The notes: generated from the letters alone by a model not told the origin. Shown: positions 1 to 64,000, counted from the stretch's first letter. The stretch: 64,000 bases of DNA from Clostridiales bacterium (GCA_021736985.1 JAIPEW010000001.1:159649-223648), one strand, 5' to 3'. Translations and numbers: made by a program.

Positions 1-1
1 C

Positions 2-235
2 TGTGAATCCGGGGATATGCTTATATGGGATTTAGAGCTGCCTGAAGTTGAACCTGGAGATATACTGGCCGTAAGTGCTACCGGTGCATACAACTTTTCC
101 ATGTCTTCAAATTACAACATGCTCCCTCGCCCGGCAATGGTACTGGTGAGTAACGGGAAAGCAGATGTCATTGTAGAAAGAGAAACATATGATGACCTTT
201 TAAAAACAGCCAGGATTCCTGACAGGCTTAAATAA
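2..235 (+). CDS. lysA: diaminopimelate decarboxylase, C-terminal end (5' part lies outside the window)
   Basis: The frame is open from the window edge. The translation GDILAVSATGAYNFSMSSNYNMLPRPAMVLV...VERETYDDLL matches the conserved C-terminal end of PLP-dependent DAP decarboxylases. Confidence 0.75.
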   Translation, partial: CESGDMLIWDLELPEVEPGDILAVSATGAYNFSMSSNYNMLPRPAMVLVSNGKADVIVERETYDDLLKTARIPDRLK

Positions 236-265
236 TAAATATCAGTACTTAAATATAAAAAAAGA

Positions 266-306
266 GATGGGTGTATCGTATATAATTACGGTCCCCATCA
301 TTTTTG
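266..306 (+). terminator. possible intrinsic terminator after lysA
   Basis: gatggg(266-271) pairs with cccatc(294-299) and inner cgta with tacg. The stem is followed by atttttgt. The loop is large, so the call is weak. Confidence 0.3.
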
Positions 307-362
307 TATATTATACTAAAATGACATTAAGTTTAGTACTTGTGATAGTATTTTAGATAGCT

Positions 363-447
363 GATTTTATACTAAAGCACCACGAGTGATGAAATGGAAA
401 CAATACCAGAGTTGTAGATAAATTTATTGATATCATGAAAGATGAAT
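363..447 (+). pseudogene. degenerate remnant of an HD-GYP gene 3' end with an internal deletion
   Basis: gattttatactaaagcaccacgagtgatgaaatggaaa is near-identical to 899-936 of the downstream HD-GYP pseudogene. gttgtagataaatttattgatatcatgaaaga matches its last codons (about 1108-1140). In-frame stops are present. Confidence 0.5.
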
Positions 448-522
448 ATGATTACAATACAGAGCTGCATGGATGAAGCCTGAAATAAAAACATAATTAA
501 TTGTACATGTATAAAGAGAACT

Positions 523-550
523 ATTGCTTGTTCTCTTTTTAATTTGCCTA
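523..550 (+). terminator. intrinsic terminator-like hairpin
   Basis: aaagagaac(523-531) pairs with gttctcttt(540-548) across an 8 nt loop, followed by a T run. Confidence 0.45.
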
Positions 551-697
551 ACTTTAGTTTTAGAATTGTAAAATAAACATAAATTTTTTGCATGTTGTTG
601 AAAAGGCAGGTTAAATTGCTTTTAGTGTAGTATATGGTTTTTAAAATGATATTTTGGTGCTTTCTTTCTGCTTCCAGGATAATGTTCAGGCAGAATT

Positions 698-1145
698 TTG
701 CCAGCTGCCGGGAAAAGAAATTTAAGAATAGCAGATCTCAAGCTGCTGTCTCAATTCCATGATATTGGTAAAGTAGGTATACCTGATCGAATTTTATTCA
801 GGCGAACCTCTTACTCCCGGGGAAATAGAAGAAATAAAACGCTACTGCGAAATAGTGTACCGCATTGCGCAATCGGCACCTGAATTTATGCCTATAGCAG
901 ATTTTATTCTAAAACACCACGAGTGGTGGAATGGAAAAGGGTATTCTCTTGGCCTTAGTGGAGAGGATATTGCCCTGGATTGCCGTATTTTAGCAGTTGT
1001 AGATGCGTATGATGTTATGACAAATGACCGCCCTTATAGAAAAAGAATGCCTCATGAAAAAGTTATGGCGGAATTAAAAAGGTGCTCGGGCGAGCAATTT
1101 GATCTTTATGTTGTAGAAATGTTTATTGATATCATGGACAAGTAG
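698..1145 (+). pseudogene. HD-GYP domain phosphodiesterase, 5'-truncated and frameshifted
   Basis: Two overlapping frames (698-883 and 855-1145) together read ...FHDIGKVGIPDRILF / GEPLTPGEIEEIKRYCEIVYRIAQS...HHEWWNGKGYSLGL...DAYDVMTNDRPYRK. The frame changes near 800-806. The N-terminal part of the HD domain is absent. Confidence 0.7.
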
Positions 1146-1256
1146 AATTCTCCTAACTTTAATTTTAAATAGGGGTATGGTATAATACCTATATTTGGTA
1201 TTAAAATGTAATTTTAGTGTAGGGGAGGTAATCGTATAGAAATTATTACTACCCAT

Positions 1257-3890
1257 ATGAATACTGATTTAGATGGGCTTGGAGCAAGTGTAGCTGCTCA
1301 GAAACTGTATCCAGATGCCGTAATAGTATTTCCGGGTAAGTTATTAAAAAATGTAGAAGAATTCCTGGCCCTGCATAAAGATACTTTAAATATAAAAAAA
1401 GCTAAAGACATTGATTTTGAAAAGGTCAAGAAGTTAATCATTGTAGATACAAAAAATCACCGCCGGCTGGGTAAGTTGGGTGAACTAGCTCATCAAGAAA
1501 ATGTAGATATTCATCTTTATGATCACCACCCGTGGGTTAAAGATGATGTTAGAGGTTCAGTTGAAGAAGTTGAGTTGGTTGGTGCTGCAGTTACATTATT
1601 GGTAGAAAAATTAAAAGAACAAAATATTGAGTTTAATTCGTTGGAAGCTACAATAATGCTTTTAGGCATTTACGGTGATACTGGTGCGCTTTTGTTTACC
1701 AGTACTACATCCCGTGATATGGATGCAGCTTCTTTTTTATTGGCCCGTGGAGCAAAATTGTCCGTAGTGGCTGATTTTCTTGGACGACCACTTACTGAGG
1801 AACAGAAGTATTTGTTTAAAAAATTGGTTATGTCTGCAAATCATCTTACAGTACACGGGGTTAAAATTTTACTCGCACAGGCACAGGTTGACGAATTTAT
1901 AGTTGGTTTAGCTGCACTTACGCACATGTTGTCTGAAATTGAAAAAACGGATGCTATATTTACAGTAGTGAAAATGGAAGATAGGGTTTATATCGTGGGA
2001 CGCAGTAATGTATCCCAGGTAGAGATTAATAAAATAGTTTCTAATTTTGGAGGCGGGGGACATGCTTTTGCAGCTTCCGCTACGGTAAAAAACGGCCAGG
2101 TACAGGATATTATAGAGCAATTAAAACAGGTAGTAGAAGAACAGATAAGTTCGCCGCTGAGGGCAGTAGATATAATGTCCACTCCTGTCAAGACAGTATT
2201 TCCTAAAACAACTATTTCTGAAGCCAATAATATAATGCTGCGCTACGGTCATACAGGACTGCCTGTTGTTGATGATAACAAGTTGACAGGGGTTATTTCC
2301 CGCCGCGACGTGGAAAAAGCAAATCACCACGGGCTCGGACATGCTCCTGTTAAAGGGTTCATGTCTGTTAATGTACATTCAGTAATTGAAGATACACCTA
2401 TCTCCGAAGTTCAAAATATAATGATTGAAAATGATATTGGAAGGCTCCCAGTTACAAAAGACGGTATGATTATAGGTATTGTTTCCAGGACTGACTTGTT
2501 GAGAACATTACACGGGGATATACAAGTTAAGCACCATATTACTTATCCTGGCTCGCAAAAGAATTCTTATCATTATGACATAAGCGGTTTAATGCGGCGC
2601 AGTTTATACCCGACAGTCTGGAGTGTATTAAAACAGGCAGGAGAGATAGCAGAGGAGTTAAACTATAGAATATATGCTGCCGGGGGAGTTGTGCGCGACA
2701 TAATGCTGGGAGTAAACAGTCTTGATGTAGACCTGGTGGTTGAAGGGGACGGCATTAAATTTGCCGGTATATTGAGTTCGGCGTTAGAGGCAAAGCTTAA
2801 CACGTATGAGAAATTCGGTACTGCAGAGATAAAATTCAATAATAGTTTTAAAATAGATGTGGCTACTGCCAGGGTGGAGTTTTATGAATACCCGGCTGCT
2901 TTACCCCAGGTTGAAAATTCTTCTCTCCGGCAGGATTTATATAGAAGAGATTTTACTATTAATGCTATGGCAGTTTCTTTGAACAAAGATTCTTTTGGTA
3001 GGTTAGTAGATTTTTTTGGGGGCAGGGAAGATTTACAGCATGGATTATCCGGTATGATAAGGGTTTTACACAACCTGAGTTTTATAGAAGACCCTACGCG
3101 AATACTGCGAGCAGTTCGTTTTGAACAGAGGTACCAGATGGATCTTGAGCCCCAGACATTAAAATTTTTAAATGAAGCCGTAGAACAGGGGGTCCTGGAT
3201 AAAGTATCCGGCAGCAGAATCTGGTACGAGATAAAATGTATATTTCTTGAGACTCGGGCAGCAAAAATGCTCAACCGCTTATATGAACTGGAAATATGGC
3301 CGTTTATTTTCCTGGGCGTGGATTTTTTTGATGTTGTTCCTGTTTTAAGACAATTAGATAGTTCTATCTCTTTGATAAAATCATGGCAGATAGTCAGTAT
3401 CCCTAATAAATGGCAGGTTTACCTGGCTGCTGTACTTCACTGTTCTTCACGGGAGAACTGCCTGGAAATTTGCAGCAATTATGACTTGAACAAAAGGCAA
3501 GTGGAAAAAATGCTTGCGGTAGTAGAAAAGTGGGAAAACGTTTTTGATATAATAAAATCCGCTCCTGAAAATACTCCTGTCAGCAAGCTGGCAGAACCGG
3601 TTATGGAATTGCCCAGGGAGTCATATCCCGTATTGCTTTCCATGATAGAGGAGGATTGGCTAATTGACAGGTTTAACGGGTTATTAAATGCTATTATGAA
3701 CAGTGAGCCTTTACTTGACGGGAAGTATATAAAAAGCCTGGGTGTTCGCCCGGGCCCGGTTTACCGGAGAACTTTTGATGCAGTATGGCGTGCCCGGCTT
3801 GACGGCAAAATATCTACTAAAGAAGAAGAAAAAGAATTTGTTAATAATTATTTGCGCGATATAGAAGGAGAGAAAATTAATCATGTTTGA
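1257..3890 (+). CDS. multidomain DHH/DHHA1 phosphoesterase + tandem CBS + poly(A) polymerase/CCA-type nucleotidyltransferase head domain protein
   Basis: The N-terminus reads HMNTDLDGLGAS...DHHP...GGGGHAFAASA (DHH/DHHA1). CBS-pair-like segments follow. Then GGVVRDIMLG...RRDFTINAMA...EDPTRILRAVRF (PolyA_pol head). The true start may lie upstream of the first ATG (see finding). Confidence 0.8.
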   Translation: MNTDLDGLGASVAAQKLYPDAVIVFPGKLLKNVEEFLALHKDTLNIKKAKDIDFEKVKKLIIVDTKNHRRLGKLGELAHQENVDIHLYDHHPWVKDDVRGSVEEVELVGAAVTLLVEKLKEQNIEFNSLEATIMLLGIYGDTGALLFTSTTSRDMDAASFLLARGAKLSVVADFLGRPLTEEQKYLFKKLVMSANHLTVHGVKILLAQAQVDEFIVGLAALTHMLSEIEKTDAIFTVVKMEDRVYIVGRSNVSQVEINKIVSNFGGGGHAFAASATVKNGQVQDIIEQLKQVVEEQISSPLRAVDIMSTPVKTVFPKTTISEANNIMLRYGHTGLPVVDDNKLTGVISRRDVEKANHHGLGHAPVKGFMSVNVHSVIEDTPISEVQNIMIENDIGRLPVTKDGMIIGIVSRTDLLRTLHGDIQVKHHITYPGSQKNSYHYDISGLMRRSLYPTVWSVLKQAGEIAEELNYRIYAAGGVVRDIMLGVNSLDVDLVVEGDGIKFAGILSSALEAKLNTYEKFGTAEIKFNNSFKIDVATARVEFYEYPAALPQVENSSLRQDLYRRDFTINAMAVSLNKDSFGRLVDFFGGREDLQHGLSGMIRVLHNLSFIEDPTRILRAVRFEQRYQMDLEPQTLKFLNEAVEQGVLDKVSGSRIWYEIKCIFLETRAAKMLNRLYELEIWPFIFLGVDFFDVVPVLRQLDSSISLIKSWQIVSIPNKWQVYLAAVLHCSSRENCLEICSNYDLNKRQVEKMLAVVEKWENVFDIIKSAPENTPVSKLAEPVMELPRESYPVLLSMIEEDWLIDRFNGLLNAIMNSEPLLDGKYIKSLGVRPGPVYRRTFDAVWRARLDGKISTKEEEKEFVNNYLRDIEGEKINHV

Positions 3891-4482
3891 CATTGATATA
3901 CGACAAACGCTGCTTTTATTACCCGGGATTTTTGTGGGGTTGACTTTTCACGAGTTTGCACACGGGTGGGTGGCGTATAGGCTGGGGGATCAGACTGCCC
4001 GCCTGCAGGGAAGATTAACTTTAAATCCTATTGCGCATTTAGACCCCGTAGGGTTTATAATGCTTTTGTTGTTCCATTTTGGCTGGGCAAAACCGGTTCC
4101 GGTAAATCCCTATAATTTAAAGATAGATTCTCAGAAGGGTATGCTTTATGTTTCTGCGGCCGGGCCCGCAGCAAACATGATTATTGCTGTGGCCCTGGCT
4201 GTATTACTTCGCCTGGGCATATTCAGTATTATACCCGAGCTTTATTCTATGGTCTGGCTGGCAGTATATATAAATGTAGTACTTGCTGTTTTTAACCTTA
4301 TACCCATTCCCCCCCTGGATGGTTCTAAGATATTAGCCGGTTTCCTACCGGCCAGGAACCCCGTGTTTTACTACCTGGAAAATTACGGCTTTATTATCTT
4401 GGTTTTACTCTTATTTACAGGAGTTATAGGTGGTATACTGAGAGTTATTATTAATCCTATTGTAGCAATATTACTGCCTTAA
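3883..4482 (+). CDS. site-2 protease family (peptidase M50) membrane metalloprotease
   Basis: HEFAHG zinc motif, multiple hydrophobic segments and a PIPPLDGSK motif. It overlaps the upstream stop by 8 nt. Confidence 0.75.
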   Translation: MFDIDIRQTLLLLPGIFVGLTFHEFAHGWVAYRLGDQTARLQGRLTLNPIAHLDPVGFIMLLLFHFGWAKPVPVNPYNLKIDSQKGMLYVSAAGPAANMIIAVALAVLLRLGIFSIIPELYSMVWLAVYINVVLAVFNLIPIPPLDGSKILAGFLPARNPVFYYLENYGFIILVLLLFTGVIGGILRVIINPIVAILLP

Positions 4483-4514
4483 ATTTAAATTTCATAGTGA
4501 AAGGAGCATAACAC

Positions 4515-5501
4515 ATGTCTAAAGGCAGAATCTTAAGCGGTATGCGTCCTACTGGTAAATTACATATTGGACATAAGAGTGTTTTAGACAATTGGAAAGA
4601 ACTTCAAAAAGAGTACGAGTGTTTTTTTTGTTCGGCAGATTTGCATGCCCTCACTACCAGTTTTGATAACCCCGGTGGTATAAGGACAAATACGCGTGAA
4701 ATGATTGCTGACTGGCTGGCTGCTGGAATTGATCCCGAAAAATCGGTTATTTTTGTGCAGTCTGATGTACACCAGCATGCAGAATTGCATCTTCTTCTTT
4801 CTATGATTACGCCCCTGGGGTGGTTGGAAAGAGTACCTTCTTACAAGGAAAAGATACAGTACCATCATGAAGAGGGAAAAGACATTATGAATTATGGTTT
4901 TTTAGGATATCCTGTATTAATGACCGCAGACATATTAGTATACCGGGCTGATACAGTACCTGTTGGAGAAGATCAACTCCCTCATCTTGAATTATCCAGA
5001 GAAATTGCAAGGCGTTACAACCATTTATACAGTACTGTTTTCCCGGAACCCCAGGCAAAACTGGCTGAAGTACCGTTACTTCCTGGAATAGACGGGCGCA
5101 AAATGAGTAAAAGTTATAACAACGACATATCTATATCGGCAGATACTGAAGAAATAGCAGCAAAGGTAAATGCCATGGTTACAGATCCTAACCGTATTCG
5201 TAAGACAGATCCCGGAAACCCGGAAGTGTGCGTAGTGTACAAGTATCATAGTATTTTTACAGCAGAGGAACTGGAGGCTATTGCAGAAGACTGCCGCCAG
5301 GGCAACATAGGATGTGTGGCCTGTAAAAAATATCTGGCCCAGAGGTTAAATAATGTTATAAAACCAATCCGGGAAAGGCGTGCAGAGATAATGAATAAGC
5401 CCGGATATGTTGATGAAGTTTTATACGAAGGTTCCAGGAAAGCCAGTGAAATAGCACAAAAGACGATAGAAATGGCTAAAAACGCGTTATTTAATGAATA
5501 A
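4515..5501 (+). CDS. trpS: tryptophan--tRNA ligase
   Basis: Class I signatures PTGKLHIGH and KMSKS, about 328 aa. SD gaaaggag lies upstream. Confidence 0.9.
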   Translation: MSKGRILSGMRPTGKLHIGHKSVLDNWKELQKEYECFFCSADLHALTTSFDNPGGIRTNTREMIADWLAAGIDPEKSVIFVQSDVHQHAELHLLLSMITPLGWLERVPSYKEKIQYHHEEGKDIMNYGFLGYPVLMTADILVYRADTVPVGEDQLPHLELSREIARRYNHLYSTVFPEPQAKLAEVPLLPGIDGRKMSKSYNNDISISADTEEIAAKVNAMVTDPNRIRKTDPGNPEVCVVYKYHSIFTAEELEAIAEDCRQGNIGCVACKKYLAQRLNNVIKPIRERRAEIMNKPGYVDEVLYEGSRKASEIAQKTIEMAKNALFNE

Positions 5502-5558
5502 CAAAGTATAATATTGGAACACTAATGAACTAAATATGAAAAATGGGCAGGGTAGCCA

Positions 5559-6215
5559 ATGTTGTGGAAAGCAATTTTGCTATTAGTCATTATATTAGTA
5601 GTAATATCTATCCTTGCGCCTTTAAGGGTGAAAATAGTATACCAGAGGCAAAAAAATATTGATTACGCGCTGCTTGAATTTATTTTCTGGGGTTTGCTAC
5701 CTTTTCGTTTTAAAGTACCTTTTGCTGAAGTTCCGCCGGGTACAAAAAAACCGGTTTTTAAAATAAAAAAACCAAAAAAGAAAAAAAAATATGCTTCCAG
5801 TGCGGAAAAATCAGTTCCTGGAGTATTTAATAAAGGAATATTTAAAAAGGTAAGTATTTTTAAACCGCATATCATTGAATTAATAAAAAATATTAAAATA
5901 CAGCGGTTTAGCTGGGATACTGAACTTGGTTTTTCGGATGCTGCATTGACTGGAATGTCTGTAGCAGCCCTTTGGAGTATAAAAGGTACAGTTTTAAGTA
6001 TATTTTACAACTTTATGGGGACTAAAACAAACCCCCGGGTTGTGATTAACCCGGTATATGGACAAAATTTATTTACTACAAGTTTAAATTGTATATTTGA
6101 AATTCGACCCGGTCATATTATTATTACCGCTTTGAAAATATTGAGTAGTTATGTTATTGATAAAAAACGCCAGCGGTATAGAGGTGAAAAATATGCCGGA
6201 GCAACATCCCATTGA
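5559..6215 (+). CDS. DUF2953/YtfI-like sporulation membrane protein
   Basis: N-terminal TM segment, a Lys-rich linker, and a position directly upstream of a GerW/YtfJ-like gene, as in the Bacillus ytfI-ytfJ pair. Confidence 0.5.
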   Translation: MLWKAILLLVIILVVISILAPLRVKIVYQRQKNIDYALLEFIFWGLLPFRFKVPFAEVPPGTKKPVFKIKKPKKKKKYASSAEKSVPGVFNKGIFKKVSIFKPHIIELIKNIKIQRFSWDTELGFSDAALTGMSVAALWSIKGTVLSIFYNFMGTKTNPRVVINPVYGQNLFTTSLNCIFEIRPGHIIITALKILSSYVIDKKRQRYRGEKYAGATSH

Positions 6216-6666
6216 GGGACTTATGAAAACAACCATGGAAAATCTCAAGCAGATGACTGATGTGAATACGGTTATTGGTGATGCAGTTGAATCACCCGAT
6301 GGAAGTGTTATTATACCTATTTCCAAAGTAGCCTGTGGATTTGGTGCCGGCGGAGGAGAATTTGAAACAGTAGATGAAAGCAGTGAAGGCCAGTCTCAAG
6401 AATCGCTGCCTTTGTTTGGAGGAGGTAGCGGCGGAGGGGTTTCTGTTAAGCCGCTCGGTTTTTTAGTAGTAGGCAACGGCCAATTAAGAATGCTTCCCGT
6501 GGATTGCGATGTAACCATTGATAGAATAATAGACCTGGTACCACAATTAATTTCTCAGATAAAATCAATGATTAATAAAAATGATGAAAGTTATGAAATG
6601 AGACCACAGGCAACTTCGCCTCCCCCCAGTACAACACCTCCCCCTCAAACACCACCTCAAAGATGA
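6193..6666 (+). CDS. ytfJ: GerW/YtfJ family sporulation protein
   Basis: ESPDGSVIIPISKVACGFGAGGGEF and GGGSGGGVSVKPLGFLVV are typical of YtfJ/GerW. I chose the internal ATG at 6193, which follows SD agaggtga. Confidence 0.7.
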   Translation: MPEQHPIEGLMKTTMENLKQMTDVNTVIGDAVESPDGSVIIPISKVACGFGAGGGEFETVDESSEGQSQESLPLFGGGSGGGVSVKPLGFLVVGNGQLRMLPVDCDVTIDRIIDLVPQLISQIKSMINKNDESYEMRPQATSPPPSTTPPPQTPPQR

Positions 6667-6670
6667 TGAT

Positions 6671-6698
6671 AAAAGTGGGTTATTCCCACTTTTTTTTT
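6671..6698 (+). terminator. intrinsic terminator after ytfJ
   Basis: aaaagtggg / cccactttt stem with a short loop, followed by T8. Confidence 0.7.
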
Positions 6699-6894
6699 AA
6701 TTTATATTATTTTATAATTAATAATTGAAAATTTAATAATAATAGTATATATTAACGTGATAAATATTGTAAAAAAATATGAGCAATGCAGGAATTTCGT
6801 CAATTTTCGTGGAAATAAGATTTAGTCTCTAGCTTAAATATAAATAGAGACAGCAAATTTTTAAATAATGTTAATATACAAAGGAGTCGTGACA

Positions 6895-8697
6895 ATGAGT
6901 GATGAAGGCGGGCTACCTAATGTAGGTAAGAAATTCTCCAGTCATACTGGAAGAATAATGCTTGCACTGGTAGTTGGTTTAGGGACAGGTTTAGGAGCAG
7001 TAGGATTTCGCTACTTAATTAGTTTTATTCATGAAGTGTTTTTCACACGCGGGGGAAGTATTTTAACTCCTTCTATGGGTAATTATTATATTGTTATCTT
7101 GCCTGTAATTGGTGGCCTTATCGTAGGGGTAATAACTACTTTTATGGTAAAGGAAGTTAAGGGGCATGGTATTCCCCAGGTTATGACTGCTGTAGCCGTG
7201 CGGGGAGGAAAAATTCGTCCCCGGGTTGTACTGGCACAGGCGCTGGCTTCAGGATTTTGTATTGGTTCTGGTGGTTCTACTGGCCGTGAAGGGCCTATAG
7301 TTCAGATCGGGGCGGGGATGGCGTCTACGATAGGACAATTTATAAATGCTAATACCAGGAAAATGCGCGCGCTGGTTGCCTGCGGGGCAGCAGGTGGTAT
7401 TGCTGCAACTTTTAATGCTCCCATGGGAGGCGTTTTGTTTTCATTAGAAGTTATCCTGGGGGAGTTTACCGGCAGCCACCTTATGATGATAATACTTTCA
7501 TCGGTTACAGCTTCAGTTATAGCGAGAGCCTTTTTAGGAAGTGCGCCAGCTTTTATGGTGCCGTCGTATTCTTTAAATGACCCGATGGAACTTGTATTCT
7601 ACATTATTTTGGGTGTTTTGAGTGCTGTTTTTGCTATCATATATATCAGGGTTTTATATAAAAGTGAAGATATTTTCGCTAAAATTAAATGGGTCCCGGA
7701 ATATATAAAACCAGCAATTGGCGGGCTTTTTGTTGGTATTATAGGATTGAAGTATCCCCAGATTTTTGGAGTAGGGTACGGTGCTGTCGAACTTGCCATA
7801 ACAGGTAAAATAGCACTTGCAACAACAGCTGCCCTGGTGCTTATGAAATTGATAGCAACTTCTTTTACGCTGGGTTCAGGTGGTTCAGGTGGTGTCTTTG
7901 CTCCCAGCTTGTACATGGGTGCCATGCTTGGCGCAACTTTTGGTTATATATTAAACTTTATGTTTCCTGCTATAGTAGTTAACCCGGCAGCTTATGCGCT
8001 GGTGGGGATGGGAGGTGTCTTTGCGGGATGCGCCAGGGCCCCGATGACGGCGATGATAATGTTGTTTGAGCTCAGCGATAATTACGGTATAATACTGCCG
8101 TTAATGGTAACGTGTATTTTATCTACTGTTATAGCAACAAGCTTGCACAAGGAAAGTATATATACTTTCAAGCTGGTACGCCGCGGGCTTGATTATGAAT
8201 CTGTTCGCCGTCCTGATGTTTTAAAAAATGTCCTGGTAAGGGATGTAATGACTAAGACCCCGGAAATAATACGCGGGGATTTTACTGTACAAGATGCAAA
8301 GGAAATAATATCTGGCAGTCCTCACCATGGTTTCCCGGTATTATATAACGATAACTTGTATAGTATAATAACTGACCAGCAACTGGACGACGCTATAAAG
8401 CAAGGCTATAAAAATAAAAAGCTAATAGATATAGTAAAAAATAATCTTATTACTATTGAGCCTGATGATCCATTAAGTGCTGCTACCAAGAAGTTAGATG
8501 AAAATAATATCGGGCGTATGCCTGTAGTGCATCCAAATGATAATAAAAAGCTGGTAGGATGGATTAGCAGGACTGATATTATTCATGCTTATTGTATGGG
8601 CGTAATGAGAGAGAATGACGAAGGAAATGAAATTGAAGAACAAGAATGTGTATGTAATTATAAGGTAAAAAGATTAAAAAAGAAATCAACTAAATAA
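6895..8697 (+). CDS. ClC-type voltage-gated chloride channel/antiporter with C-terminal CBS pair
   Basis: GSGGSTGREGP and GGVFAPSL selectivity-filter-like motifs, more than 10 TM segments and a CBS-like C-terminus. Start chosen at the ATG after SD aaaggag. Confidence 0.85.
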   Translation: MSDEGGLPNVGKKFSSHTGRIMLALVVGLGTGLGAVGFRYLISFIHEVFFTRGGSILTPSMGNYYIVILPVIGGLIVGVITTFMVKEVKGHGIPQVMTAVAVRGGKIRPRVVLAQALASGFCIGSGGSTGREGPIVQIGAGMASTIGQFINANTRKMRALVACGAAGGIAATFNAPMGGVLFSLEVILGEFTGSHLMMIILSSVTASVIARAFLGSAPAFMVPSYSLNDPMELVFYIILGVLSAVFAIIYIRVLYKSEDIFAKIKWVPEYIKPAIGGLFVGIIGLKYPQIFGVGYGAVELAITGKIALATTAALVLMKLIATSFTLGSGGSGGVFAPSLYMGAMLGATFGYILNFMFPAIVVNPAAYALVGMGGVFAGCARAPMTAMIMLFELSDNYGIILPLMVTCILSTVIATSLHKESIYTFKLVRRGLDYESVRRPDVLKNVLVRDVMTKTPEIIRGDFTVQDAKEIISGSPHHGFPVLYNDNLYSIITDQQLDDAIKQGYKNKKLIDIVKNNLITIEPDDPLSAATKKLDENNIGRMPVVHPNDNKKLVGWISRTDIIHAYCMGVMRENDEGNEIEEQECVCNYKVKRLKKKSTK

Positions 8698-8732
8698 AAA
8701 ACAAAACGTGATTTGTCCTGTTTTATTTTCAT

Positions 8733-8793
8733 AATCGTATTCTATCCCTCATAAATGTAGTATTGACATTTATGAGGGAAGGAGAATACGATT
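8733..8793 (+). promoter_or_regulatory. long imperfect hairpin covering the spmA SD and start codon
   Basis: aatcgtattct(8733-8743) pairs with agaatacgatt(8783-8793). ccctcataaatg(8746-8757) pairs with catttatgaggg(8767-8778). The loop is 9 nt. The 3' arm contains ggaaggag and the first 2 nt of the TTG start. Confidence 0.5.
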
Positions 8794-9385
8794 GGTAAAT
8801 TATGTATGGCTGGGTATGATGATATGCGGTATTTTGGTTGCTGCTTTTAACGGGCGCGTGGAAGTGGTAACAAAAGCTGCATTAGAAGGTGCTCAGACCG
8901 GGGTTAATACTGCGATAGATCTTATAGCAATTATTACATTCTGGCTAGGAATTATGAAACTCGCAGAGAAAGCCGGTATAGTACAGGGCCTGGCTACCTT
9001 GATGCGTCCTGTAACAGGTATGCTGTTTCCTTCGGTGCCCAGAGATCACCCGGCGATGGGTGCAATTATTATGAACATAAGCGCTAATATCCTGGGGTTG
9101 GGTAATGCAGCTACTCCCATGGGGTTGATTGCTATGAAAGAGCTGCAAAGCCTGCAGCAGCATGATAAAAAAACTGCCTCGGATGCAATGTGTACTTTTC
9201 TTGCTTTAAATACATCCTGTATAACTTTAATCCCGACTACTATAATTGGTATAAGGTTGATATATGGTTCCCAGGATCCTACCTCGATAGTAGGAACAAC
9301 AATATTTGCTACTGCCTGTGGTATGAGCATGGGGATACTTGCTGATAGAATTCTTCGGGGCTTGTATAAAAGGCAGGGGAGGTAG
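8792..9385 (+). CDS. spmA: spore maturation protein A (nucleoside recognition domain)
   Basis: MVNYVWLGMMICGILVAAFNG... N-terminus and the NISANILGLGNAATP motif. It is paired with a spmB-like gene. TTG start. Confidence 0.8.
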   Translation: MVNYVWLGMMICGILVAAFNGRVEVVTKAALEGAQTGVNTAIDLIAIITFWLGIMKLAEKAGIVQGLATLMRPVTGMLFPSVPRDHPAMGAIIMNISANILGLGNAATPMGLIAMKELQSLQQHDKKTASDAMCTFLALNTSCITLIPTTIIGIRLIYGSQDPTSIVGTTIFATACGMSMGILADRILRGLYKRQGR

Positions 9386-9391
9386 TCTTTA

Positions 9392-9925
9392 TTGTTTAGC
9401 CTGGTCTCTGAGGTTTCGCGCTGGGCAATCCCCGTTGTTTTACTTTTAGTACCTCTGGCTGCTCATGCAAGGGGTGTTAAAGTATTTGAAACTTTTGTTG
9501 AAGGTGCTGAAGATGGTTTTAATACGGCAATTAAAACTATACCTTACCTGGTCGCCATGCTGGTGGCTATTAGTGTTTTCCGGGCATCAGGAGCTATGAA
9601 TGTTTTAGTATCCGTTCTCTCCCCGGTGTTAAATCTCGTAGGTGTTCCGGCAGAAGTGCTGCCTCATGCCGTCATGCGGCCGCTTTCAGGGGGCGCTGCC
9701 CTGGGAATTTCAACAGATATAATAAAAAACCACGGGCCCGATTCATTTATTGGCCAGTTAGTTTCAACTATGCAGGGGACAAGTGATACTACCTTTTACG
9801 TGCTGACACTTTATTTTGGTTCAGTAGGTATTACCCGCTACAGGTATTCAGTTATTTCTGGTTTGATAGCTGACTTTACAACCCTGGCAGCATCTGTTTA
9901 TATTGCACATAAAGTTTTTGGATAA
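9392..9925 (+). CDS. spmB: spore maturation protein B
   Basis: Membrane protein immediately after spmA. MRPLSGGAALGI and TFYVLTLYFGSVGI motifs. Confidence 0.75.
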   Translation: MFSLVSEVSRWAIPVVLLLVPLAAHARGVKVFETFVEGAEDGFNTAIKTIPYLVAMLVAISVFRASGAMNVLVSVLSPVLNLVGVPAEVLPHAVMRPLSGGAALGISTDIIKNHGPDSFIGQLVSTMQGTSDTTFYVLTLYFGSVGITRYRYSVISGLIADFTTLAASVYIAHKVFG

Positions 9926-9928
9926 ATT

Positions 9929-9952
9929 AACGCTCTCCGGGGCGTTTTTTTT
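9929..9952 (+). terminator. intrinsic terminator after spmB
   Basis: aacgc...gcgtt stem around tctccggg, followed by T8. Confidence 0.5.
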
Positions 9953-9989
9953 AAGGTACATTATGGTAAACTTATAAAAGGTGATTATT

Positions 9990-10715
9990 ATGGAAGAAAG
10001 ACTGCAAAAATATATGGCCAGGGCAGGGGTAGCTTCCCGCCGTTACTCTGAAAGAATGATTTCTTGCGGCAGGGTAAAAGTAAACGGTACAGTAGAAAAA
10101 ACAATGGGTACAAAAATTGACCCTGCAAGTGATACAGTTACTGTGGATGGTAAAGTGATAAATATAGAAGAAAAAAATATATACTTAATTTTAAATAAGC
10201 CCGGAGGATATGTAACTACGATGCATGACCCGCAGGGAAGGCCAATTGTTACTGATTTATTAAAAGGTGTACAAGAGCGTGTTTACCCGGTAGGGAGGTT
10301 AGACTATAATACTAAAGGACTGCTTTTATTAACAAATGACGGGGAATTAACGTATGCTCTGACTCATCCCAGTTATAAGATATTCAAGACTTACCGGGCC
10401 CTGGTTAGCGGTGTACCTTCAAAAACTAAAATAAAAGACCTGCAAAAAGGAATAAAGTTAGAAGACGGGCTTACTGCGCCGGCAAAGGTACGGTTGTTAA
10501 ATAAACAGTCTGATAAAAGCCTGCTGGAAATAACTATTTATGAGGGAAGAAACCGGCAGGTAAGACGTATGTGCGAGTATATAGGGTGTCCTGTTTTAGA
10601 CCTGGAAAGGGTAAGGCTCGGCGATTTAAATATAGGAGAATTAAAAATAGGAGAGTATAGGTACCTGGCATATAAAGAAGTCCACCATTTAAAGAGTAAA
10701 CTAGGACTTTTGTAG
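9990..10715 (+). CDS. rluB: pseudouridine synthase, RsuA/RluB family, with N-terminal S4 domain
   Basis: RLQKYMARAGVASRR (S4), LNKPGGYVTT and GRLDYNTKGLLLLTNDGEL (catalytic Asp motif). Confidence 0.85.
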   Translation: MEERLQKYMARAGVASRRYSERMISCGRVKVNGTVEKTMGTKIDPASDTVTVDGKVINIEEKNIYLILNKPGGYVTTMHDPQGRPIVTDLLKGVQERVYPVGRLDYNTKGLLLLTNDGELTYALTHPSYKIFKTYRALVSGVPSKTKIKDLQKGIKLEDGLTAPAKVRLLNKQSDKSLLEITIYEGRNRQVRRMCEYIGCPVLDLERVRLGDLNIGELKIGEYRYLAYKEVHHLKSKLGLL

Positions 10716-10785
10716 GAAGGAATATACAATTAAAATAGAAAATTAAAATAACGTGATACAATTTGACGAGGGGTGATACTAGCAT

Positions 10786-11256
10786 ATGTATAAAGAAGAA
10801 GAAAAACAAGAAAAAGATGAGAACATAGAAAAACCAGTAAAAGTTAAAATTCGCCTTGATTTTAAAGGGACAAGCAGGGCAGGTAGACATATATTTGGTG
10901 GCAAATCCCAGGAAAAGAATGCAGAGGATACCAGGGAACAGCAGGTAGCCATGTTTAGAAATATACCGATGCAGGGTATCTATATAGAAAATATAGATAC
11001 TAGTGGTGATGTATTTTCGGTATATGACGAATTAGCACACAGGGAAATAGCTTATGCTCCAGTTGTCCTGACAATTAGCGCTGATACACTTGAAGATGTT
11101 ATACCGTTTATTACCAGGGAAGAATTTAGAAAAATTCAAATAATTAAACCCCAGGACTTGTATTTGACTCGCTACGAAGGTGAAAGATTATTTTTTAATA
11201 TGCACCAGCAAATGCAAAGAGAACTTAATAATATTAGAAGAAAGTATATGAAGTAA
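10786..11256 (+). CDS. hypothetical protein with an acidic/Lys-rich N-terminus
   Basis: ORF with SD gaggggtga upstream. I recognise no family. Confidence 0.45.
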   Translation: MYKEEEKQEKDENIEKPVKVKIRLDFKGTSRAGRHIFGGKSQEKNAEDTREQQVAMFRNIPMQGIYIENIDTSGDVFSVYDELAHREIAYAPVVLTISADTLEDVIPFITREEFRKIQIIKPQDLYLTRYEGERLFFNMHQQMQRELNNIRRKYMK

Positions 11257-11314
11257 ACATAAGTAATAAATGGTCTTTTTGAGATATATAATTAGCCAGG
11301 ACAATTTCTAAAAG

Positions 11315-11806
11315 GTGTGTTCTGGTTTGCTAAAATATTTTTTTCTGGTGCTGGGAAAAAAGATAAAAAGAGCATTTATTAGTTTGTTTGTTTTATTTGC
11401 CGTTTGCTACACGCTGGTTCTGTCTTTTACAGGTGCCGGGCCCTTAGACATGGTTATAGGTGATGTTGATTTAAAAGAGATTACTGTTTCGGCAGATAAT
11501 CTTAAGCTGCTGCCAGGCGAGCCTGCAGTACTTCTAAAATTAAAAAAACAATCCAGGCTTCCCGGGGCTAATATATTATTAAACGGGGAGAATGCAGGAA
11601 GTTTTAAAAATAATTATTATAAGTTGCTAGTCCATAACGGAGATGTTATCAAGATTGATGTATCGGATTACAACTATACCGTGTGTGTGCAGGTAACTGC
11701 AGTTTCTCCTGGAATAACTAGCCCGGAAAAAGGTAAGGCATTTAAATCCAATGGAGATACTATTGTTCTTGATAGAGTGAGAATTGATAACAAGTTTGTT
11801 AAATAG
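11315..11806 (+). CDS. hypothetical membrane-anchored protein
   Basis: ORF with one N-terminal hydrophobic segment. The start codon is uncertain. Confidence 0.4.
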   Translation: MCSGLLKYFFLVLGKKIKRAFISLFVLFAVCYTLVLSFTGAGPLDMVIGDVDLKEITVSADNLKLLPGEPAVLLKLKKQSRLPGANILLNGENAGSFKNNYYKLLVHNGDVIKIDVSDYNYTVCVQVTAVSPGITSPEKGKAFKSNGDTIVLDRVRIDNKFVK

Positions 11807-11924
11807 TATACAGTTAAACTATTGCTTTTAAGAATATATACAAATATAATAAATAGTACTATATATGAATTTGCAAAAAATAGTACTCTACCGAGTACAT
11901 TTTGTATGCAGGAGGTTTTGAATA

Positions 11925-12347
11925 TTGACTAACCTGGGGAGCAAGGACGTTGCTCGTGCTGCAGTTGAGATGGCTATTAGTGACAGCCGGGAGCAGGAGA
12001 AAGAATTAAGAAAATATTATGTTGAGAAAGAAATTAAAACTGCGGCAGTAGATTACGGCGGTGATTTTGTTACATCGATGAATAAAATTACCGAGAGAGC
12101 AGTGGTAGCTGCCAAAAGAGAAGGTGTAATAAAAGAAGTGCATGCTGATGAAGGTGCAGTGTTAGGTGCGACCAGGGAAGCACTTTCGCAGATAATGAAT
12201 AAAGCTGTAGGCCTTAATGTAGGGGGGAAGATCGGAATAGCCTGTTATAAAGATCATATTAGCGTTGCCGCATTCTTTGGGCTAGGACTTTCATACCTGG
12301 ATGATGTAGCTATAGGGATCGGGCACAGGGCAGTATCATCTGGTTAA
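11925..12347 (+). CDS. HutP-family RNA-binding regulator-like protein
   Basis: About 140 aa ending ...VAIGIGHRAV, with an overall HutP-like pattern. TTG start after SD gcaggagg. Confidence 0.55.
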   Translation: MTNLGSKDVARAAVEMAISDSREQEKELRKYYVEKEIKTAAVDYGGDFVTSMNKITERAVVAAKREGVIKEVHADEGAVLGATREALSQIMNKAVGLNVGGKIGIACYKDHISVAAFFGLGLSYLDDVAIGIGHRAVSSG

Positions 12348-12365
12348 TTTCCAGGAGGTTTTATT

Positions 12366-12728
12366 TTGACTGCTGAAAATGTTTGTGCTATAAGAGGTGC
12401 AATTACGGTAGAAGAGAATACTGTAGATGCAATAAAAAGGGCAGTTCCGGAATTACTTGATAAAATACAAAGTGAAAACCAGCTGGGGGTAAACAGTATA
12501 ATAAGTGCGTTTTTCACGTTAACCACGGACCTCGATGCAGGTTTTCCTGCTGCGGCAGCCAGGCAGCTGCAGGGATGGGAAGCGGTTCCCATGCTATGTG
12601 CTTCTGAAGTTAGTGTTCCAGGCGGACTGCCCATGTGTATAAGGGTAATGATTCACTGCAGTATGTCAAAAAAAGAAGTAAAACATGTATATTTGCGCGG
12701 GGCCCGATCCCTGCGGCCGGATCTTTAA
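12366..12728 (+). CDS. aroH: chorismate mutase, AroH class
   Basis: CAIRGAITVEENT N-terminal signature of AroH-type chorismate mutase, about 120 aa. Confidence 0.8.
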   Translation: MTAENVCAIRGAITVEENTVDAIKRAVPELLDKIQSENQLGVNSIISAFFTLTTDLDAGFPAAAARQLQGWEAVPMLCASEVSVPGGLPMCIRVMIHCSMSKKEVKHVYLRGARSLRPDL

Positions 12729-12749
12729 TTATTCCCGCTTGACGGCTAT

Positions 12750-14825
12750 TTATTGAAGTTCTTTTTCCAGTGCACCTGCTTCTGTGACCGGTGCATGGCA
12801 GGTAAAATTCTGGCAAATATAAGCAGTAGCTTTACCGTCAACAGGTTTCTGTTCTTTTACAAAGGGAATTAGTTTTTCTATTTTATCTTTGTTTTTTCCT
12901 TCCTGGTGCAATATTAATAATGTATTAGGTGTAAATTGCCGGTGTACAGAAGAAATCATCTTGTTTACCTGGTTATCTTGGGTAGAACCTGCTATTACTA
13001 TTTCTCGCGAAGGGTAAAGTGCAAATTGTATTGCCGTGAGAAAATAGGAATAAGCACGCGGGTTATCTTTTATATTTCCAGCAAAGGCTTTGATCTGCTG
13101 TTCTGCTATGTCATCAAGGTGAGAATCTCCTGTAAGTCGTGCTATACGTAAGAGATTCAATGCAGCAACAGAGTTTCCAGAAGGGAAGGCCCCGTCAAAA
13201 GCCTCTTTGGGACGGGCAAAAAGCTTCTCAGCATCTTTGCCGTAAAGGAAAAAGCCCCCGTTTTCACGGTCATAAAATAAGTCTATCATCTGTTCTGTAA
13301 GTGTTACAGCCCTGCTTAAATGAACCGGTTCCAGCGTGGTTTCGTAGAGTTCCAGCATGCCCCATGTTAAAAATGCATAGTCTTCTAAATAAGCGTTAAA
13401 AGCAGCTTCGCCTTCACGGTAACGGGCAAGAAGGCGCCCATCGTTCTTACGCATGTTTTTCCAGATAAAATCGGCAGCTCCAAATGCAGCATTAGCGTAC
13501 CTGTCTTCTTCCAGGATGGATGCTCCCCTGGCCAAAGAGGCAATCATAAGACCGTTCCACGCGGTAAGGATTTTGTCATCTTTGTAAGGATATTCCCTTT
13601 TTTCCCTTTCTTTAAAAAGCTTTATCCTGCATTCTTCAATGCTGCCTCTTAGCTCGTTTTCATTTACGTTCCATTCTTTAGCTTTTTCTTCCGGGGTAGT
13701 CTTTATTAAATTCGGTATGTTTTTTCCCTCGAAATTCCCTTCTCCGGTGATATCATAGATTTGACAAAACATATCTCCTTTTTCTTGTCCCAGTATTTCG
13801 ATGATTTCTTCTGGTGTCCAAACGTAAAATTTGCCTTCTTCACCTTCCGAGTCTGCATCTTCAGCAGAATAAAAAGCTCCGCCGTGTGAAGTCATATCCC
13901 TGAGTACATAAGTAAAAATCTCCCTGGCAGCTAGCGCGTATACATCTTTTCCGGTTACCTGGTAGCATTCCAAGTATGCAATAGACAAAAGGGCATTGTC
14001 ATAGAGCATTTTTTCAAAATGAGGGACAAGCCATTTCTCATCTGTAGAATAACGTGAAAACCCAAAACCTATATGGTCGAATATTCCCCCCCTGTGCATT
14101 GACTGCAGAGTTTTTTCTACCATGTGAAGCGCATTCTTTTCACTTGTATGCTTGTAATGCCGGAGTAAAAAAAATAAATTATGGGGCGCAGGAAATTTGG
14201 GTGCTCCTCCAAAACCGCCGTAATGAGGATCAAAACTTTCTTGAAAATCTTTATAGGCATCGAGAAGTATATTTTCAGATACCTCACCGCTGGTATTGGT
14301 ACTTAAGTGAGGACTTATTTGCTCTACAATATTTTCACCGGCCTGGTACAGCTTATTTCTGTCTTCATTCCATTTTTCAGATATTTTAGATAGTATATCT
14401 TGTAGCCCGGCATGCCCCCACTTTGCATCTCTGGGGAAATAAGTTCCTGCAAAAAACGGGTTTTTATCCGGAGTCATAAAGATACTTAGCGGCCATCCCC
14501 CGTGTCCTGTTAATGCCTGGCAGACAGTCATATATACCTGGTCTATATCCGGGCGTTCTTCCCTGTCAACCTTGATAGAAATAAAGTTGTCGTTTAAGAT
14601 TTTAGCAACATCTGCATCTTCAAAGGATTCTCTTTCCATTACGTGGCACCAGTGGCAGGTTGAATACCCTATTGATAGGAATATAGGTTTGTCTTTGCTT
14701 TCAGCTTTTTCAAAGGCTTTTTCTGACCAGGGATACCAGTCAACCGGGTTGTATGCGTGTTGCAGCAAGTAAGGTGACTTTTCATGTATAAGCTGGTTAG
14801 ACCGAATTTTATGTTCAGTAGACAT
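12750..14825 (-). CDS. thioredoxin-domain protein, YyaL/DUF255 family, with a six-hairpin glycosidase-like C-terminus
   Basis: [16 protein letters not shown]...[21 protein letters not shown] signature, 691 aa. Confidence 0.85.
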
Positions 14826-15128
14826 TTATTTATCCTCCTAGAATTTTTCCGTAGTATTTACAGAAAAGGGGCCCTGTTATTTATGCTAATTCTTTGTTAC
14901 TTTTATCAGTTTGTTTATCAATCCACTGATTTATTAACTTGTTTGGGATGTTTGTTTGGTTAATTACATCATTTTCCAAAACAGAGAGGTGTCTTTTGTA
15001 AATATGGATAAATTTTTATCAAAAAAACTACTTATTACAGTGTCTAAGCAAACCAGAAATAAATACTGCAAAAACTTTGTACCTTGCATTGATATAGCTA
15101 AAAAGCCCTTGTTCCTAAATGAAAAGGA

Positions 15129-15151
15129 AGGGAGGCTTTTTTTGCCTCCCT
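15129..15151 (-). terminator. hairpin terminator downstream of the minus-strand giant-protein operon
   Basis: agggaggc(15129-15136) pairs with gcctccct(15144-15151) across a T7 loop. It lies 35 nt beyond the stop of the 15187-16578 gene. Confidence 0.5.
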
Positions 15152-15186
15152 CTTTATAATCCCATATTTCTTTTATCAACCGTAAA

Positions 15187-16578
15187 TTACATAAACATTG
15201 AAAATCCTTCTATTTCTCTGGGTTCTTTGTTAATTGATATCCCGGCTGATTGAATGGCCTCCGGTACCCTGTTAAAATTAGGAATAATTGTATTTCCCAG
15301 CTGGTCGGTGAACCAAATAAAAAAGGGTTTTTCATTGCACTGAATTTCCAACCCGCCATAAGCCGCACTGTCAGTCAGAATAGCAGTCCCAACCGGTTGG
15401 GGAGAATTGCGCTCTCCCATAAGTGAAAGCAGGGCCACGGCCATAAACAGCTTGCGAAACCAGCCCGGATTTCTCAAGGAAACCAGGTTGACAGAAACTA
15501 TTTCATCAAAACGGCATTCCCGAACCCCTTTTAAAGTAATCAAGTACAATGCATCTTGACTTAATTCAATACGGTATGATGCATACCAGGCGGAATAGTA
15601 CAGCAGCACTACACCCAACAGTGCCAGCAGCCACATGACTATACTTATGGGCCACATAGAAGTTATTGATTGTGCCGTACCTCCGTTAATTACAAAGGGC
15701 AGGCTGTAAAACAAAAGTAAGATCATTAAAGCCACTATATCTCCTGCAACCAGTCTTCCCCGGGCATAGGCAATATCTTCAGGTGTGTTTTTGCGGCGGG
15801 GGAGGAACAAGTAAAGCAGCAGTCCAGCCGACATGACTAATATACCAATTAAGCGATAGGGGTGATAAAGCCCTCCAGGCGCTGTGCGGTAAGGTTTGGA
15901 CATGGCTGTCACCGATGATAGATAATCTTTATACTCCAGAAGCAGGTAGGAACTGGTATCAGCATCAGCTTTATTTAGATAAATCTGTTCACCTGCCTGA
16001 AAGTTTAGTCCCCATTGCTCAAAAGGAAGTTCCCCGGGTTTAAAAAATACTGGCACCGTCCCCTGTGGTTTCCATAAGCCGTCTTTATCCTGGTTGCTCA
16101 CCCGGTCGCTGTAGCTGGAACGCGCATACCGGCCGTTGCTGGCCAACTGTACCTGCTGGAAAAAGGTATCCCACTGCTTGGAATCAACCAGGGTCACTTT
16201 TCCACCGGTCTTTTCTTTTATATAGTCCTTCAGGGGCAGTTGACTAATCCTTTGGTCTTCCTTGGAAACATAACCACTTACTGACTTTAGCTCATCGGCC
16301 TGTTCCTTTTCCCAATCTACCGCGGTAACACTGACTACAGCAGGGGTTACATAAAAATAAAGCGCTATTCCTAACAAAATACTTGTCAATAAAGCTATGC
16401 GGCGCCACAACTCTATTCTTCCTGGTGCAGGCGTCTTATTTTTAATTCTTTTAAAGTCTGTTTTGCGGCCGCAATCCCCACAAAATTTGTCTGAGGCTAA
16501 AATCTGGCTTCCACAGTGAGGACAAAACTTTGTATCGTTCATTATTTTCACCCCGCAATTCTTATATAGGAGCACCAC
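15187..16578 (-). CDS. zinc-ribbon domain membrane protein
   Basis: N-terminal FCPHCGSQILASDKFCGDCG double CxxC, then several TM segments. It overlaps the upstream gene by 17 nt. Confidence 0.6.
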   Translation of the reverse strand: MVLLYKNCGVKIMNDTKFCPHCGSQILASDKFCGDCGRKTDFKRIKNKTPAPGRIELWRRIALLTSILLGIALYFYVTPAVVSVTAVDWEKEQADELKSVSGYVSKEDQRISQLPLKDYIKEKTGGKVTLVDSKQWDTFFQQVQLASNGRYARSSYSDRVSNQDKDGLWKPQGTVPVFFKPGELPFEQWGLNFQAGEQIYLNKADADTSSYLLLEYKDYLSSVTAMSKPYRTAPGGLYHPYRLIGILVMSAGLLLYLFLPRRKNTPEDIAYARGRLVAGDIVALMILLLFYSLPFVINGGTAQSITSMWPISIVMWLLALLGVVLLYYSAWYASYRIELSQDALYLITLKGVRECRFDEIVSVNLVSLRNPGWFRKLFMAVALLSLMGERNSPQPVGTAILTDSAAYGGLEIQCNEKPFFIWFTDQLGNTIIPNFNRVPEAIQSAGISINKEPREIEGFSMFM

Positions 16579-17671
16579 AACAAGTGCAAAACTTTTTACC
16601 AGGGCGATTCAAATTGCCGCATTGGTCGCAAAAATTTGGTTGTTGACCGGCAGCAGTAGTTGGCGCTGCTGCTGCACCACCGGTTACTTTGCGCAGCGAT
16701 TTCATCCATTTACCCAGAGTATTCTTAAGCTCGGACCCGGTAGCAGCCTGGTGCCGAAAACGGTGCTCCCCGCCGGCTCTAGTTTCGAAAGAAAAAAGGT
16801 GGTTGGCAAACGCGGTTGGAGCCAGAAACACACGTGAAAGGTTTCTTTCTTCTCCGTTTATCATAGCGCTTGCCCCGCAACCTACTGCGCCCATCCAGGT
16901 CTGCAAAAATTCTTCGCCCATAAAAGTGGTTTGCTCGGCCATAGTTATATTTTGCTTATTAATATCGACAAAACCTAATTCTTCAAGTTTCTTTAAGTGT
17001 TCGGGGTGCAGCTTAATCCTGTTGTTTTTAAGACCGGGTGTAAGTTCAAACAGGGCGGGTAGAAGCCAGCGTTTATCTGCGCTGGCCAGAGTGCGTTTTA
17101 AAAGCTGCATAAAATCCTGAGTGGTTACAGAGATATCTCCCAAACTACGATAGTCCAGCATGCTCTTCATGTAGGAGCGCCTGTAAAGATCTATACAATG
17201 CATGGCGCAAACCAGTATTTCTATTTCCAATATATCAGGAAATACAGCCCGGTAATCGCCCGTACCTTCAGAGGCATAGATGCTTACCCACCATTTCAAG
17301 AAGGCATCCCAATCAGGAAACATCAATAACAGTAGTTCACCCTGAGTATTAATAAACTGCCCTAAAACAGCTTTGTCATCGCCAGACAGCAAGGCATAAT
17401 AATTGTCATCAGCAGTCCCCGCCCCGCCTCTCTGAAAAATAATTTTTAAATCCGGTTCCAGTAATTTTTTAGCTACCTGAAAAAGCCCGGGGCTTTCCGA
17501 CAGCTGCCTGAATGCTTGCGAGGGGCTGCTAACGGCAGCCTGCTCTGTTTTATGATAAAATGGCGACAGATTGTTGCCGGTTAACCCAGAATGTCTAAAT
17601 AAATGATCAATATCCCCTGGCGCTAGCTTAAAAACTTCAGTGCTGTTAAGTGCACTCTGATTCATCTCCAT
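16562..17671 (-). CDS. hypothetical protein with a C-terminal zinc ribbon
   Basis: 369 aa ending FCDQCGNLNRPGKKFCTCCGAPI. The body matches no family I recognise. Confidence 0.55.
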   Translation of the reverse strand: MEMNQSALNSTEVFKLAPGDIDHLFRHSGLTGNNLSPFYHKTEQAAVSSPSQAFRQLSESPGLFQVAKKLLEPDLKIIFQRGGAGTADDNYYALLSGDDKAVLGQFINTQGELLLLMFPDWDAFLKWWVSIYASEGTGDYRAVFPDILEIEILVCAMHCIDLYRRSYMKSMLDYRSLGDISVTTQDFMQLLKRTLASADKRWLLPALFELTPGLKNNRIKLHPEHLKKLEELGFVDINKQNITMAEQTTFMGEEFLQTWMGAVGCGASAMINGEERNLSRVFLAPTAFANHLFSFETRAGGEHRFRHQAATGSELKNTLGKWMKSLRKVTGGAAAAPTTAAGQQPNFCDQCGNLNRPGKKFCTCCGAPI

Positions 17672-17712
17672 AGATTTAACTACCCCCCGGGCTTATTTGT
17701 TCTTAATTAAAA

Positions 17713-20700
17713 TCATTTTATAGCTGTTCTTAATGCACCGATGCGGCTGGAAATTTTGTCAGCTAAATCACCGGGGCTGTCATAACCAAGCTCTTGCAAG
17801 CGGGCCGCCCGCGCAGCCGGTGACAGTTTGCTGTCTTCCACTACCTGCAGGGCCTTTTTCATGTTATCCGGCATATCAGCTATTTTGTAGCCCATTTCTT
17901 TATACCCCTGTTCAAGGTTGCGGGCCTGAGCCCCGGTCTTTTTAAGCTGCTCCAGCGCTTCAGTCTGGCTGCGTAAATCACCTTTTTCCCAGTAGTGGTT
18001 GACTTTATATTCTTCCATTAGCCCGAGCCCCTCGGAATCTACAAGCCTGCCTTCTCCGTCCGCCGCCTGAGCAGCGCCCGGGCAAAGCGGCTGCTCTCCT
18101 CCAGTCATAGCGCTGCGCTGTGTACTGAAATCCCGGGCCGCTTCAGGATGGTAGACATCAGTCGGGCTTTCCCCATGCAGCTCAGCCCAGCGGCGAGCCT
18201 GTTCAATATCAGACATATGGCTCCAGTTTTCATCCGGAAATTTAACGGCAGCATCCCGGGGATTAAACCCGGTGTTTTTTGCATAAGACTTATAGTAGAT
18301 ATCTTCCCATTCGCTGCGCGGAATTTCCACCCACTCCACATTGCCATCCTTGCCCACAACTTTCCGGAGGGCAGCAATATCATTATCAGTATTTACATCC
18401 CATGGATGATACTCCTTGCCCGGCGTACGTACGGTATCCACCCTGATTTCAGCCTTGTTGTACTTGTCAGACAGGTGATTCTGGACATCTCTATAGGAAG
18501 GCTGGTATACTTCTTCATTTAGCACATTGTTAAACTCGGTCTGTACTTTGCGCGAACCGCCTGTTCCTAGCTCAGTTCCCATTCCATCTGCATTTTCCAT
18601 GTTTTTTAGCGTTCTCATAGAAGCCGGATCGGCTTTCATTTCCAGAGCATCTTCTATCGTGAGCTTTTCGCTACGCTGTACCTTATCAGCCATATTCCAC
18701 GTTTTTTCCTCGGCTTGAATCCGGTATTCGTCATAAATAGCCTGCTCTTTAATAATATCCTGCTGTTTAGCGGGCGGCAAATTGTCAAAATCCTTTATAG
18801 ACTCCTGAAGTTTTTCTGCAGCTTTTGTTGCAGCCGCCGGGTCGTCAAGGATTTCCTCGCTGGACCGTCTACCGCGATTTATGGACTGTTCAGCAGTCTC
18901 ACAGGTTTCACTTGACGGCGCCTTGCTGGATTTGACCGCATCACCAGTAGGCGCATCACTTGATGATCTAGCAGTGCCACCCGGGATATCTCCACTATCA
19001 GCAGCGGTTTTAACGGCTATATTATCAGCATCTTTACTAACTGTTTTACCTGCTGCAGAGGCTGCATCGTCAGTGCTCTCGCTTACTGTTTTTCCAGCTG
19101 CCGCAGCCATATCATCGCCGCTTTCCGCAGCGGTACGAGCTGTTGTGGAACCGGTTGCATTACTGCCCAAAGTCTTGCTTGTTTTCTCCAGTCCTTCTTC
19201 GCCCATTTCCGAGCCCAGTTCGGAAATTTGTTTCTCAATATTCTTGACGGCCTCGTCAGCAGATTCCTTACTGATCATCCCTGCGGCTGCGCTGCCAGAC
19301 TGGTTTGCTTTGCTTACCTTGAGCAAGGCTTTCTCTACAGAATCCGCTGCCTTGTTAACCATGGCCGGATATTTCTCCAGCATTTCCTTGGAGGCTTTCT
19401 CACCGGCAGCGCCTGCCATTCTGCCTATTTCCTCTTCCAAAATGACCATGCCAATAGCCTTGGAGACCGACCGGAAATCAGATTCCCCCCTGTCAATTGA
19501 CTGCTTAATACGGTGCATGGCTTCTGCAACCGTCAGGGCCCCGTCCATAGCTGCCTGAGCAGTGCCGGCTCCGGTAGCGGCAGTGATCATAACCCGGGCA
19601 GTTGTCCCTAGAACTGATATGTTGCCTTCAGAATCCTGGCCGGTCACTACTTCCCGGACTGATTCGGCATTGGCTTTTAATGCCGAATCAACGTCTTTAT
19701 ACCAGGGTTTTTCCTTCCAGCGTTCTCCGGTATCAGCGGTAGAATCTCCTTTTATACGGCTATCAATGACCCGGTTGATCTTTTCCATTTTATTCCGGTC
19801 GATAGCTTTGCCTTCCAGCATATCGTTTTTAAGCTCCTCGATAGCATTATCAACATCACCAGGGCCGTCCTTTTCACCAATACCGTATTTTTCTGATGCT
19901 TTCTGCATCTGGTCCAGTTTATCCCAGTCATTTATATTTTGATCAATTGCTTTGCTGTTGGCATCCTGGCGCTGGCTCATCTTTTCTATATCCTGCCTGA
20001 TACGCCGCAGATCCTCACCCAGGTCTTTCTGCCATCTTTCGAAGTCTTTTTTATACGACTCGAGTTCTTCATGGGGAACAGAACCTCCGGTAAGCAAGTT
20101 ATTCCACTTTCCGGTTTTTTCATCGTATTCCAGCGGGTATTCTTTCCCGTCGCCTTTTCCGACCATTACTATGGTATCCCCGTGTTGGGGAATACTATTA
20201 GTACCGGTGCTTGGTGTGTCGGCTTGCTCATCTTTGGATGCTGGAACCTCCGGTTCTTTCTGATCCTCCGGTAAATCTGTTGTCTCCTGTTCTTCCGGGG
20301 TAACCGTTATATTCTCATTGCCTTCCGGTATATCCGGTGATTTTTTGCCGATTTCATGGTTTTTTAAGGTATTCATCGGGTCTTTCGTTCCGATAACGCC
20401 CGGGTCTTGCGGTTGGGGAGCAGATGGCTGCTCTACTTCCGGTGAAGACTCGGTAGTCCAGGGTTTGGGCCCGTACTTTTCCACTGTCCTGGGGTAGGGT
20501 TCCCCCAGAGGCGGTTTGGTCGGCTGCCAATCTATGCCTGTATCAACCTGGTTGCCGTAATTGTCTTCGGTAATGTTTACCGGACCGCCGTCAAAGGGAT
20601 TACGTGTATCCACATTGAAAGGACTGTCTCCTTTGTAAGGGTTATCACTCCAGTGTAAGCCTGCCCGGTTATAGCCATCAGCGTTGTAACCGCTCCAGTG

Positions 20701-23628
20701 GTAACCATCTTTGTCGTAACCCTGGCGGTCATAGCCCCAGGGGTCATATCCGCTGCGGTTGTAACCTTCGTAATCGAAACCTTCCCGGTCATAGCCGTCT
20801 CGATCATAGCCATCCTGGTTAAAACCGTCTTTGTCGTAGCCGTACTCGTCACAGCTGTCTTTATCGTAACTCTGCCGGTCATATCCCTCCCGGTCGTAAC
20901 CGTTACGATTGTAACCGGTTTTGTCATAGCCATCTCGATCATAGCCGTTCCTGTCAAAACCATTGCAGTCGTATCCGTTCCGGTCCCATCCTTCTTTATT
21001 AAAGCCCTCTTTGTCATAACCCTGTTTGTTATACCCACTGGCATCATATCCACTGCGATTATAGCCCTTGCGGTCATAACCATTCACATCGTAACCATTG
21101 CGGTCGAAGCCTTCCCGGTCAAATCCGTTTCTGTTATAACCCTGGCGATCAAAACTGTCTTTATTAAATCCTTCCCGGTCAAAACCTTGCCTATCGAAAC
21201 CTTCTTTATCAAATCCGGCCTTGTTAAAGCCATCCTTGTCGAAGCCTTCCCTGTCAAAACCATCTCGATCATAACCGTCCCTGTTAAGACCATTGCAATC
21301 GTATCCGTTCCGGTCCCATCCCTTTTCATTAAAGCCCTCTTTGTCATACCCCTGTTCATCATACCCACTGGTATCATATCCACTGTGATTATACCCCTTG
21401 CGGTCATAACCATTTACATCGTAACCATTGCGGTCGTAGCCTTCCCGGTCAAATCCGTTTCTGTTATAACCCTGGCGATCAAAACCGTCCTTATTAAATC
21501 CTTCCTGGTCAAAGCCTTCTCTATCGAAACCTTCTTTATCAAATTCGGCCTTATTAAAGCCATTTTTGTCAAAGCCTTCTTGGTCAAAACCATCTCGATC
21601 ATAGCCGTCCTTGTTAAAACCGTTGCGGTCGTATCCGTCGTGATCCCGTCCCTCTTTATTGAAGCCCTCATTGTCATAGTCCTGTTTATCAAAACCTTCC
21701 CGGTTGATCCCTTTTTCGTTAAAACCAAACTCGTTTTTGTTAAAATCTTCTCTATTAAAGTCTTCTTTATCGAACCCGTTTTTATCGTAATCACTGCGGT
21801 TATACCCTTCGGCATTGAATCCGTCCTCGTCATATTCGGATTTTTCAGCCCCCTGGGATGGACCAGTAGCTTTCTCCCGGGCAGGTTCTTCAAAAGCGCT
21901 GGTGTCGATTAAAATACCGTCATCGGAGTTTTCTACCCCGGTTGTATCCGGCTGTATTGCCCGGTCATCTTCAATTTCAGTTTTTATGCCGGCAGTGGTT
22001 GCTTTCGTATCGCCCTCTGCCGTTTTAACTGTCATACTGTCATCCGGTTGGATAGGTACCTTAATATCCTCTGCGGTATCAATAAACACGTCACTGTTTC
22101 CTGTTGGTGTATTTTCTACCCCTGTTGTATGTGTCCCGGAACTATCAACCATATCAACCGTATCAATGAAGATTTCCGGTTTGTCCCCGGTATCTGTTTG
22201 TTGTTGCAGCTCTTCGTTTGTCGTGCTCGAATTATCTGTCCCGGGGACCGGACGCTCAGGCTCGGTTTGGGTAGAGGCAGGTTTAGATCCACCGCGTCTT
22301 CGTCCCGGCTGGCCAATTTCCCGGGCTGAGCCGTTAAACTGCGCGCTTGAAGAAGGGGAGGAACCTTCTGACCCCTGGCCTCCCTTGACCGGTGATGTTG
22401 AGGTTCCTGGAGGTGCACCACCATTGCCACCTAATCCGGCCAAAGCGCCTAAAAGTGTGGCAAGCAAACCGGGAACTGTTATTCCGACTACAGCCTCCGT
22501 GGTATTAGATGGGCCCGGTATGTTGCCTACTGAACCCACTCCGGCCGGGCTTATTGTGCCGGGACTGCTATCATCTGAACCATCTATTGCATCGCCGGCA
22601 ACCTGGAAATGCGGGGTAGCCTTTACAAACCCCATACCCCTGCCTCCCGAATCGTTATTCTGGGCCCAGGTTGACGGTTTGGAATCAGTTACCGTGTATG
22701 TACCGGCAGGTATCACGATATCAGGAAAGACGTCCCAATAAGCATTCGGCACTCCCCCTTGTCCTGGTTTGCCGCTGGCCTGCCATGGGCCGTACATCTT
22801 GCCGTTCTGGTCCTTTAGCCCGATTGTTCCAGGCGTGGACCCTTTGCTGTAATTCCAGTGATAATTCCTTATATAAGTCACCAGGTGGGACCTGTTGATT
22901 GTAAAGGTAGTAGGGGCTGTTGGCCCGTTCTTTACAGCGGCAATATTGTTAGTATTGGACACGTCAACCGGTTCTTCCAGGGGATCACCGGTTATTACGG
23001 CCGCAGGTGCCGCTGTATTTTTGCCTTCACTCGCCGGCTTTTCCTGGTCAACCTTTGCATTCGGTTGACTTGAAAGTCCATTTTGTATTAAACCCTCTAA
23101 AACCTGTTGTGCAATGTTTCTGGCAATTTTAAAATCGCTGGCGCTTTTATTACCGGATTCAATAATTTCAACCCTTATAAAGTAATCTGGTAAAACAAGC
23201 ATAACGCCAACGAGATCCATGGCAGTATACTTATACAATTTATAGCCTTGCAGGGAACTGGTGCCGGTTATTTTAAATCCTGTTTCATCCTTTAACTGCT
23301 TGCTCTTAAAATCCAGTACAGCTTGCATTTCTGCTCCATTAACAGGTTTTGCTGCGGAAAAATAACACCAACCACTGCTCAAATCCCCTATAGCTTCGTA
23401 AAATTTAAACCTACCCCCGGGCACGGGTTCTTCACCGGAAATAAACTCCGGTGAACTCAAATTGTTCCTTCCTACTTTATGGACCACATCACCGGTGTCA
23501 GCAGCTGCGGCGGGGCCCGGGAAACTTGTTAATAACAGCATAAACGCCGTACCTAAAACAATTATGTATATGAATTTTTGTGTTGTGTTACTAAGATTTG
23601 CTAAGCGAAGATTCGACAAGCTGTTCAC
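17713..23628 (-). CDS. giant (1971 aa) signal-peptide/TM-anchored protein with a central pentapeptide-repeat array
   Basis: Single uninterrupted ORF. The N-terminal hydrophobic leader ends AAAADTG. A second hydrophobic segment is AVVGITVPGLLATLLGALAGLGG, followed by RRRGG. Then come about 400 aa of G-[FY]-[DN]-x-x repeats and a long charged/helical C-terminal part. Confidence 0.8.
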   Translation of the reverse strand: MNSLSNLRLANLSNTTQKFIYIIVLGTAFMLLLTSFPGPAAAADTGDVVHKVGRNNLSSPEFISGEEPVPGGRFKFYEAIGDLSSGWCYFSAAKPVNGAEMQAVLDFKSKQLKDETGFKITGTSSLQGYKLYKYTAMDLVGVMLVLPDYFIRVEIIESGNKSASDFKIARNIAQQVLEGLIQNGLSSQPNAKVDQEKPASEGKNTAAPAAVITGDPLEEPVDVSNTNNIAAVKNGPTAPTTFTINRSHLVTYIRNYHWNYSKGSTPGTIGLKDQNGKMYGPWQASGKPGQGGVPNAYWDVFPDIVIPAGTYTVTDSKPSTWAQNNDSGGRGMGFVKATPHFQVAGDAIDGSDDSSPGTISPAGVGSVGNIPGPSNTTEAVVGITVPGLLATLLGALAGLGGNGGAPPGTSTSPVKGGQGSEGSSPSSSAQFNGSAREIGQPGRRRGGSKPASTQTEPERPVPGTDNSSTTNEELQQQTDTGDKPEIFIDTVDMVDSSGTHTTGVENTPTGNSDVFIDTAEDIKVPIQPDDSMTVKTAEGDTKATTAGIKTEIEDDRAIQPDTTGVENSDDGILIDTSAFEEPAREKATGPSQGAEKSEYDEDGFNAEGYNRSDYDKNGFDKEDFNREDFNKNEFGFNEKGINREGFDKQDYDNEGFNKEGRDHDGYDRNGFNKDGYDRDGFDQEGFDKNGFNKAEFDKEGFDREGFDQEGFNKDGFDRQGYNRNGFDREGYDRNGYDVNGYDRKGYNHSGYDTSGYDEQGYDKEGFNEKGWDRNGYDCNGLNRDGYDRDGFDREGFDKDGFNKAGFDKEGFDRQGFDREGFNKDSFDRQGYNRNGFDREGFDRNGYDVNGYDRKGYNRSGYDASGYNKQGYDKEGFNKEGWDRNGYDCNGFDRNGYDRDGYDKTGYNRNGYDREGYDRQSYDKDSCDEYGYDKDGFNQDGYDRDGYDREGFDYEGYNRSGYDPWGYDRQGYDKDGYHWSGYNADGYNRAGLHWSDNPYKGDSPFNVDTRNPFDGGPVNITEDNYGNQVDTGIDWQPTKPPLGEPYPRTVEKYGPKPWTTESSPEVEQPSAPQPQDPGVIGTKDPMNTLKNHEIGKKSPDIPEGNENITVTPEEQETTDLPEDQKEPEVPASKDEQADTPSTGTNSIPQHGDTIVMVGKGDGKEYPLEYDEKTGKWNNLLTGGSVPHEELESYKKDFERWQKDLGEDLRRIRQDIEKMSQRQDANSKAIDQNINDWDKLDQMQKASEKYGIGEKDGPGDVDNAIEELKNDMLEGKAIDRNKMEKINRVIDSRIKGDSTADTGERWKEKPWYKDVDSALKANAESVREVVTGQDSEGNISVLGTTARVMITAATGAGTAQAAMDGALTVAEAMHRIKQSIDRGESDFRSVSKAIGMVILEEEIGRMAGAAGEKASKEMLEKYPAMVNKAADSVEKALLKVSKANQSGSAAAGMISKESADEAVKNIEKQISELGSEMGEEGLEKTSKTLGSNATGSTTARTAAESGDDMAAAAGKTVSESTDDAASAAGKTVSKDADNIAVKTAADSGDIPGGTARSSSDAPTGDAVKSSKAPSSETCETAEQSINRGRRSSEEILDDPAAATKAAEKLQESIKDFDNLPPAKQQDIIKEQAIYDEYRIQAEEKTWNMADKVQRSEKLTIEDALEMKADPASMRTLKNMENADGMGTELGTGGSRKVQTEFNNVLNEEVYQPSYRDVQNHLSDKYNKAEIRVDTVRTPGKEYHPWDVNTDNDIAALRKVVGKDGNVEWVEIPRSEWEDIYYKSYAKNTGFNPRDAAVKFPDENWSHMSDIEQARRWAELHGESPTDVYHPEAARDFSTQRSAMTGGEQPLCPGAAQAADGEGRLVDSEGLGLMEEYKVNHYWEKGDLRSQTEALEQLKKTGAQARNLEQGYKEMGYKIADMPDNMKKALQVVEDSKLSPAARAARLQELGYDSPGDLADKISSRIGALRTAIK
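20640..21840 (-). repeat. coding tandem 15-nt (pentapeptide G-[FY]-[DN]-x-x) repeat array, roughly 80 units
   Basis: The translation reads ...GFNKDGYDRDGFDQEGFDKNGFNKAEFDKEGFDREGFDQ...GYDRQGYDKDGYHWSGYNADGYNRAG. All other frames on both strands are also stop-free here. Confidence 0.85.
20941..21600 (-). repeat. two tandem 330-bp (22-pentad) higher-order repeat units inside the pentapeptide array
   Basis: 20941-21270 and 21271-21600 align base for base with few mismatches. For example, 21061-21180 matches 21391-21510. Confidence 0.8.
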
Positions 23629-23637
23629 CCCACTTAA

Positions 23638-24129
23638 TTATGGTAAAAACCCAATCAGCATCATCCACAGGGTAGAGATCGTAAAGGCCAGAACCGACGG
23701 TATTATCATATTTTTCATGTCCTGGGCTCCCTTTTTTATAACTTCTGTGCCGGCAGTTGCCGCCGAGGTCATAATAGCCGCTGAAGCGAACGGCATTATC
23801 GCATTCCAGCCCATTAACACCTTGGCCAGAACAGCCAGTACTGCAAATGGGACCATGAACAACATGCCTGTACCTACAGCTTCTCGCGCAAATTCGCAAG
23901 TATCCAACCGCAGTTTGGGATTAGCTATATTAAAAAGCATAATAAGCAGCTTTATCACCAGTAATCCAACTACCAGGGAGAGCAGCACTGAAAATAAAAA
24001 TGTCACTACTTGAAAATCAGGTCTAGTGACTGGAATCAACATGCCAAAAACGATAAAACACAAATAAACAGGCCATAGTAAGACTTTCTTCGGGCCGGAA
24101 TTTAATGTATCACCCGATTTTATCTCCAT
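23638..24129 (-). CDS. small polytopic membrane protein
   Basis: 163 aa with 4-5 hydrophobic segments, lying between the Yip1-like gene and the giant gene. Confidence 0.55.
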   Translation of the reverse strand: MEIKSGDTLNSGPKKVLLWPVYLCFIVFGMLIPVTRPDFQVVTFLFSVLLSLVVGLLVIKLLIMLFNIANPKLRLDTCEFAREAVGTGMLFMVPFAVLAVLAKVLMGWNAIMPFASAAIMTSAATAGTEVIKKGAQDMKNMIIPSVLAFTISTLWMMLIGFLP

Positions 24130-24148
24130 AATTTTTAAGTCTCCTTTC

Positions 24149-24718
24149 TTATATGCCTAAACGTCCGAGAAAGGCCCATCCCATAAGGAGTATAGCGCCG
24201 CACAGGGTAGTTAACGTCAGGCTAAAGGCTATCCGGTCGCCGGACATTTGCCGTATAGTAAACAAGTTAGGCCTGAGAGCCCATAAAACACCGGTGACCC
24301 CAAAGGCCACGGCAGTACTCCACCCGAAAACCAAAGAAAATATGAGACCTGTCAAAGCATAGACCAGCGTGGCGGAATAACCCAGTGCAAACGAAGATAT
24401 AGCCCAATCAACTGTATAATCACGGCTTGCGGCCTGCGATAACGCCCAGACCATTAACGCAATCAATGTTAATCCTGCTGTACCATAGAGAAGCCCCAGA
24501 AAAGTAATTAGTACTACTGTGGATAACTCAATTTGACCTGCCCGGTACATATCAAGCCCGGTTTGCAGGAAAAACAGGGTAAATGATAATCCGGATATTA
24601 TTAAGGAATAAGGCCAGGGAATCTTAGACAGTTGATCTTTAACTACCGATCCCGGGTTTATTATCATGTTCATAGCTGTTTTCCAGCGAGGTGTTTGAAC
24701 AGGAGCCAGTGTATTCAT
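24149..24718 (-). CDS. Yip1-domain-like membrane protein
   Basis: 189 aa. A short N-terminal soluble part (INPGSVVKDQLSKIPWPYSL) is followed by 5 TM segments, the typical Yip1/DUF1282 layout. Confidence 0.5.
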   Translation of the reverse strand: MNTLAPVQTPRWKTAMNMIINPGSVVKDQLSKIPWPYSLIISGLSFTLFFLQTGLDMYRAGQIELSTVVLITFLGLLYGTAGLTLIALMVWALSQAASRDYTVDWAISSFALGYSATLVYALTGLIFSLVFGWSTAVAFGVTGVLWALRPNLFTIRQMSGDRIAFSLTLTTLCGAILLMGWAFLGRLGI

Positions 24719-25071
24719 ATTTGTTTAAATTTCACTCCTTATTAAAAAATAAATTTATTGCCCAATTTTTTATCCAAGTTAATATGGATAGCACAACTTT
24801 TGATGTACATGCTTTTTATGGTGACAATCCCTAGCTTTACTATCTGCCGATTTTTTCAAAGATGAAAATAGATATCAACTCCTTATCACCAATGATATAT
24901 TTTTCCTGATCCACATTAATTTACTTAAATTTAAATTTTATCAGATTTATTTCTTCAAATAATAAATCTACACGTTTTGGCATTGCCAATTTTTTTGACA
25001 ATAATTGTGCCAATTTTATTGTAGCTTATCGAGCATTCTGGTAATATACGAATTAATAGGAGGCACTATAA

Positions 25072-26604
25072 ATGACATTTGCAGAAAAACTTGATTTGTT
25101 GATGAACATTACAAATACATCCAACAGCGTCCTGGCTCGCAATATTTCTATGGATGCTTCCTTTATCAGCCGTTTACGACGAGGAGTACGTACCCCTGCC
25201 AGGAACGCAGACTATCTCAAGGTGATGGCCGCATACTTTGCTCGCAATTGCCGGGCCGAATACCAAAAAACTGCCCTGTGGGGAACCATTAAAAGCAGTG
25301 CTAAAGTTCAACCGCAAGAAACAGCTGCTATGGAGGAGCTTATATATAAATGGCTCAAGGAGGAAGATGAAGACAAGCCAGAATGTATTAATAAATTTTT
25401 AACTGACGTTAGCCACATTCAATTTAAAAAACACGAACCGGCAGCGCCTGTGGATTTTGATAAACAGAATTACAAAGCGCTTTCTGAAGTGGAAATGTTT
25501 TATGGTGTTGAGGGTAAACAAAAGGCGGTGCTTGCTTTTTTATCGTTGGTTTTGCAAAATAAAAAACCACAAACCCTGTTTTTATACAGCGATGAGGATA
25601 TGGGTTGGCTTACTGAAAACCGTAGATTTACCTTGAAATGGTCGAACCGACTGGCCGAGGTCATCAGGAACGGCAATAAAATAAAAATTATCCATACAGT
25701 AAATCGTAATTTAGATGAAATGCTTACAGCTGTAAAAGAATGGGTGCCAATGTATATGACTGGCAATATTGAACCCTATTACTATCCGAGAAACCGTGAC
25801 GGTTTATTTCGGAGAACACTGTTTATAGCTCCAGATACCGCTGCCGTAACTTCATGCTCTGTGGGCAGTGAAATTAAAAATGCAGCTAATTTTCTCTTCA
25901 CTAATTCAAATACAATAAAAGCGCTGTTTGAGGAATATAACAATCTTCTTGCCTACTGCCGCAGGCTGATGCGTATATTTACTCCTTTTTGCAATGACAA
26001 TTATTTGTCACTTCTGGCTGAATTTGAAGAAAAGGAAAAAGATACAATCGTTAAAACTGACGCTCTTACCACTATTACCATGCCTCCTGATGTTTGGGAA
26101 CGCATACTGGCGCGAATAGAAATTCCTGATAAAGACCACCTGTTATCCTACCATCAAACGAGAATAAAGAAATTTCTTAGCAGTCTGCAAAAATACAAGT
26201 TTAATGAAATCATTTCCCTGCCGGAGACGGATAAAATATTAGCAGGGGACATTGTGGTTAATTTCTCTGACATCTTAAAAGAAAGCCTTGCTTTTTATAC
26301 ACACGAGGAATATCGACAGCATTTGCAAAATATTATTCAACTTCTTAAAAATTACAATAACTACCACGTATATTTAACCAGTGATAGGCCTCTAGAAGGA
26401 AGTATGATTTATGTAAGAGAAGATGTAGGAGTATTATTTGGAAAAACGTTACCGCCCTCTGTTGTGTTTGCATTAAACGAAAGCAATATGACAGCAGCCT
26501 TTTGGGATTACACGAATCAATTAATTAGTAATAAATCGCGGTGTAATATGGACAGGAATCATACTATAGCTGTGTTGGAGGCAGCAGTGGCTAAGTTAAA
26601 ATGA
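25072..26604 (+). CDS. large (510 aa) XRE-like HTH-domain protein
   Basis: N-terminus FAEKLDLLMNITNTSNSVLARNISMDASFISRLRRGVRTP resembles an XRE-type HTH. The remaining 440 aa or so are unassigned. Strong SD taggagg. Confidence 0.6.
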   Translation: MTFAEKLDLLMNITNTSNSVLARNISMDASFISRLRRGVRTPARNADYLKVMAAYFARNCRAEYQKTALWGTIKSSAKVQPQETAAMEELIYKWLKEEDEDKPECINKFLTDVSHIQFKKHEPAAPVDFDKQNYKALSEVEMFYGVEGKQKAVLAFLSLVLQNKKPQTLFLYSDEDMGWLTENRRFTLKWSNRLAEVIRNGNKIKIIHTVNRNLDEMLTAVKEWVPMYMTGNIEPYYYPRNRDGLFRRTLFIAPDTAAVTSCSVGSEIKNAANFLFTNSNTIKALFEEYNNLLAYCRRLMRIFTPFCNDNYLSLLAEFEEKEKDTIVKTDALTTITMPPDVWERILARIEIPDKDHLLSYHQTRIKKFLSSLQKYKFNEIISLPETDKILAGDIVVNFSDILKESLAFYTHEEYRQHLQNIIQLLKNYNNYHVYLTSDRPLEGSMIYVREDVGVLFGKTLPPSVVFALNESNMTAAFWDYTNQLISNKSRCNMDRNHTIAVLEAAVAKLK

Positions 26605-26849
26605 AAATTATTTGCTAAATTTCAAAACCTGAACCTTGTTTCATTAGTACCTTATTATTAACAAAACAAGGTACCGGATATTTTTACCAGTAACTTTATC
26701 CAATACTTTTTGCCTCAAATTGTTCTGGTAAGTTTAACCTTTCCCAAACTTATTTTCTAGTTGCATAATTATAATTGTTTTTTTACGCCTTTTAGTATAA
26801 TTTTAAAAAATGAATTGTTTACTAAATATTGATAAGGTTGGTGGGAAAA

Positions 26850-27026
26850 ATGAAATTAAGAGCTGCAATAGTAATTGCAATAATACTGTTACTTGGACTT
26901 ATATATGGCTGCAGTTCAAATAAACAAGCAGATGCTTTATTAAATAAAGAACAATTTCCTGCTGATTGGGTTCTGCAAAAGTCAAGATGCTTAGTGTCTG
27001 AAAATCTAAGCGGGTTTCCCGTTTAA
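26850..27026 (+). CDS. small putative lipoprotein (58 aa)
   Basis: MKLRAAIVIAIILLLGLIYGCSS signal/lipobox-like leader. SD ggtggg. It ends 7 nt before the oxidoreductase gene. Confidence 0.4.
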   Translation: MKLRAAIVIAIILLLGLIYGCSSNKQADALLNKEQFPADWVLQKSRCLVSENLSGFPV

Positions 27027-27033
27027 AGAATGG

Positions 27034-28149
27034 ATGATAATGATGAAAAAATTCTTTGAGAAAATAAACCTTGGAGGTATTGAGGTAAGTAATAGAATAG
27101 TTCGCTCTGCTACCGGAGAAAGCCTGGCAGCTGAAGAGGGTTATGTAAATGAAGATGTTTTTAAAATCTACAAAGATTTAGCAGAAGGAAAAGTAGGACT
27201 TATTATTACCGGGATGATGGCAGTTAAAAAAAATGATATATGTCCTGGATTATTGCGTATACATGACGATGACTATATTGAAGGTTTACAAAAAATATGT
27301 AGTGTAGTACATAAAAATAATAGTAAAATAATGGCTCAATTAGCTCACGGGGGAACCCAAATAATTGCTAATCCATCACATAGTCCCATTGGTCCTTCTA
27401 AAGTTAAGGATCTAGTAAGCGGCATTACAGCAAAAGAAATGACACAAGATGATATATATGATCTTGTGAAATCTTTTGGTAATGGAGCTTTAAGAACTAA
27501 AAAAGCAGGTTTTGATGGAATTCAGTTACATGCTGCTCACGGGTATTTATTAAGCAAGTTCTTAACCCCTTATTACAACCAAAGAAATGATGAGTATGGA
27601 GGAAGCCTTAAGAATCGCATAAGAATACTCATAGAAATATTAAATAATGTAAAATCAAAATGCGGGCAAGATTATCCAGTATTTATTAAATTAAATAGCG
27701 CGGATTTTCTTGACCATAATGAAGGTCTTATGTTTAAAGAAGGTTTACAGATTGCTAAACTTGTTGCAGAGGAACGGTTTGACGCAATAGAAGTAAGTGG
27801 TGGAATAACTTATACACCAAATTCAGAATCCAGAAAAAATATTAACTCAAAGGAAAAAGAAGCCTATTTTGAAGGTTATGCTGAAAAGGTTGCTAATGCG
27901 GTTTCCATTCCTGTAATTCTTGTTGGTGGAATTAGAAGTTTAGAAACCATAGAAGAAGTTTTACAAGGTACTGGTATAACAGCCATCTCTTTATGCAGAC
28001 CGCTTATAAGAGAACCCGGCCTGGTAAAAAGATGGCTTGCCGGAGATAGAGAAAAATCTAAATGTATATCCTGTAATAAATGTTTAGATACCCGGGACCT
28101 GGGGTGTTTTAGGATTCGGCAGCAGCCTGAAGAGGATCACCCTAGCTGA
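27034..28149 (+). CDS. NADH:flavin oxidoreductase (Old Yellow Enzyme-like TIM barrel)
   Basis: QLAHGG and DGIQLHAAHGYLLSKFLTPYYNQRNDEYGGSLKNR motifs. Confidence 0.85.
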   Translation: MIMMKKFFEKINLGGIEVSNRIVRSATGESLAAEEGYVNEDVFKIYKDLAEGKVGLIITGMMAVKKNDICPGLLRIHDDDYIEGLQKICSVVHKNNSKIMAQLAHGGTQIIANPSHSPIGPSKVKDLVSGITAKEMTQDDIYDLVKSFGNGALRTKKAGFDGIQLHAAHGYLLSKFLTPYYNQRNDEYGGSLKNRIRILIEILNNVKSKCGQDYPVFIKLNSADFLDHNEGLMFKEGLQIAKLVAEERFDAIEVSGGITYTPNSESRKNINSKEKEAYFEGYAEKVANAVSIPVILVGGIRSLETIEEVLQGTGITAISLCRPLIREPGLVKRWLAGDREKSKCISCNKCLDTRDLGCFRIRQQPEEDHPS

Positions 28150-28876
28150 TATCAGCACCATTTATACCTACAAATTGATATAATGGCTTAAATACAAGAC
28201 CGTTCCACGTTAATGTAGTTTGCACATATCCTAAACTGTCAGCGTTGTACCTGCCTGCAATACGCTGCAGCGCATATAACTCATAAGTTCCATTTCTATC
28301 TACATCTATAGGGTATAAACCGCTTAAAGGATTTACCCACCCTTGAATGGGTTCTACCAGTATTCCATTCTGATCATAGATCTCCGATAAATATTCTTGT
28401 CCTTTATAGGTGATATCAATTGTATAGATTTTATTTAACTGGCTGCTTATAACCTGAACTTTATAATTATCCCTGTACAGTACTTTATATCTGTATTTTT
28501 CATTAAAATCTTCATAATCAAATAATTTTTGAGGTTGATTATTAATAAAGGAATATACGTAATAAAACCCGATAGCGCCGCTTCCTCCTGAGTCAATACT
28601 TATTAAAATATCAGAGATAGAGTCTTTGTTAAAGTCTCCTGTAAACAGGGTAGGATTATAGCCTGCATTAGTTTCCAGTGCGATCCTATATGGTTTACAT
28701 GTTTTATTATTTTGAATTATCAGGGTTATATTTTCTACAAAAGGGCTATCAGGATAGGGGATATTGCCAATAAGATATATAGAGTCTATTATATTATCTC
28801 CGTTTACATCTGCCTGCTTGTAATCAAGAAATTTCACATTATACGGAGTTGCTTCCATTCTAACCACAGCTCCCAT
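28142..28876 (-). CDS. hypothetical protein with FG-GAP/VCBS-like Asp-rich loops
   Basis: DVNGDNIID, GDFNKDSISD and DVDRNGTYE loops spaced through a beta-rich sequence. Confidence 0.5.
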   Translation of the reverse strand: MGAVVRMEATPYNVKFLDYKQADVNGDNIIDSIYLIGNIPYPDSPFVENITLIIQNNKTCKPYRIALETNAGYNPTLFTGDFNKDSISDILISIDSGGSGAIGFYYVYSFINNQPQKLFDYEDFNEKYRYKVLYRDNYKVQVISSQLNKIYTIDITYKGQEYLSEIYDQNGILVEPIQGWVNPLSGLYPIDVDRNGTYELYALQRIAGRYNADSLGYVQTTLTWNGLVFKPLYQFVGINGADIS

Positions 28877-29100
28877 AGATAAATTTTATAAATATAGTAT
28901 TAATAACTAGGAAAAATGTGCTTTATATGGAGATAAATATAAACTAAGGCATTAATTTGGATACAGAATTCTTTATTAGATTTATTGATGTACAGTAGAA
29001 ATGCTTTACACAATATAAAATTTATACTTTAACTTTTTTGTAAATACTTTTAGGATTATTTTTTTTACAATAAGACCAGCAGACAAATTATAAAGGAGAT

Positions 29101-30462
29101 GTGTTAGATAACATGAACAGCAGGTGGAAAACGGGAATTATAGCAGTATTGGTAAGTGTAGTACTAACAGGATGCAGTTTAACAGCAGTACCTTCTGAAC
29201 TGGTGAAAGCACCTAAATTAGATATTAACAAACAAGAAATAAAACAGGCAGTAGAGAACTATTTGCCTGGTAATGCTGAACTAACTATTCCCATAAATCC
29301 TCAGCATTCCAGTGCTATAAAACAATGTGATGTAGACGGTGATGGTTCGAATGAATTATTTGTATTTTATAAAAAGGTACAGAATTCTAAGTTTGGCGCA
29401 GTAATTTTAGAGAAATCGGGAGAACAATGGGAGATGATGGATAACATTGAGGAATTTGCAAAGGAAATAGATTATGCCGGTTTTCATGATATTGCAGGTG
29501 ACAAAATACCGGAGTTTATAATTGGTTGGTCCGGGGGAAGCAGCTTTGCTAAGAAATTGTCTGTTTATACCATGGAGGACCAAAAAATTAAATGTCTAAC
29601 AGAAAATAAATATGTAGACTTATCTATTGGAGATTTAAATAAAAACGGTAAAGCAGATATTGCATTAATGTATAAAGATAACAATAAAAAACTGCCTATC
29701 TCGGTTGTAGAGTTATACGAGTATAAGGATGGAAAACTTAAAATGACTCATAAAAAAGAATACGAAGGATATCCGGAGCAGGTTGTGATTGGTAATACTT
29801 CCCAGGAGATGCGCGGTATTTTTGTAGATATAGGACTTGGTGCTCACTCTGCTTTAACGCAATTAGCAGTACTACGAGGAGATAAGCTTGTAAATGTATT
29901 TGAGCAAAATAAAACATTTAAGCCTTATCCCTTGCCCAGCAAGGATATAAACAGCGATGGTAATATTGAAATTGGTATGCAAACACAGCCTCCCGGTACT
30001 GAAGATTTATGCATGGCAGAAATCCCCTGGATTAATACATGGTACCAGTGGGGCGGAAAAGATGACTTAGTAAGAGTTGCCCAGGACTATGCTGATTACG
30101 GGGAAGGATACCGGTTTGAAATTCCACAAAACTGGACAGGTAAATTTACCATAAAGAGTGTTTTGAAAAAAGAAGATTTCACCGTACAGGCAGTTAGTTT
30201 TTATTATACCGGGCAGAGTGAAGATTTAGTAAAACTTTTGACTATTGATTATGTAACCAGGGAAAACTGGCCTGGTAAAGAAAAAGAATTAAAAGAGGAT
30301 AAGATATGTTATTCTGTGATAGGTGAAAACGGAGATAAGGTATTTGTGGGAATCATACCTTCAGGGGAACCCAACCTGTCAAATGATGATTTGCAGGAGT
30401 ATAAGCAAATGTTTTTAGACGAGAAAGAAATAAAGCAAGCTTTTGAAATGATTAACAGGTAA
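29101..30462 (+). CDS. lipoprotein with FG-GAP/VCBS-like Asp-rich loops
   Basis: Lipobox VLTGCS. Loops DVDGDGSNE, GDLNKNGKAD and DINSDGNIE. The start could instead be ATG 29113. Confidence 0.55.
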   Translation: MLDNMNSRWKTGIIAVLVSVVLTGCSLTAVPSELVKAPKLDINKQEIKQAVENYLPGNAELTIPINPQHSSAIKQCDVDGDGSNELFVFYKKVQNSKFGAVILEKSGEQWEMMDNIEEFAKEIDYAGFHDIAGDKIPEFIIGWSGGSSFAKKLSVYTMEDQKIKCLTENKYVDLSIGDLNKNGKADIALMYKDNNKKLPISVVELYEYKDGKLKMTHKKEYEGYPEQVVIGNTSQEMRGIFVDIGLGAHSALTQLAVLRGDKLVNVFEQNKTFKPYPLPSKDINSDGNIEIGMQTQPPGTEDLCMAEIPWINTWYQWGGKDDLVRVAQDYADYGEGYRFEIPQNWTGKFTIKSVLKKEDFTVQAVSFYYTGQSEDLVKLLTIDYVTRENWPGKEKELKEDKICYSVIGENGDKVFVGIIPSGEPNLSNDDLQEYKQMFLDEKEIKQAFEMINR

Positions 30463-30618
30463 TGGACTGTAAAGATCATACTTTGTTTTGAACAGATGCT
30501 CGTAGGTGATTTGATCAAAAAAATATTATAATATTAGTATGTTGTCCTTACTGGAAGGGGAAAAGATGACATTTCCTTTCCGGTAATGGACATTATTTAT
30601 GTTACAGGGGATGATGCA

Positions 30619-31338
30619 ATGTCCAAGTTGTTGATTTTGGAAGACGAGGATTCAATCCGGAGCTTTATACGGGTTAACTTAAAGAGAAGCGGTTTTGATG
30701 TCGTGGAAGCTTGTACGGGAGAAGAAGCCCTGGAAAAGATAAACGAAAGTAATATATCTATTGCTATTTTGGATATAATGCTGCCGGGGATAGATGGTTT
30801 TGAAATTTGTAAAATTTTAAGAGAACAATACGCGAACAATATAGGTATTATCATGTTAACTGCCAGGGGGCAGGATGAGGATAAAGTCAATGGGCTTGTA
30901 CTGGGGGCAGATGATTATGTGGTTAAACCTTTTAGCCCTCAGGAACTGGTTGCCAGGGTACAGGCACTAACCAGGAGATTGAATGCATCTTCAAATGTTA
31001 ATACGGAAAAAAAGAACAATATATTGTCAACTGGCAGTTTTAGTATTGATTTAAAAGAGAAAAGATTTTTTAAAGAAGATGAAGAAATTGATTTAACTCC
31101 TAAAGAATTTAACATAATAAAACTACTTATGGAATCACCTGATAATGTTGTAAGTAGAGACGAAATATTGAACCGGGTTTGGGGACAGAATTACATTGGT
31201 GATCTAAAAGTGGTAGATGTAAATATAAGAAGAATACGAAAAAAGATTGAAGAGGACCCTGCGTCACCAAAGTATTTAAAAACAGTTTGGGGAGTAGGTT
31301 ACCGGCTGGCGAGGGGAGACAAATTTGAAAAGTATTAG
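30619..31338 (+). CDS. OmpR-family response regulator
   Basis: Receiver LILEDEDSIR...LDIMLPGIDGF plus winged-helix C-terminus LTPKEFNIIKLL...VWGVGYRL. Confidence 0.85.
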   Translation: MSKLLILEDEDSIRSFIRVNLKRSGFDVVEACTGEEALEKINESNISIAILDIMLPGIDGFEICKILREQYANNIGIIMLTARGQDEDKVNGLVLGADDYVVKPFSPQELVARVQALTRRLNASSNVNTEKKNNILSTGSFSIDLKEKRFFKEDEEIDLTPKEFNIIKLLMESPDNVVSRDEILNRVWGQNYIGDLKVVDVNIRRIRKKIEEDPASPKYLKTVWGVGYRLARGDKFEKY

Positions 31339-32728
31339 AAAAAGGATGGTTATTCATTACTGTATCATTATTTTGTTAGTTGTGCTGGTATTAGAAGGAT
31401 TGTTTATAACAGCGGTAAGACAATATTACTACGGCAGCGTAGAACAAATATTGGTGAACAGGGCTGCTGTTTCTTCTGCAGTTTTTAATAAATACCTGCC
31501 GGAATACTCAACCCATAATGATATTAGAGAGAAAGCAAGAATCATTTTGGAAAATGTATCTGGAGAATCGGCTGCAAGGGTTGATGTTGTTGACAGAACG
31601 GGTAGTATAATCATTGATTCTAACGGTTTTTCTCCCCGGAAGAAAGTGGAAACGCCTGATTTTTATACAGCCTTGCATGGGAAAACAGGAATCTGGCATG
31701 GAAAAAATAAATTAACAAACGAAACAGTTATGGCGGTTTCTAACCCTTTAAAAGAAGGGAATAAAATTATAGGTGTATTACGATATATATCCTCCATGGA
31801 AGCTGTAAATAGTACTGTAAACAGGATTATTGTAATAGCTTTGTTTGTAGGTCTTCTGGTGATATTATTGATATTAACTTTTAGCTTGCTGCTGGCAAAT
31901 AGTATTGTAAAGCCCATACAAAATGTAACATCAGCAGCAGGACAAATGGCAGAAGGTGATTTTTCAGTCAGAGCAAGTAAAAAGTATGAAGATGAAATTG
32001 GGCAACTTGCTGATACTCTCAATTATATGGCCAGTGAAATTATAAAAGCAGAAAAAGTTAAAAATGATTTTTTGTCTTCTATTTCTCATGAGCTGCGTAC
32101 TCCATTAACATCTATTAAAGGTTGGTGTGAGACTTTACATTCAGGAGATTTGACTGATAATCAAGAAACCCGGGAAGGTTTACAAATCATTTCTAAAGAA
32201 ACAGACCGGTTGACCGGGTTGGTCGAAGATTTGTTGGATTATTCCAGGCTGCAGGCCGGGCGTATAGAGATTAAACCTAGAATAGTAAATATAAATAAGG
32301 TAATTAAAGAGGTTGTGCAGCAGTTTTCCGTCAGAGTAAAGGAAAAAAGTATAGATATAATAACAGATTTGGATTGTGATTTAGTGCAAATTAATGCAGA
32401 TTATAACAGGATAAAACAGGTTTTAATTATACTGCTTGATAACTCGATAAAATTTACACCTTCAAATGGTACGATATATATTACTACAGGACAAAAAAAT
32501 AATTATGTTGAGTTAGAGATGATAGATAACGGGCAGGGTATTGATATTGTTGATATTGAGAGAATTACTGAAAAATTTTATAAAGCAGATTATAAAAGTT
32601 CCGGCAGTGGTTTGGGTCTTTCTATAGCAAAAAAGATTATAAGTATACACGGTGGAAAATTAGATTTTTATAGTGCACCGGGGCATGGAACTAAAGTAAA
32701 AATAAGACTAAAAAATTTGACAGGTTAA
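31325..32728 (+). CDS. sensor histidine kinase (TM-sensor-HAMP-HisKA-HATPase)
   Basis: H-box FLSSISHELRTPLTSIKG, N-box LLDNSIKFTP and G-boxes DNGQGI, GSGLGLSIAK. It overlaps the regulator gene. Confidence 0.85.
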   Translation: MKSIRKRMVIHYCIIILLVVLVLEGLFITAVRQYYYGSVEQILVNRAAVSSAVFNKYLPEYSTHNDIREKARIILENVSGESAARVDVVDRTGSIIIDSNGFSPRKKVETPDFYTALHGKTGIWHGKNKLTNETVMAVSNPLKEGNKIIGVLRYISSMEAVNSTVNRIIVIALFVGLLVILLILTFSLLLANSIVKPIQNVTSAAGQMAEGDFSVRASKKYEDEIGQLADTLNYMASEIIKAEKVKNDFLSSISHELRTPLTSIKGWCETLHSGDLTDNQETREGLQIISKETDRLTGLVEDLLDYSRLQAGRIEIKPRIVNINKVIKEVVQQFSVRVKEKSIDIITDLDCDLVQINADYNRIKQVLIILLDNSIKFTPSNGTIYITTGQKNNYVELEMIDNGQGIDIVDIERITEKFYKADYKSSGSGLGLSIAKKIISIHGGKLDFYSAPGHGTKVKIRLKNLTG

Positions 32729-32801
32729 TTAAAAACAATTTTATAAAGAATTAAAGGAAGAGTTTCTACTCAAAGGAGTGAAAACACGTTAATATGTGTA
32801 A

Positions 32802-32841
32802 AAAAAGCGTTAGGGCAGCAATTTGCTCCCTAACGCTTTTT
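32802..32841. terminator. bidirectional intrinsic terminator between convergent genes
   Basis: aaaaagcgttagggcagca pairs with tgctccctaacgcttttt. The stem is flanked by an A run and a T run. Confidence 0.75.
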
Positions 32842-32852
32842 AAAATTATAAA

Positions 32853-33521
32853 TTAAGAATCAAACTCAAACTTTTCTTCGAGTATTAATCTCATGCAAGC
32901 ACTTACAGCATCTTTATCGTACAAAGTTCCGTTATTTTCGCTTATTTCTCGAATAGCAGTTTCCATTCCCAGTGAGCTCCGGTAAGGCCTGTGTGAACTG
33001 ATAGCTTCTACAACATCAGCCACGGCAATAATTTTAGCTTCGTATATAATATCATCATCGAGCAGTCCAACAGGATAACCGGTACCGTCTAACCTCTCAT
33101 GGTGGTGAAGTATCATTTTATGTATTGGCCATGGGAATTTTAATTTACTTAAAATCTTGTAACCATTTTGCGGGTGACTTTTAATAATATCAAATTCGTA
33201 TTCACTTATAGCACCATATTTTGACAATATGTGATTGGGAATAGCTATTTTCCCAATGTCGTGTAAAAGTGATCCTACCCTGATCCCTTCCAGTTGACTT
33301 TCGGGGAGTTCTAGCTTTTTCCCAATGGCATAAGCCAGTTGAGATACTCTCAACTGGTGGTTATATGTATACGGGTCAATTAACGAGCAAATAGTGGTTA
33401 AAACATCTATGCTGCCTTTTATAACTTCAAATGCATCATTATTTATTTTTAATTCACTTTCTATACTTGTGTCCAGTATGCTGGCAATATTCTCCATTAT
33501 TATCTCGCCTCTTTTTACCAA
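32853..33521 (-). CDS. HD-GYP domain protein (apparently intact)
   Basis: HQLRV, LHDIGKIAIP and HHERLDGTGYP motifs. Confidence 0.85.
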   Translation of the reverse strand: MVKRGEIIMENIASILDTSIESELKINNDAFEVIKGSIDVLTTICSLIDPYTYNHQLRVSQLAYAIGKKLELPESQLEGIRVGSLLHDIGKIAIPNHILSKYGAISEYEFDIIKSHPQNGYKILSKLKFPWPIHKMILHHHERLDGTGYPVGLLDDDIIYEAKIIAVADVVEAISSHRPYRSSLGMETAIREISENNGTLYDKDAVSACMRLILEEKFEFDS

Positions 33522-33777
33522 TATTTAATATTTATTATTAATTTAAATTATTTGGAATTAAAATGCAAGATAATTTACTAAATATTTAAATGTTATATAA
33601 GATATGACATTGTTTGCTATAAAGAGTTTACATAATTCTCGGTATTAAATTTTGTAAAAGGTAATTGATTTTTCCTCATACTGAAGCCTGGGTTTTACGG
33701 GATTTTGGGTAAGTGCGGTTATTAGAGTTGATTAATTAATACTTATAAGTTAACATAAATGATAGATGTCGAAGTAG

Positions 33778-35529
33778 GTGATATTTTTGTGGGATCTTCT
33801 TATTGTTATGGGAGAAAGAATGAGCCTGGTGGTAACACTGGCGTTCATTTTTACAAGAACAGAGCTTTCTAAAAAGCTGCTTAAAAAAAAGCTTACTGTT
33901 AAAGATAAAATCTTGCTTGTCTTGATTTTTGGAGGTATGGGGATAACAGGAACTTATACCGGTATAGTCATGGAAGGCGGTGCTATTGCTAATTCCCGTG
34001 TAATTGGTGTTATGATTGCCGGTTTCCTGGGGGGCCCGTCGGTAGGGATTGCCGCTGGATTGATTGCCGGCATTCACCGCCTGACTGTAGGAGGCATTAC
34101 TGCACTGGCCTGTGCTTTATCTACAGTAGTAGAAGGAACCGTGGGCGGCCTGGTTCGTTCCCGCCTGGGTATAGAAAATATTAATTGCTGGGTTGCTTTA
34201 TGGGCAGGAGTTGCTGCGGAAGTAATGCAGATGATAATTATACTTGCAGTGGCCAGGCCTTTTTTGCAGGCATGGGAGACAGTCAGTGTTATAGCTCTAC
34301 CCATGATAATAATTAACTCCACAGGTGTGGCTATATTTATTACTATACTGCGCAGTGTATTCCAGGAGCAAGAAGAGATAGGTGCTACGCAAGCACACAA
34401 ATCTCTTGAGATAGCAGACAAGACCTTGAAATATTTAAAAAAGGGTTTAAATAAAAGATCAGCTGAACAGGTAGTAAATATTATATATAAAAGCTGCGAT
34501 TATGCAGCAGTAGCTATTACTGATCACGTAAAAATACTGGCACACGTAGGTATGGGAGGAGATCATCACCTTCCGGGTATGAAGAAATTGACCGGTGCTA
34601 CTAAAAAAGTGCTAACAAGCGGGCAGATTGCCCTGGCTAAAAATAGAAAAGACATTGATTGCAATAACCCAACATGCCCGCTTTCTTCTGCTGTAATTGT
34701 TCCCCTCGTATCTAAAAACGAGGTAATAGGAGCTTTAAAACTGTATCATACTTCAGAAAATGCAGTAAATACAGTAGATACCGAATTTGCCAAGGGACTG
34801 GCCCATCTTTTTTCTAATCAATTAGAACTTGCTGCCCTGGAAGAGCAGGCTCGAATGCTGCATACGGCTAAAATTAAAGCTTTGCAGGCCCAGATTAACC
34901 CGCATTTTCTGTTTAATGCCCTTAACACTATTGTATCACTTATTAGAACACAGCCTGAAACTGCCCGAAAACTCTTAATTGAGCTGGGTGAATTTTTTAA
35001 CAACAACTTAAAGTACGGTGAAGATTTTGTATCTATGGAAAAAGAATTAGATCATGTAAAATCTTATCTTGCCATAGAAATGGCCAGGTTTGGCGAAAGA
35101 ATTAATGTAGAGTTTGACGTGGATGATAAGTGCCTGGATACAAAAGTACCTGCTTTATTGCTGCAGCCCCTGGTGGAGAATGCAATAAAACATGGAATCC
35201 TGCCGCGAAAAAAAGGGGGGACAGTAGTGATTAAAGCTAAAATGATAAGAAAAAACGTGGTTGTTGAAATAGAAGATGATGGCGTAGGCATGACTAAAGA
35301 AGAAATTAACAAATTATTAGCTAAAGAATGTCTATCCAGCTCTAGTACAGGCATTGGCCTGTCCAATGTTAATGAGCGGTTGAGAAACTTGTATGGCCAG
35401 GAGTATACATTGCATGCAAAAAGCACCCTGGATAAAGGCACGTTTATGAGATTTACAATACCCGTAACAGCACAAGAGGGAGGGAATACAATTGAAAGAG
35501 TATCCGATGCTGCGGGTAGTGCTGGTTGA
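33778..35529 (+). CDS. lytS: LytS/BtsS-type sensor histidine kinase (5TMR-LYT, GAF, His_kinase, HATPase)
   Basis: Polytopic N-terminus. ALQAQINPHFLFNALNTI histidine-kinase motif. LLLQPLVENAIKHG and GIGLSNVNERL. GTG start. Confidence 0.85.
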   Translation: MIFLWDLLIVMGERMSLVVTLAFIFTRTELSKKLLKKKLTVKDKILLVLIFGGMGITGTYTGIVMEGGAIANSRVIGVMIAGFLGGPSVGIAAGLIAGIHRLTVGGITALACALSTVVEGTVGGLVRSRLGIENINCWVALWAGVAAEVMQMIIILAVARPFLQAWETVSVIALPMIIINSTGVAIFITILRSVFQEQEEIGATQAHKSLEIADKTLKYLKKGLNKRSAEQVVNIIYKSCDYAAVAITDHVKILAHVGMGGDHHLPGMKKLTGATKKVLTSGQIALAKNRKDIDCNNPTCPLSSAVIVPLVSKNEVIGALKLYHTSENAVNTVDTEFAKGLAHLFSNQLELAALEEQARMLHTAKIKALQAQINPHFLFNALNTIVSLIRTQPETARKLLIELGEFFNNNLKYGEDFVSMEKELDHVKSYLAIEMARFGERINVEFDVDDKCLDTKVPALLLQPLVENAIKHGILPRKKGGTVVIKAKMIRKNVVVEIEDDGVGMTKEEINKLLAKECLSSSSTGIGLSNVNERLRNLYGQEYTLHAKSTLDKGTFMRFTIPVTAQEGGNTIERVSDAAGSAG

Positions 35530-36271
35530 TGATGAAAAGCCGTCCAGGGATGAAATAAAATACCTGCTCGAGGAAATCCCCAATGTCGAGGTCTGTGGTG
35601 AAGCCGGCAGTGGAGAAGAATCCCTGGAGATTATCGCACAAACCCGCCCGGATGTAGTTTTCCTGGATATAAAAATGTATGACATGGATGGTCTCGAGGT
35701 TGCTGAAAAGCTGCTGCAAGAGAGCAACCCGCCGCTTATAATATTTGCTACAGCCTATAGGGAGCATGCAGTAAAAGCTTTTGAAATAAATGCACTGGAT
35801 TATATATTAAAGCCTTTTTCAGAAAAACGTGTTATGAAAGCTGTCAGCAGGGTACAGGCTATTTACCAGGAACAAGAAAAAGAAGCATTCTTAGGACGTA
35901 TTGCAGACCTGGTTAAGAGCAGTGAGGAAAATAAAAATATTACCAAGTTCCCGGTTGAAAAAAATGGAAGAATTTATCCCCTGGAATTAAGTGAAATATG
36001 TTTTTTTTATGTAGAAAATAAGGAAACCAGGGTAGTTACCAGGAGTGAAGAATTTTATATTAACCACACCATACAGTGCCTGGAAAACAAATTACCTGTT
36101 GACTCTTTTTTCCGGACGCACAGGGCTTACCTGGTTAACATTGATAATATAGAACATATAATTCCCTGGTTTAATTACACTTATAAACTGGTGATGCAGG
36201 ATAAAGACAAAACCGAAGTACCGGTAAGCAGGACTTATTGTAAAGAATTTAAAAAAATGCTGGATTTGTAG
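35492..36271 (+). CDS. lytT: LytTR-family response regulator
   Basis: Receiver VVLVDDE...VFLDIKMYDMDG plus C-terminal LytTR FFRTHRAYLVNIDNI. Confidence 0.85.
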   Translation: MKEYPMLRVVLVDDEKPSRDEIKYLLEEIPNVEVCGEAGSGEESLEIIAQTRPDVVFLDIKMYDMDGLEVAEKLLQESNPPLIIFATAYREHAVKAFEINALDYILKPFSEKRVMKAVSRVQAIYQEQEKEAFLGRIADLVKSSEENKNITKFPVEKNGRIYPLELSEICFFYVENKETRVVTRSEEFYINHTIQCLENKLPVDSFFRTHRAYLVNIDNIEHIIPWFNYTYKLVMQDKDKTEVPVSRTYCKEFKKMLDL

Positions 36272-36307
36272 ATCAGGCTCGTAAAATTGCAGCCTGGTCT
36301 TTTTTTT
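36271..36307 (+). terminator. intrinsic terminator after lytT
   Basis: gatcaggct(36271-36279) pairs with agcctggtc(36291-36299), followed by T8. Confidence 0.6.
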
Positions 36308-36417
36308 ATGCAAAATATAGTCTTCTTATATATAAAAAATTTTTTGTTATTTATAATTAATATTAAGCAACGGTTTCGCTAACAGTAATCATATCAACCG
36401 TGGGAGGTGAAGCGATT

Positions 36418-36942
36418 ATGGATATACAAGGATACTTGTCCGGGCTGGCGGAAAAATACACTGCATATTTTGATGTAGAATGGTATAAGGCTTTTTCGAC
36501 TGAAAAAATGGATATATTCGCTACTTCACGTGTAGAAAATGTTAAATATATTTTAACTAATAAACTCCCAGTTTGGCGCTGCGAAACTAATGAATACTGC
36601 ATGGTGAAGAGTTTTGAAAACCAGGTGAGAGAAAATGATTTCACATCTTTTAAAAGCTTTCTGAAGGAAAACATGGTTGATATAGTAAAGCCTCATTCTG
36701 ATCATATGTATAGCATAATAACAGGGTGTATAGTTTCTAAAGAAGGTTTTGAAGATGAAGTAATAAAATTAGCTGGCAAGTACAAGCTGCGTAAGAACTT
36801 TCTTTTTACCTTGCACGGTTGGTGTGATGTACGTTTAGTGCTTGTAGACCTGGCTGATGGACAGGTCTATGGTAGTAAAGGGACCAAAGATGTTTTAGAA
36901 TTTTACAAGCCTGAACAGAATGAAAGCGGAACCGGTATTTAA
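36418..36942 (+). CDS. hypothetical protein (174 aa) between lytT and cstA
   Basis: ORF with SD gggaggtg 5-6 nt before ATG 36418. I recognise no family. Confidence 0.5.
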   Translation: MDIQGYLSGLAEKYTAYFDVEWYKAFSTEKMDIFATSRVENVKYILTNKLPVWRCETNEYCMVKSFENQVRENDFTSFKSFLKENMVDIVKPHSDHMYSIITGCIVSKEGFEDEVIKLAGKYKLRKNFLFTLHGWCDVRLVLVDLADGQVYGSKGTKDVLEFYKPEQNESGTGI

Positions 36943-36982
36943 ATTTTTTTAATATTTACTAATTTAAAAGGAGGGGTTGTTA

Positions 36983-38608
36983 ATGAATGCTCTGGTTATT
37001 TTAATGTTTGCTGTAGTAATATTTGCAATTGCTTATTTTACTTACGGTTCCTTCGTGTCCAAAAGTTATGGACTGGATAACAACGTAGAAACTCCAGCTC
37101 ACAGCATGTATGACGGCGTAGACTATGTTCCAGCTAAATCCCCTGTTTTGTTGGGTCACCATTTTGCTTCCATTTCCGGTGCTGCACCTATTATAGGTCC
37201 TATTGCGGCAGTTGCATTTGGCTGGCTGCCGGCATTACTCTGGATTATTATAGGTGGTATCTTTATCGGTGGAGTACATGACTCTGGTTCTATTTTTGCC
37301 TCTATCAGGCACGGTGGGAAATCTATTGGCGGAATCATAAATGAGAACGTTGGAGAAACAGGTAAAAAATTATTCAGCATTTTTGCATGGTTAACACTTG
37401 TTCTTGTGGTTTCCGTGTTTGCCATTGTTACTGCTAATACTTTTGTTTCAGTTCCGTCTGCAGGTACCGCATCTATATTATTTATAGCACTTGCTATTGT
37501 GTTTGGTTTTACAGTTTATCGCAATAATTTTTCCATGGTTATTTCGACTATAATTGGAGTTGCTTTATTATTTGGCTGCGTCTGGTTAGGTCTTGCATTC
37601 CCTATAGAATTGACGTTTAATACCTGGATTTATATTCTGTTAGTTTATATATTTATAAGTTCTGTAACACCGGTTTGGATTTTGCTGCAGCCAAGAGACT
37701 ACTTGAATTCTTACCTGCTGTATTCCCTACTGTTGGGAGCAATTGTTGGTATATTTATAGCTCATCCTACAGTGAATATGCCTGCATTCACAAGCTTTAG
37801 TACTGATCTCGGGTATCTTTTCCCCGTTCTGTTTGTTACTATTGCCTGTGGTTCAATTTCCGGGTTCCATTCCCTTGTTTCTTCGGGAACTACCTCTAAA
37901 CAGCTAGATAAGGAAAGTGATGCACGCCTGGTTGGCTACGGCGGCATGCTCCTGGAATGTGTACTGGCTGTAATTGCACTTATTACAGCAATAATACTTA
38001 CCCAGGGATCTTATGCTGAAGCCCTGGGCAACGGCGGTCCGGTAGCACTTTTCTCTGCAGGTATAGGCGGTTTCTTAACCAAAATAGGTATTCCCCTGGC
38101 AGCTGGAAAGAGCTTTGCTTCCCTGGTAATATCTGCTTTTGCACTGACTACACTTGATACTGCTACACGTTTGGGCAGGTTTATTTTCAGTGAATACTTT
38201 GAAAAGAGTACGGTTAGTAACGAGTCAAAAGGTATTACCAGCAACAGGTATTTTGCTACTTTCGTGACTGTTGTTGCAGCCGGGGCCCTGGCCTTGAGCG
38301 GCCAGTGGAGTGCAATCTGGCCAATCTTCGGTTCGGCAAACCAGCTGCTTGCAGCGCTGGCCCTGCTGGCTATCTCCGTATGGCTTGCTAAGAGCGGTAA
38401 GAACAACAACTTCACCAAGTATCCCATGATATTTATGTTTGCAGTAACATTGAGTGCACTTGTCCAATTGATTGTAAAGAATTTCTCCGGCGGCAGTGTA
38501 TTACTGGGAACAGTAGGAACCTTGTTGTTCATCCTGGCAATAGTACTTGCTGTACAGGCATACAAGGCACTGCAAAGTGCAAGTTCAGGACAAAATTTGA
38601 GTTCATAA
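36983..38608 (+). CDS. cstA: carbon starvation protein A family transporter (CstA/BtsT-like)
   Basis: GHHFASISGAAPIIGPI and ISGFHSLVSSGTTSKQ motifs, highly polytopic. SD ggagggg. Confidence 0.9.
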   Translation: MNALVILMFAVVIFAIAYFTYGSFVSKSYGLDNNVETPAHSMYDGVDYVPAKSPVLLGHHFASISGAAPIIGPIAAVAFGWLPALLWIIIGGIFIGGVHDSGSIFASIRHGGKSIGGIINENVGETGKKLFSIFAWLTLVLVVSVFAIVTANTFVSVPSAGTASILFIALAIVFGFTVYRNNFSMVISTIIGVALLFGCVWLGLAFPIELTFNTWIYILLVYIFISSVTPVWILLQPRDYLNSYLLYSLLLGAIVGIFIAHPTVNMPAFTSFSTDLGYLFPVLFVTIACGSISGFHSLVSSGTTSKQLDKESDARLVGYGGMLLECVLAVIALITAIILTQGSYAEALGNGGPVALFSAGIGGFLTKIGIPLAAGKSFASLVISAFALTTLDTATRLGRFIFSEYFEKSTVSNESKGITSNRYFATFVTVVAAGALALSGQWSAIWPIFGSANQLLAALALLAISVWLAKSGKNNNFTKYPMIFMFAVTLSALVQLIVKNFSGGSVLLGTVGTLLFILAIVLAVQAYKALQSASSGQNLSS

Positions 38609-38641
38609 TAGTTAACTAAATGTATACGAATTAAATTTATA

Positions 38642-38675
38642 AAAAAGCCAGGGCCTTTACAGGTTCTGGCTTTTT
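38642..38675. terminator. bidirectional intrinsic terminator between cstA and the convergent cupin gene
   Basis: aaaaagccag(38642-38651) pairs with ctggcttttt(38666-38675). Confidence 0.7.
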
Positions 38676-38691
38676 AGTATAAGCGGTAAAT

Positions 38692-39006
38692 TTATTGCGG
38701 TAATTTAAAAACCAGTACATAGAATTCGCTGCCTTTATTTGCTTCAAGCGCATGGGGTATATTCCTGGGACTGTAAATAAAATCTCCTGCATGAACCTGT
38801 TCAGACTCTTCGCCGATAGTTAGTTTTCCTTCACCCTGTATTACCTGAAACAAAACATTTACCGGAGTCTTGTGACCAGGTACTTCTTCGCCTGGTTTTA
38901 AAAGAAGGTTTATTACTACGAGGCCGTCCAGGTTTACCAGTTTCCTTCCTTGTACTCCTCTTGGAGTGGTATAAGTCTCTACTTCATTCATGTTAGTAAT
39001 TTCCAT
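38692..39006 (-). CDS. cupin domain protein
   Basis: GHKTPVNVLFQVIQGEG...VHAGDFIYSPRNIPHAL two-motif cupin pattern, 104 aa. Confidence 0.7.
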   Translation of the reverse strand: MEITNMNEVETYTTPRGVQGRKLVNLDGLVVINLLLKPGEEVPGHKTPVNVLFQVIQGEGKLTIGEESEQVHAGDFIYSPRNIPHALEANKGSEFYVLVFKLPQ

Positions 39007-39068
39007 CTAAAACTCTCCTTTCGAGAATCTTAATACATTGATTGCATCAGAAATAGCAGGAATGATTG

Positions 39069-39800
39069 TTATGAAGACCTGGTGCGTTCAGGAGCAAAGT
39101 TCTTAGGGCTGAAATATAAATTTCCCGTGGTATCTAACATTGCTACCAGTAGTTCATCGGGGGATTGTATATTAAATTTTTTCAGCTGTTCCATCAGCCA
39201 GCTTTCAGACAGATTATTTCTATTTAAGTTGTCCTGGATTATGTTGCCGTCTTCGATCAGCATTACCGGGTACCCTTCGTATTTTGTGGTAATACTTAAA
39301 TCTGCCGGTGTAACCGGCCTGCTCTGGGATTTTGGTATAACGCTCAATTTACCATTAGGTTCAAGAACAGCAAATTCAACATTCCCCGGGTTAAAAAAAT
39401 TTTTTTGTCTAAGTTGAGACATTAAAGTATCCAGGTTTATTTTTGTTTTTTTCATGGCTTGTTCCAGCAATTGTCCATTTTGTATTAAAATTATAGGTTC
39501 TTCAGCAATAACTCTTCTGATCCTGGAAAAATTTAAGGCTATATAGCTTAAAAAAATCTGTGTTGCAGCAAGCGTGGTAAGGGTAACAAAAGGACCGGTT
39601 AAACTGTTGTTGCTGCTGGAAAGAACACCTCCTAAAATACTGCCGACTGTAACAGCAATGATAAAATCAAAAAGTCTCAGCTGCCCTATTTCACGCTGTC
39701 CCATTAACTTGGTTAACAATAACATGTAAAAATATATTACAACAGCTCTTAAAAACCACTGTAAAACAGTAAGACTTTCTTGAGACTCCCAGAATGACAT
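39069..39800 (-). CDS. DUF421 (YetF-like) membrane protein
   Basis: LLLTKLMGQREIGQLRLFDFIIAVTVGSILGG N-terminal pattern plus a soluble C-terminal domain. Confidence 0.65.
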   Translation of the reverse strand: MSFWESQESLTVLQWFLRAVVIYFYMLLLTKLMGQREIGQLRLFDFIIAVTVGSILGGVLSSSNNSLTGPFVTLTTLAATQIFLSYIALNFSRIRRVIAEEPIILIQNGQLLEQAMKKTKINLDTLMSQLRQKNFFNPGNVEFAVLEPNGKLSVIPKSQSRPVTPADLSITTKYEGYPVMLIEDGNIIQDNLNRNNLSESWLMEQLKKFNIQSPDELLVAMLDTTGNLYFSPKNFAPERTRSS

Positions 39801-39995
39801 GTGCGGGCCCCTTTTTATGGATAATGTTGTAGTTTATAGTCTATCAACAATTAAGTATAATTATAGTAATAGAAAATAACCAAAATATTACATAAACACT
39901 TTTTGCATGGTTAGCAAAAACAAGTTTGAATTTAGTTGCACCTGCAATTGCAATTGCAGAGGAAACCGTTTTTAATAGAGAGGGATTAAGAGTAT

Positions 39996-40424
39996 ATGAA
40001 AAAGGTGGGCTTAAAAGGACAAAAGTAGCTCAAAACGCATAGTGCAAAGAAGAAGCATAAGGTCCTACAGGGAGGAACAAATCAAAGAAGAGGAATTAAA
40101 TGATATTTTGCAAGCAGGGATGTACGCGCCAAGTGCAGGCAATCAACAGCCCTGGCATTTTACAGTCATACAAAATAAAGAGATTATGCAAAATATAAGG
40201 CAGGAGCTGAAGGAGTATTTTAAAAAATCGAAAAATAAAATGTTTAAAAAAATAGCAGAAAGTGAAAATTTCGACCCGTTTCATAATGCGCCAGCTGCTG
40301 TGATAGTGAGTGGAGATGAAAAAGCTTTGCTGCCTCTTTGTACGCTGCTTCGTTTGGATATAAGGGAACAGAAAAAGTAGAAGTTCCTCCAAGAAAAGGT
40401 AACCCGGTTAATTATATAAGATAA
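39996..40424 (+). pseudogene. nitroreductase family gene, decayed (N-terminal frameshift and internal deletion/frameshift)
   Basis: ATG 39996 gives MKKVGLKGQK then a stop. A second frame carries RRSIRSYREEQI...APSAGNQQPWHFTVIQ...HNAPAAVIVSGDE and ends early. A third frame carries the expected tail GYKGTEKVEVPPRKGNPVNYIR. Confidence 0.65.
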
Positions 40425-40515
40425 TAATGTTTAGAAGCAGGAAATACTGCGTAGTATAATGAACTTCTAAAAAACCGCACAGAGATGTGGTTTTTTTAAA
40501 TAAAAAAAAGAAAAG

Positions 40516-41955
40516 GTGTCTTTAGAAATGCAGTTAAATACAGTACTAAATTCAATAAAACAAATAGCTCCCGGCAGGTGTTATCTCGTAGGAGGAAGTG
40601 TACGTGATCTGCTTCTGGAGCGTATTTCCAGTGATATTGACATGGTAGTGACCGGCAGTGCCGGGGATACCGTGTACCGGCTTGCCGAATTAACCGGTAT
40701 TAAACCCGTGGTTTTGTCTGCAGAGCATGACATAATGCGTGCTGTTATCAGCGGCAGCTGCCACCTGGATATTACAGGCCTGGGGGAAAGAAACCTGGAA
40801 GATGACTTAAAAAGGCGCGACTTTACTATCAACGCAATGGCCCTGCCTCTGGAATCCTACCTGCAGAAAAATTACCGGGATATTATTGATCCCCTCGGCG
40901 GGTTAAATGACTTGCAGCAGGGGAGAATAAAGGCCTGCTCATCGCAGGTTTTTGAGGAAGACCCACTCAGGACGCTGAGAGCAATGCGCCTGAAATGTCA
41001 GCTGGGTTTTAGCATTGAAAACGGTACATTCAAACTGATGCAGAATACGCGCAGGCCCCTTTCTGACGTGCCCGGGGAGCGCACCTGGGAGGAATTGTGT
41101 CATATATTTTATACCCCTGGTTCGTACGCGGCATTTGATTTGTTGAGCCGGGAAACCGGGATTTTAGGGCAGCTTTTTCCCGAGGTAGATTCAATGCGGG
41201 AAACTGAGCAAAACTATTACCATGCCGACAATGTATGGGTGCACTGCCTGAAAACCCTGTATTATTTTGAGCAAATACTCCAGGGTGATTACTTACCTGC
41301 CGATTTAAATGAAAAAATCCCCGGCTATTTATACCAGCTTATTACTAATATAAGAACGCGCCTCCCCGTGATAAAGCTGGCCTGTCTTTTTCACGATGTA
41401 GGCAAGCTGTATACCTGGAAAAGGCGCAGTGACGGGCGTATAACTTTTTACGGGCACCACACAGCGGGGGGCCCGGTTGCGCAAGAAATAGGGGAGAAGC
41501 TTAAAATGAGCAGGCAGGAACAGAACTTGCTGCGCCTTTTAGTAGAGCAGCACATGCAGCCGCTTTTTCTTTATAAAGAAACCCCCTCGGACAAGGCAGT
41601 GATTAAGTTTTTCCGCAAACTCTGTGAAGAAGTACCGGGCTGTTTAACTCTCAGCCTGGCAGACGTGTGCAGCAGCAGGGGAAGTACAGGCAGAGAAGAC
41701 CTTGCCCGGCAATATTCCAAGTATATCTCGGGATTGCTGGCACGATATTTTGAAGAAAAAGAAGACATAATAAATCCCCGCCTGCTTTTAAGCGGAGACG
41801 AAATATGCAGCATGTTTAACTTAAACCCGTCACCATTTATAGGCAGGATAAAAAATACCCTGCAGGAGGCACAGGCCGAAGGCCGCGTTAAAAACAGGCA
41901 GGAAGCAGTAGATGTAGTGAAAGAACTGGTAGGTAAGGTAGATTGGGAGAAGTAA
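40516..41955 (+). CDS. cca: CCA-adding tRNA nucleotidyltransferase / poly(A) polymerase family protein with HD domain
   Basis: GGSVRDLLL, RRDFTINAMA, EDPLRTLRAMRL, then LFHDVGK (HD). The start could be ATG 40528. Confidence 0.8.
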   Translation: MSLEMQLNTVLNSIKQIAPGRCYLVGGSVRDLLLERISSDIDMVVTGSAGDTVYRLAELTGIKPVVLSAEHDIMRAVISGSCHLDITGLGERNLEDDLKRRDFTINAMALPLESYLQKNYRDIIDPLGGLNDLQQGRIKACSSQVFEEDPLRTLRAMRLKCQLGFSIENGTFKLMQNTRRPLSDVPGERTWEELCHIFYTPGSYAAFDLLSRETGILGQLFPEVDSMRETEQNYYHADNVWVHCLKTLYYFEQILQGDYLPADLNEKIPGYLYQLITNIRTRLPVIKLACLFHDVGKLYTWKRRSDGRITFYGHHTAGGPVAQEIGEKLKMSRQEQNLLRLLVEQHMQPLFLYKETPSDKAVIKFFRKLCEEVPGCLTLSLADVCSSRGSTGREDLARQYSKYISGLLARYFEEKEDIINPRLLLSGDEICSMFNLNPSPFIGRIKNTLQEAQAEGRVKNRQEAVDVVKELVGKVDWEK

Positions 41956-42315
41956 AAGGAAATACCCATTTTTGTACAAGAAGAAATATCAGGGAACGTG
42001 TTACTAATAAAAGTTGTATTTACATCTGAAAAAATCAATATTCCGACAACAATTAAAGCCACATGAATCAACTGATCTACAATGAACAACTTAAAAAGGT
42101 AGTGGAAACGTCACCTGTGCCAGGTGGCAAAGGCTTCCCTGTGGTTTGGAAGACACCATTCAATGGTTAAAAAAATTACTTTATCTTTATGCCCCCCCCC
42201 CGGGATATACCTCCAGTTAACTAACTATCATTATTTCTTTATTTGTCAGAATGCCTTTCTTTTACATATCCACTACCCTGTTATTTGTATAACTGCGCTT
42301 CCTATATAATCATTC

Positions 42316-43239
42316 CTAGTTTTCTGATGTATGTTTTTTCTTAAAAAACATACCTGCAATAAAAATTATAACTCCTACAGCACTATAAATAATTGGAACA
42401 ATATATACTTGTGATATAGTGTATTCTGTAGTAGATAAAAGAACTTCTGAATTCAGTGGTATGTTATTAAAATTAATAACTAAAGATCTTAAAGCAAATT
42501 GTGCTGTATACAGGATGATTAAAAATGTAAGACCCGATATAAGTGCAGCTGAACCAAACCACTTTAAACCTTTACTAATGCCTATGAGAAGACAAATGAG
42601 TCCTAAAACTAGGGCAAAAAACATGTAAGGCAAGTATTGGAAATAGCTTCGGTAAGTTTGTATCTTAGTGATAATTGTTTCAGACATACTGCTTCCTGCT
42701 GTTAATTCTGCAAGGTTAATCTGATCAGGGATATCAATTTCTTCTGTTATTTTATATGCGTCGGATTTTATCACTTCAGGGACAGGTTCCTTTCCGTCAT
42801 AATTAGCATTTTCTAATCTATTACTTAATTCGTTTTTAAATCGTTCTTTGCCAGTTTCCAAATTAATAACTGCTGTTAGATTTTCCTGGTTTCCTTTTAC
42901 TACTGCCAGTATATCATTCACTACCTTAAGTACTTGCTTCTCCATCCATTCCACGTGGTAAGCTTCTCCCAATGAATTAACAATAATTTCTGAAAATCCC
43001 TTTCCTTTATCTTCCGCGTATTCAAATTGTTCAGAAGGAATTTGCTCCAGAATTGTCTGCTTCATATTTGACTGAAAGCCTTCATGAAGATGTTTGACTA
43101 CATTTACTTCATTTATTAGACCGTGATAATAAGGTGAATTAATAACAGTTCTTTCCACCCCCATCCCCGCTAAATATATCCATCCACCAATTACAAAGAC
43201 TATCAGCAATAACGCAGCAGCAATCTTTTTAATAGCCAT
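42316..43239 (-). CDS. hypothetical membrane protein (N-terminal anchor plus C-terminal TM bundle)
   Basis: 307-aa ORF with hydrophobic segments at both ends. No family recognised. Confidence 0.5.
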   Translation of the reverse strand: MAIKKIAAALLLIVFVIGGWIYLAGMGVERTVINSPYYHGLINEVNVVKHLHEGFQSNMKQTILEQIPSEQFEYAEDKGKGFSEIIVNSLGEAYHVEWMEKQVLKVVNDILAVVKGNQENLTAVINLETGKERFKNELSNRLENANYDGKEPVPEVIKSDAYKITEEIDIPDQINLAELTAGSSMSETIITKIQTYRSYFQYLPYMFFALVLGLICLLIGISKGLKWFGSAALISGLTFLIILYTAQFALRSLVINFNNIPLNSEVLLSTTEYTISQVYIVPIIYSAVGVIIFIAGMFFKKKHTSEN

Positions 43240-43368
43240 TCATTTAAACCATCTTTCTTAAATTTTTAGAACAGGTCTCCCTGTTAATGGACGCTTTGAA
43301 AAATAAAAAAGCAGCCAGGAATACTGACGGGAGTTAAAAGAAATGCCAGTCATGTCCAGTTTATCATA

Positions 43369-43971
43369 TTACCTTAATACCGAATACGCTTCTTCTAGTC
43401 CCCCGTAAAGAGCTTTTAAGAATTCACCTGTTGGCTTAATTTTCTTCTTTCCATTTTGTTTATTAATTTTAATTTCCACATTAAATTCTTTTTTTGGAAA
43501 TTCTTTTTGCTCTAGCCTGTTGATAAAATATTGCGTTTGTATATCACCGGCGTCCTCCGGTTTTGCTGCATACATTTTTCCTTCAGCCTGCCGGGCTATT
43601 TCCAGCATATCCGGTGCTATTATCTTTATATTAATTGATTCGTTGTTTTCTTGTTCGTTTAACATGTTTATAGTATAGTGTAATTGAGAAAAGAGTAACG
43701 ATGTAAGCTTTTCATTGTCAGTTTTTATTAACCCCTTTTTATATTCTTCCACTATATATTTTTTTGCATCTTCGCATTGACCGTTTTTTAAATGTTCTAT
43801 AAAATTAACGATTATTTCTTCACTTGATACCTGCTCTGAATGTTTTTCTTCCTGGTTTGCAGTATTTGAATCTTTTGTCCCGCAGCCTGCTAAAAATAAT
43901 ACCAATAAAAATAATAAAACAATTACTACTACGGGTTTCACAGTCGTCCTAAAATTTCCTAAAACCAACAT
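43369..43971 (-). CDS. putative lipoprotein
   Basis: Leader VVIVLLFLLVLFLAGCGTKDS (lipobox LAGC), 200 aa. Confidence 0.55.
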   Translation of the reverse strand: MLVLGNFRTTVKPVVVIVLLFLLVLFLAGCGTKDSNTANQEEKHSEQVSSEEIIVNFIEHLKNGQCEDAKKYIVEEYKKGLIKTDNEKLTSLLFSQLHYTINMLNEQENNESINIKIIAPDMLEIARQAEGKMYAAKPEDAGDIQTQYFINRLEQKEFPKKEFNVEIKINKQNGKKKIKPTGEFLKALYGGLEEAYSVLR

Positions 43972-44372
43972 ATCACCTCCAATTGTAAAGTTTATTAATC
44001 ATTAGTACTTTTATTGTAATTGTTTTTTACAAAAACACCTGCATAAGAAATCTCCTGTGAATGATTTGTACATCATAAAAATTGTCACGCTCAGCCCTGA
44101 TAATATTGGAAAAATATTTAATACAGGTATCATACCTAAAAGTAATATGATAACAAATAAGTCAGAAAAAAAAACAAGATTCTGATTCTGTATGGTATGA
44201 AATCTAACCATAAGACATTACATAATAACGCTTCTACATTCTAGTTTATGCCCAATGATATTTTATTAGTTATTGTTATCTTCACCTCCCTTTTACTTAA
44301 ATTTGTTATAATTTTCTTATAGATCAATATATTTTTCAATATGAAAAACCTTTCTTTTGGGGGAGAATTTCT

Positions 44373-45542
44373 ATGAAAAAAATTATCTTGTTTGGATTTA
44401 CCCTGCTGATTATAGTTACAATGGCCGGTTGCTCTAATAACAATGATCAAACAGTTGAAAAAAATAAACAGCAACAACAGGCAACCTGGAAATCAGAAAT
44501 GCCTGTTAATATAAATGCAGAAGATTCACTTCATTCTGTACATTTTATTGACCCAAATACCGGCTGGCTGGTTAAAAACGAAAACAAAGATAATGAACAA
44601 ATTTCACAAATTTTACACACTAAAGACAGCGGGAAAAACTGGAAAGAAATAAAAATTGGCAACTTTCTAATAAAACAGTTATTATTTATTGATAAAACCA
44701 CAGGGTGGGTAATTACACAAACTGGTGGTAAAGATGACCCTAATAAAAAGAAGGCTGCGGTAAAAATCATGCATACTAATAATGGAGGTAGAAACTGGGA
44801 ACTTTAATGGAAAGATAATATAGATATAACAGGGGAATTTGACTTGTGGTTTGAAAATAAGAAAAAAGGCTATGTTTTGCTCGGCGAAACACTGCTTTCT
44901 ACCGAAAGCGGCGGCAGAGAATGGTCCCCGGTTTCTTTTGAAATCAATAATTTTGTTCCTCGACATATTAGCTTTATCGATGCCGGTACAGGCTGGGTCA
45001 GCGGCAAAATTATTCAGAAAAAAAAGAATACAGAAAACAAACTACTTGTATTAAAAACTACTGATGAAGGAAAACACTGGCAGAAGCAGCTAAAAAAATT
45101 TTACCCTGGCAGTTCTCCTGCAAAAAGCATAGATATTCAATTTATTGATGAAACAACTGGTTGGTTTCTAACATCAAATTTAAATACCTGGAAAGGAGAA
45201 CTGTATTATACTTCAAGTTCAGGGCGCAAGTGGAAAAAAATCAACGAAATTAAATGTGTAAGACCTACCCCGAAAGAACTCTTTTTTACCGGTAAACAAG
45301 TAGGTTGGATCGTACTGGATGCCGGTGCAGGACCGGTTTCAGGAGGACTTCTATTTACCCGGGATGGCGGAAAAAATTTTGACTTATTTAATAATAAAAA
45401 CAAGCCTGTTAGTATGAAAGAAATTTATTTCACTTCTAAGCAGTATGGTTGGACTATTGGCAGCAAACCCAAGCAGGGAGATTATCTTATCCGCACCAAT
45501 GACGGCGGCAAGACCTGGGCCCAGGTCTTGCCGGAACAATAG
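44373..45542 (+). pseudogene. BNR/Ycf48-like beta-propeller lipoprotein interrupted by one in-frame TAA
   Basis: ORFs 44373-44807 and 44844-45542 are in the same frame. The only interruption is TAA at 44805-44807. S/T-x-D/N-G-G-x-x-W blades (TKDSGKNW, TNNGGRNW, TESGGREW, TTDEGKHW, SSSGRKW, TRDGGKNF, TNDGGKTW) continue across it. Lipobox TMAGCS. Confidence 0.7.
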
Positions 45543-45708
45543 TCGTCAAATTTTATATCTTTTGGTGAAACTCCCGGGCCCCAGGTCTCTCTGTTACCAT
45601 ACCTGTTTAGCAGGTAAATAAACTTAAAAGGAAGGTGAAAGCCTGGTCAAGGAGATGACGCTTGTTTTGTAATTAAAAACAGTCAAGTTTTTTGAACCAG
45701 GTATAGAT

Positions 45709-47856
45709 TTGAGAAAAAATTTTTTAATTTTATTTATCTTGATTTTGTTTACAACACTTGCAGGGTGTGGAAAACAGGAGGATACTGACCTGTCTAGTGG
45801 TGTTCCCGTTAAACTGGAATCTAGCACTTCTAAGTTTGCTGAATATCATAAGTATCCGGTTGAAGTAAATCCATCCGTAGAACCTTACGATATAGAAACG
45901 GGTTTGAGCAATGTATCCAACAGGGATATGTTTGATTTCTCCCCGGCAGCAAAAAAGCTTTTGGAAAAAAACGGCTTTGTGGTGGTCCCGGCAGAAATTA
46001 AAGAATTTTATAGCCTTTATGAAAGTAATCGCTATCTTAGAAGGCCCAGTTTTATCACCATAGACTCCATGCTCCACAATTACCACTTATTCTTTGATCG
46101 CTTACTGAAGGTTACAGAGAGGGACGAGTTGGTCCCAAAACTTAAAAAGTTGACCCAATCTATGTTGAATGAATCAAAGGAACAGTATAACGAACTAAAA
46201 GACACAGAGTGGGAAAGCGCTGCTTTAAGGAACGTAGGCTTTTTTGCTGTCTCCGCCGAGCTGCTGAATTTGGATGTTTCAGTGCCTTCAACCGTAAAGG
46301 ATGAGGTAAATAAAGAGTTGGGACTTATTGAAGCACAGAATGAAATAGCTCCCTCCCCTCTTATGAACAGAGACGAGTCTTATAAGCCGAAAGAAGTATT
46401 TAAGGAAGATTATACTCAGTACTTACCCAGGGGGCACTATACCGAAAGTAGAGAACTTGAATCATATTTTAAGGCCATGATGTGGTACGGTAGGATGACC
46501 TTCCGCGTAAAAAGCGAAGATGAGACAAAGTCTGCCATACTTGTAACTACGGCTTTAAACAGGGGAGATAATTTAAAGAATTGGGAAGACATATACGCCC
46601 CTACGAAATTTTTTGTAGGCCAGAGCGATGACGTAAACTATCAAGAATATAGCCGGCTTTTACAGGAAGTATATGGAGATGAAATCTTACTACAGAATTT
46701 AGTGGAGAATAATGAGAAGTTTAACGAGTTTTTAAAAGCAGCCCAAAATATGGATCCTCCTGCCATAAATTCAGTACCTATATATGATGAAAACTTAAAC
46801 CCGGACCGAGAAGAGGAAATACAAGGTTTTCGCTTCATGGGACAGCGATTTACCCTGGATGCCTTTATCTTTGACAAGCTTGTCTACCGGGATGTTAAGC
46901 CGAACAGCAGCGGTGAAAGGCGAATGTTACCTAAGGGCCTGGATATACCTGCTGCCATGGGTTCTTCTGTAGCATACAATATACTGGAATCAGAGAGTGA
47001 TACTGAGTATAAAGGTTATCCTGAAAACATGAATAAGTTGCAAAATTTTATCAACCACCTGGATGCAAATGCTTGGACCCAGAACCTGTACTGGGGATGG
47101 CTGTATACACTAGAGGCTTTGACCGGCGAGAGAGGTAAAGGCTATCCTTCTTTTATGCAGAACCAAGCCTGGTCCAAAAAGGAACTCAACACTTTTTTGA
47201 GCAGTTGGACGGAGTTAAAGCACGATACTATCTTGTATTCTAAGCAGGTATACGCAGAAATGGGAGGTCCACCGGAAAGAGATGACCGTGGTTACGTGGA
47301 ACCTTCCCCGCGTGTATATGCCCGCATAGCCTCACTATGCAAAATGACCGTGGAAGGACTTGCTAGTCGCGACTTGATCAGTAAACGGGACCTGGAAAGC
47401 CTGAAAAGGCTAGAAAAACTGGCCCTCTCCCTAAAAACAATCTCTGAAAAAGAACTTTCCAATATGCCGTTAACTGAAGAAGAACACAACTTAATTCGTT
47501 CTTACGGCGGCCAACTAGAACACTTTTGGCTGGAAGCCATGCGGGATAAAGAAGAAAAAGATTGTGCACCAAGCAGTATGAAAAACAGTCCGGCAGCAAT
47601 AGTAGCCGACATCGCTACTGATCCTGAAGGTAGACAGGTACTGGAAGAAGCTACGGGAAACATTTTTGAAATCTACTCTATAGTACCTATCGGTGACAGT
47701 TTGAGAATTGCAAAGGGCGGAGTATACTCGCACTACGAGTTTTCCCAACCAATAAAAGAACGCCTCACTAACGAAGCATGGCATGAGATGTTGGAAAAAG
47801 GAGATGTCCCGCCGTTTGATGAGTGGAAAAAAGATTTTATTGCCGTTGAAAAATAA
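45709..47856 (+). CDS. DUF3160-like lipoprotein (715 aa)
   Basis: Lipobox TLAGCG. The segments YLPRGHYT, FRFMGQRFTLD and ELKHDTILYSKQ resemble DUF3160 family proteins from memory. TTG start. Confidence 0.55.
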   Translation: MRKNFLILFILILFTTLAGCGKQEDTDLSSGVPVKLESSTSKFAEYHKYPVEVNPSVEPYDIETGLSNVSNRDMFDFSPAAKKLLEKNGFVVVPAEIKEFYSLYESNRYLRRPSFITIDSMLHNYHLFFDRLLKVTERDELVPKLKKLTQSMLNESKEQYNELKDTEWESAALRNVGFFAVSAELLNLDVSVPSTVKDEVNKELGLIEAQNEIAPSPLMNRDESYKPKEVFKEDYTQYLPRGHYTESRELESYFKAMMWYGRMTFRVKSEDETKSAILVTTALNRGDNLKNWEDIYAPTKFFVGQSDDVNYQEYSRLLQEVYGDEILLQNLVENNEKFNEFLKAAQNMDPPAINSVPIYDENLNPDREEEIQGFRFMGQRFTLDAFIFDKLVYRDVKPNSSGERRMLPKGLDIPAAMGSSVAYNILESESDTEYKGYPENMNKLQNFINHLDANAWTQNLYWGWLYTLEALTGERGKGYPSFMQNQAWSKKELNTFLSSWTELKHDTILYSKQVYAEMGGPPERDDRGYVEPSPRVYARIASLCKMTVEGLASRDLISKRDLESLKRLEKLALSLKTISEKELSNMPLTEEEHNLIRSYGGQLEHFWLEAMRDKEEKDCAPSSMKNSPAAIVADIATDPEGRQVLEEATGNIFEIYSIVPIGDSLRIAKGGVYSHYEFSQPIKERLTNEAWHEMLEKGDVPPFDEWKKDFIAVEK

Positions 47857-48466
47857 GTATATCTTGATTATCCTTACTGTTTTGGTAACTATCTCTGTCT
47901 TTACAGGTTATTATATAACCCTAGGGATGGATGAAAAGGATCATATATTTAATTCAATCGATTATTTGCCCGTAACTGAGCTTGAAAAAGTATGCAAGTA
48001 TGATCTAAATAAAAACGGCACTTGCGAGAAAATTATTTTAAAAGACGGTGTCTTAAAAATATATTCCGGTTCGCTGCTCCTTTGGAGCAGCGAACCGGAA
48101 AACTGGTGGGTAGACTTTTTCTTTCCGGGTGATTCTGACAATGATAGAGTGCCGGAGTTGAACATGGTAGTATGGAAAAAAGGAAACTTCGGTCCCGTCA
48201 AACCATTCTGGGTTAAAGAAGACAATAACAGCATAAAATGCCACCTCTTCGTATTTCGCCTACAAAAATATGAACTTTACCCGGTATGGATGTCTTCAAA
48301 TCTTCCCCACCCCATCTACAAAGCAGAGCTCAATGACATCACCGGCAACGGTAAAAACGAACTAATAATAACAGCAGGCAGTTACAACAACCCTGGCAAA
48401 AAGGAGACTATGGTATGGAAATGGGACGAGTGGGGGTTCACTCAAGTACAAAATTCGAACATTTAA
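47783..48466 (+). CDS. membrane-anchored protein with FG-GAP/VCBS-like loops
   Basis: TM segment YILIILTVLVTISVFTGYYI. Loops DLNKNGTCE, GDSDNDRVPE and DITGNGKNE. The true start is probably TTG 47840 or 47846, near the upstream stop. Confidence 0.5.
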   Translation: MRCWKKEMSRRLMSGKKILLPLKNKYILIILTVLVTISVFTGYYITLGMDEKDHIFNSIDYLPVTELEKVCKYDLNKNGTCEKIILKDGVLKIYSGSLLLWSSEPENWWVDFFFPGDSDNDRVPELNMVVWKKGNFGPVKPFWVKEDNNSIKCHLFVFRLQKYELYPVWMSSNLPHPIYKAELNDITGNGKNELIITAGSYNNPGKKETMVWKWDEWGFTQVQNSNI

Positions 48467-48522
48467 GCACTCAATACTATTAAGTTTCTTAATGATTTCA
48501 TAAAATCCTAAACTCAGAAAAA

Positions 48523-48627
48523 AGATAATTTTCTCAGAGGAATTGAAATATACACCCGAGAACATAGTTGCGCCCGGTATGGCCTGAGATTTCTCAGAAA
48601 AAAAGATAATTCACTCATTAAAACCTG
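48523..48627 (+). repeat. two 24-25 nt direct repeats 80 bp apart in the AT-rich spacer upstream of the cas cassette
   Basis: ctcagaaaaaagataattttctca (48523-48546) and ctcagaaaaaaagataattcactca (48603-48627). Confidence 0.6.
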
Positions 48628-48666
48628 TCCATAGCTTTAAGTCGATAAAAATTTTTCATTATTTAT

Positions 48667-48696
48667 AAAGACAGTCATATATAAATGGCTGTCTTT
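48667..48696. terminator. orphan strong hairpin (terminator-like)
   Basis: aaagacagtcat(48667-48678) pairs with atggctgtcttt(48685-48696) with one G-U pair and a 6-nt loop. No gene ends nearby. Confidence 0.35.
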
Positions 48697-48908
48697 TATA
48701 ATTTGTATGTTTTATAGATTTTTTTATATGAAGTAAAAAGAGCGTTTTTTTTGGATCTTATATAGCAAATTTTATGAACTTTTTAAAATTAAAAATATGA
48801 GAAGAGTTGTATAATTTGTCGACTGATTAATAAAATAACTTCAAAGGAAAAAGTAACCAAATGTTGAAAAAAAACAATTAATTATATTTTTCAGAAAAGA
48901 GGGGTTTT

Positions 48909-50273
48909 TTGTTTAAATATAGCTTTACAGACTTAGTTTTATTGGTTGGGACAAACCCATTACCTAACTATGTTGTAACAAAATATTTTCTACAAAGCAA
49001 TGTAGATATCCAATGCATTTGGTTGGTTTACTCTGAGCATACAAACTATCAACAAGGAACTGAAGAGTTAGCTAATTGTATAAAAGACACTGTTATTGAA
49101 GATATAAATAAGGCGAGAGATATAAAAATGAATCTTGTAAGTTTAAGTGATGTTAGTTCGGCAATAAAAATAAAAAATGATATTGAGAAAAAAATGTTAA
49201 GTAAATTATTATCTAATGGGTCAGGGCATAGTGTTCATTTAAATTATACTGGTGGGACAAAAGCTATGGCGGTTCATATCTACAGAGAAGTAGAGAAAAA
49301 AATAGAGAGTAAAAGCTCTTTTTCCTATTTAGATGCCAGAGATTTTACGCTTAAAGATGATAATGAAGGCACTATTACTAATGATTTGAGAGAAACATTA
49401 GATATTTCTCTTGAAACTTTAATGAATCTACATGGATATGAAAGAAAAGATAAAAACTCTAAGCAAGATACTTTTGATAATCAAAAAGTAATTAATGAGT
49501 TTAAAAAAATTATTAATAATGAAGAGTTAGATTCATATTTGAAATGGCAAAATAATTTTTTGCGTAAGAATTATTTTGATGAAAAGGGGTTTATAGAAAA
49601 TAAGAGCAGGTTTTTGAAACATAACAAGCTGGAGGAAGAAGATAAATCAGGATGGGATAGATTAAGGCAGGAATTTAACGATGTAACACCCCCATCAGTT
49701 ATGAATTTATTAAAGTCATTACCATCAGATAAATCCATAATTGATGAAAATAATGAATTATGGATACCGGATAAATCTATTAATAAGAAGTTATTTAAAA
49801 ATAGATTAAAGCCCTCTGTAAATGGTTGTTTAGCAGGAAAATGGTTGGAGTCTTATGTGGAAAATATTATAAAAGAAAATATTGAAGTGGATGAACAGTT
49901 AAAATTAAAAGATATTCCTATTGAGTCAAACTGGGAAATTAAAAGCAAAAAAGGCAACAAGGAATTTGAACTGGATGTTATTGTGATAAACGGATATCAA
50001 ATTTGCGGGATATCATGTACAACAGGTAAAGATAAGGGTTTATGCAAGGAGAAAGGATTTGAAATTCTTTTCCGTGTTAACCAGATAGGAGGAGATGAAG
50101 CAAGGGCTATTCTGGTTACTCCATTATCTGATGACAGAGTTGAAGATTTAACAGAAGATTTAAAAATGGTTTCCGGAACAACGGAGGATAAACTGCTTGT
50201 TATTGGCCAAGCAGACCTAAAAGAGGAGATACTATGGAAAAAAATCAAAGAACATATTTGGAGTAGGAGGTAA
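48909..50273 (+). CDS. can2: CARF-domain plus PD-(D/E)xK nuclease effector, Can2/Card1-like (DUF1887-type)
   Basis: N-terminus DLVLLVGTNPLPNYVV (CARF Rossmann start). C-terminus GKWLESYVEN...FELDVIVINGYQICGISCTTGKDKGLCKEKGFE (D...ExK nuclease core). TTG start after SD aaagagggg. Sits directly upstream of cas10. Confidence 0.65.
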   Translation: MFKYSFTDLVLLVGTNPLPNYVVTKYFLQSNVDIQCIWLVYSEHTNYQQGTEELANCIKDTVIEDINKARDIKMNLVSLSDVSSAIKIKNDIEKKMLSKLLSNGSGHSVHLNYTGGTKAMAVHIYREVEKKIESKSSFSYLDARDFTLKDDNEGTITNDLRETLDISLETLMNLHGYERKDKNSKQDTFDNQKVINEFKKIINNEELDSYLKWQNNFLRKNYFDEKGFIENKSRFLKHNKLEEEDKSGWDRLRQEFNDVTPPSVMNLLKSLPSDKSIIDENNELWIPDKSINKKLFKNRLKPSVNGCLAGKWLESYVENIIKENIEVDEQLKLKDIPIESNWEIKSKKGNKEFELDVIVINGYQICGISCTTGKDKGLCKEKGFEILFRVNQIGGDEARAILVTPLSDDRVEDLTEDLKMVSGTTEDKLLVIGQADLKEEILWKKIKEHIWSRR

Positions 50274-50276
50274 GCT

Positions 50277-51839
50277 ATGAATACTGTGACCGCTGTTCTG
50301 CTTGATACTGTATCCATTCAAAAGTATGTATTTGCTAGTAATTTACTTAAAGAAAATCTGGGTGCTTCATACCTTGTTGATAATATTTACAATGGTGACT
50401 TAAAGGAGTCTTTAAAAGAGGTACTTGGTTTTGATCCAGATGTTGATAGTTGGCAAAAAGATCCACAAAAAATAAATATAGCTGAAGATTCAAGTGTTGA
50501 ATACGAGACAGGATACATTGGAGGAGGTAATGCATTACTTCTTTTCCGAGAATTGGAGACAGCTAAGGTCTTTGTAAATAATTGGACTAGAAGATTATTG
50601 GTTACAGCTCCTGGTCTTCAAATTGCTGCGGCAATTGGGAATTTAGATCTGGATAATAATTCTTTCAGTGAAAGCTTAGTACAACTATTTAAACAGTTGA
50701 CAAAAAATAAAAATAAGTTTTTTCCTAATACAAGTTTACCCAAGCATGGAATAACAGCAGACTGTCCACATTCAGGTTTTTCGACAGAATTTTATTACGA
50801 AGATTTCGAATATGAGAAAGTTTATGTTTCTTCTGTGTCCTGGTCAAAATTATGTGCTGCTCAGAAGTCTGAAGAAAAAATAATAAAAGAGTATAAAGAG
50901 GTACTGGGTAATAACTACACCTTTACAAATAAAATTGATCTATTGGGACAAGTAGAAGGTAAAAGTTATATATCTATAGTGCATATAGACGGTAATGAAA
51001 TGGGTAAAAGATTTTCTAAATGCCAAACCCTACCGGAACGAAGGAATCTTTCTATAGCGGTGGATAAAGCGACAAAGAGTGCCTTTGGAAAATTATTGCA
51101 ATATATAAGAGATAATATAGGTTTACTCCAAGAAGAAGGTTTTAATATTAATAAAAATCTTGGAAAAACTAAAACTATATTTCCTATTCGTCCTATAGTT
51201 TTAGGCGGGGATGATGTGACCTTTGTAACAGACGGACGTCTTGGAGTTCATTTGGCTGAAAAATTTGTTCGTTTTATTGAAAAGGAAAAAATCGGTGAAA
51301 ATGAAAACCTTTATACCTCGGCTGGTGTAGTTATAACCAAGTCCAAACACCCCTTTTTCCGGGGATATGAAATGGCAGAAGGTTTATGTGATTCGGCAAA
51401 AGAGGGAGCTAGAAAGCAGAAAAATTCATCATGGTTAGATTTTCACATTGTTTATGGGGGTTTTTCTGGAAACTTAGGTGAAATAAGGGAAAAAAATATT
51501 GCACAGGGAGGTAAGCTTTATTTTGGGCCATATATAATTTCTAATTTGCAAGAGACAAAAAGTATAACTAATTTAAAAAATGGTATAAAAGAATTTGGTG
51601 ATAAGGAAAAATGGCCTCGGTCTAAAGTTAAGGAATTGCGCTCAGTATTACCGCTGGGCAAGAGTGAGGTAGAGAAATTTATTAGGGAATTAAGAGGTGT
51701 AAGACTTCGACTTCCCTATATCACTGGTGAAAAGGATTATTCAATAAATGGATGGGAAGATAAAGAAACACCTTATTTTGATATGATTGAATTATTAGAA
51801 TTCTATCCAATTAGTTTATTAAGCGAACAAGGGGTGTAG
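50277..51839 (+). CDS. cas10: compact Cas10-like cyclase subunit lacking an HD domain (type III-D-like)
   Basis: Starts directly with the Cas10 palm-1 pattern LLDTVSIQKYVFASNLLKENLGASYLV. The second palm reads ISIVHIDGNEMGKRF ... PIVLGGDDVTFVTDG (GGDD). Only 520 aa. Confidence 0.7.
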   Translation: MNTVTAVLLDTVSIQKYVFASNLLKENLGASYLVDNIYNGDLKESLKEVLGFDPDVDSWQKDPQKINIAEDSSVEYETGYIGGGNALLLFRELETAKVFVNNWTRRLLVTAPGLQIAAAIGNLDLDNNSFSESLVQLFKQLTKNKNKFFPNTSLPKHGITADCPHSGFSTEFYYEDFEYEKVYVSSVSWSKLCAAQKSEEKIIKEYKEVLGNNYTFTNKIDLLGQVEGKSYISIVHIDGNEMGKRFSKCQTLPERRNLSIAVDKATKSAFGKLLQYIRDNIGLLQEEGFNINKNLGKTKTIFPIRPIVLGGDDVTFVTDGRLGVHLAEKFVRFIEKEKIGENENLYTSAGVVITKSKHPFFRGYEMAEGLCDSAKEGARKQKNSSWLDFHIVYGGFSGNLGEIREKNIAQGGKLYFGPYIISNLQETKSITNLKNGIKEFGDKEKWPRSKVKELRSVLPLGKSEVEKFIRELRGVRLRLPYITGEKDYSINGWEDKETPYFDMIELLEFYPISLLSEQGV

Positions 51840-51842
51840 GCA

Positions 51843-52490
51843 GTGCAAAAAGTCCAAATTAATATAGAGTTGAAATCGCCCTTATTGCTGGGTTCTGGAG
51901 AAGGTTGGGGTTCACTAATTGATACAGATATAGTTTTTGACCGCTATGGATTACCTTATTTCCCAGCCAGAAGGCTAAAAGGATTAATGAGGGAGAGCGC
52001 AATAGAAATTATTGAAATTCTTCGCCATCATGTTGAAGGTTTTACACAAACAAGTATAAACCAAATTTTTGGAACCGGGACCAATCCAGGCCAGATAAAA
52101 TTCCATAATGCATTTCTGAAAGAGTATGATAATACTATAGAATGGTTAAAGTGGGCCTTTGAAGAATATTCAAATATCTTATCTGCAGAAACTGTACTGG
52201 ATACTATGACTGAAGTTCGTATGCAGACAGCAGTAAAAAATGATGGTACAGCTGAAAATGCAAGTCTTCGTAGTCAACGCGTTTTAACCCCTGAGCATAA
52301 ATTTATCGCTCAGGTCCATATAATTGAGGAAAATCAACATGCTTTTAAGCTGTTAGCATTAGCATGTGCTAACCTACGTCATATTGGTAGTAAACGCAAT
52401 AGAGGTTATGGGGAAGTTGAGTGCTCATTATGGGAAAATAATAAAAATATAACTAATAGTACAATTGAGCAGATAAAGGAAGGTGTTTAA
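51843..52490 (+). CDS. cas7: Cas7-family RAMP (Csm3/Cmr4-like)
   Basis: LLLGSGEGWGSLIDTDIVFDRYGLPYFPARRLKGLMRES and the Gly-rich loop GSKRNRGYGEVE. GTG start. Confidence 0.7.
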   Translation: MQKVQINIELKSPLLLGSGEGWGSLIDTDIVFDRYGLPYFPARRLKGLMRESAIEIIEILRHHVEGFTQTSINQIFGTGTNPGQIKFHNAFLKEYDNTIEWLKWAFEEYSNILSAETVLDTMTEVRMQTAVKNDGTAENASLRSQRVLTPEHKFIAQVHIIEENQHAFKLLALACANLRHIGSKRNRGYGEVECSLWENNKNITNSTIEQIKEGV

Positions 52491-54048
52491 GGTGTATGCT
52501 CTTGAATATCGGCTTAAAACCCTATCACCTGTTTTAATAAGCAGTTTTGGGGATGCAAATATGACAAAAACTATGGATTTCATACCGGGGAATGTTTTAT
52601 TGGGTGCTTTTGCATCTAATTATATAAATAAAAATAAAATTATTTCTGATGCACATAAGGATGAACAATTTTATAAATGGTTTCTTTTAGGAGATATTAT
52701 ATTTTCTAATGCTTATCTATTAGTGAATGATGAAAAAAAAGAAATAAAATTGTGCCCGTCACCTATGTCAGTTCAGACTGATAAAGCTGAAAAAAATATT
52801 TATAATTTAATTGTTATGGATGATGATCTAGATGAACCTACAAAAGAAGTTGGGTATTATTCATATTTCAGCGGTAATAAGATTATTAAACAAATACCCG
52901 AGAAGCAAATTAGTTTTCATCACTGGAGGAAAGAAAGGCTAAAAGGAAACAGCAGTGAAGGAGGTATTTTTAATTACGAATCTTTGACAGAGGGACAAAC
53001 TTTTTGGGGTAATATTTATGGTGAAAAAACTGATTTAGAACAAATAAAAGAAAAATTTGGGGACAAAATTACTATCCAGATTGGACGTTCAAAAAACACT
53101 CAGTACGGACAGGCAGAAGTCAATTTATTAGATATTGAAAAATTCAATCCAAGTATATATTTTGAAAACGATAATTTAGAGGACAATGAAATATTGTTAA
53201 CACTTACTTCACCTGTAATTTTAATGAATAAATTTGGTTATCCCGAGGTTTCATTAGAAATTTTACGTGAGTACCTGGAGGATGTATTAAATTATAACAA
53301 GTTTAATATTGAACAGTCCTATGCCAAGGTTGAATCTATAGAAGGCCATGTTTCAGTATGGAAATTAAAAAAAACATTAGAGAAAGCTTTTTGTAAAGGT
53401 GCTACTTTTAAAATTATTTTTGAAGATAGTATTAACGAAAATCTTAAGGAAAAGTTACAACAACTCATGATTAACGGTATAGGAGAGAGAAAGAATGAGG
53501 GTTTTGGAAGGGTAGCGATTAATTGGGCTGTCAATGAACAATACATAAACAAGGAATTAAAAATGCAAAAAACACCAAAACCTTCTAAAAAGCCTTCAAA
53601 TATAGTAAGCAATGTATTTGTTTCTATTATAAAAAATAATATCAGTAAATTTATAACAAATGAGGCAGTAAGTGAGGTTAGCAATTATTCTTGTCAGTCA
53701 CTACCTAATAGTTTTTTAGGTAGACTTGAACTAATGCTTAAAAATGCCAATGATGCTGATGAATTTGTAAAAAGTGTACACAAGTTGAGAGATACTGCAA
53801 AAGATAAATTAAAAACTTGTAGAAATAAGCGCCAGACATTATTGCAAACCATAATAAATAATAATACTCCTAACTGGGAGCAAGTGCTAAGAAAAAATGA
53901 AAATATAAATGATCTAGAAAAAATGGCTAAAGAAATAGATTACAATTTTAAAGAAGATAAAGATTTTACAGAAGAAATCTATAAGAAATATTGGCTGACC
54001 TTTTTTAGAACAATTAGAAAATTAAATAAAGAAAAGGGAGGGGTATAA
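52483..54048 (+). CDS. csx10: Cas5-like RAMP (Csx10-like) with a C-terminal helical extension (possible Cas11 fusion)
   Basis: LKTLSPVLISS...MDFIPGNVLLGAFAS, GRSKNTQYGQAEV and GIGERKNEGFGRVAINW. The last 170 aa or so are Lys/Asn-rich and look helical. The start is GTG 52483 or, more likely, GTG 52492. Confidence 0.55.
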   Translation: MFKVYALEYRLKTLSPVLISSFGDANMTKTMDFIPGNVLLGAFASNYINKNKIISDAHKDEQFYKWFLLGDIIFSNAYLLVNDEKKEIKLCPSPMSVQTDKAEKNIYNLIVMDDDLDEPTKEVGYYSYFSGNKIIKQIPEKQISFHHWRKERLKGNSSEGGIFNYESLTEGQTFWGNIYGEKTDLEQIKEKFGDKITIQIGRSKNTQYGQAEVNLLDIEKFNPSIYFENDNLEDNEILLTLTSPVILMNKFGYPEVSLEILREYLEDVLNYNKFNIEQSYAKVESIEGHVSVWKLKKTLEKAFCKGATFKIIFEDSINENLKEKLQQLMINGIGERKNEGFGRVAINWAVNEQYINKELKMQKTPKPSKKPSNIVSNVFVSIIKNNISKFITNEAVSEVSNYSCQSLPNSFLGRLELMLKNANDADEFVKSVHKLRDTAKDKLKTCRNKRQTLLQTIINNNTPNWEQVLRKNENINDLEKMAKEIDYNFKEDKDFTEEIYKKYWLTFFRTIRKLNKEKGGV

Positions 54049-54049
54049 A

Positions 54050-55429
54050 ATGGACAAGGCCTCTATAACAGGTAAGCTTCTACTACTGGGTCAGCTAGTA
54101 TTAAAATCTCCTTTAATTGTTGGCAGTGGTTTCGGGGATGAGGAAATTGATATTACAGTTCTCAAAGACAGCATAGGTATGCCTTATGTCCCTGCTACAT
54201 CATTAGCCGGTGTTTTACGTCATTATTTTTTTAATGTTGTTGACATAAAAGATGTAAGTGAGAAACAGCTAAATTATTTTTGGGGATCAGATAAATGGAG
54301 AAAGAATGATAATAAATATCAAAGTGCATTTTTTTTGAGTGAATTAACTACAAGTGAACAACCCACCATAAGCGTCAGAGATGGTATTAAGATTGGTAGC
54401 AATGGAATTGCAGTTGATAAAGGAAAATTTGACTATGAAATAGTAGAACCGGGGGCAAAATTTAATTTTAAAATAGAGGTTAATCTCAGGCAAGACTATG
54501 ATAAAGAGCTTTTTAAGAGAATTTTGGCCTTTTTAGTTAGTGCAATGGAAAATAGAGAAATTATGCTTGGTGCAATGACTACCAAAGGTTTTGGTAGATG
54601 TGAGTTAGATTATAAAAAATATTATGAGCTTGATTTTACTAAAAAGAAAGATGTTATTGCATGGCTTAAGAATAGCACCAATGAATTACAAGAGGGTTTA
54701 TTAGATGTTGAAAATGTTTTTACAGCTAAAAATAATGATTTTTATATAGATGTAATGCTTGAAATTAAGTCATCTTTAATAATTCGTTCCTATTCAGGTG
54801 ACCCACAGGCTCCGGATGCTGTGCATATCCATAGTAATAATAAACCAGTACTTACGGGGACATCGATTAAAGGAGCTATAAGAAATAGAGCAGAGTATAT
54901 AATTAATACACTTGGTGGAAATAGCAATAAAATGGTAAAAGAACTTATGGGGTGGGCTGATGACAGGGGAAAAAGTAAGGAAAAATATAAGAGTAGAGTT
55001 ATAGTGGAAGAAACAAAAATTGATAATGCTGTTCCCAAGATACAAAACAGAATAAAAATTGACCGTTTTACTGGAGGAACTATCAAAACGGCACTTTTTA
55101 ATACAACTCCTCTTTGGCCAGTAGAGTCTGGAAAAAATATGGTACAGATTAGGCTGACTGTTAAGCAGTATAAAGATTGGGAGGTGGGTCTACTGCTGCT
55201 GCTTCTGAAAGATTTATGGTCCGGAGACCTGCCTGTTGGCGGCGAAAAAAATATAGGCCGAGGCCTATTTAAGGGAGTTAAGGCAGATATATCCTATGAA
55301 GATAAAGTAGTAAAAATATCTCAGCAAAAAGATGGTTTAAAAATAGATGAAGGTAATGTTGATGAGTTAGAGAGTTTTATCAATGCATTTAATGATATGT
55401 GTCGGGGGAAGGAGGCCTCCCATGACTAA
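54050..55429 (+). CDS. cas7: double Cas7 RAMP fusion (Cas7-2x)
   Basis: Two RAMP cores. The first has SPLIVGSG...GMPYVPATSLAGVLRH...TTKGFGRCEL. The second has SSLIIRSYSG...PVLTGTSIKGAIRNRAEY...IDRFTGGT...GGEKNIGRGLFKG. Confidence 0.7.
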   Translation: MDKASITGKLLLLGQLVLKSPLIVGSGFGDEEIDITVLKDSIGMPYVPATSLAGVLRHYFFNVVDIKDVSEKQLNYFWGSDKWRKNDNKYQSAFFLSELTTSEQPTISVRDGIKIGSNGIAVDKGKFDYEIVEPGAKFNFKIEVNLRQDYDKELFKRILAFLVSAMENREIMLGAMTTKGFGRCELDYKKYYELDFTKKKDVIAWLKNSTNELQEGLLDVENVFTAKNNDFYIDVMLEIKSSLIIRSYSGDPQAPDAVHIHSNNKPVLTGTSIKGAIRNRAEYIINTLGGNSNKMVKELMGWADDRGKSKEKYKSRVIVEETKIDNAVPKIQNRIKIDRFTGGTIKTALFNTTPLWPVESGKNMVQIRLTVKQYKDWEVGLLLLLLKDLWSGDLPVGGEKNIGRGLFKGVKADISYEDKVVKISQQKDGLKIDEGNVDELESFINAFNDMCRGKEASHD

Positions 55430-55994
55430 TAGTGATGTAGTAGGGCTTGAATGGGAAAAAATAAAAACAGAAGCAATGTTTGAGAAGGGACAGGTAATTC
55501 GAAATATCATAGATTTGCAGGAAAAAATAAGTGAGATGTTTCAAAGTAATGGAGAGGTCGTTGCTTATATAGACTATAAGGTTTTAATAGGTACATTCGA
55601 GAAGGGCAAATTGTTTTTCTATGCAAATGAACAATTTGAGCCAAAATATTTGCAAAAATTACGAGTGTTTAATAAAGATAAAGAAATCTATTTATGGCGA
55701 ACAAAAGAATGTCAGTTTAACATTCGTGCCCGTTTGGACGGCCAAGGTTATGAAAAGGATATAGTAGATGCTGATCAAGTTATCTGGGGTACAAAAGAAG
55801 ATAGATTAGAAAACGGATGGAGTAAAATATATGAGGAGCGGGGAATGGAATTAATAGTGCCCTTTTTAAATAAAAACTTTAATGAAAAAAGCAGGGCAAA
55901 GATAAAAACGCGTAATTATATCGATTATAATGACCTTGGTCAAGCTGGTTATGTTGATTGCAGGTTTTTGGAATTTGTACCGGGAGGGGAGTAA
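55422..55994 (+). CDS. csx19: Csx19-like small type III-D accessory subunit
   Basis: 190-aa non-RAMP protein between Cas7-2x and the large Cas7, the position Csx19 takes in III-D loci. ATG 55422 follows SD ggaagg and overlaps the upstream stop. This is a positional assignment only. Confidence 0.45.
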   Translation: MTNSDVVGLEWEKIKTEAMFEKGQVIRNIIDLQEKISEMFQSNGEVVAYIDYKVLIGTFEKGKLFFYANEQFEPKYLQKLRVFNKDKEIYLWRTKECQFNIRARLDGQGYEKDIVDADQVIWGTKEDRLENGWSKIYEERGMELIVPFLNKNFNEKSRAKIKTRNYIDYNDLGQAGYVDCRFLEFVPGGE

Positions 55995-55995
55995 C

Positions 55996-58062
55996 TTGGA
56001 AGATGGTAAAATTTGTGTTAGTAGGACTAAAAAAGGTAAGCTGGATGGTAAGATACATCTAGAAAATGGTAAAATTATGCCTGTTCCACCTCATTATAAA
56101 ATTGAAGAATCATTAAACGATAAAGATTGTCAGATAGAAAGGCAAAAAGGCCAAATAGTTAATATCATTATAGATGGAAAAGAGTTAAAAACAAAAGAAA
56201 ACCAGGTATCTACCCAATCGAGTTCTGTTGAAAAAAAAGAGCATGCAAAACAAAAAAAGTGTTCACCCTCAAAAGAGAAAAAATTTACCAAGAAATCTGC
56301 AAAAGCACCTTATAACTTTATTCCCTTGAACAATCATATAGTAGAATCATCTTTTAAACCTGAAGAGGTTTTTACTAAAATTTATCATAAAGAAAAGTTA
56401 ACAGGTAAAAAACGGTTAACGGGTAAAATAAATTTGGAGTTAGAAACCAAAACTCCTCTTTATATAAGGGATACAAGTAATTGGGAAAAAGAAGAAGATA
56501 ATATTAACCCTGAATTTTTTTCACCAGGAGGAAGATACAAAATTCCTGGTAGTAGTTTAAGGGGCATGACTAGAACATTGGTTGAAATAATTAGCTGGGG
56601 TAAATTTTCTTTTTTTGACAACAAATTGCTGTATTATCGTGAAGTGGCAGTTAAAAGTAGCTTAAATCAAGAATATCAAAGAAATATGATTTCTCGTGAT
56701 GGAAAAAAATTTAATGCAGGTTATCTTATAAAAGAAGGTGTAGATAATTATTACATTATTCCGGCCCAAAAAGAAAATGGGATACAATTTAAACAGATTA
56801 ATAAAAAAGAAATCAAAGCTAGTTTGTCTAATCAGCAATTTACTTATCATAAACGAGAAGATGGTAAGTATTTGGTATTTTCGGGGAATATGCCATACAA
56901 GGAACATCATTGGCTTATAAATCCACCGGATTTTGAAGCTCATTCTATACCCATAGAAAAAGATGATATAGAAAAATACAGTAAAGATGAAAACCGCTAT
57001 AGTGATAACAGTAATAAAAATGATAAAGATAAGCAGGATGGAGATCTGCTCCGGCAGTTAAGAGTAAGTGAGGAAGGGATAGTACCTTGCTTTTACGTTC
57101 ATTGGAAGGATAGCCAAAAAAGAGACAGAATATCATTCGGACATACAGGTTACTTTCGTTTAGCTTATAAAAAGACAATAGGAGATCATATACCAGACAA
57201 GCTTAAAAATGAGGATAAAATTGATTTAGCTGAAGCGATATTTGGAAAGGAATCTTATTTCGCATCCCGTGTTTCCTTTGAGGATGCCGAATTAGTTTCC
57301 GGGCAAAATAATATTCTTATGGAAAAAGTTTCACCGAAAATATTATCAACCCCCAAACCTACAACTTTCCAACACTATTTAGAGCAAGATACAGATGACA
57401 TAAAACAATTGAAGCACTGGAATGATGAGGTTAACATAAGGGGATACAAGCTTTACTGGCACAAAAATATAAATAATAATCCTAACTATTGGCAGGAAGA
57501 TGCTATTAAAGATGATACACAACATACTGTTATTAAACCAATAAAACCTGGGATGAGATTTAAGGGAAATATTAGATTTGAAAATCTTTCGGAAATAGAA
57601 TTAGGGGCCCTTCTTTTTGCGCTGGACCTGCCTGATAACCATTATCATAAGATTGGTATGGGAAAACCTCTTGGACTAGGTTCTGTAAAAATTAATACAA
57701 ACTTAATTATATCTGATAGAGAGAAAAGGTACGAAAAATTATTTTCCGGTAATGATTGGGAATTAGGTGAAAAAGAACAACCAATTAATAAGTATAAAGA
57801 TAAATTTGAAAAATTTATCTTGGCAAAATTAAAAGAATTTGAAGAAGACAAAAAGAATTATGAAGTAGGATCACTTTGGGAAACTGAAAGATTAAAACAA
57901 TTAAGAATTATTTTGGATTGGAGCAACACTTTACAAACAGAATGGCTTAGTAAAACAGATTACATGGAACTCGATCAATTTAAAAATAGACCGGTATTGC
58001 CAAAACCAGAGGTGTGTTTGGCAAGTAAAAAATACATAATTTCGCAGCGAATTTATACATAA
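55996..58062 (+). CDS. cas7: large Cas7-family RAMP with insertion (TIGR03986-like, Cas7-insertion)
   Basis: APYNFIPLN, YKIPGSSLRGMTRTLVEII, then a long insertion, then LGALLFALDLP...IGMGKPLGLGSVKI. Likely TTG start at 55996 after SD ggagggga (the ORF is open from 55930). Confidence 0.65.
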   Translation: MEDGKICVSRTKKGKLDGKIHLENGKIMPVPPHYKIEESLNDKDCQIERQKGQIVNIIIDGKELKTKENQVSTQSSSVEKKEHAKQKKCSPSKEKKFTKKSAKAPYNFIPLNNHIVESSFKPEEVFTKIYHKEKLTGKKRLTGKINLELETKTPLYIRDTSNWEKEEDNINPEFFSPGGRYKIPGSSLRGMTRTLVEIISWGKFSFFDNKLLYYREVAVKSSLNQEYQRNMISRDGKKFNAGYLIKEGVDNYYIIPAQKENGIQFKQINKKEIKASLSNQQFTYHKREDGKYLVFSGNMPYKEHHWLINPPDFEAHSIPIEKDDIEKYSKDENRYSDNSNKNDKDKQDGDLLRQLRVSEEGIVPCFYVHWKDSQKRDRISFGHTGYFRLAYKKTIGDHIPDKLKNEDKIDLAEAIFGKESYFASRVSFEDAELVSGQNNILMEKVSPKILSTPKPTTFQHYLEQDTDDIKQLKHWNDEVNIRGYKLYWHKNINNNPNYWQEDAIKDDTQHTVIKPIKPGMRFKGNIRFENLSEIELGALLFALDLPDNHYHKIGMGKPLGLGSVKINTNLIISDREKRYEKLFSGNDWELGEKEQPINKYKDKFEKFILAKLKEFEEDKKNYEVGSLWETERLKQLRIILDWSNTLQTEWLSKTDYMELDQFKNRPVLPKPEVCLASKKYIISQRIYT

Positions 58063-58068
58063 TTCCCA

Positions 58069-58080
58069 TTGCCAGTCATC
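58069..58080. repeat. IS21-family terminal inverted repeat (istB-proximal end)
   Basis: ttgccagtcatc is the reverse complement of 63919-63930. Confidence 0.6.
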
Positions 58081-58086
58081 AGCTTA

Positions 58087-58564
58087 CTAGTTTGAAACTT
58101 CAGAAAAATACCTACTATTTTCTTCCTGCTCTTGTTTTTGGTTGCTGTCTTTTTCTTTTTTAGATAGCGCATTCGTCAAGCGGTAGCTGTATCCTGTAAA
58201 AGATAAAATATGTGCATGATGGACAAGGCGATCAATAATAGCTGCAGTTAATCGTTTATCTCCAAACACTGTATTCCATTGACCAAATTCTAAGTTTGTC
58301 GTAACTATAATACTTGTAGTTTCATAGCTTTCTGAAATTACATCGAATAATAATTCAGCTCCGTCTTTATGGAAAGGAATAAACCCCAATTCATCAAGGA
58401 TAAGTAATTCTACTTTTCTCAAGTCTTTCATAAATCGATGTAAGGTACCGCTTTGATGTTTATCCAGAAGTGTTGAGACTAGATCAGATGCCCGAAAGAA
58501 TCGGACATACTTTCCTTGCTGGCAAGCTTCTAAACCGGTTGCTATCGCTAGATGAGTCTTTCCG
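58087..58564 (-). pseudogene. istB: istB helper ATPase, C-terminal part (split by the RIT insertion)
   Basis: Minus-strand reading from 58564: (G)KTHLAIATGLEACQQGKYVRFFRASDLV...VELLILDELGF...TTNLEFGQW...RLVHHAHIL. It starts mid Walker A. Confidence 0.8.
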
Positions 58565-58584
58565 TTATGAAAAGCTTTCTATAA

Positions 58585-58618
58585 CGGAAATTATCGAAAG
58601 TTTTTACTTATGGAAAGA
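58585..58618. repeat. RIT terminal inverted repeat (ritC-proximal)
   Basis: cggaaattatcgaaagtttttacttatggaaaga is a perfect reverse complement of 62008-62041. Confidence 0.85.
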
Positions 58619-58683
58619 TAATCAGAAAAACACGCAAGTGTTGCACTTCGTTCCTGAAAATCTTTCCATAATGTTTCTTGAAT

Positions 58684-59706
58684 TTACTTGCAAAAATCCT
58701 GCAGCCAGTTCAACAAATCCGTGTCTTCATCCCAAGTAGGAATATCCTGTGTTACAACTTCCATATATGCAGATTCCAATGCCTTTCTTTTTACTTCTGA
58801 ATTTACCCTCGAATAAATCTCAGTTGTGGTAACGTTTACATGTCCCAAAAAATCCCTTATATAAATTATTGCTACACCAGCCTCCAGCAGATGTATTGCT
58901 TTCGTGTGCCGTAGCATATGAGGGTGTAAACTGTCAGGGAACAGAACTTCTGTATGGGCTTCCCTGGCCTTTTTCAAGTATTTTTGCAAGATGTATGTAA
59001 TGCCAGGTCTAGTTAATGGATGTCTTTTACTATTATAAAACAGCGGATGACTTTGATTGCCGTTTTCCAGCAAGCGATTCTCTATCATATAGTTCTCCAA
59101 CAGATATTTTGTTTTTTCCATAATGGGAATACATCTTTTTTTGTTTCCTTTTCCAGTTATAGTAACAGTTGCAGGTTTTATTAGGCGGATATCTCCCGCT
59201 TTTAAATCAATTAATTCCTGTACTCTTGCTCCAGTGTCATAAAGGGTGGCCATTATTGTTAAATCACGACGTCCCCTTTTTTTAGATGTATCGGGTTGTT
59301 CCAATAAATACTTCACGCTTTCCTGAGACAGATAATCAACCGTTTTCTTTTCCCTCTTTTTAAAGGGAATACCTATGATTCTTTGGCATTCTAACAGGAA
59401 TTCCGGGTTTTCTGACTGAGTATAACGGTAGAAACTGTGAATTGCTGCTAGCCTCTGATTACGAGTATTAATGCCAATATTGCGTTTTTTCTCCAGCCAA
59501 CTCAGAAAATCTTTAATGGTTTCTACTGTGATTTTATCAAAAGTAAGGTGCTCCGGATTAATGTTCCGTTCTGAGGCACAAAATTGCAGTAACTGCTTGA
59601 ATGTATCCCGGTAAGATTTAATTGTATTGGTACTAACATTGCGCTGGCCCGGAAGGTGCTCCGATAAAAATCGTGTCAGCGTTCTGGCAAAATCAGTTTG
59701 CTTCAT
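58684..59706 (-). CDS. ritC: tyrosine recombinase, third gene of trio
   Basis: GARVQEL (R), HMLRHTKAIHLL (HxxR) and GHVNVTTTEIYSRV (catalytic Y). It overlaps ritB by 14 nt. Confidence 0.8.
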   Translation of the reverse strand: MKQTDFARTLTRFLSEHLPGQRNVSTNTIKSYRDTFKQLLQFCASERNINPEHLTFDKITVETIKDFLSWLEKKRNIGINTRNQRLAAIHSFYRYTQSENPEFLLECQRIIGIPFKKREKKTVDYLSQESVKYLLEQPDTSKKRGRRDLTIMATLYDTGARVQELIDLKAGDIRLIKPATVTITGKGNKKRCIPIMEKTKYLLENYMIENRLLENGNQSHPLFYNSKRHPLTRPGITYILQKYLKKAREAHTEVLFPDSLHPHMLRHTKAIHLLEAGVAIIYIRDFLGHVNVTTTEIYSRVNSEVKRKALESAYMEVVTQDIPTWDEDTDLLNWLQDFCK

Positions 59707-60676
59707 GGAACGTTACCTCCGGTATTAAAGATGAAAAATTCCGTTCCACAGAAGCAATGATTTCTGGATATAAGTCGGCAGTTAGTCTTAAGTAATGCTG
59801 TGTGCCTCTTAAATCAACGTGCCCCAGATATGCAGAAAGATAGGGAAGGAGGTTAGTAAGGTCTTCTCCATTTAAAACCCATTTCTTTAAACAGTGCACA
59901 GAAAACGAATGTCGCAGATCATGGAGCCTTGGACCTTTTCCGCTATGGGAAATTCCAGCTTCCCAAAGGATCCGCCTAAACAGCTTGTATATCGTGGTTT
60001 CACTATAATGCCCTCCATACGGAGACGGGAAGAAAAATGTCTGACATGATGCACTAGAATGAATTTTGCTTGCAAACAGGCGGCAGCGTTCTGTTAGGCT
60101 TTTTGCCATTGGAACAATACGTTCTTTATTGAATTTTGTATCCCGTATAAATAGAGTTCCTCGCTTTAAGTCAACATCGTTAAGTGTTAAGTTTAGCGCT
60201 TCTGAAATTCTTAAACCACACCCGTACAGCAAACGGAAAATGAGTGGTAGTATTAGATGACGGTTGGGAGATACATTGGAAACGGGATAATTATCGCATA
60301 TGCTAAAAATACGTCTCATTTCTTCTTCAGAAAAGATGTAGGGAACATAGGAGTATCTTTCAATAGTAACAGCAGCATCCGGAAAGACATATGCCTCATA
60401 ACCGAGGCGTACCATGTATTTAGCAAATCCACGCACTATTGAAATTCTTGCATTCCTAGTACTATCTTTTTGATTTGGCTTCTTCTCGGTCCAAAGTAAT
60501 ACCAATGCCTTCGGAAGTTTCTTTTCCATCAAATGCTCTTTAACAGCTAAGGTGTCAAATTGCTTCAAAAGAGAGAAACCTTTTATATATTTATAGCCCA
60601 CAGCCCTTTTTTCTTCTATATATCCGGTAATAAGTTCACCGAGAATGCTTTCAAAAACAATAATCTTCTTAGACAC
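59693..60676 (-). CDS. ritB: tyrosine recombinase, second gene of trio
   Basis: GLRISEAL, HDLRHSFSVH and GHVDLRGTQHYLRL. I chose the GTG start at 60676, which overlaps the ritA stop (GTGTCTAA). The ORF is open from 60772. Confidence 0.75.
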   Translation of the reverse strand: MSKKIIVFESILGELITGYIEEKRAVGYKYIKGFSLLKQFDTLAVKEHLMEKKLPKALVLLWTEKKPNQKDSTRNARISIVRGFAKYMVRLGYEAYVFPDAAVTIERYSYVPYIFSEEEMRRIFSICDNYPVSNVSPNRHLILPLIFRLLYGCGLRISEALNLTLNDVDLKRGTLFIRDTKFNKERIVPMAKSLTERCRLFASKIHSSASCQTFFFPSPYGGHYSETTIYKLFRRILWEAGISHSGKGPRLHDLRHSFSVHCLKKWVLNGEDLTNLLPYLSAYLGHVDLRGTQHYLRLTADLYPEIIASVERNFSSLIPEVTFHEAN

Positions 60677-61910
60677 CCTTAAACACCTCTTCCGGGTCAA
60701 TGGCACATAAGCGCAATCCTTCAATTCCTGTATGCAGGTAGACGCCTGCAGACTTAGAATTGACATGTCCAAGTATTTCGGAGATTAGTGGCAAGGGTGT
60801 GCCCTGTTCGAGCAAATTACTTGCAAGTGTATGCCGGAGTGAGTGTAATCCGTGCCTTTTGCCCTTCGGAACAGTGATTCCGGAAAGCCTGGTATATTTG
60901 GTAATAATGTTATATAGATTAGCATCTCTCCCAAAGGCTTCATAAGGAGCATTCATCCGTATAAAAACAAAGGGTGAACTACTGACTGGACGTGCATTCT
61001 TTAAATAATCAATCAGTGCCCAGCCAATATCATTTAAAATGGGGTAAGTGACAGTGTTCTTGGTCTTATCCTGTCTTACTTCTATGATTTTTGATTGCCA
61101 ATTTAAATTCGATAACTTTAAAGATTTAATGTCTCCAACCCGTAATCCAAGCTTAACAACCAGAAGTAAAATGGCATAATCTCTTTTCCCAGTTGGATTT
61201 CCCCTATCAATACTTTCCAATAAACGTACGACATCTTCTTTATTCCAAACAGAAGGTACAGAAGGATAGTAATACTTGCTCTGTTTTGGGACTTTTAAGG
61301 ATAAGTCTTCATCTGTACATTGGTTTAAATAAAGAAACCTTAAAAAAACCCTGAGTGTTGTTAAAATTGAAGAAATGCTTTTTTCATGGTGCGGATATAT
61401 TGTTTTAACATAATCAGATATTATCTCCGGGGAAATATCATTTACATGCTGAATATTTCTGGCATCCAGATAGTCTATGAAAAAAAATAATCGCTGCATC
61501 CGTGTACGCAGCCCTCTTTTTGAATAATCGCTGTTATTACATTCTTCTTCATAAGCTGTTAGTTCTTTTTCAAACTGAGGGGGTTTTACATATCCGGGCT
61601 TTTTTACAATCCTTCGGATTATTACACCATGCAGCTGATAATCACCTAAAACTCTTATCATCCTGATGGGGGACTTAAATGTTTTGGGCATGGTTTCCGT
61701 ATAATAATTGATTGTACAGTTATATTTTTCTTTTAAAAATGCTCTCCCTAATTCCTCTGAATAATACAGTACTCCTTTTTCATTGGCAAACGCAATTATT
61801 CTTTTGTAAAATGCCCGAAACCCACATATTGAGTTGTAGGAATATTTCAGCCTTTCAAGTTCCTTCAATACTTCAGCGACAAGTTCATTGATGGTTCTTT
61901 TTTCTTCCAT
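60669..61910 (-). CDS. ritA: tyrosine recombinase, first gene of trio
   Basis: GLRVGDIKSL, HSLRHTLASNLL and GHVNSKSAGVYLHT. SD ggaggtg before the ATG. Confidence 0.8.
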   Translation of the reverse strand: MEEKRTINELVAEVLKELERLKYSYNSICGFRAFYKRIIAFANEKGVLYYSEELGRAFLKEKYNCTINYYTETMPKTFKSPIRMIRVLGDYQLHGVIIRRIVKKPGYVKPPQFEKELTAYEEECNNSDYSKRGLRTRMQRLFFFIDYLDARNIQHVNDISPEIISDYVKTIYPHHEKSISSILTTLRVFLRFLYLNQCTDEDLSLKVPKQSKYYYPSVPSVWNKEDVVRLLESIDRGNPTGKRDYAILLLVVKLGLRVGDIKSLKLSNLNWQSKIIEVRQDKTKNTVTYPILNDIGWALIDYLKNARPVSSSPFVFIRMNAPYEAFGRDANLYNIITKYTRLSGITVPKGKRHGLHSLRHTLASNLLEQGTPLPLISEILGHVNSKSAGVYLHTGIEGLRLCAIDPEEVFKGV

Positions 61911-62007
61911 ATGGCACCTCCAAGATTATTTTATATAATCTATTGTGAGGTGTTATGGAAAGAAATAATAGTATATATTTGTGCTACTGATGACATATAC
62001 CATTATT

Positions 62008-62041
62008 TCTTTCCATAAGTAAAAACTTTCGATAATTTCCG
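62008..62041. repeat. RIT terminal inverted repeat (ritA-proximal)
   Basis: tctttccataagtaaaaactttcgataatttccg is a perfect reverse complement of 58585-58618. Confidence 0.85.
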
Positions 62042-62358
62042 GTTCCCACAGCCCCTAACATCATCACATTTTCGTATTTTTCCATAAACACAAGGTCTTT
62101 TAACATATCTATGTTCAGCGTTTCCGGGAAACTAATGCAACCATTTTGCTCATAATCCTCAAATATTTTATGTTGGCTAAATCCAGCTTTCTTAATTAAT
62201 CTCTGGATTTTAGCTGACTGTCTTGCATGAAGTTCTGCCTGTAATATTTGTAATAGGAATTCTTCATTGGATTCAGCATTGATTTGTGGATATATTTTAG
62301 CCATATGTCCGAGTTTCAACTTTTTGCAGTATTCTTGTATGAGTGAAGCTGTATTCAT
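62036..62358 (-). pseudogene. istB: istB helper ATPase, N-terminal part (split by the RIT insertion)
   Basis: MNTASLIQEYCKKLKLGHMAKIY...NVMMLGAVGTG, then the frame runs into RIT end sequence. It overlaps the istA stop by 4 nt, as is typical for IS21. Confidence 0.8.
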
Positions 62359-63854
62359 GAAGCAACACCACGCTTTGAAAGCTGGTCATATGCACTTAAA
62401 TCTGGATCATAATTTTTTACTTCTTCGGGTGTATAATTTTCAGGTAAAGTATTTGTACTTACCTGAGGGTTAGCTAATTGGTATAACGCATGGCAGATAA
62501 TCCCCTCCTGGTCTTGTTGATAAATCGAAGTATTTTCAATAGCCTGGTTTATATTTTCCATAGAGTATCCTGTTTCAAACCATTTAATTAACCAACTGAT
62601 ACGCTTTTTCCGTTTAGAAAGATCAGATATATTTATATAGGTTTGAAGAGCTTTAGATAACTGTGAATAAACCCATGAATAAGGCACAGCCTTTGGTTTT
62701 ATCCGTATTAGCTCTAATTCTGCCATCCAATCGATCTCACGTTCTTTAAATGTGTACGGTCGGGGAAAAGAACCAATCTGTTCATGCTGCTCGTTTAATA
62801 CCTGGACTTGATCCCAGTAAACTTTGAGTAATACATTTTCATGCCTGCTCCCCCTGGGAATTGAGAAATGCTGTCCATCCCATTTGACTTTTCCGTATTT
62901 ATCTAAAATCGCATTAGATAATCGGTATACATCAAAAGGTTCCCGAGGCAATAACTTCATTTTCTTTTTTTCTTCTTCAAACAATATGCCAATAGGCTGC
63001 TGCTTTTCATAGTGTTTTTGTTGCAGATATTTTTCTGCTTTTTCTTTCATTTGTTTGTTGATAGATTCCCAAGAAGTTAGTTGAGGGAGTGGAACCATCC
63101 AGTTCCTCCGCGTACAGCCAACTTTATTTTCAACATTACCTTTTTCATGCCCTTCACCTACGTTACAAAATTCATGTTGAAAGCCGTAATGTAAAGCAAA
63201 CTGCCGGAAGAGTTCTGTAGTTTTTCGATCACGCCCCTGCACCTTTGCGACAGCTGCAGATAAATTGTCAAACCAAATTTTCCGGGGTACGGCATCTACA
63301 CATTTAAATAGTTCTTGTAATCCCGTTAGAAAACATTCTATGTTTTCACCTGGTAAAAACCAAAGGTAAGAGGCGTTGCTGTAAGGAAAAGACATCACAA
63401 GATACTTAACTTGAATTAATTTCTGTAGATGGGTAACTTCAGCAGTACCAAAATCGACTTGTGCTTCTCCCCCCGGATGCTGTAAGTCAAGGTATGTGTT
63501 TGTTGGCTTGGTTAGTTCCTTTTTTTTGTTAGCCACATAGGTTGTAACCGTACGTTGTCCACCGGTAAAGCCACATTCTTTCACCAATCGCTCATAAATG
63601 TGAATATTTGTATGCCTTTGCTTTTTCGGCCTTCTTTGATCTTCAAGTAACCAAGTATCGATAATGTCCAGATACGGTCCTAACACTGGATAAGTTTTCT
63701 TTCGGTGTCTAACTTCTATATTCCAGTTTTCTCGATCTGCGTATTTTTTAGCTGTTCTCCAATTTACATTCATTTTTTTAGCAATTGTATTAATTGACAG
63801 ACCTTCTTCATTTCTTAAAAATTTGATATACTCTAGTTGAGCCATTGCTAGCAT
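62355..63854 (-). CDS. istA: IS21-family transposase IstA
   Basis: N-terminal HTH (YIKFLRNEEGLSINTIAKKMNVNWRTAKKY), a DDE-type core (QVDFG...FDNLSAAV...HEKGNVEN), 499 aa, followed by istB. Confidence 0.85.
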   Translation of the reverse strand: MLAMAQLEYIKFLRNEEGLSINTIAKKMNVNWRTAKKYADRENWNIEVRHRKKTYPVLGPYLDIIDTWLLEDQRRPKKQRHTNIHIYERLVKECGFTGGQRTVTTYVANKKKELTKPTNTYLDLQHPGGEAQVDFGTAEVTHLQKLIQVKYLVMSFPYSNASYLWFLPGENIECFLTGLQELFKCVDAVPRKIWFDNLSAAVAKVQGRDRKTTELFRQFALHYGFQHEFCNVGEGHEKGNVENKVGCTRRNWMVPLPQLTSWESINKQMKEKAEKYLQQKHYEKQQPIGILFEEEKKKMKLLPREPFDVYRLSNAILDKYGKVKWDGQHFSIPRGSRHENVLLKVYWDQVQVLNEQHEQIGSFPRPYTFKEREIDWMAELELIRIKPKAVPYSWVYSQLSKALQTYINISDLSKRKKRISWLIKWFETGYSMENINQAIENTSIYQQDQEGIICHALYQLANPQVSTNTLPENYTPEEVKNYDPDLSAYDQLSKRGVAS

Positions 63855-63918
63855 CCTTTCTGTTTCCTCCCCATGAAAATATTAGCGTGTTTCCATGTAG
63901 GAGGTTAATAGATTTTAG

Positions 63919-63930
63919 GATGACTGGCAA
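63919..63930. repeat. IS21-family terminal inverted repeat (istA-proximal end)
   Basis: gatgactggcaa is the reverse complement of 58069-58080. Confidence 0.6.
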
Positions 63931-64000
63931 GGCTTTTTTTTATGTTGCAGAGTTCTGTATTTTTAGGCTGCATTCTTCTGTACTTTTATTTTGCCATAAA

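Follow-up and report, generated by a model that had tools for sequence, protein, structure and literature searches.

A Can2-led type III-D CRISPR effector cassette in a Clostridiales bacterium, apparently intact and probably intermediate in fusion state between types III-D1 and III-Dv

Introduction

The type III-Dv system of Synechocystis sp. PCC 6803 (PDB 8S9T/U/V/X; PMC11026444) contains a Cas10 that lacks an HD domain but carries a GGDD motif, a single fused Cas7-Cas5-Cas11 polypeptide, a double Cas7, Csx19, and a Cas7-insertion whose N-terminal domain comprises about 112 residues. Residues D26, D33, and D246 were experimentally identified as the cleavage sites of the complex (PMC11026444). 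Csm6 and Csx1 are encoded upstream as effectors, and the operon is adjoined by cas6-2a, adaptation genes, and a 56-spacer array. In Thermoanaerobacter brockii the nuclease TbrCan2 (PDB 8Q3Y-8Q44; PMC10783487) is encoded directly upstream of cas10, and the effector genes come next in the same succession, including a gene for a fused Cas7-Cas5-Cas11 of 727 aa. TbrCan2 is activated by cA4 and belongs to clade 1, the type III-D clade of Can2 proteins, which has the motif E-ExD-SxTTS-K (PMC10783487). The T. brockii locus also has no array within the +/-10 kb that were fetched.

Further systems belong to the same evolutionary series. All subunits are separate in type III-D1. Type III-D2 comprises Cas7x3, Cas7-5, Cas10, and CorA, uses SAM-AMP (PMC13294483), and lies on the way towards type III-E, in which a single fused protein, Cas7-11 (gRAMP), acts without Cas10, Cas5, or Csx19 and signals via the Csx29 protease, not via cOA. 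An HD domain is present in only 3% of the type III-D Cas10 proteins, and cOA signalling is therefore regarded as the main mode of action of this subtype (PMC11229360).

Here we describe a seven-gene cassette (positions 48909-58062) in a 64,000-nt stretch of DNA from a Clostridiales bacterium, which is called the window throughout. With the Synechocystis system it shares the subunit set and gene order, a Cas10 that has GGDD and no HD domain, the three catalytic aspartates, and the N-terminal domain of about 112 residues in Cas7-insertion, and it formerly also had the accessory gene csx1, of which a stump is left. It differs in that Cas7 is encoded by a gene of its own, that the upstream effector is Can2, and that cas6, adaptation genes, and an array are missing; the sequences are distant, with phmmer E-values from 4e-4 to 2e-23. 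As in the T. brockii locus, Can2 lies directly upstream of cas10, and Cas7-insertion is 44% identical, but Cas7 and Cas5-Cas11 are split. With type III-D1 the cassette has in common the gene order, Csx10, Csx19, TIGR03986, and the stand-alone Cas7, whereas the fusions of Cas5 to Cas11 and of two Cas7 units (Cas7-2x) set it apart. As both fusions are present while Cas7 is free, the cassette stands between III-D1 and III-Dv. Type III-D2 likewise has an HD-less Cas10 and an insertion domain in its last Cas7, but Cas7x3, Cas7-5, CorA, and the toxin-antitoxin module of that type are absent, and CARF effectors and Csx19 are present instead.

Results

Layout and composition of the cassette

The following features were annotated in the cassette and at its borders.

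48667..48696, + strand: terminator-like hairpin with T-run (12-pair stem; 1 found versus 0.5 expected)
48700..48908, + strand: putative cassette promoter with 5' UTR (direct reading of the sequence)
48909..50273, + strand: can2, clade-1 Can2/Card1, 454 aa (PADLOC, Pfam, PDB 8Q44)
50277..51839, + strand: cas10, 520 aa (PADLOC Cas10d, 2e-125; Pfam; PDB 8S9T_C)
51843..52490, + strand: cas7, stand-alone, 215 aa (PADLOC, Pfam RAMPs, PDB 8S9T_A)
52492..54048, + strand: csx10/cas5 fused to cas11, 518 aa (PADLOC, TIGR02674, 8S9T_A)
54050..55429, + strand: cas7-2x, double Cas7, 459 aa (Pfam, PADLOC, PDB 8S9T_D)
55422..55994, + strand: csx19, assembly subunit of type III-D complexes, 190 aa (TIGR03984, PADLOC)
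55996..58062, + strand: cas7-insertion (TIGR03986), 688 aa (TIGR03986, PADLOC)
58008..58012, no strand: left 5-bp target-site duplication AGAGG (direct reading)
58013..64000, continuing to 64002, - strand: IS21-family element (Pfam IstB_IS21, rve, Mu-transpos_C_2)
58585..62041, - strand: recombinase-in-trio (RIT) element (three Phage_integrase ORFs, inverted repeat)

The seven ORFs are co-directional and tightly packed, with intergenic distances of 3, 3, 1, 1, -8, and 1 nt from the first to the last gene. All are full-length, free of frameshifts, and match those of their relatives in length, and the catalytic motifs are intact but for one residue of the Can2 motif. Profile searches recovered all seven genes with E-values from 1e-36 to 1e-175, and the PDB matches of the effector subunits are those of the Synechocystis III-Dv complex (8S9T chains A-E). 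The preliminary description, in which the genes had been recognized by eye as seven packed or overlapping co-directional genes in the order of a type III-D variant complex, is thereby confirmed. It had also noted a higher AT content than in the flanks, which agrees with a GC content of 0.324 in the cassette versus 0.399 in positions 1-48466 of the window. The GC3 values of the cassette genes are 0.22-0.30, compared to 0.369 +/- 0.073 in host genes (n = 23); a small number of host genes are as AT-rich as the cassette.

The intergenic region in front of the cassette (48467-48908) has a GC content of only 0.256. The hairpin closes the upstream host genes, a DUF3160 gene and an ORF of 227 aa, and probably marks the left edge of the AT-rich island. 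Direct reading of the region behind it revealed a putative extended -10 element (TGTATAAT) at 48809-48816 and a putative ribosome binding site, GAGGGG, at 48899-48904 in front of the TTG start codon of can2. A promoter consensus scan gave no match on the + strand, and the promoter is proposed as a candidate only.

The Can2 nuclease and Cas10

Can2 consists of a CARF domain, a helical insertion, and a PD-(D/E)xK domain, the layout of clade-1 Can2 proteins of about 440 aa, and matches the PADLOC profile CARF_PDDEXK (PDLC01885; 2e-134) as well as the Pfam domains CARF_Card1 and Card1_endonuc. It aligns over its full length with T. brockii Can2 (PDB 8Q44; residues 9-437 against 6-424, 4e-65). ELD and SCTTG occupy the respective positions of the clade-1 motif E-ExD-SxTTS-K (PMC10783487), so that the final serine of SxTTS is replaced by glycine. 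This position is variable, as 14 relatives have SCTTS, while SCTTD, SCTTA, SCGTG, and other variants are found in the rest. The protein is predicted from its sequence to be a cA4-activated ssDNase/RNase.

Cas10, the large subunit expected of type III-D, starts directly with Palm1 and has no HD domain. The cyclase motif GGDD is intact (residues 310-313), and GGDD is present at the equivalent position in 48 of 61 relatives. In addition to Cas10d of PADLOC, the protein matches Cas10-Cmr2_palm2 of Pfam (3e-10, 40.7 bits, cutoff 27), and in the PDB it matches only 8S9T_C, the Cas10 of type III-Dv (residues 7-465 to chain residues 21-505, 4e-22).

The Cas7 and Cas5 subunits and Csx19

The stand-alone Cas7 matches Pfam RAMPs (2e-14) and PADLOC Cas7_IIId (4e-46), and also positions 2-204 of the fused PADLOC profile Cas5_IIId (1e-52). 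It corresponds to the Cas7 part of the fused Synechocystis protein (8S9T_A residues 2-200), with the catalytic Asp27 aligning to D26. The next gene, for which an alternative GTG start exists at 52483, matches the remainder of the same PADLOC profile (positions 215-708, 1e-76), and its family profile aligns to residues 246-765 of 8S9T_A (8e-37), spanning the Cas5 and Cas11 domains. The match to TIGR02674 Csx10, the subtype-specific Cas5 variant of type III-D, has an E-value of 5e-24 at 85 bits and does not reach the equivalog cutoff of 177. cas7 and csx10/cas5 are two ORFs in different frames; only Cas5 and Cas11 are fused, and the single Cas7-Cas5-Cas11 polypeptide of type III-Dv is thus not formed. 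The split form is found in 54 of 65 relatives, the fused form in 11.

Cas7-2x contains two stretches matching Pfam RAMPs (4e-44) and is recovered with PADLOC Cas7_IIId (3e-127) and PDB 8S9T_D (2e-23). Asp34 and an aspartate of the second domain align with D33 and D246 of Synechocystis, and the protein is therefore a double Cas7 with two catalytic aspartates as in type III-Dv. Csx19, a further mark of type III-D, matches TIGR03984 (4e-36, 124 bits, curated cutoff 35) and PADLOC Csx19 (7e-42), and its family profile matches 8S9T_B (3.5e-6).

As in type III-Dv, the final effector gene encodes Cas7-insertion, with matches to TIGR03986 (5e-136, 455 bits, cutoff 161) and PADLOC Cas7_IIId (1e-174); 1741 homologues were recovered. 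Its C-terminal Cas7 and insertion correspond to the Cas7.4/INS region of the type III-E Cas7-11 (NCBIfam gRAMP, 3e-32; PDB 8D9E and others, about 1e-21). The best start codon is TTG at 55996, because the gene callers pick it and the homologues align from residue 1; for these reasons an ATG at 55930 was rejected.

Nested mobile elements and a csx1 stump at the 3' end

The preliminary description placed the end of the cassette 6 nt away from an IS21 element; in fact, the element lies within the last codons of cas7-insertion. Its inverted repeat starts at 58013 inside the ORF, and the last 50 nt (58013-58062) derive from the IS, which supplies the final 16 codons together with the stop codon. Eight original residues at the C-terminus have been exchanged for 16 IS-encoded residues. 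The tail is not conserved among homologues, but its replacement may affect function.

The element has the attributes of the IS21 family: istA (62355-63854) with the DDE domain, istB of the AAA+ type, the ends TG (58013) and CA (64002) with imperfect multi-copy inverted repeats, and a target-site duplication within the range of 4-8 bp, the right AGAGG copy of which is found at 64003-64007 on the same contig, just past the window. A RIT element with three tandem co-oriented tyrosine recombinases and a perfect 34-nt terminal inverted repeat (100% complementary) has been inserted into the Walker A region of istB, leaving two pieces (61984-62358 and 58087-58545), and because of this interruption the IS21 copy is probably not autonomous.

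Just past the IS, 12 nt after the original stop codon of cas7-insertion, lies the 3' stump of a gene for Csx1 (CARF-HEPN). Only the last ~52 codons remain, and they are 54% identical to residues 372-423 of the Csx1 of a related locus (L067; 6e-12) and contain the HEPN motif RNxSFLAHG. Most of csx1, which would have encoded a second cA4 effector, was lost in an older deletion. The order of erosion was the deletion of csx1, the insertion of IS21 into the last gene, and the insertion of RIT into IS21.

Arrays and adaptation genes in the window and in related loci

No CRISPR array was detected in the 64-kb window by TRF, a search for spaced direct repeats, Rfam, and a k-mer scan that does find arrays in relatives. 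Likewise, tblastn with the proteins of relatives revealed no Cas6, RT-Cas1, Cas1, Cas2, or Cas4 in the window, and Pfam annotation of every called gene showed only housekeeping and sporulation genes apart from the features listed above. The contig (JAIPEY010000015.1, 67160 nt) continues for 366 nt beyond the window and for about 330 nt beyond the csx1 stump, and neither an array nor cas6 nor adaptation genes are present on it. The lack of repeats, cas6, and cas1/cas2 in the 64 kb, which had already been stated in the preliminary description, was therefore reproduced, and the array associated with type III-D was not found in the window or the 366 nt beyond. With respect to its proposal to look past coordinate 64000, the absence holds for that short stretch up to the contig end, including the last 359 nt behind the IS duplication, which contain no repeat-like sequence.

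The earlier reading implied a rare locus, and this was overstated. The six core genes stand in the same order in all 62 related loci that contain them, Can2 is directly upstream in 50 of these, and colinear Can2-led cassettes recur across many phyla. Downstream flanks of 8 kb or more were available for 33 relatives; in 14 of these, among them L093, L094, and L095 from Thermoanaerobacter, the fetched DNA contained no array. Array-less neighbourhoods are common for this module, also in cultivated strains. At least 19 of the 33 have the cassette beside arrays. The most frequent site is downstream of cas7-insertion (13 of 33), at 0.2-2.9 kb in the closer relatives L011, L012, and L021. The repeats are 30-37 nt long and mostly end with ATTGAAAC or ATTGAGAC. 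Some of the arrays are the cassette's own, with Cas6 or RT-Cas1, while others, of I-B-like or I-C-like type, adjoin it, as would be expected if crRNAs were shared.

Discussion

Taken together, it is likely that the cassette is a type III-D operon for interference and signalling that was acquired horizontally, as its foreign base composition suggests, is apparently intact, and has a fusion state between III-D1 and III-Dv. By analogy with the Synechocystis III-Dv complex, one copy each of Cas7, Cas5-Cas11, Cas7-2x, Csx19, Cas7-insertion, and Cas10 would assemble around a single crRNA. The complex would bind a complementary phage or plasmid transcript and cut it at the conserved Cas7 aspartates, and target binding would activate the GGDD cyclase of Cas10, which itself has no HD DNase. 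The product, presumably cA4, would be bound by the clade-1 Can2 of the same transcript at its CARF dimer, and Can2 would then degrade ssDNA and RNA and nick duplex DNA, so that the infection or the cell is stopped. The crRNA would be supplied in trans by an array off the contig, either elsewhere in the genome or past the contig break, and be processed by Cas6 or another nuclease encoded elsewhere. The operon may be active today.

A possible, though less probable, explanation is that the locus is of the usual, complete kind, that its orphan appearance is an assembly artefact, and that the contig ends shortly before an array, which may be accompanied by cas6 and by cas1-cas2 or RT-cas1. The preferred array site downstream of cas7-insertion in relatives would fit, short-read contigs often break at repeats, and near this position there is a break in the NCBI contig as well as in the Logan contigs from that sample. 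However, the 359 nt up to the contig end are free of repeat-like sequence, 14 of the 33 relatives with long flanks have no array nearby, and the csx1 deletion shows that DNA right after cas7-insertion had already been lost.

It is rather unlikely that the cassette is a remnant that has lost its array, the processing genes, and most of csx1, provides no immunity, and is heading to pseudogenisation. Because its 3' end has suffered one deletion and two nested insertions, and no array lies on the contig, the operon may be decaying. Nevertheless, all seven ORFs have retained their full length and, but for one residue in Can2, their catalytic motifs, and the array-less neighbourhood is shared with cultivated strains. 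The IS21 insertion was clean and replaced only a non-conserved tail; it can have shifted the downstream sequence by only about 6 kb and deleted no array, and the earlier proposal, one of three, that mobile-element activity had separated the array from the cassette needs adjusting in this respect.

There is little reason to assume that the genome has no compatible array at all and the genes are nevertheless kept, with a complex that loads non-CRISPR RNAs or drives Can2 independently of crRNA. The probability is lower still for the domesticated, crRNA-independent module that had also been suggested, i.e., a RAMP complex co-opted for a non-immune role: all that speaks for it is that array, cas6, and adaptation genes are missing from the contig, while all crRNA-binding and target-cleaving subunits and the cyclase keep the residues of the crRNA-guided Synechocystis complex, the same cassette stands beside arrays in most of the relatives with long flanks, and a cOA-dependent nuclease is still associated with it. 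Equally improbable is a messenger other than cOA, since, although the close evolutionary neighbour type III-D2 makes SAM-AMP and SAM-AMP2 and no cOA (PMC13294483), its proteins CorA, Cas7x3, and Cas7-5 are all absent here, the effectors Can2 and formerly Csx1 are CARF proteins whose characterized relatives bind cA4 (PMC10783487, PMC11229360), and Cas10 has its best matches to Cas10d and the III-Dv subunit.

The apparently intact operon is one more well-preserved Can2-led type III-D module of an ordinary kind, with no new mechanism implied, and its orphan status would become interesting only if a usable array were missing from a closed genome. The locus also records a sequence in which such cassettes are eroded. 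Its partly fused state, with a free Cas7, a fused Cas5-Cas11, and Cas7-2x, is the commoner form among its relatives, and this bears on the step-wise fusion path that has been proposed to lead from III-D1 via III-Dv to III-E.

Gene content of the cassette

The cassette consists of seven open reading frames, which all point in one direction and are separated by gaps of only 3, 3, 1, 1, -8, and 1 nt, and which therefore form a tight operon.

48667-48696, terminator-like hairpin, closes the upstream host genes
48909-58062 (+), seven-gene cassette

Searches with PADLOC, Pfam, and TIGR profiles recovered exactly the seven families that had been assigned in the preliminary description.

Table. Profile matches of the cassette genes
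Gene 1: CARF + PD-(D/E)xK nuclease (Can2); PADLOC, 2e-134; Pfam, CARF_Card1 and Card1_endonuc
Gene 2: Cas10d; PADLOC, 2e-125
Gene 3: Cas7; Pfam, RAMPs; PADLOC Cas7_IIId, 4e-46
Gene 4: Csx10/Cas5_IIId; PADLOC, 1e-76
Gene 5: double Cas7 (Cas7-2x), two RAMP stretches; PADLOC, 3e-127
Gene 6: Csx19; TIGR03984, 124 bits (cutoff 35)
Gene 7: Cas7-insertion; TIGR03986, 455 bits (cutoff 161)

For gene 7 the TTG at 55996, which yields a protein of 688 aa, is a better start than the ATG at 55930, because it was chosen by the gene callers and homologs align from residue 1. The GGDD motif of Cas10 is located at residues 310-313. An HD nuclease domain was ruled out, because the protein starts directly with Palm1. 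This is in agreement with the view that type III-D acts mainly via cOA, as an HD domain is present in just 3% of the III-D Cas10 proteins (PMC11229360).

The effector proteins could be matched to the type III-Dv complex of Synechocystis (PDB entry 8S9T), i.e., Cas10 with an E-value of 4e-22, Cas7-2x with 2e-23, and Csx19 with 3.5e-6, the latter by profile only. Cas7 matches residues 2-200 of the Cas7-Cas5-Cas11 chain. The Csx10 protein as a single sequence aligns to residues 250-608 of the same chain, while the profile of its family covers residues 246-765 (8e-37), including the Cas11 domain. Cas7-insertion matches 8S9T_E and the Cas7.4/INS region of Cas7-11, the type III-E effector. For Synechocystis it has been experimentally shown that the cleavage sites are D26, D33, and D246 (PMC11026444), and aspartates of the proteins described here align with all three. 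The gene 1 product aligns over its full length with Can2 of Thermoanaerobacter brockii (TbrCan2, 8Q44; 4e-65), an ssDNase/RNase that is activated by cA4 and serves as type member of the clade-1 Can2 of type III-D loci (PMC10783487). It contains ELD and SCTTG at the positions at which the clade has ExD and SxTTS.

The GC content of the cassette was computed to be 0.324, compared to 0.399 upstream, and thus the visual impression of an AT-rich cassette was correct. The GC3 values are 0.22-0.30 versus 0.369 +/- 0.073 in host genes, a few of which are equally AT-rich.

Related loci and their arrays

An alignment of 18 Cas7-insertion homologs was used to retrieve 80 loci from GTDB representative genomes, which include Bacillota, Desulfobacterales, Nitrospirota, anammox bacteria (Candidatus Kuenenia, Brocadiaceae), Ignavibacteria, Heimdallarchaeota (Asgard archaea), and Methanosarcina. 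All six effector genes are present in 62 loci, and in every one of these they are colinear and on a single strand; can2 directly precedes cas10 in 50. Of 65 loci, 54 encode Cas7 separately from Cas5-Cas11, and the other 11 encode a fusion of both. The Thermoanaerobacter locus encoding TbrCan2 has the same gene order as the locus described here, but there Cas7 and Cas5-Cas11 are fused. In its partial fusion of Cas proteins the cassette is intermediate between types III-D1 and III-Dv. Some Cas7-insertion homologs of 1060-1139 aa (P0066, P0082, and P0103) are fused to an AAA/SMC-type ATPase domain (PF13175, PF13476, PF02463, and PF13304).

Downstream DNA of 8 kb or more was present for 33 loci. 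Of these, 19 have an array in the fetched DNA (downstream in 13, upstream in 7, both in 1) and 14 have none. The closest relatives (L091, 60% identity; L093 and L094, 56%) and also the Thermoanaerobacter locus L095 have no array in the fetched DNA. In some relatives cas6, or genes for RT-Cas1 and Cas2, lie between cas7-insertion and the array. In others the cassette adjoins arrays with type I-B-like (30 nt) or I-C-like (32 nt) repeats, and PADLOC labels Cas4c, Cas1c, and Cas2c alongside the latter. Most of the repeats terminate in ATTGAAAC or ATTGAGAC, which would fit a sharing of crRNAs between systems. The cassettes of four relatives (L012, L013, L021, and L038) adjoin I-C-like repeats (GTCGCCCC...GGATTGAAAC). 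The flanking genes encode Cas4c, Cas1c, and Cas2c in L012 (PADLOC), and tblastn homologs were Cas1 and Cas2 in L013, Cas4 and Cas1 in L021, and Cas4, Cas1, and Cas2 in L038. Single-query tblastn revealed no cas6 in the fetched DNA of these four loci. There are thus hints that their III-D complexes use crRNAs matured by the nuclease of another system.

Searches for an array and for processing and adaptation genes

No CRISPR array was found in the 64 kb by TRF, a search for spaced direct repeats, Rfam, or a k-mer array scan, which does detect the arrays of relatives. Likewise, tblastn with Cas6, RT-Cas1, Cas1, Cas2, and Cas4 of related loci gave no match in the window. Both results bear out the earlier reading of the sequence, which had reported neither an array nor cas6 or cas1/cas2. 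The window corresponds to 2795-66794 of contig JAIPEY010000015.1 (GCA_021736925.1; 67160 nt), which stops 366 nt past the window, and no array was found in these 366 nt either. A 224-kb contig carrying the locus has also been recorded. Exact-match scans of JGI metagenomes for sequence beyond the window had no match, and the best match in the GTDB representative set, from which this genome is absent, was 49% identical.

A degenerate repeat was also searched for in the window and the contig tail with 25 consensus repeats of the relatives' arrays, and it was rejected, as the best identity was 0.67, compared to 0.65-0.73 in shuffled sequences. The 12-mer GAGGAATTGAAA at 48537-48548, ahead of can2, is identical to the 3' terminus of I-B-like repeats that adjoin some relatives (L036), and the I-B-like repeat of the related locus L014 differs from it by one base. 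Near the 12-mer CTCAGAAAAAAGATAATT occurs twice, about 78 nt apart. Because full-length repeat similarity did not exceed that of shuffles, the 12-mer was treated as a chance match and given no weight.

The Pfam labels of all called genes are those of an ordinary chromosome of a spore-forming member of the Bacillota (Spore_YtfJ, HutP, tRNA synthetase, two-component systems). An ORF of 1971 aa (17713-23628, -) has a hydrophobic segment at its N-terminus, and several hundred of its residues form G-[FY]-D-[RK]-x repeats of 5 residues each. At the DNA level these have a period of 15 nt and a higher-order repeat of 330 nt. The ORF has no Pfam match, and nowhere else in the window is the GC content as high (0.49). 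Two genes for nucleotidyltransferases of the PolyA_pol/CCA-adding type are present within one 40-kb stretch (1257-3890 and 40516-41955), the first of which is fused to DHH-DHHA1 and CBS domains.

Erosion of the 3' end

The cassette is followed by an IS21-family element. The preliminary description had placed it 6 nt behind the cassette; however, alignment of both ends showed that it begins within the cas7-insertion ORF.

58013 (TGTGTTTGGCAAG...) to 64002 (...TTGCCATAAACA), IS21-family element
58008-58012 and 64003-64007, AGAGG, 5-bp direct duplication flanking the element
62355-63854, istA
58585-62041 (-), recombinase-in-trio (RIT) element, overlapping recombinase genes at 60669-61910, 59693-60772, and 58684-59706
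64043-64198 (19994-20149 in L001), 3' stump of csx1, just outside the window on the same contig

The istB gene is split by an insert of 3457 nt, which contains three tandem tyrosine recombinase genes and has a perfect 34-nt inverted repeat at its bounds. This insert is a RIT element. It is located in the Walker A region of istB, and therefore this copy of IS21 has probably lost its autonomy.

The termini and the duplication reveal a clean insertion into the last codons of cas7-insertion. An IS21-mediated deletion of the array had been considered, based on an IS end at 58070 (TGCCAGTCATC) without target duplication, which hinted at a rearrangement; the alignment of both ends rules this out in favor of a simple insertion. 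The IS now supplies the final 16 codons of cas7-insertion together with its stop codon. Without the element the tail reverts to ...RPVLPKPEDVVKNFN*, with the stop at 64028-64030. Because the tail is not conserved among homologs, the function of Cas7-insertion is probably unaffected.

The stump comprises approximately the last 52 codons of a CARF-HEPN gene of the Csx1 type. It contains the motif RNxSFLAHG and is 54% identical (6e-12) to residues 372-423 of the Csx1 that lies ahead of Can2 in the related locus L067. It is what is left of a second, predicted cA4 effector, which was removed by deletion. It starts 12 nt past the original stop of cas7-insertion, in the same frame; therefore, the truncation of csx1 was a deletion that predates the IS and was not caused by it. 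Whatever once separated cas7-insertion from the remaining 3' part of csx1 disappeared with this older deletion. A conserved small gene instead of a stump was rejected, because L091 has unrelated small ORFs at this position. In an independent assembly a Logan contig of the same sample (L008, equivalent to 62012-64072) breaks at 64072, inside the stump. Speculatively, the break could mark a graph branch and thus a second, csx1-bearing variant in the sample.

Proposed mechanism and source of the crRNA

Homology to the III-Dv complex of Synechocystis and to TbrCan2 suggests the following steps. One copy of each of the six effector proteins would assemble on a crRNA, and the resulting complex would bind a transcript that is complementary to the crRNA, which would be cleaved at the Cas7 sites of the complex. 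Binding of the target would furthermore switch on the Cas10 cyclase, and the resulting cA4 would activate Can2, and formerly also Csx1, leading to collateral nucleic-acid degradation. Type III-D2 signals by SAM-AMP (PMC13294483), but this messenger is unlikely here, as CorA, Cas7x3, and Cas7-5 are missing and the effectors are CARF proteins.

Most of the probability that is not taken by an array just past the contig break falls to an array at another site of the genome, which would provide the crRNA in trans. An array just past the break is itself possible, though doubtful. That no usable array exists at all seems unlikely; a remnant in decay, itself improbable to a similar degree, would then be the likely reading, and a crRNA-independent role is very improbable.

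Taken together, the cassette has a widespread and already characterized type III-D architecture, the members of which often lack a neighboring array. The locus adds a state of partial fusion that is intermediate between types III-D1 and III-Dv, and a well-resolved order of erosion events, in which a deletion was followed by two mobile elements, one nested within the other.
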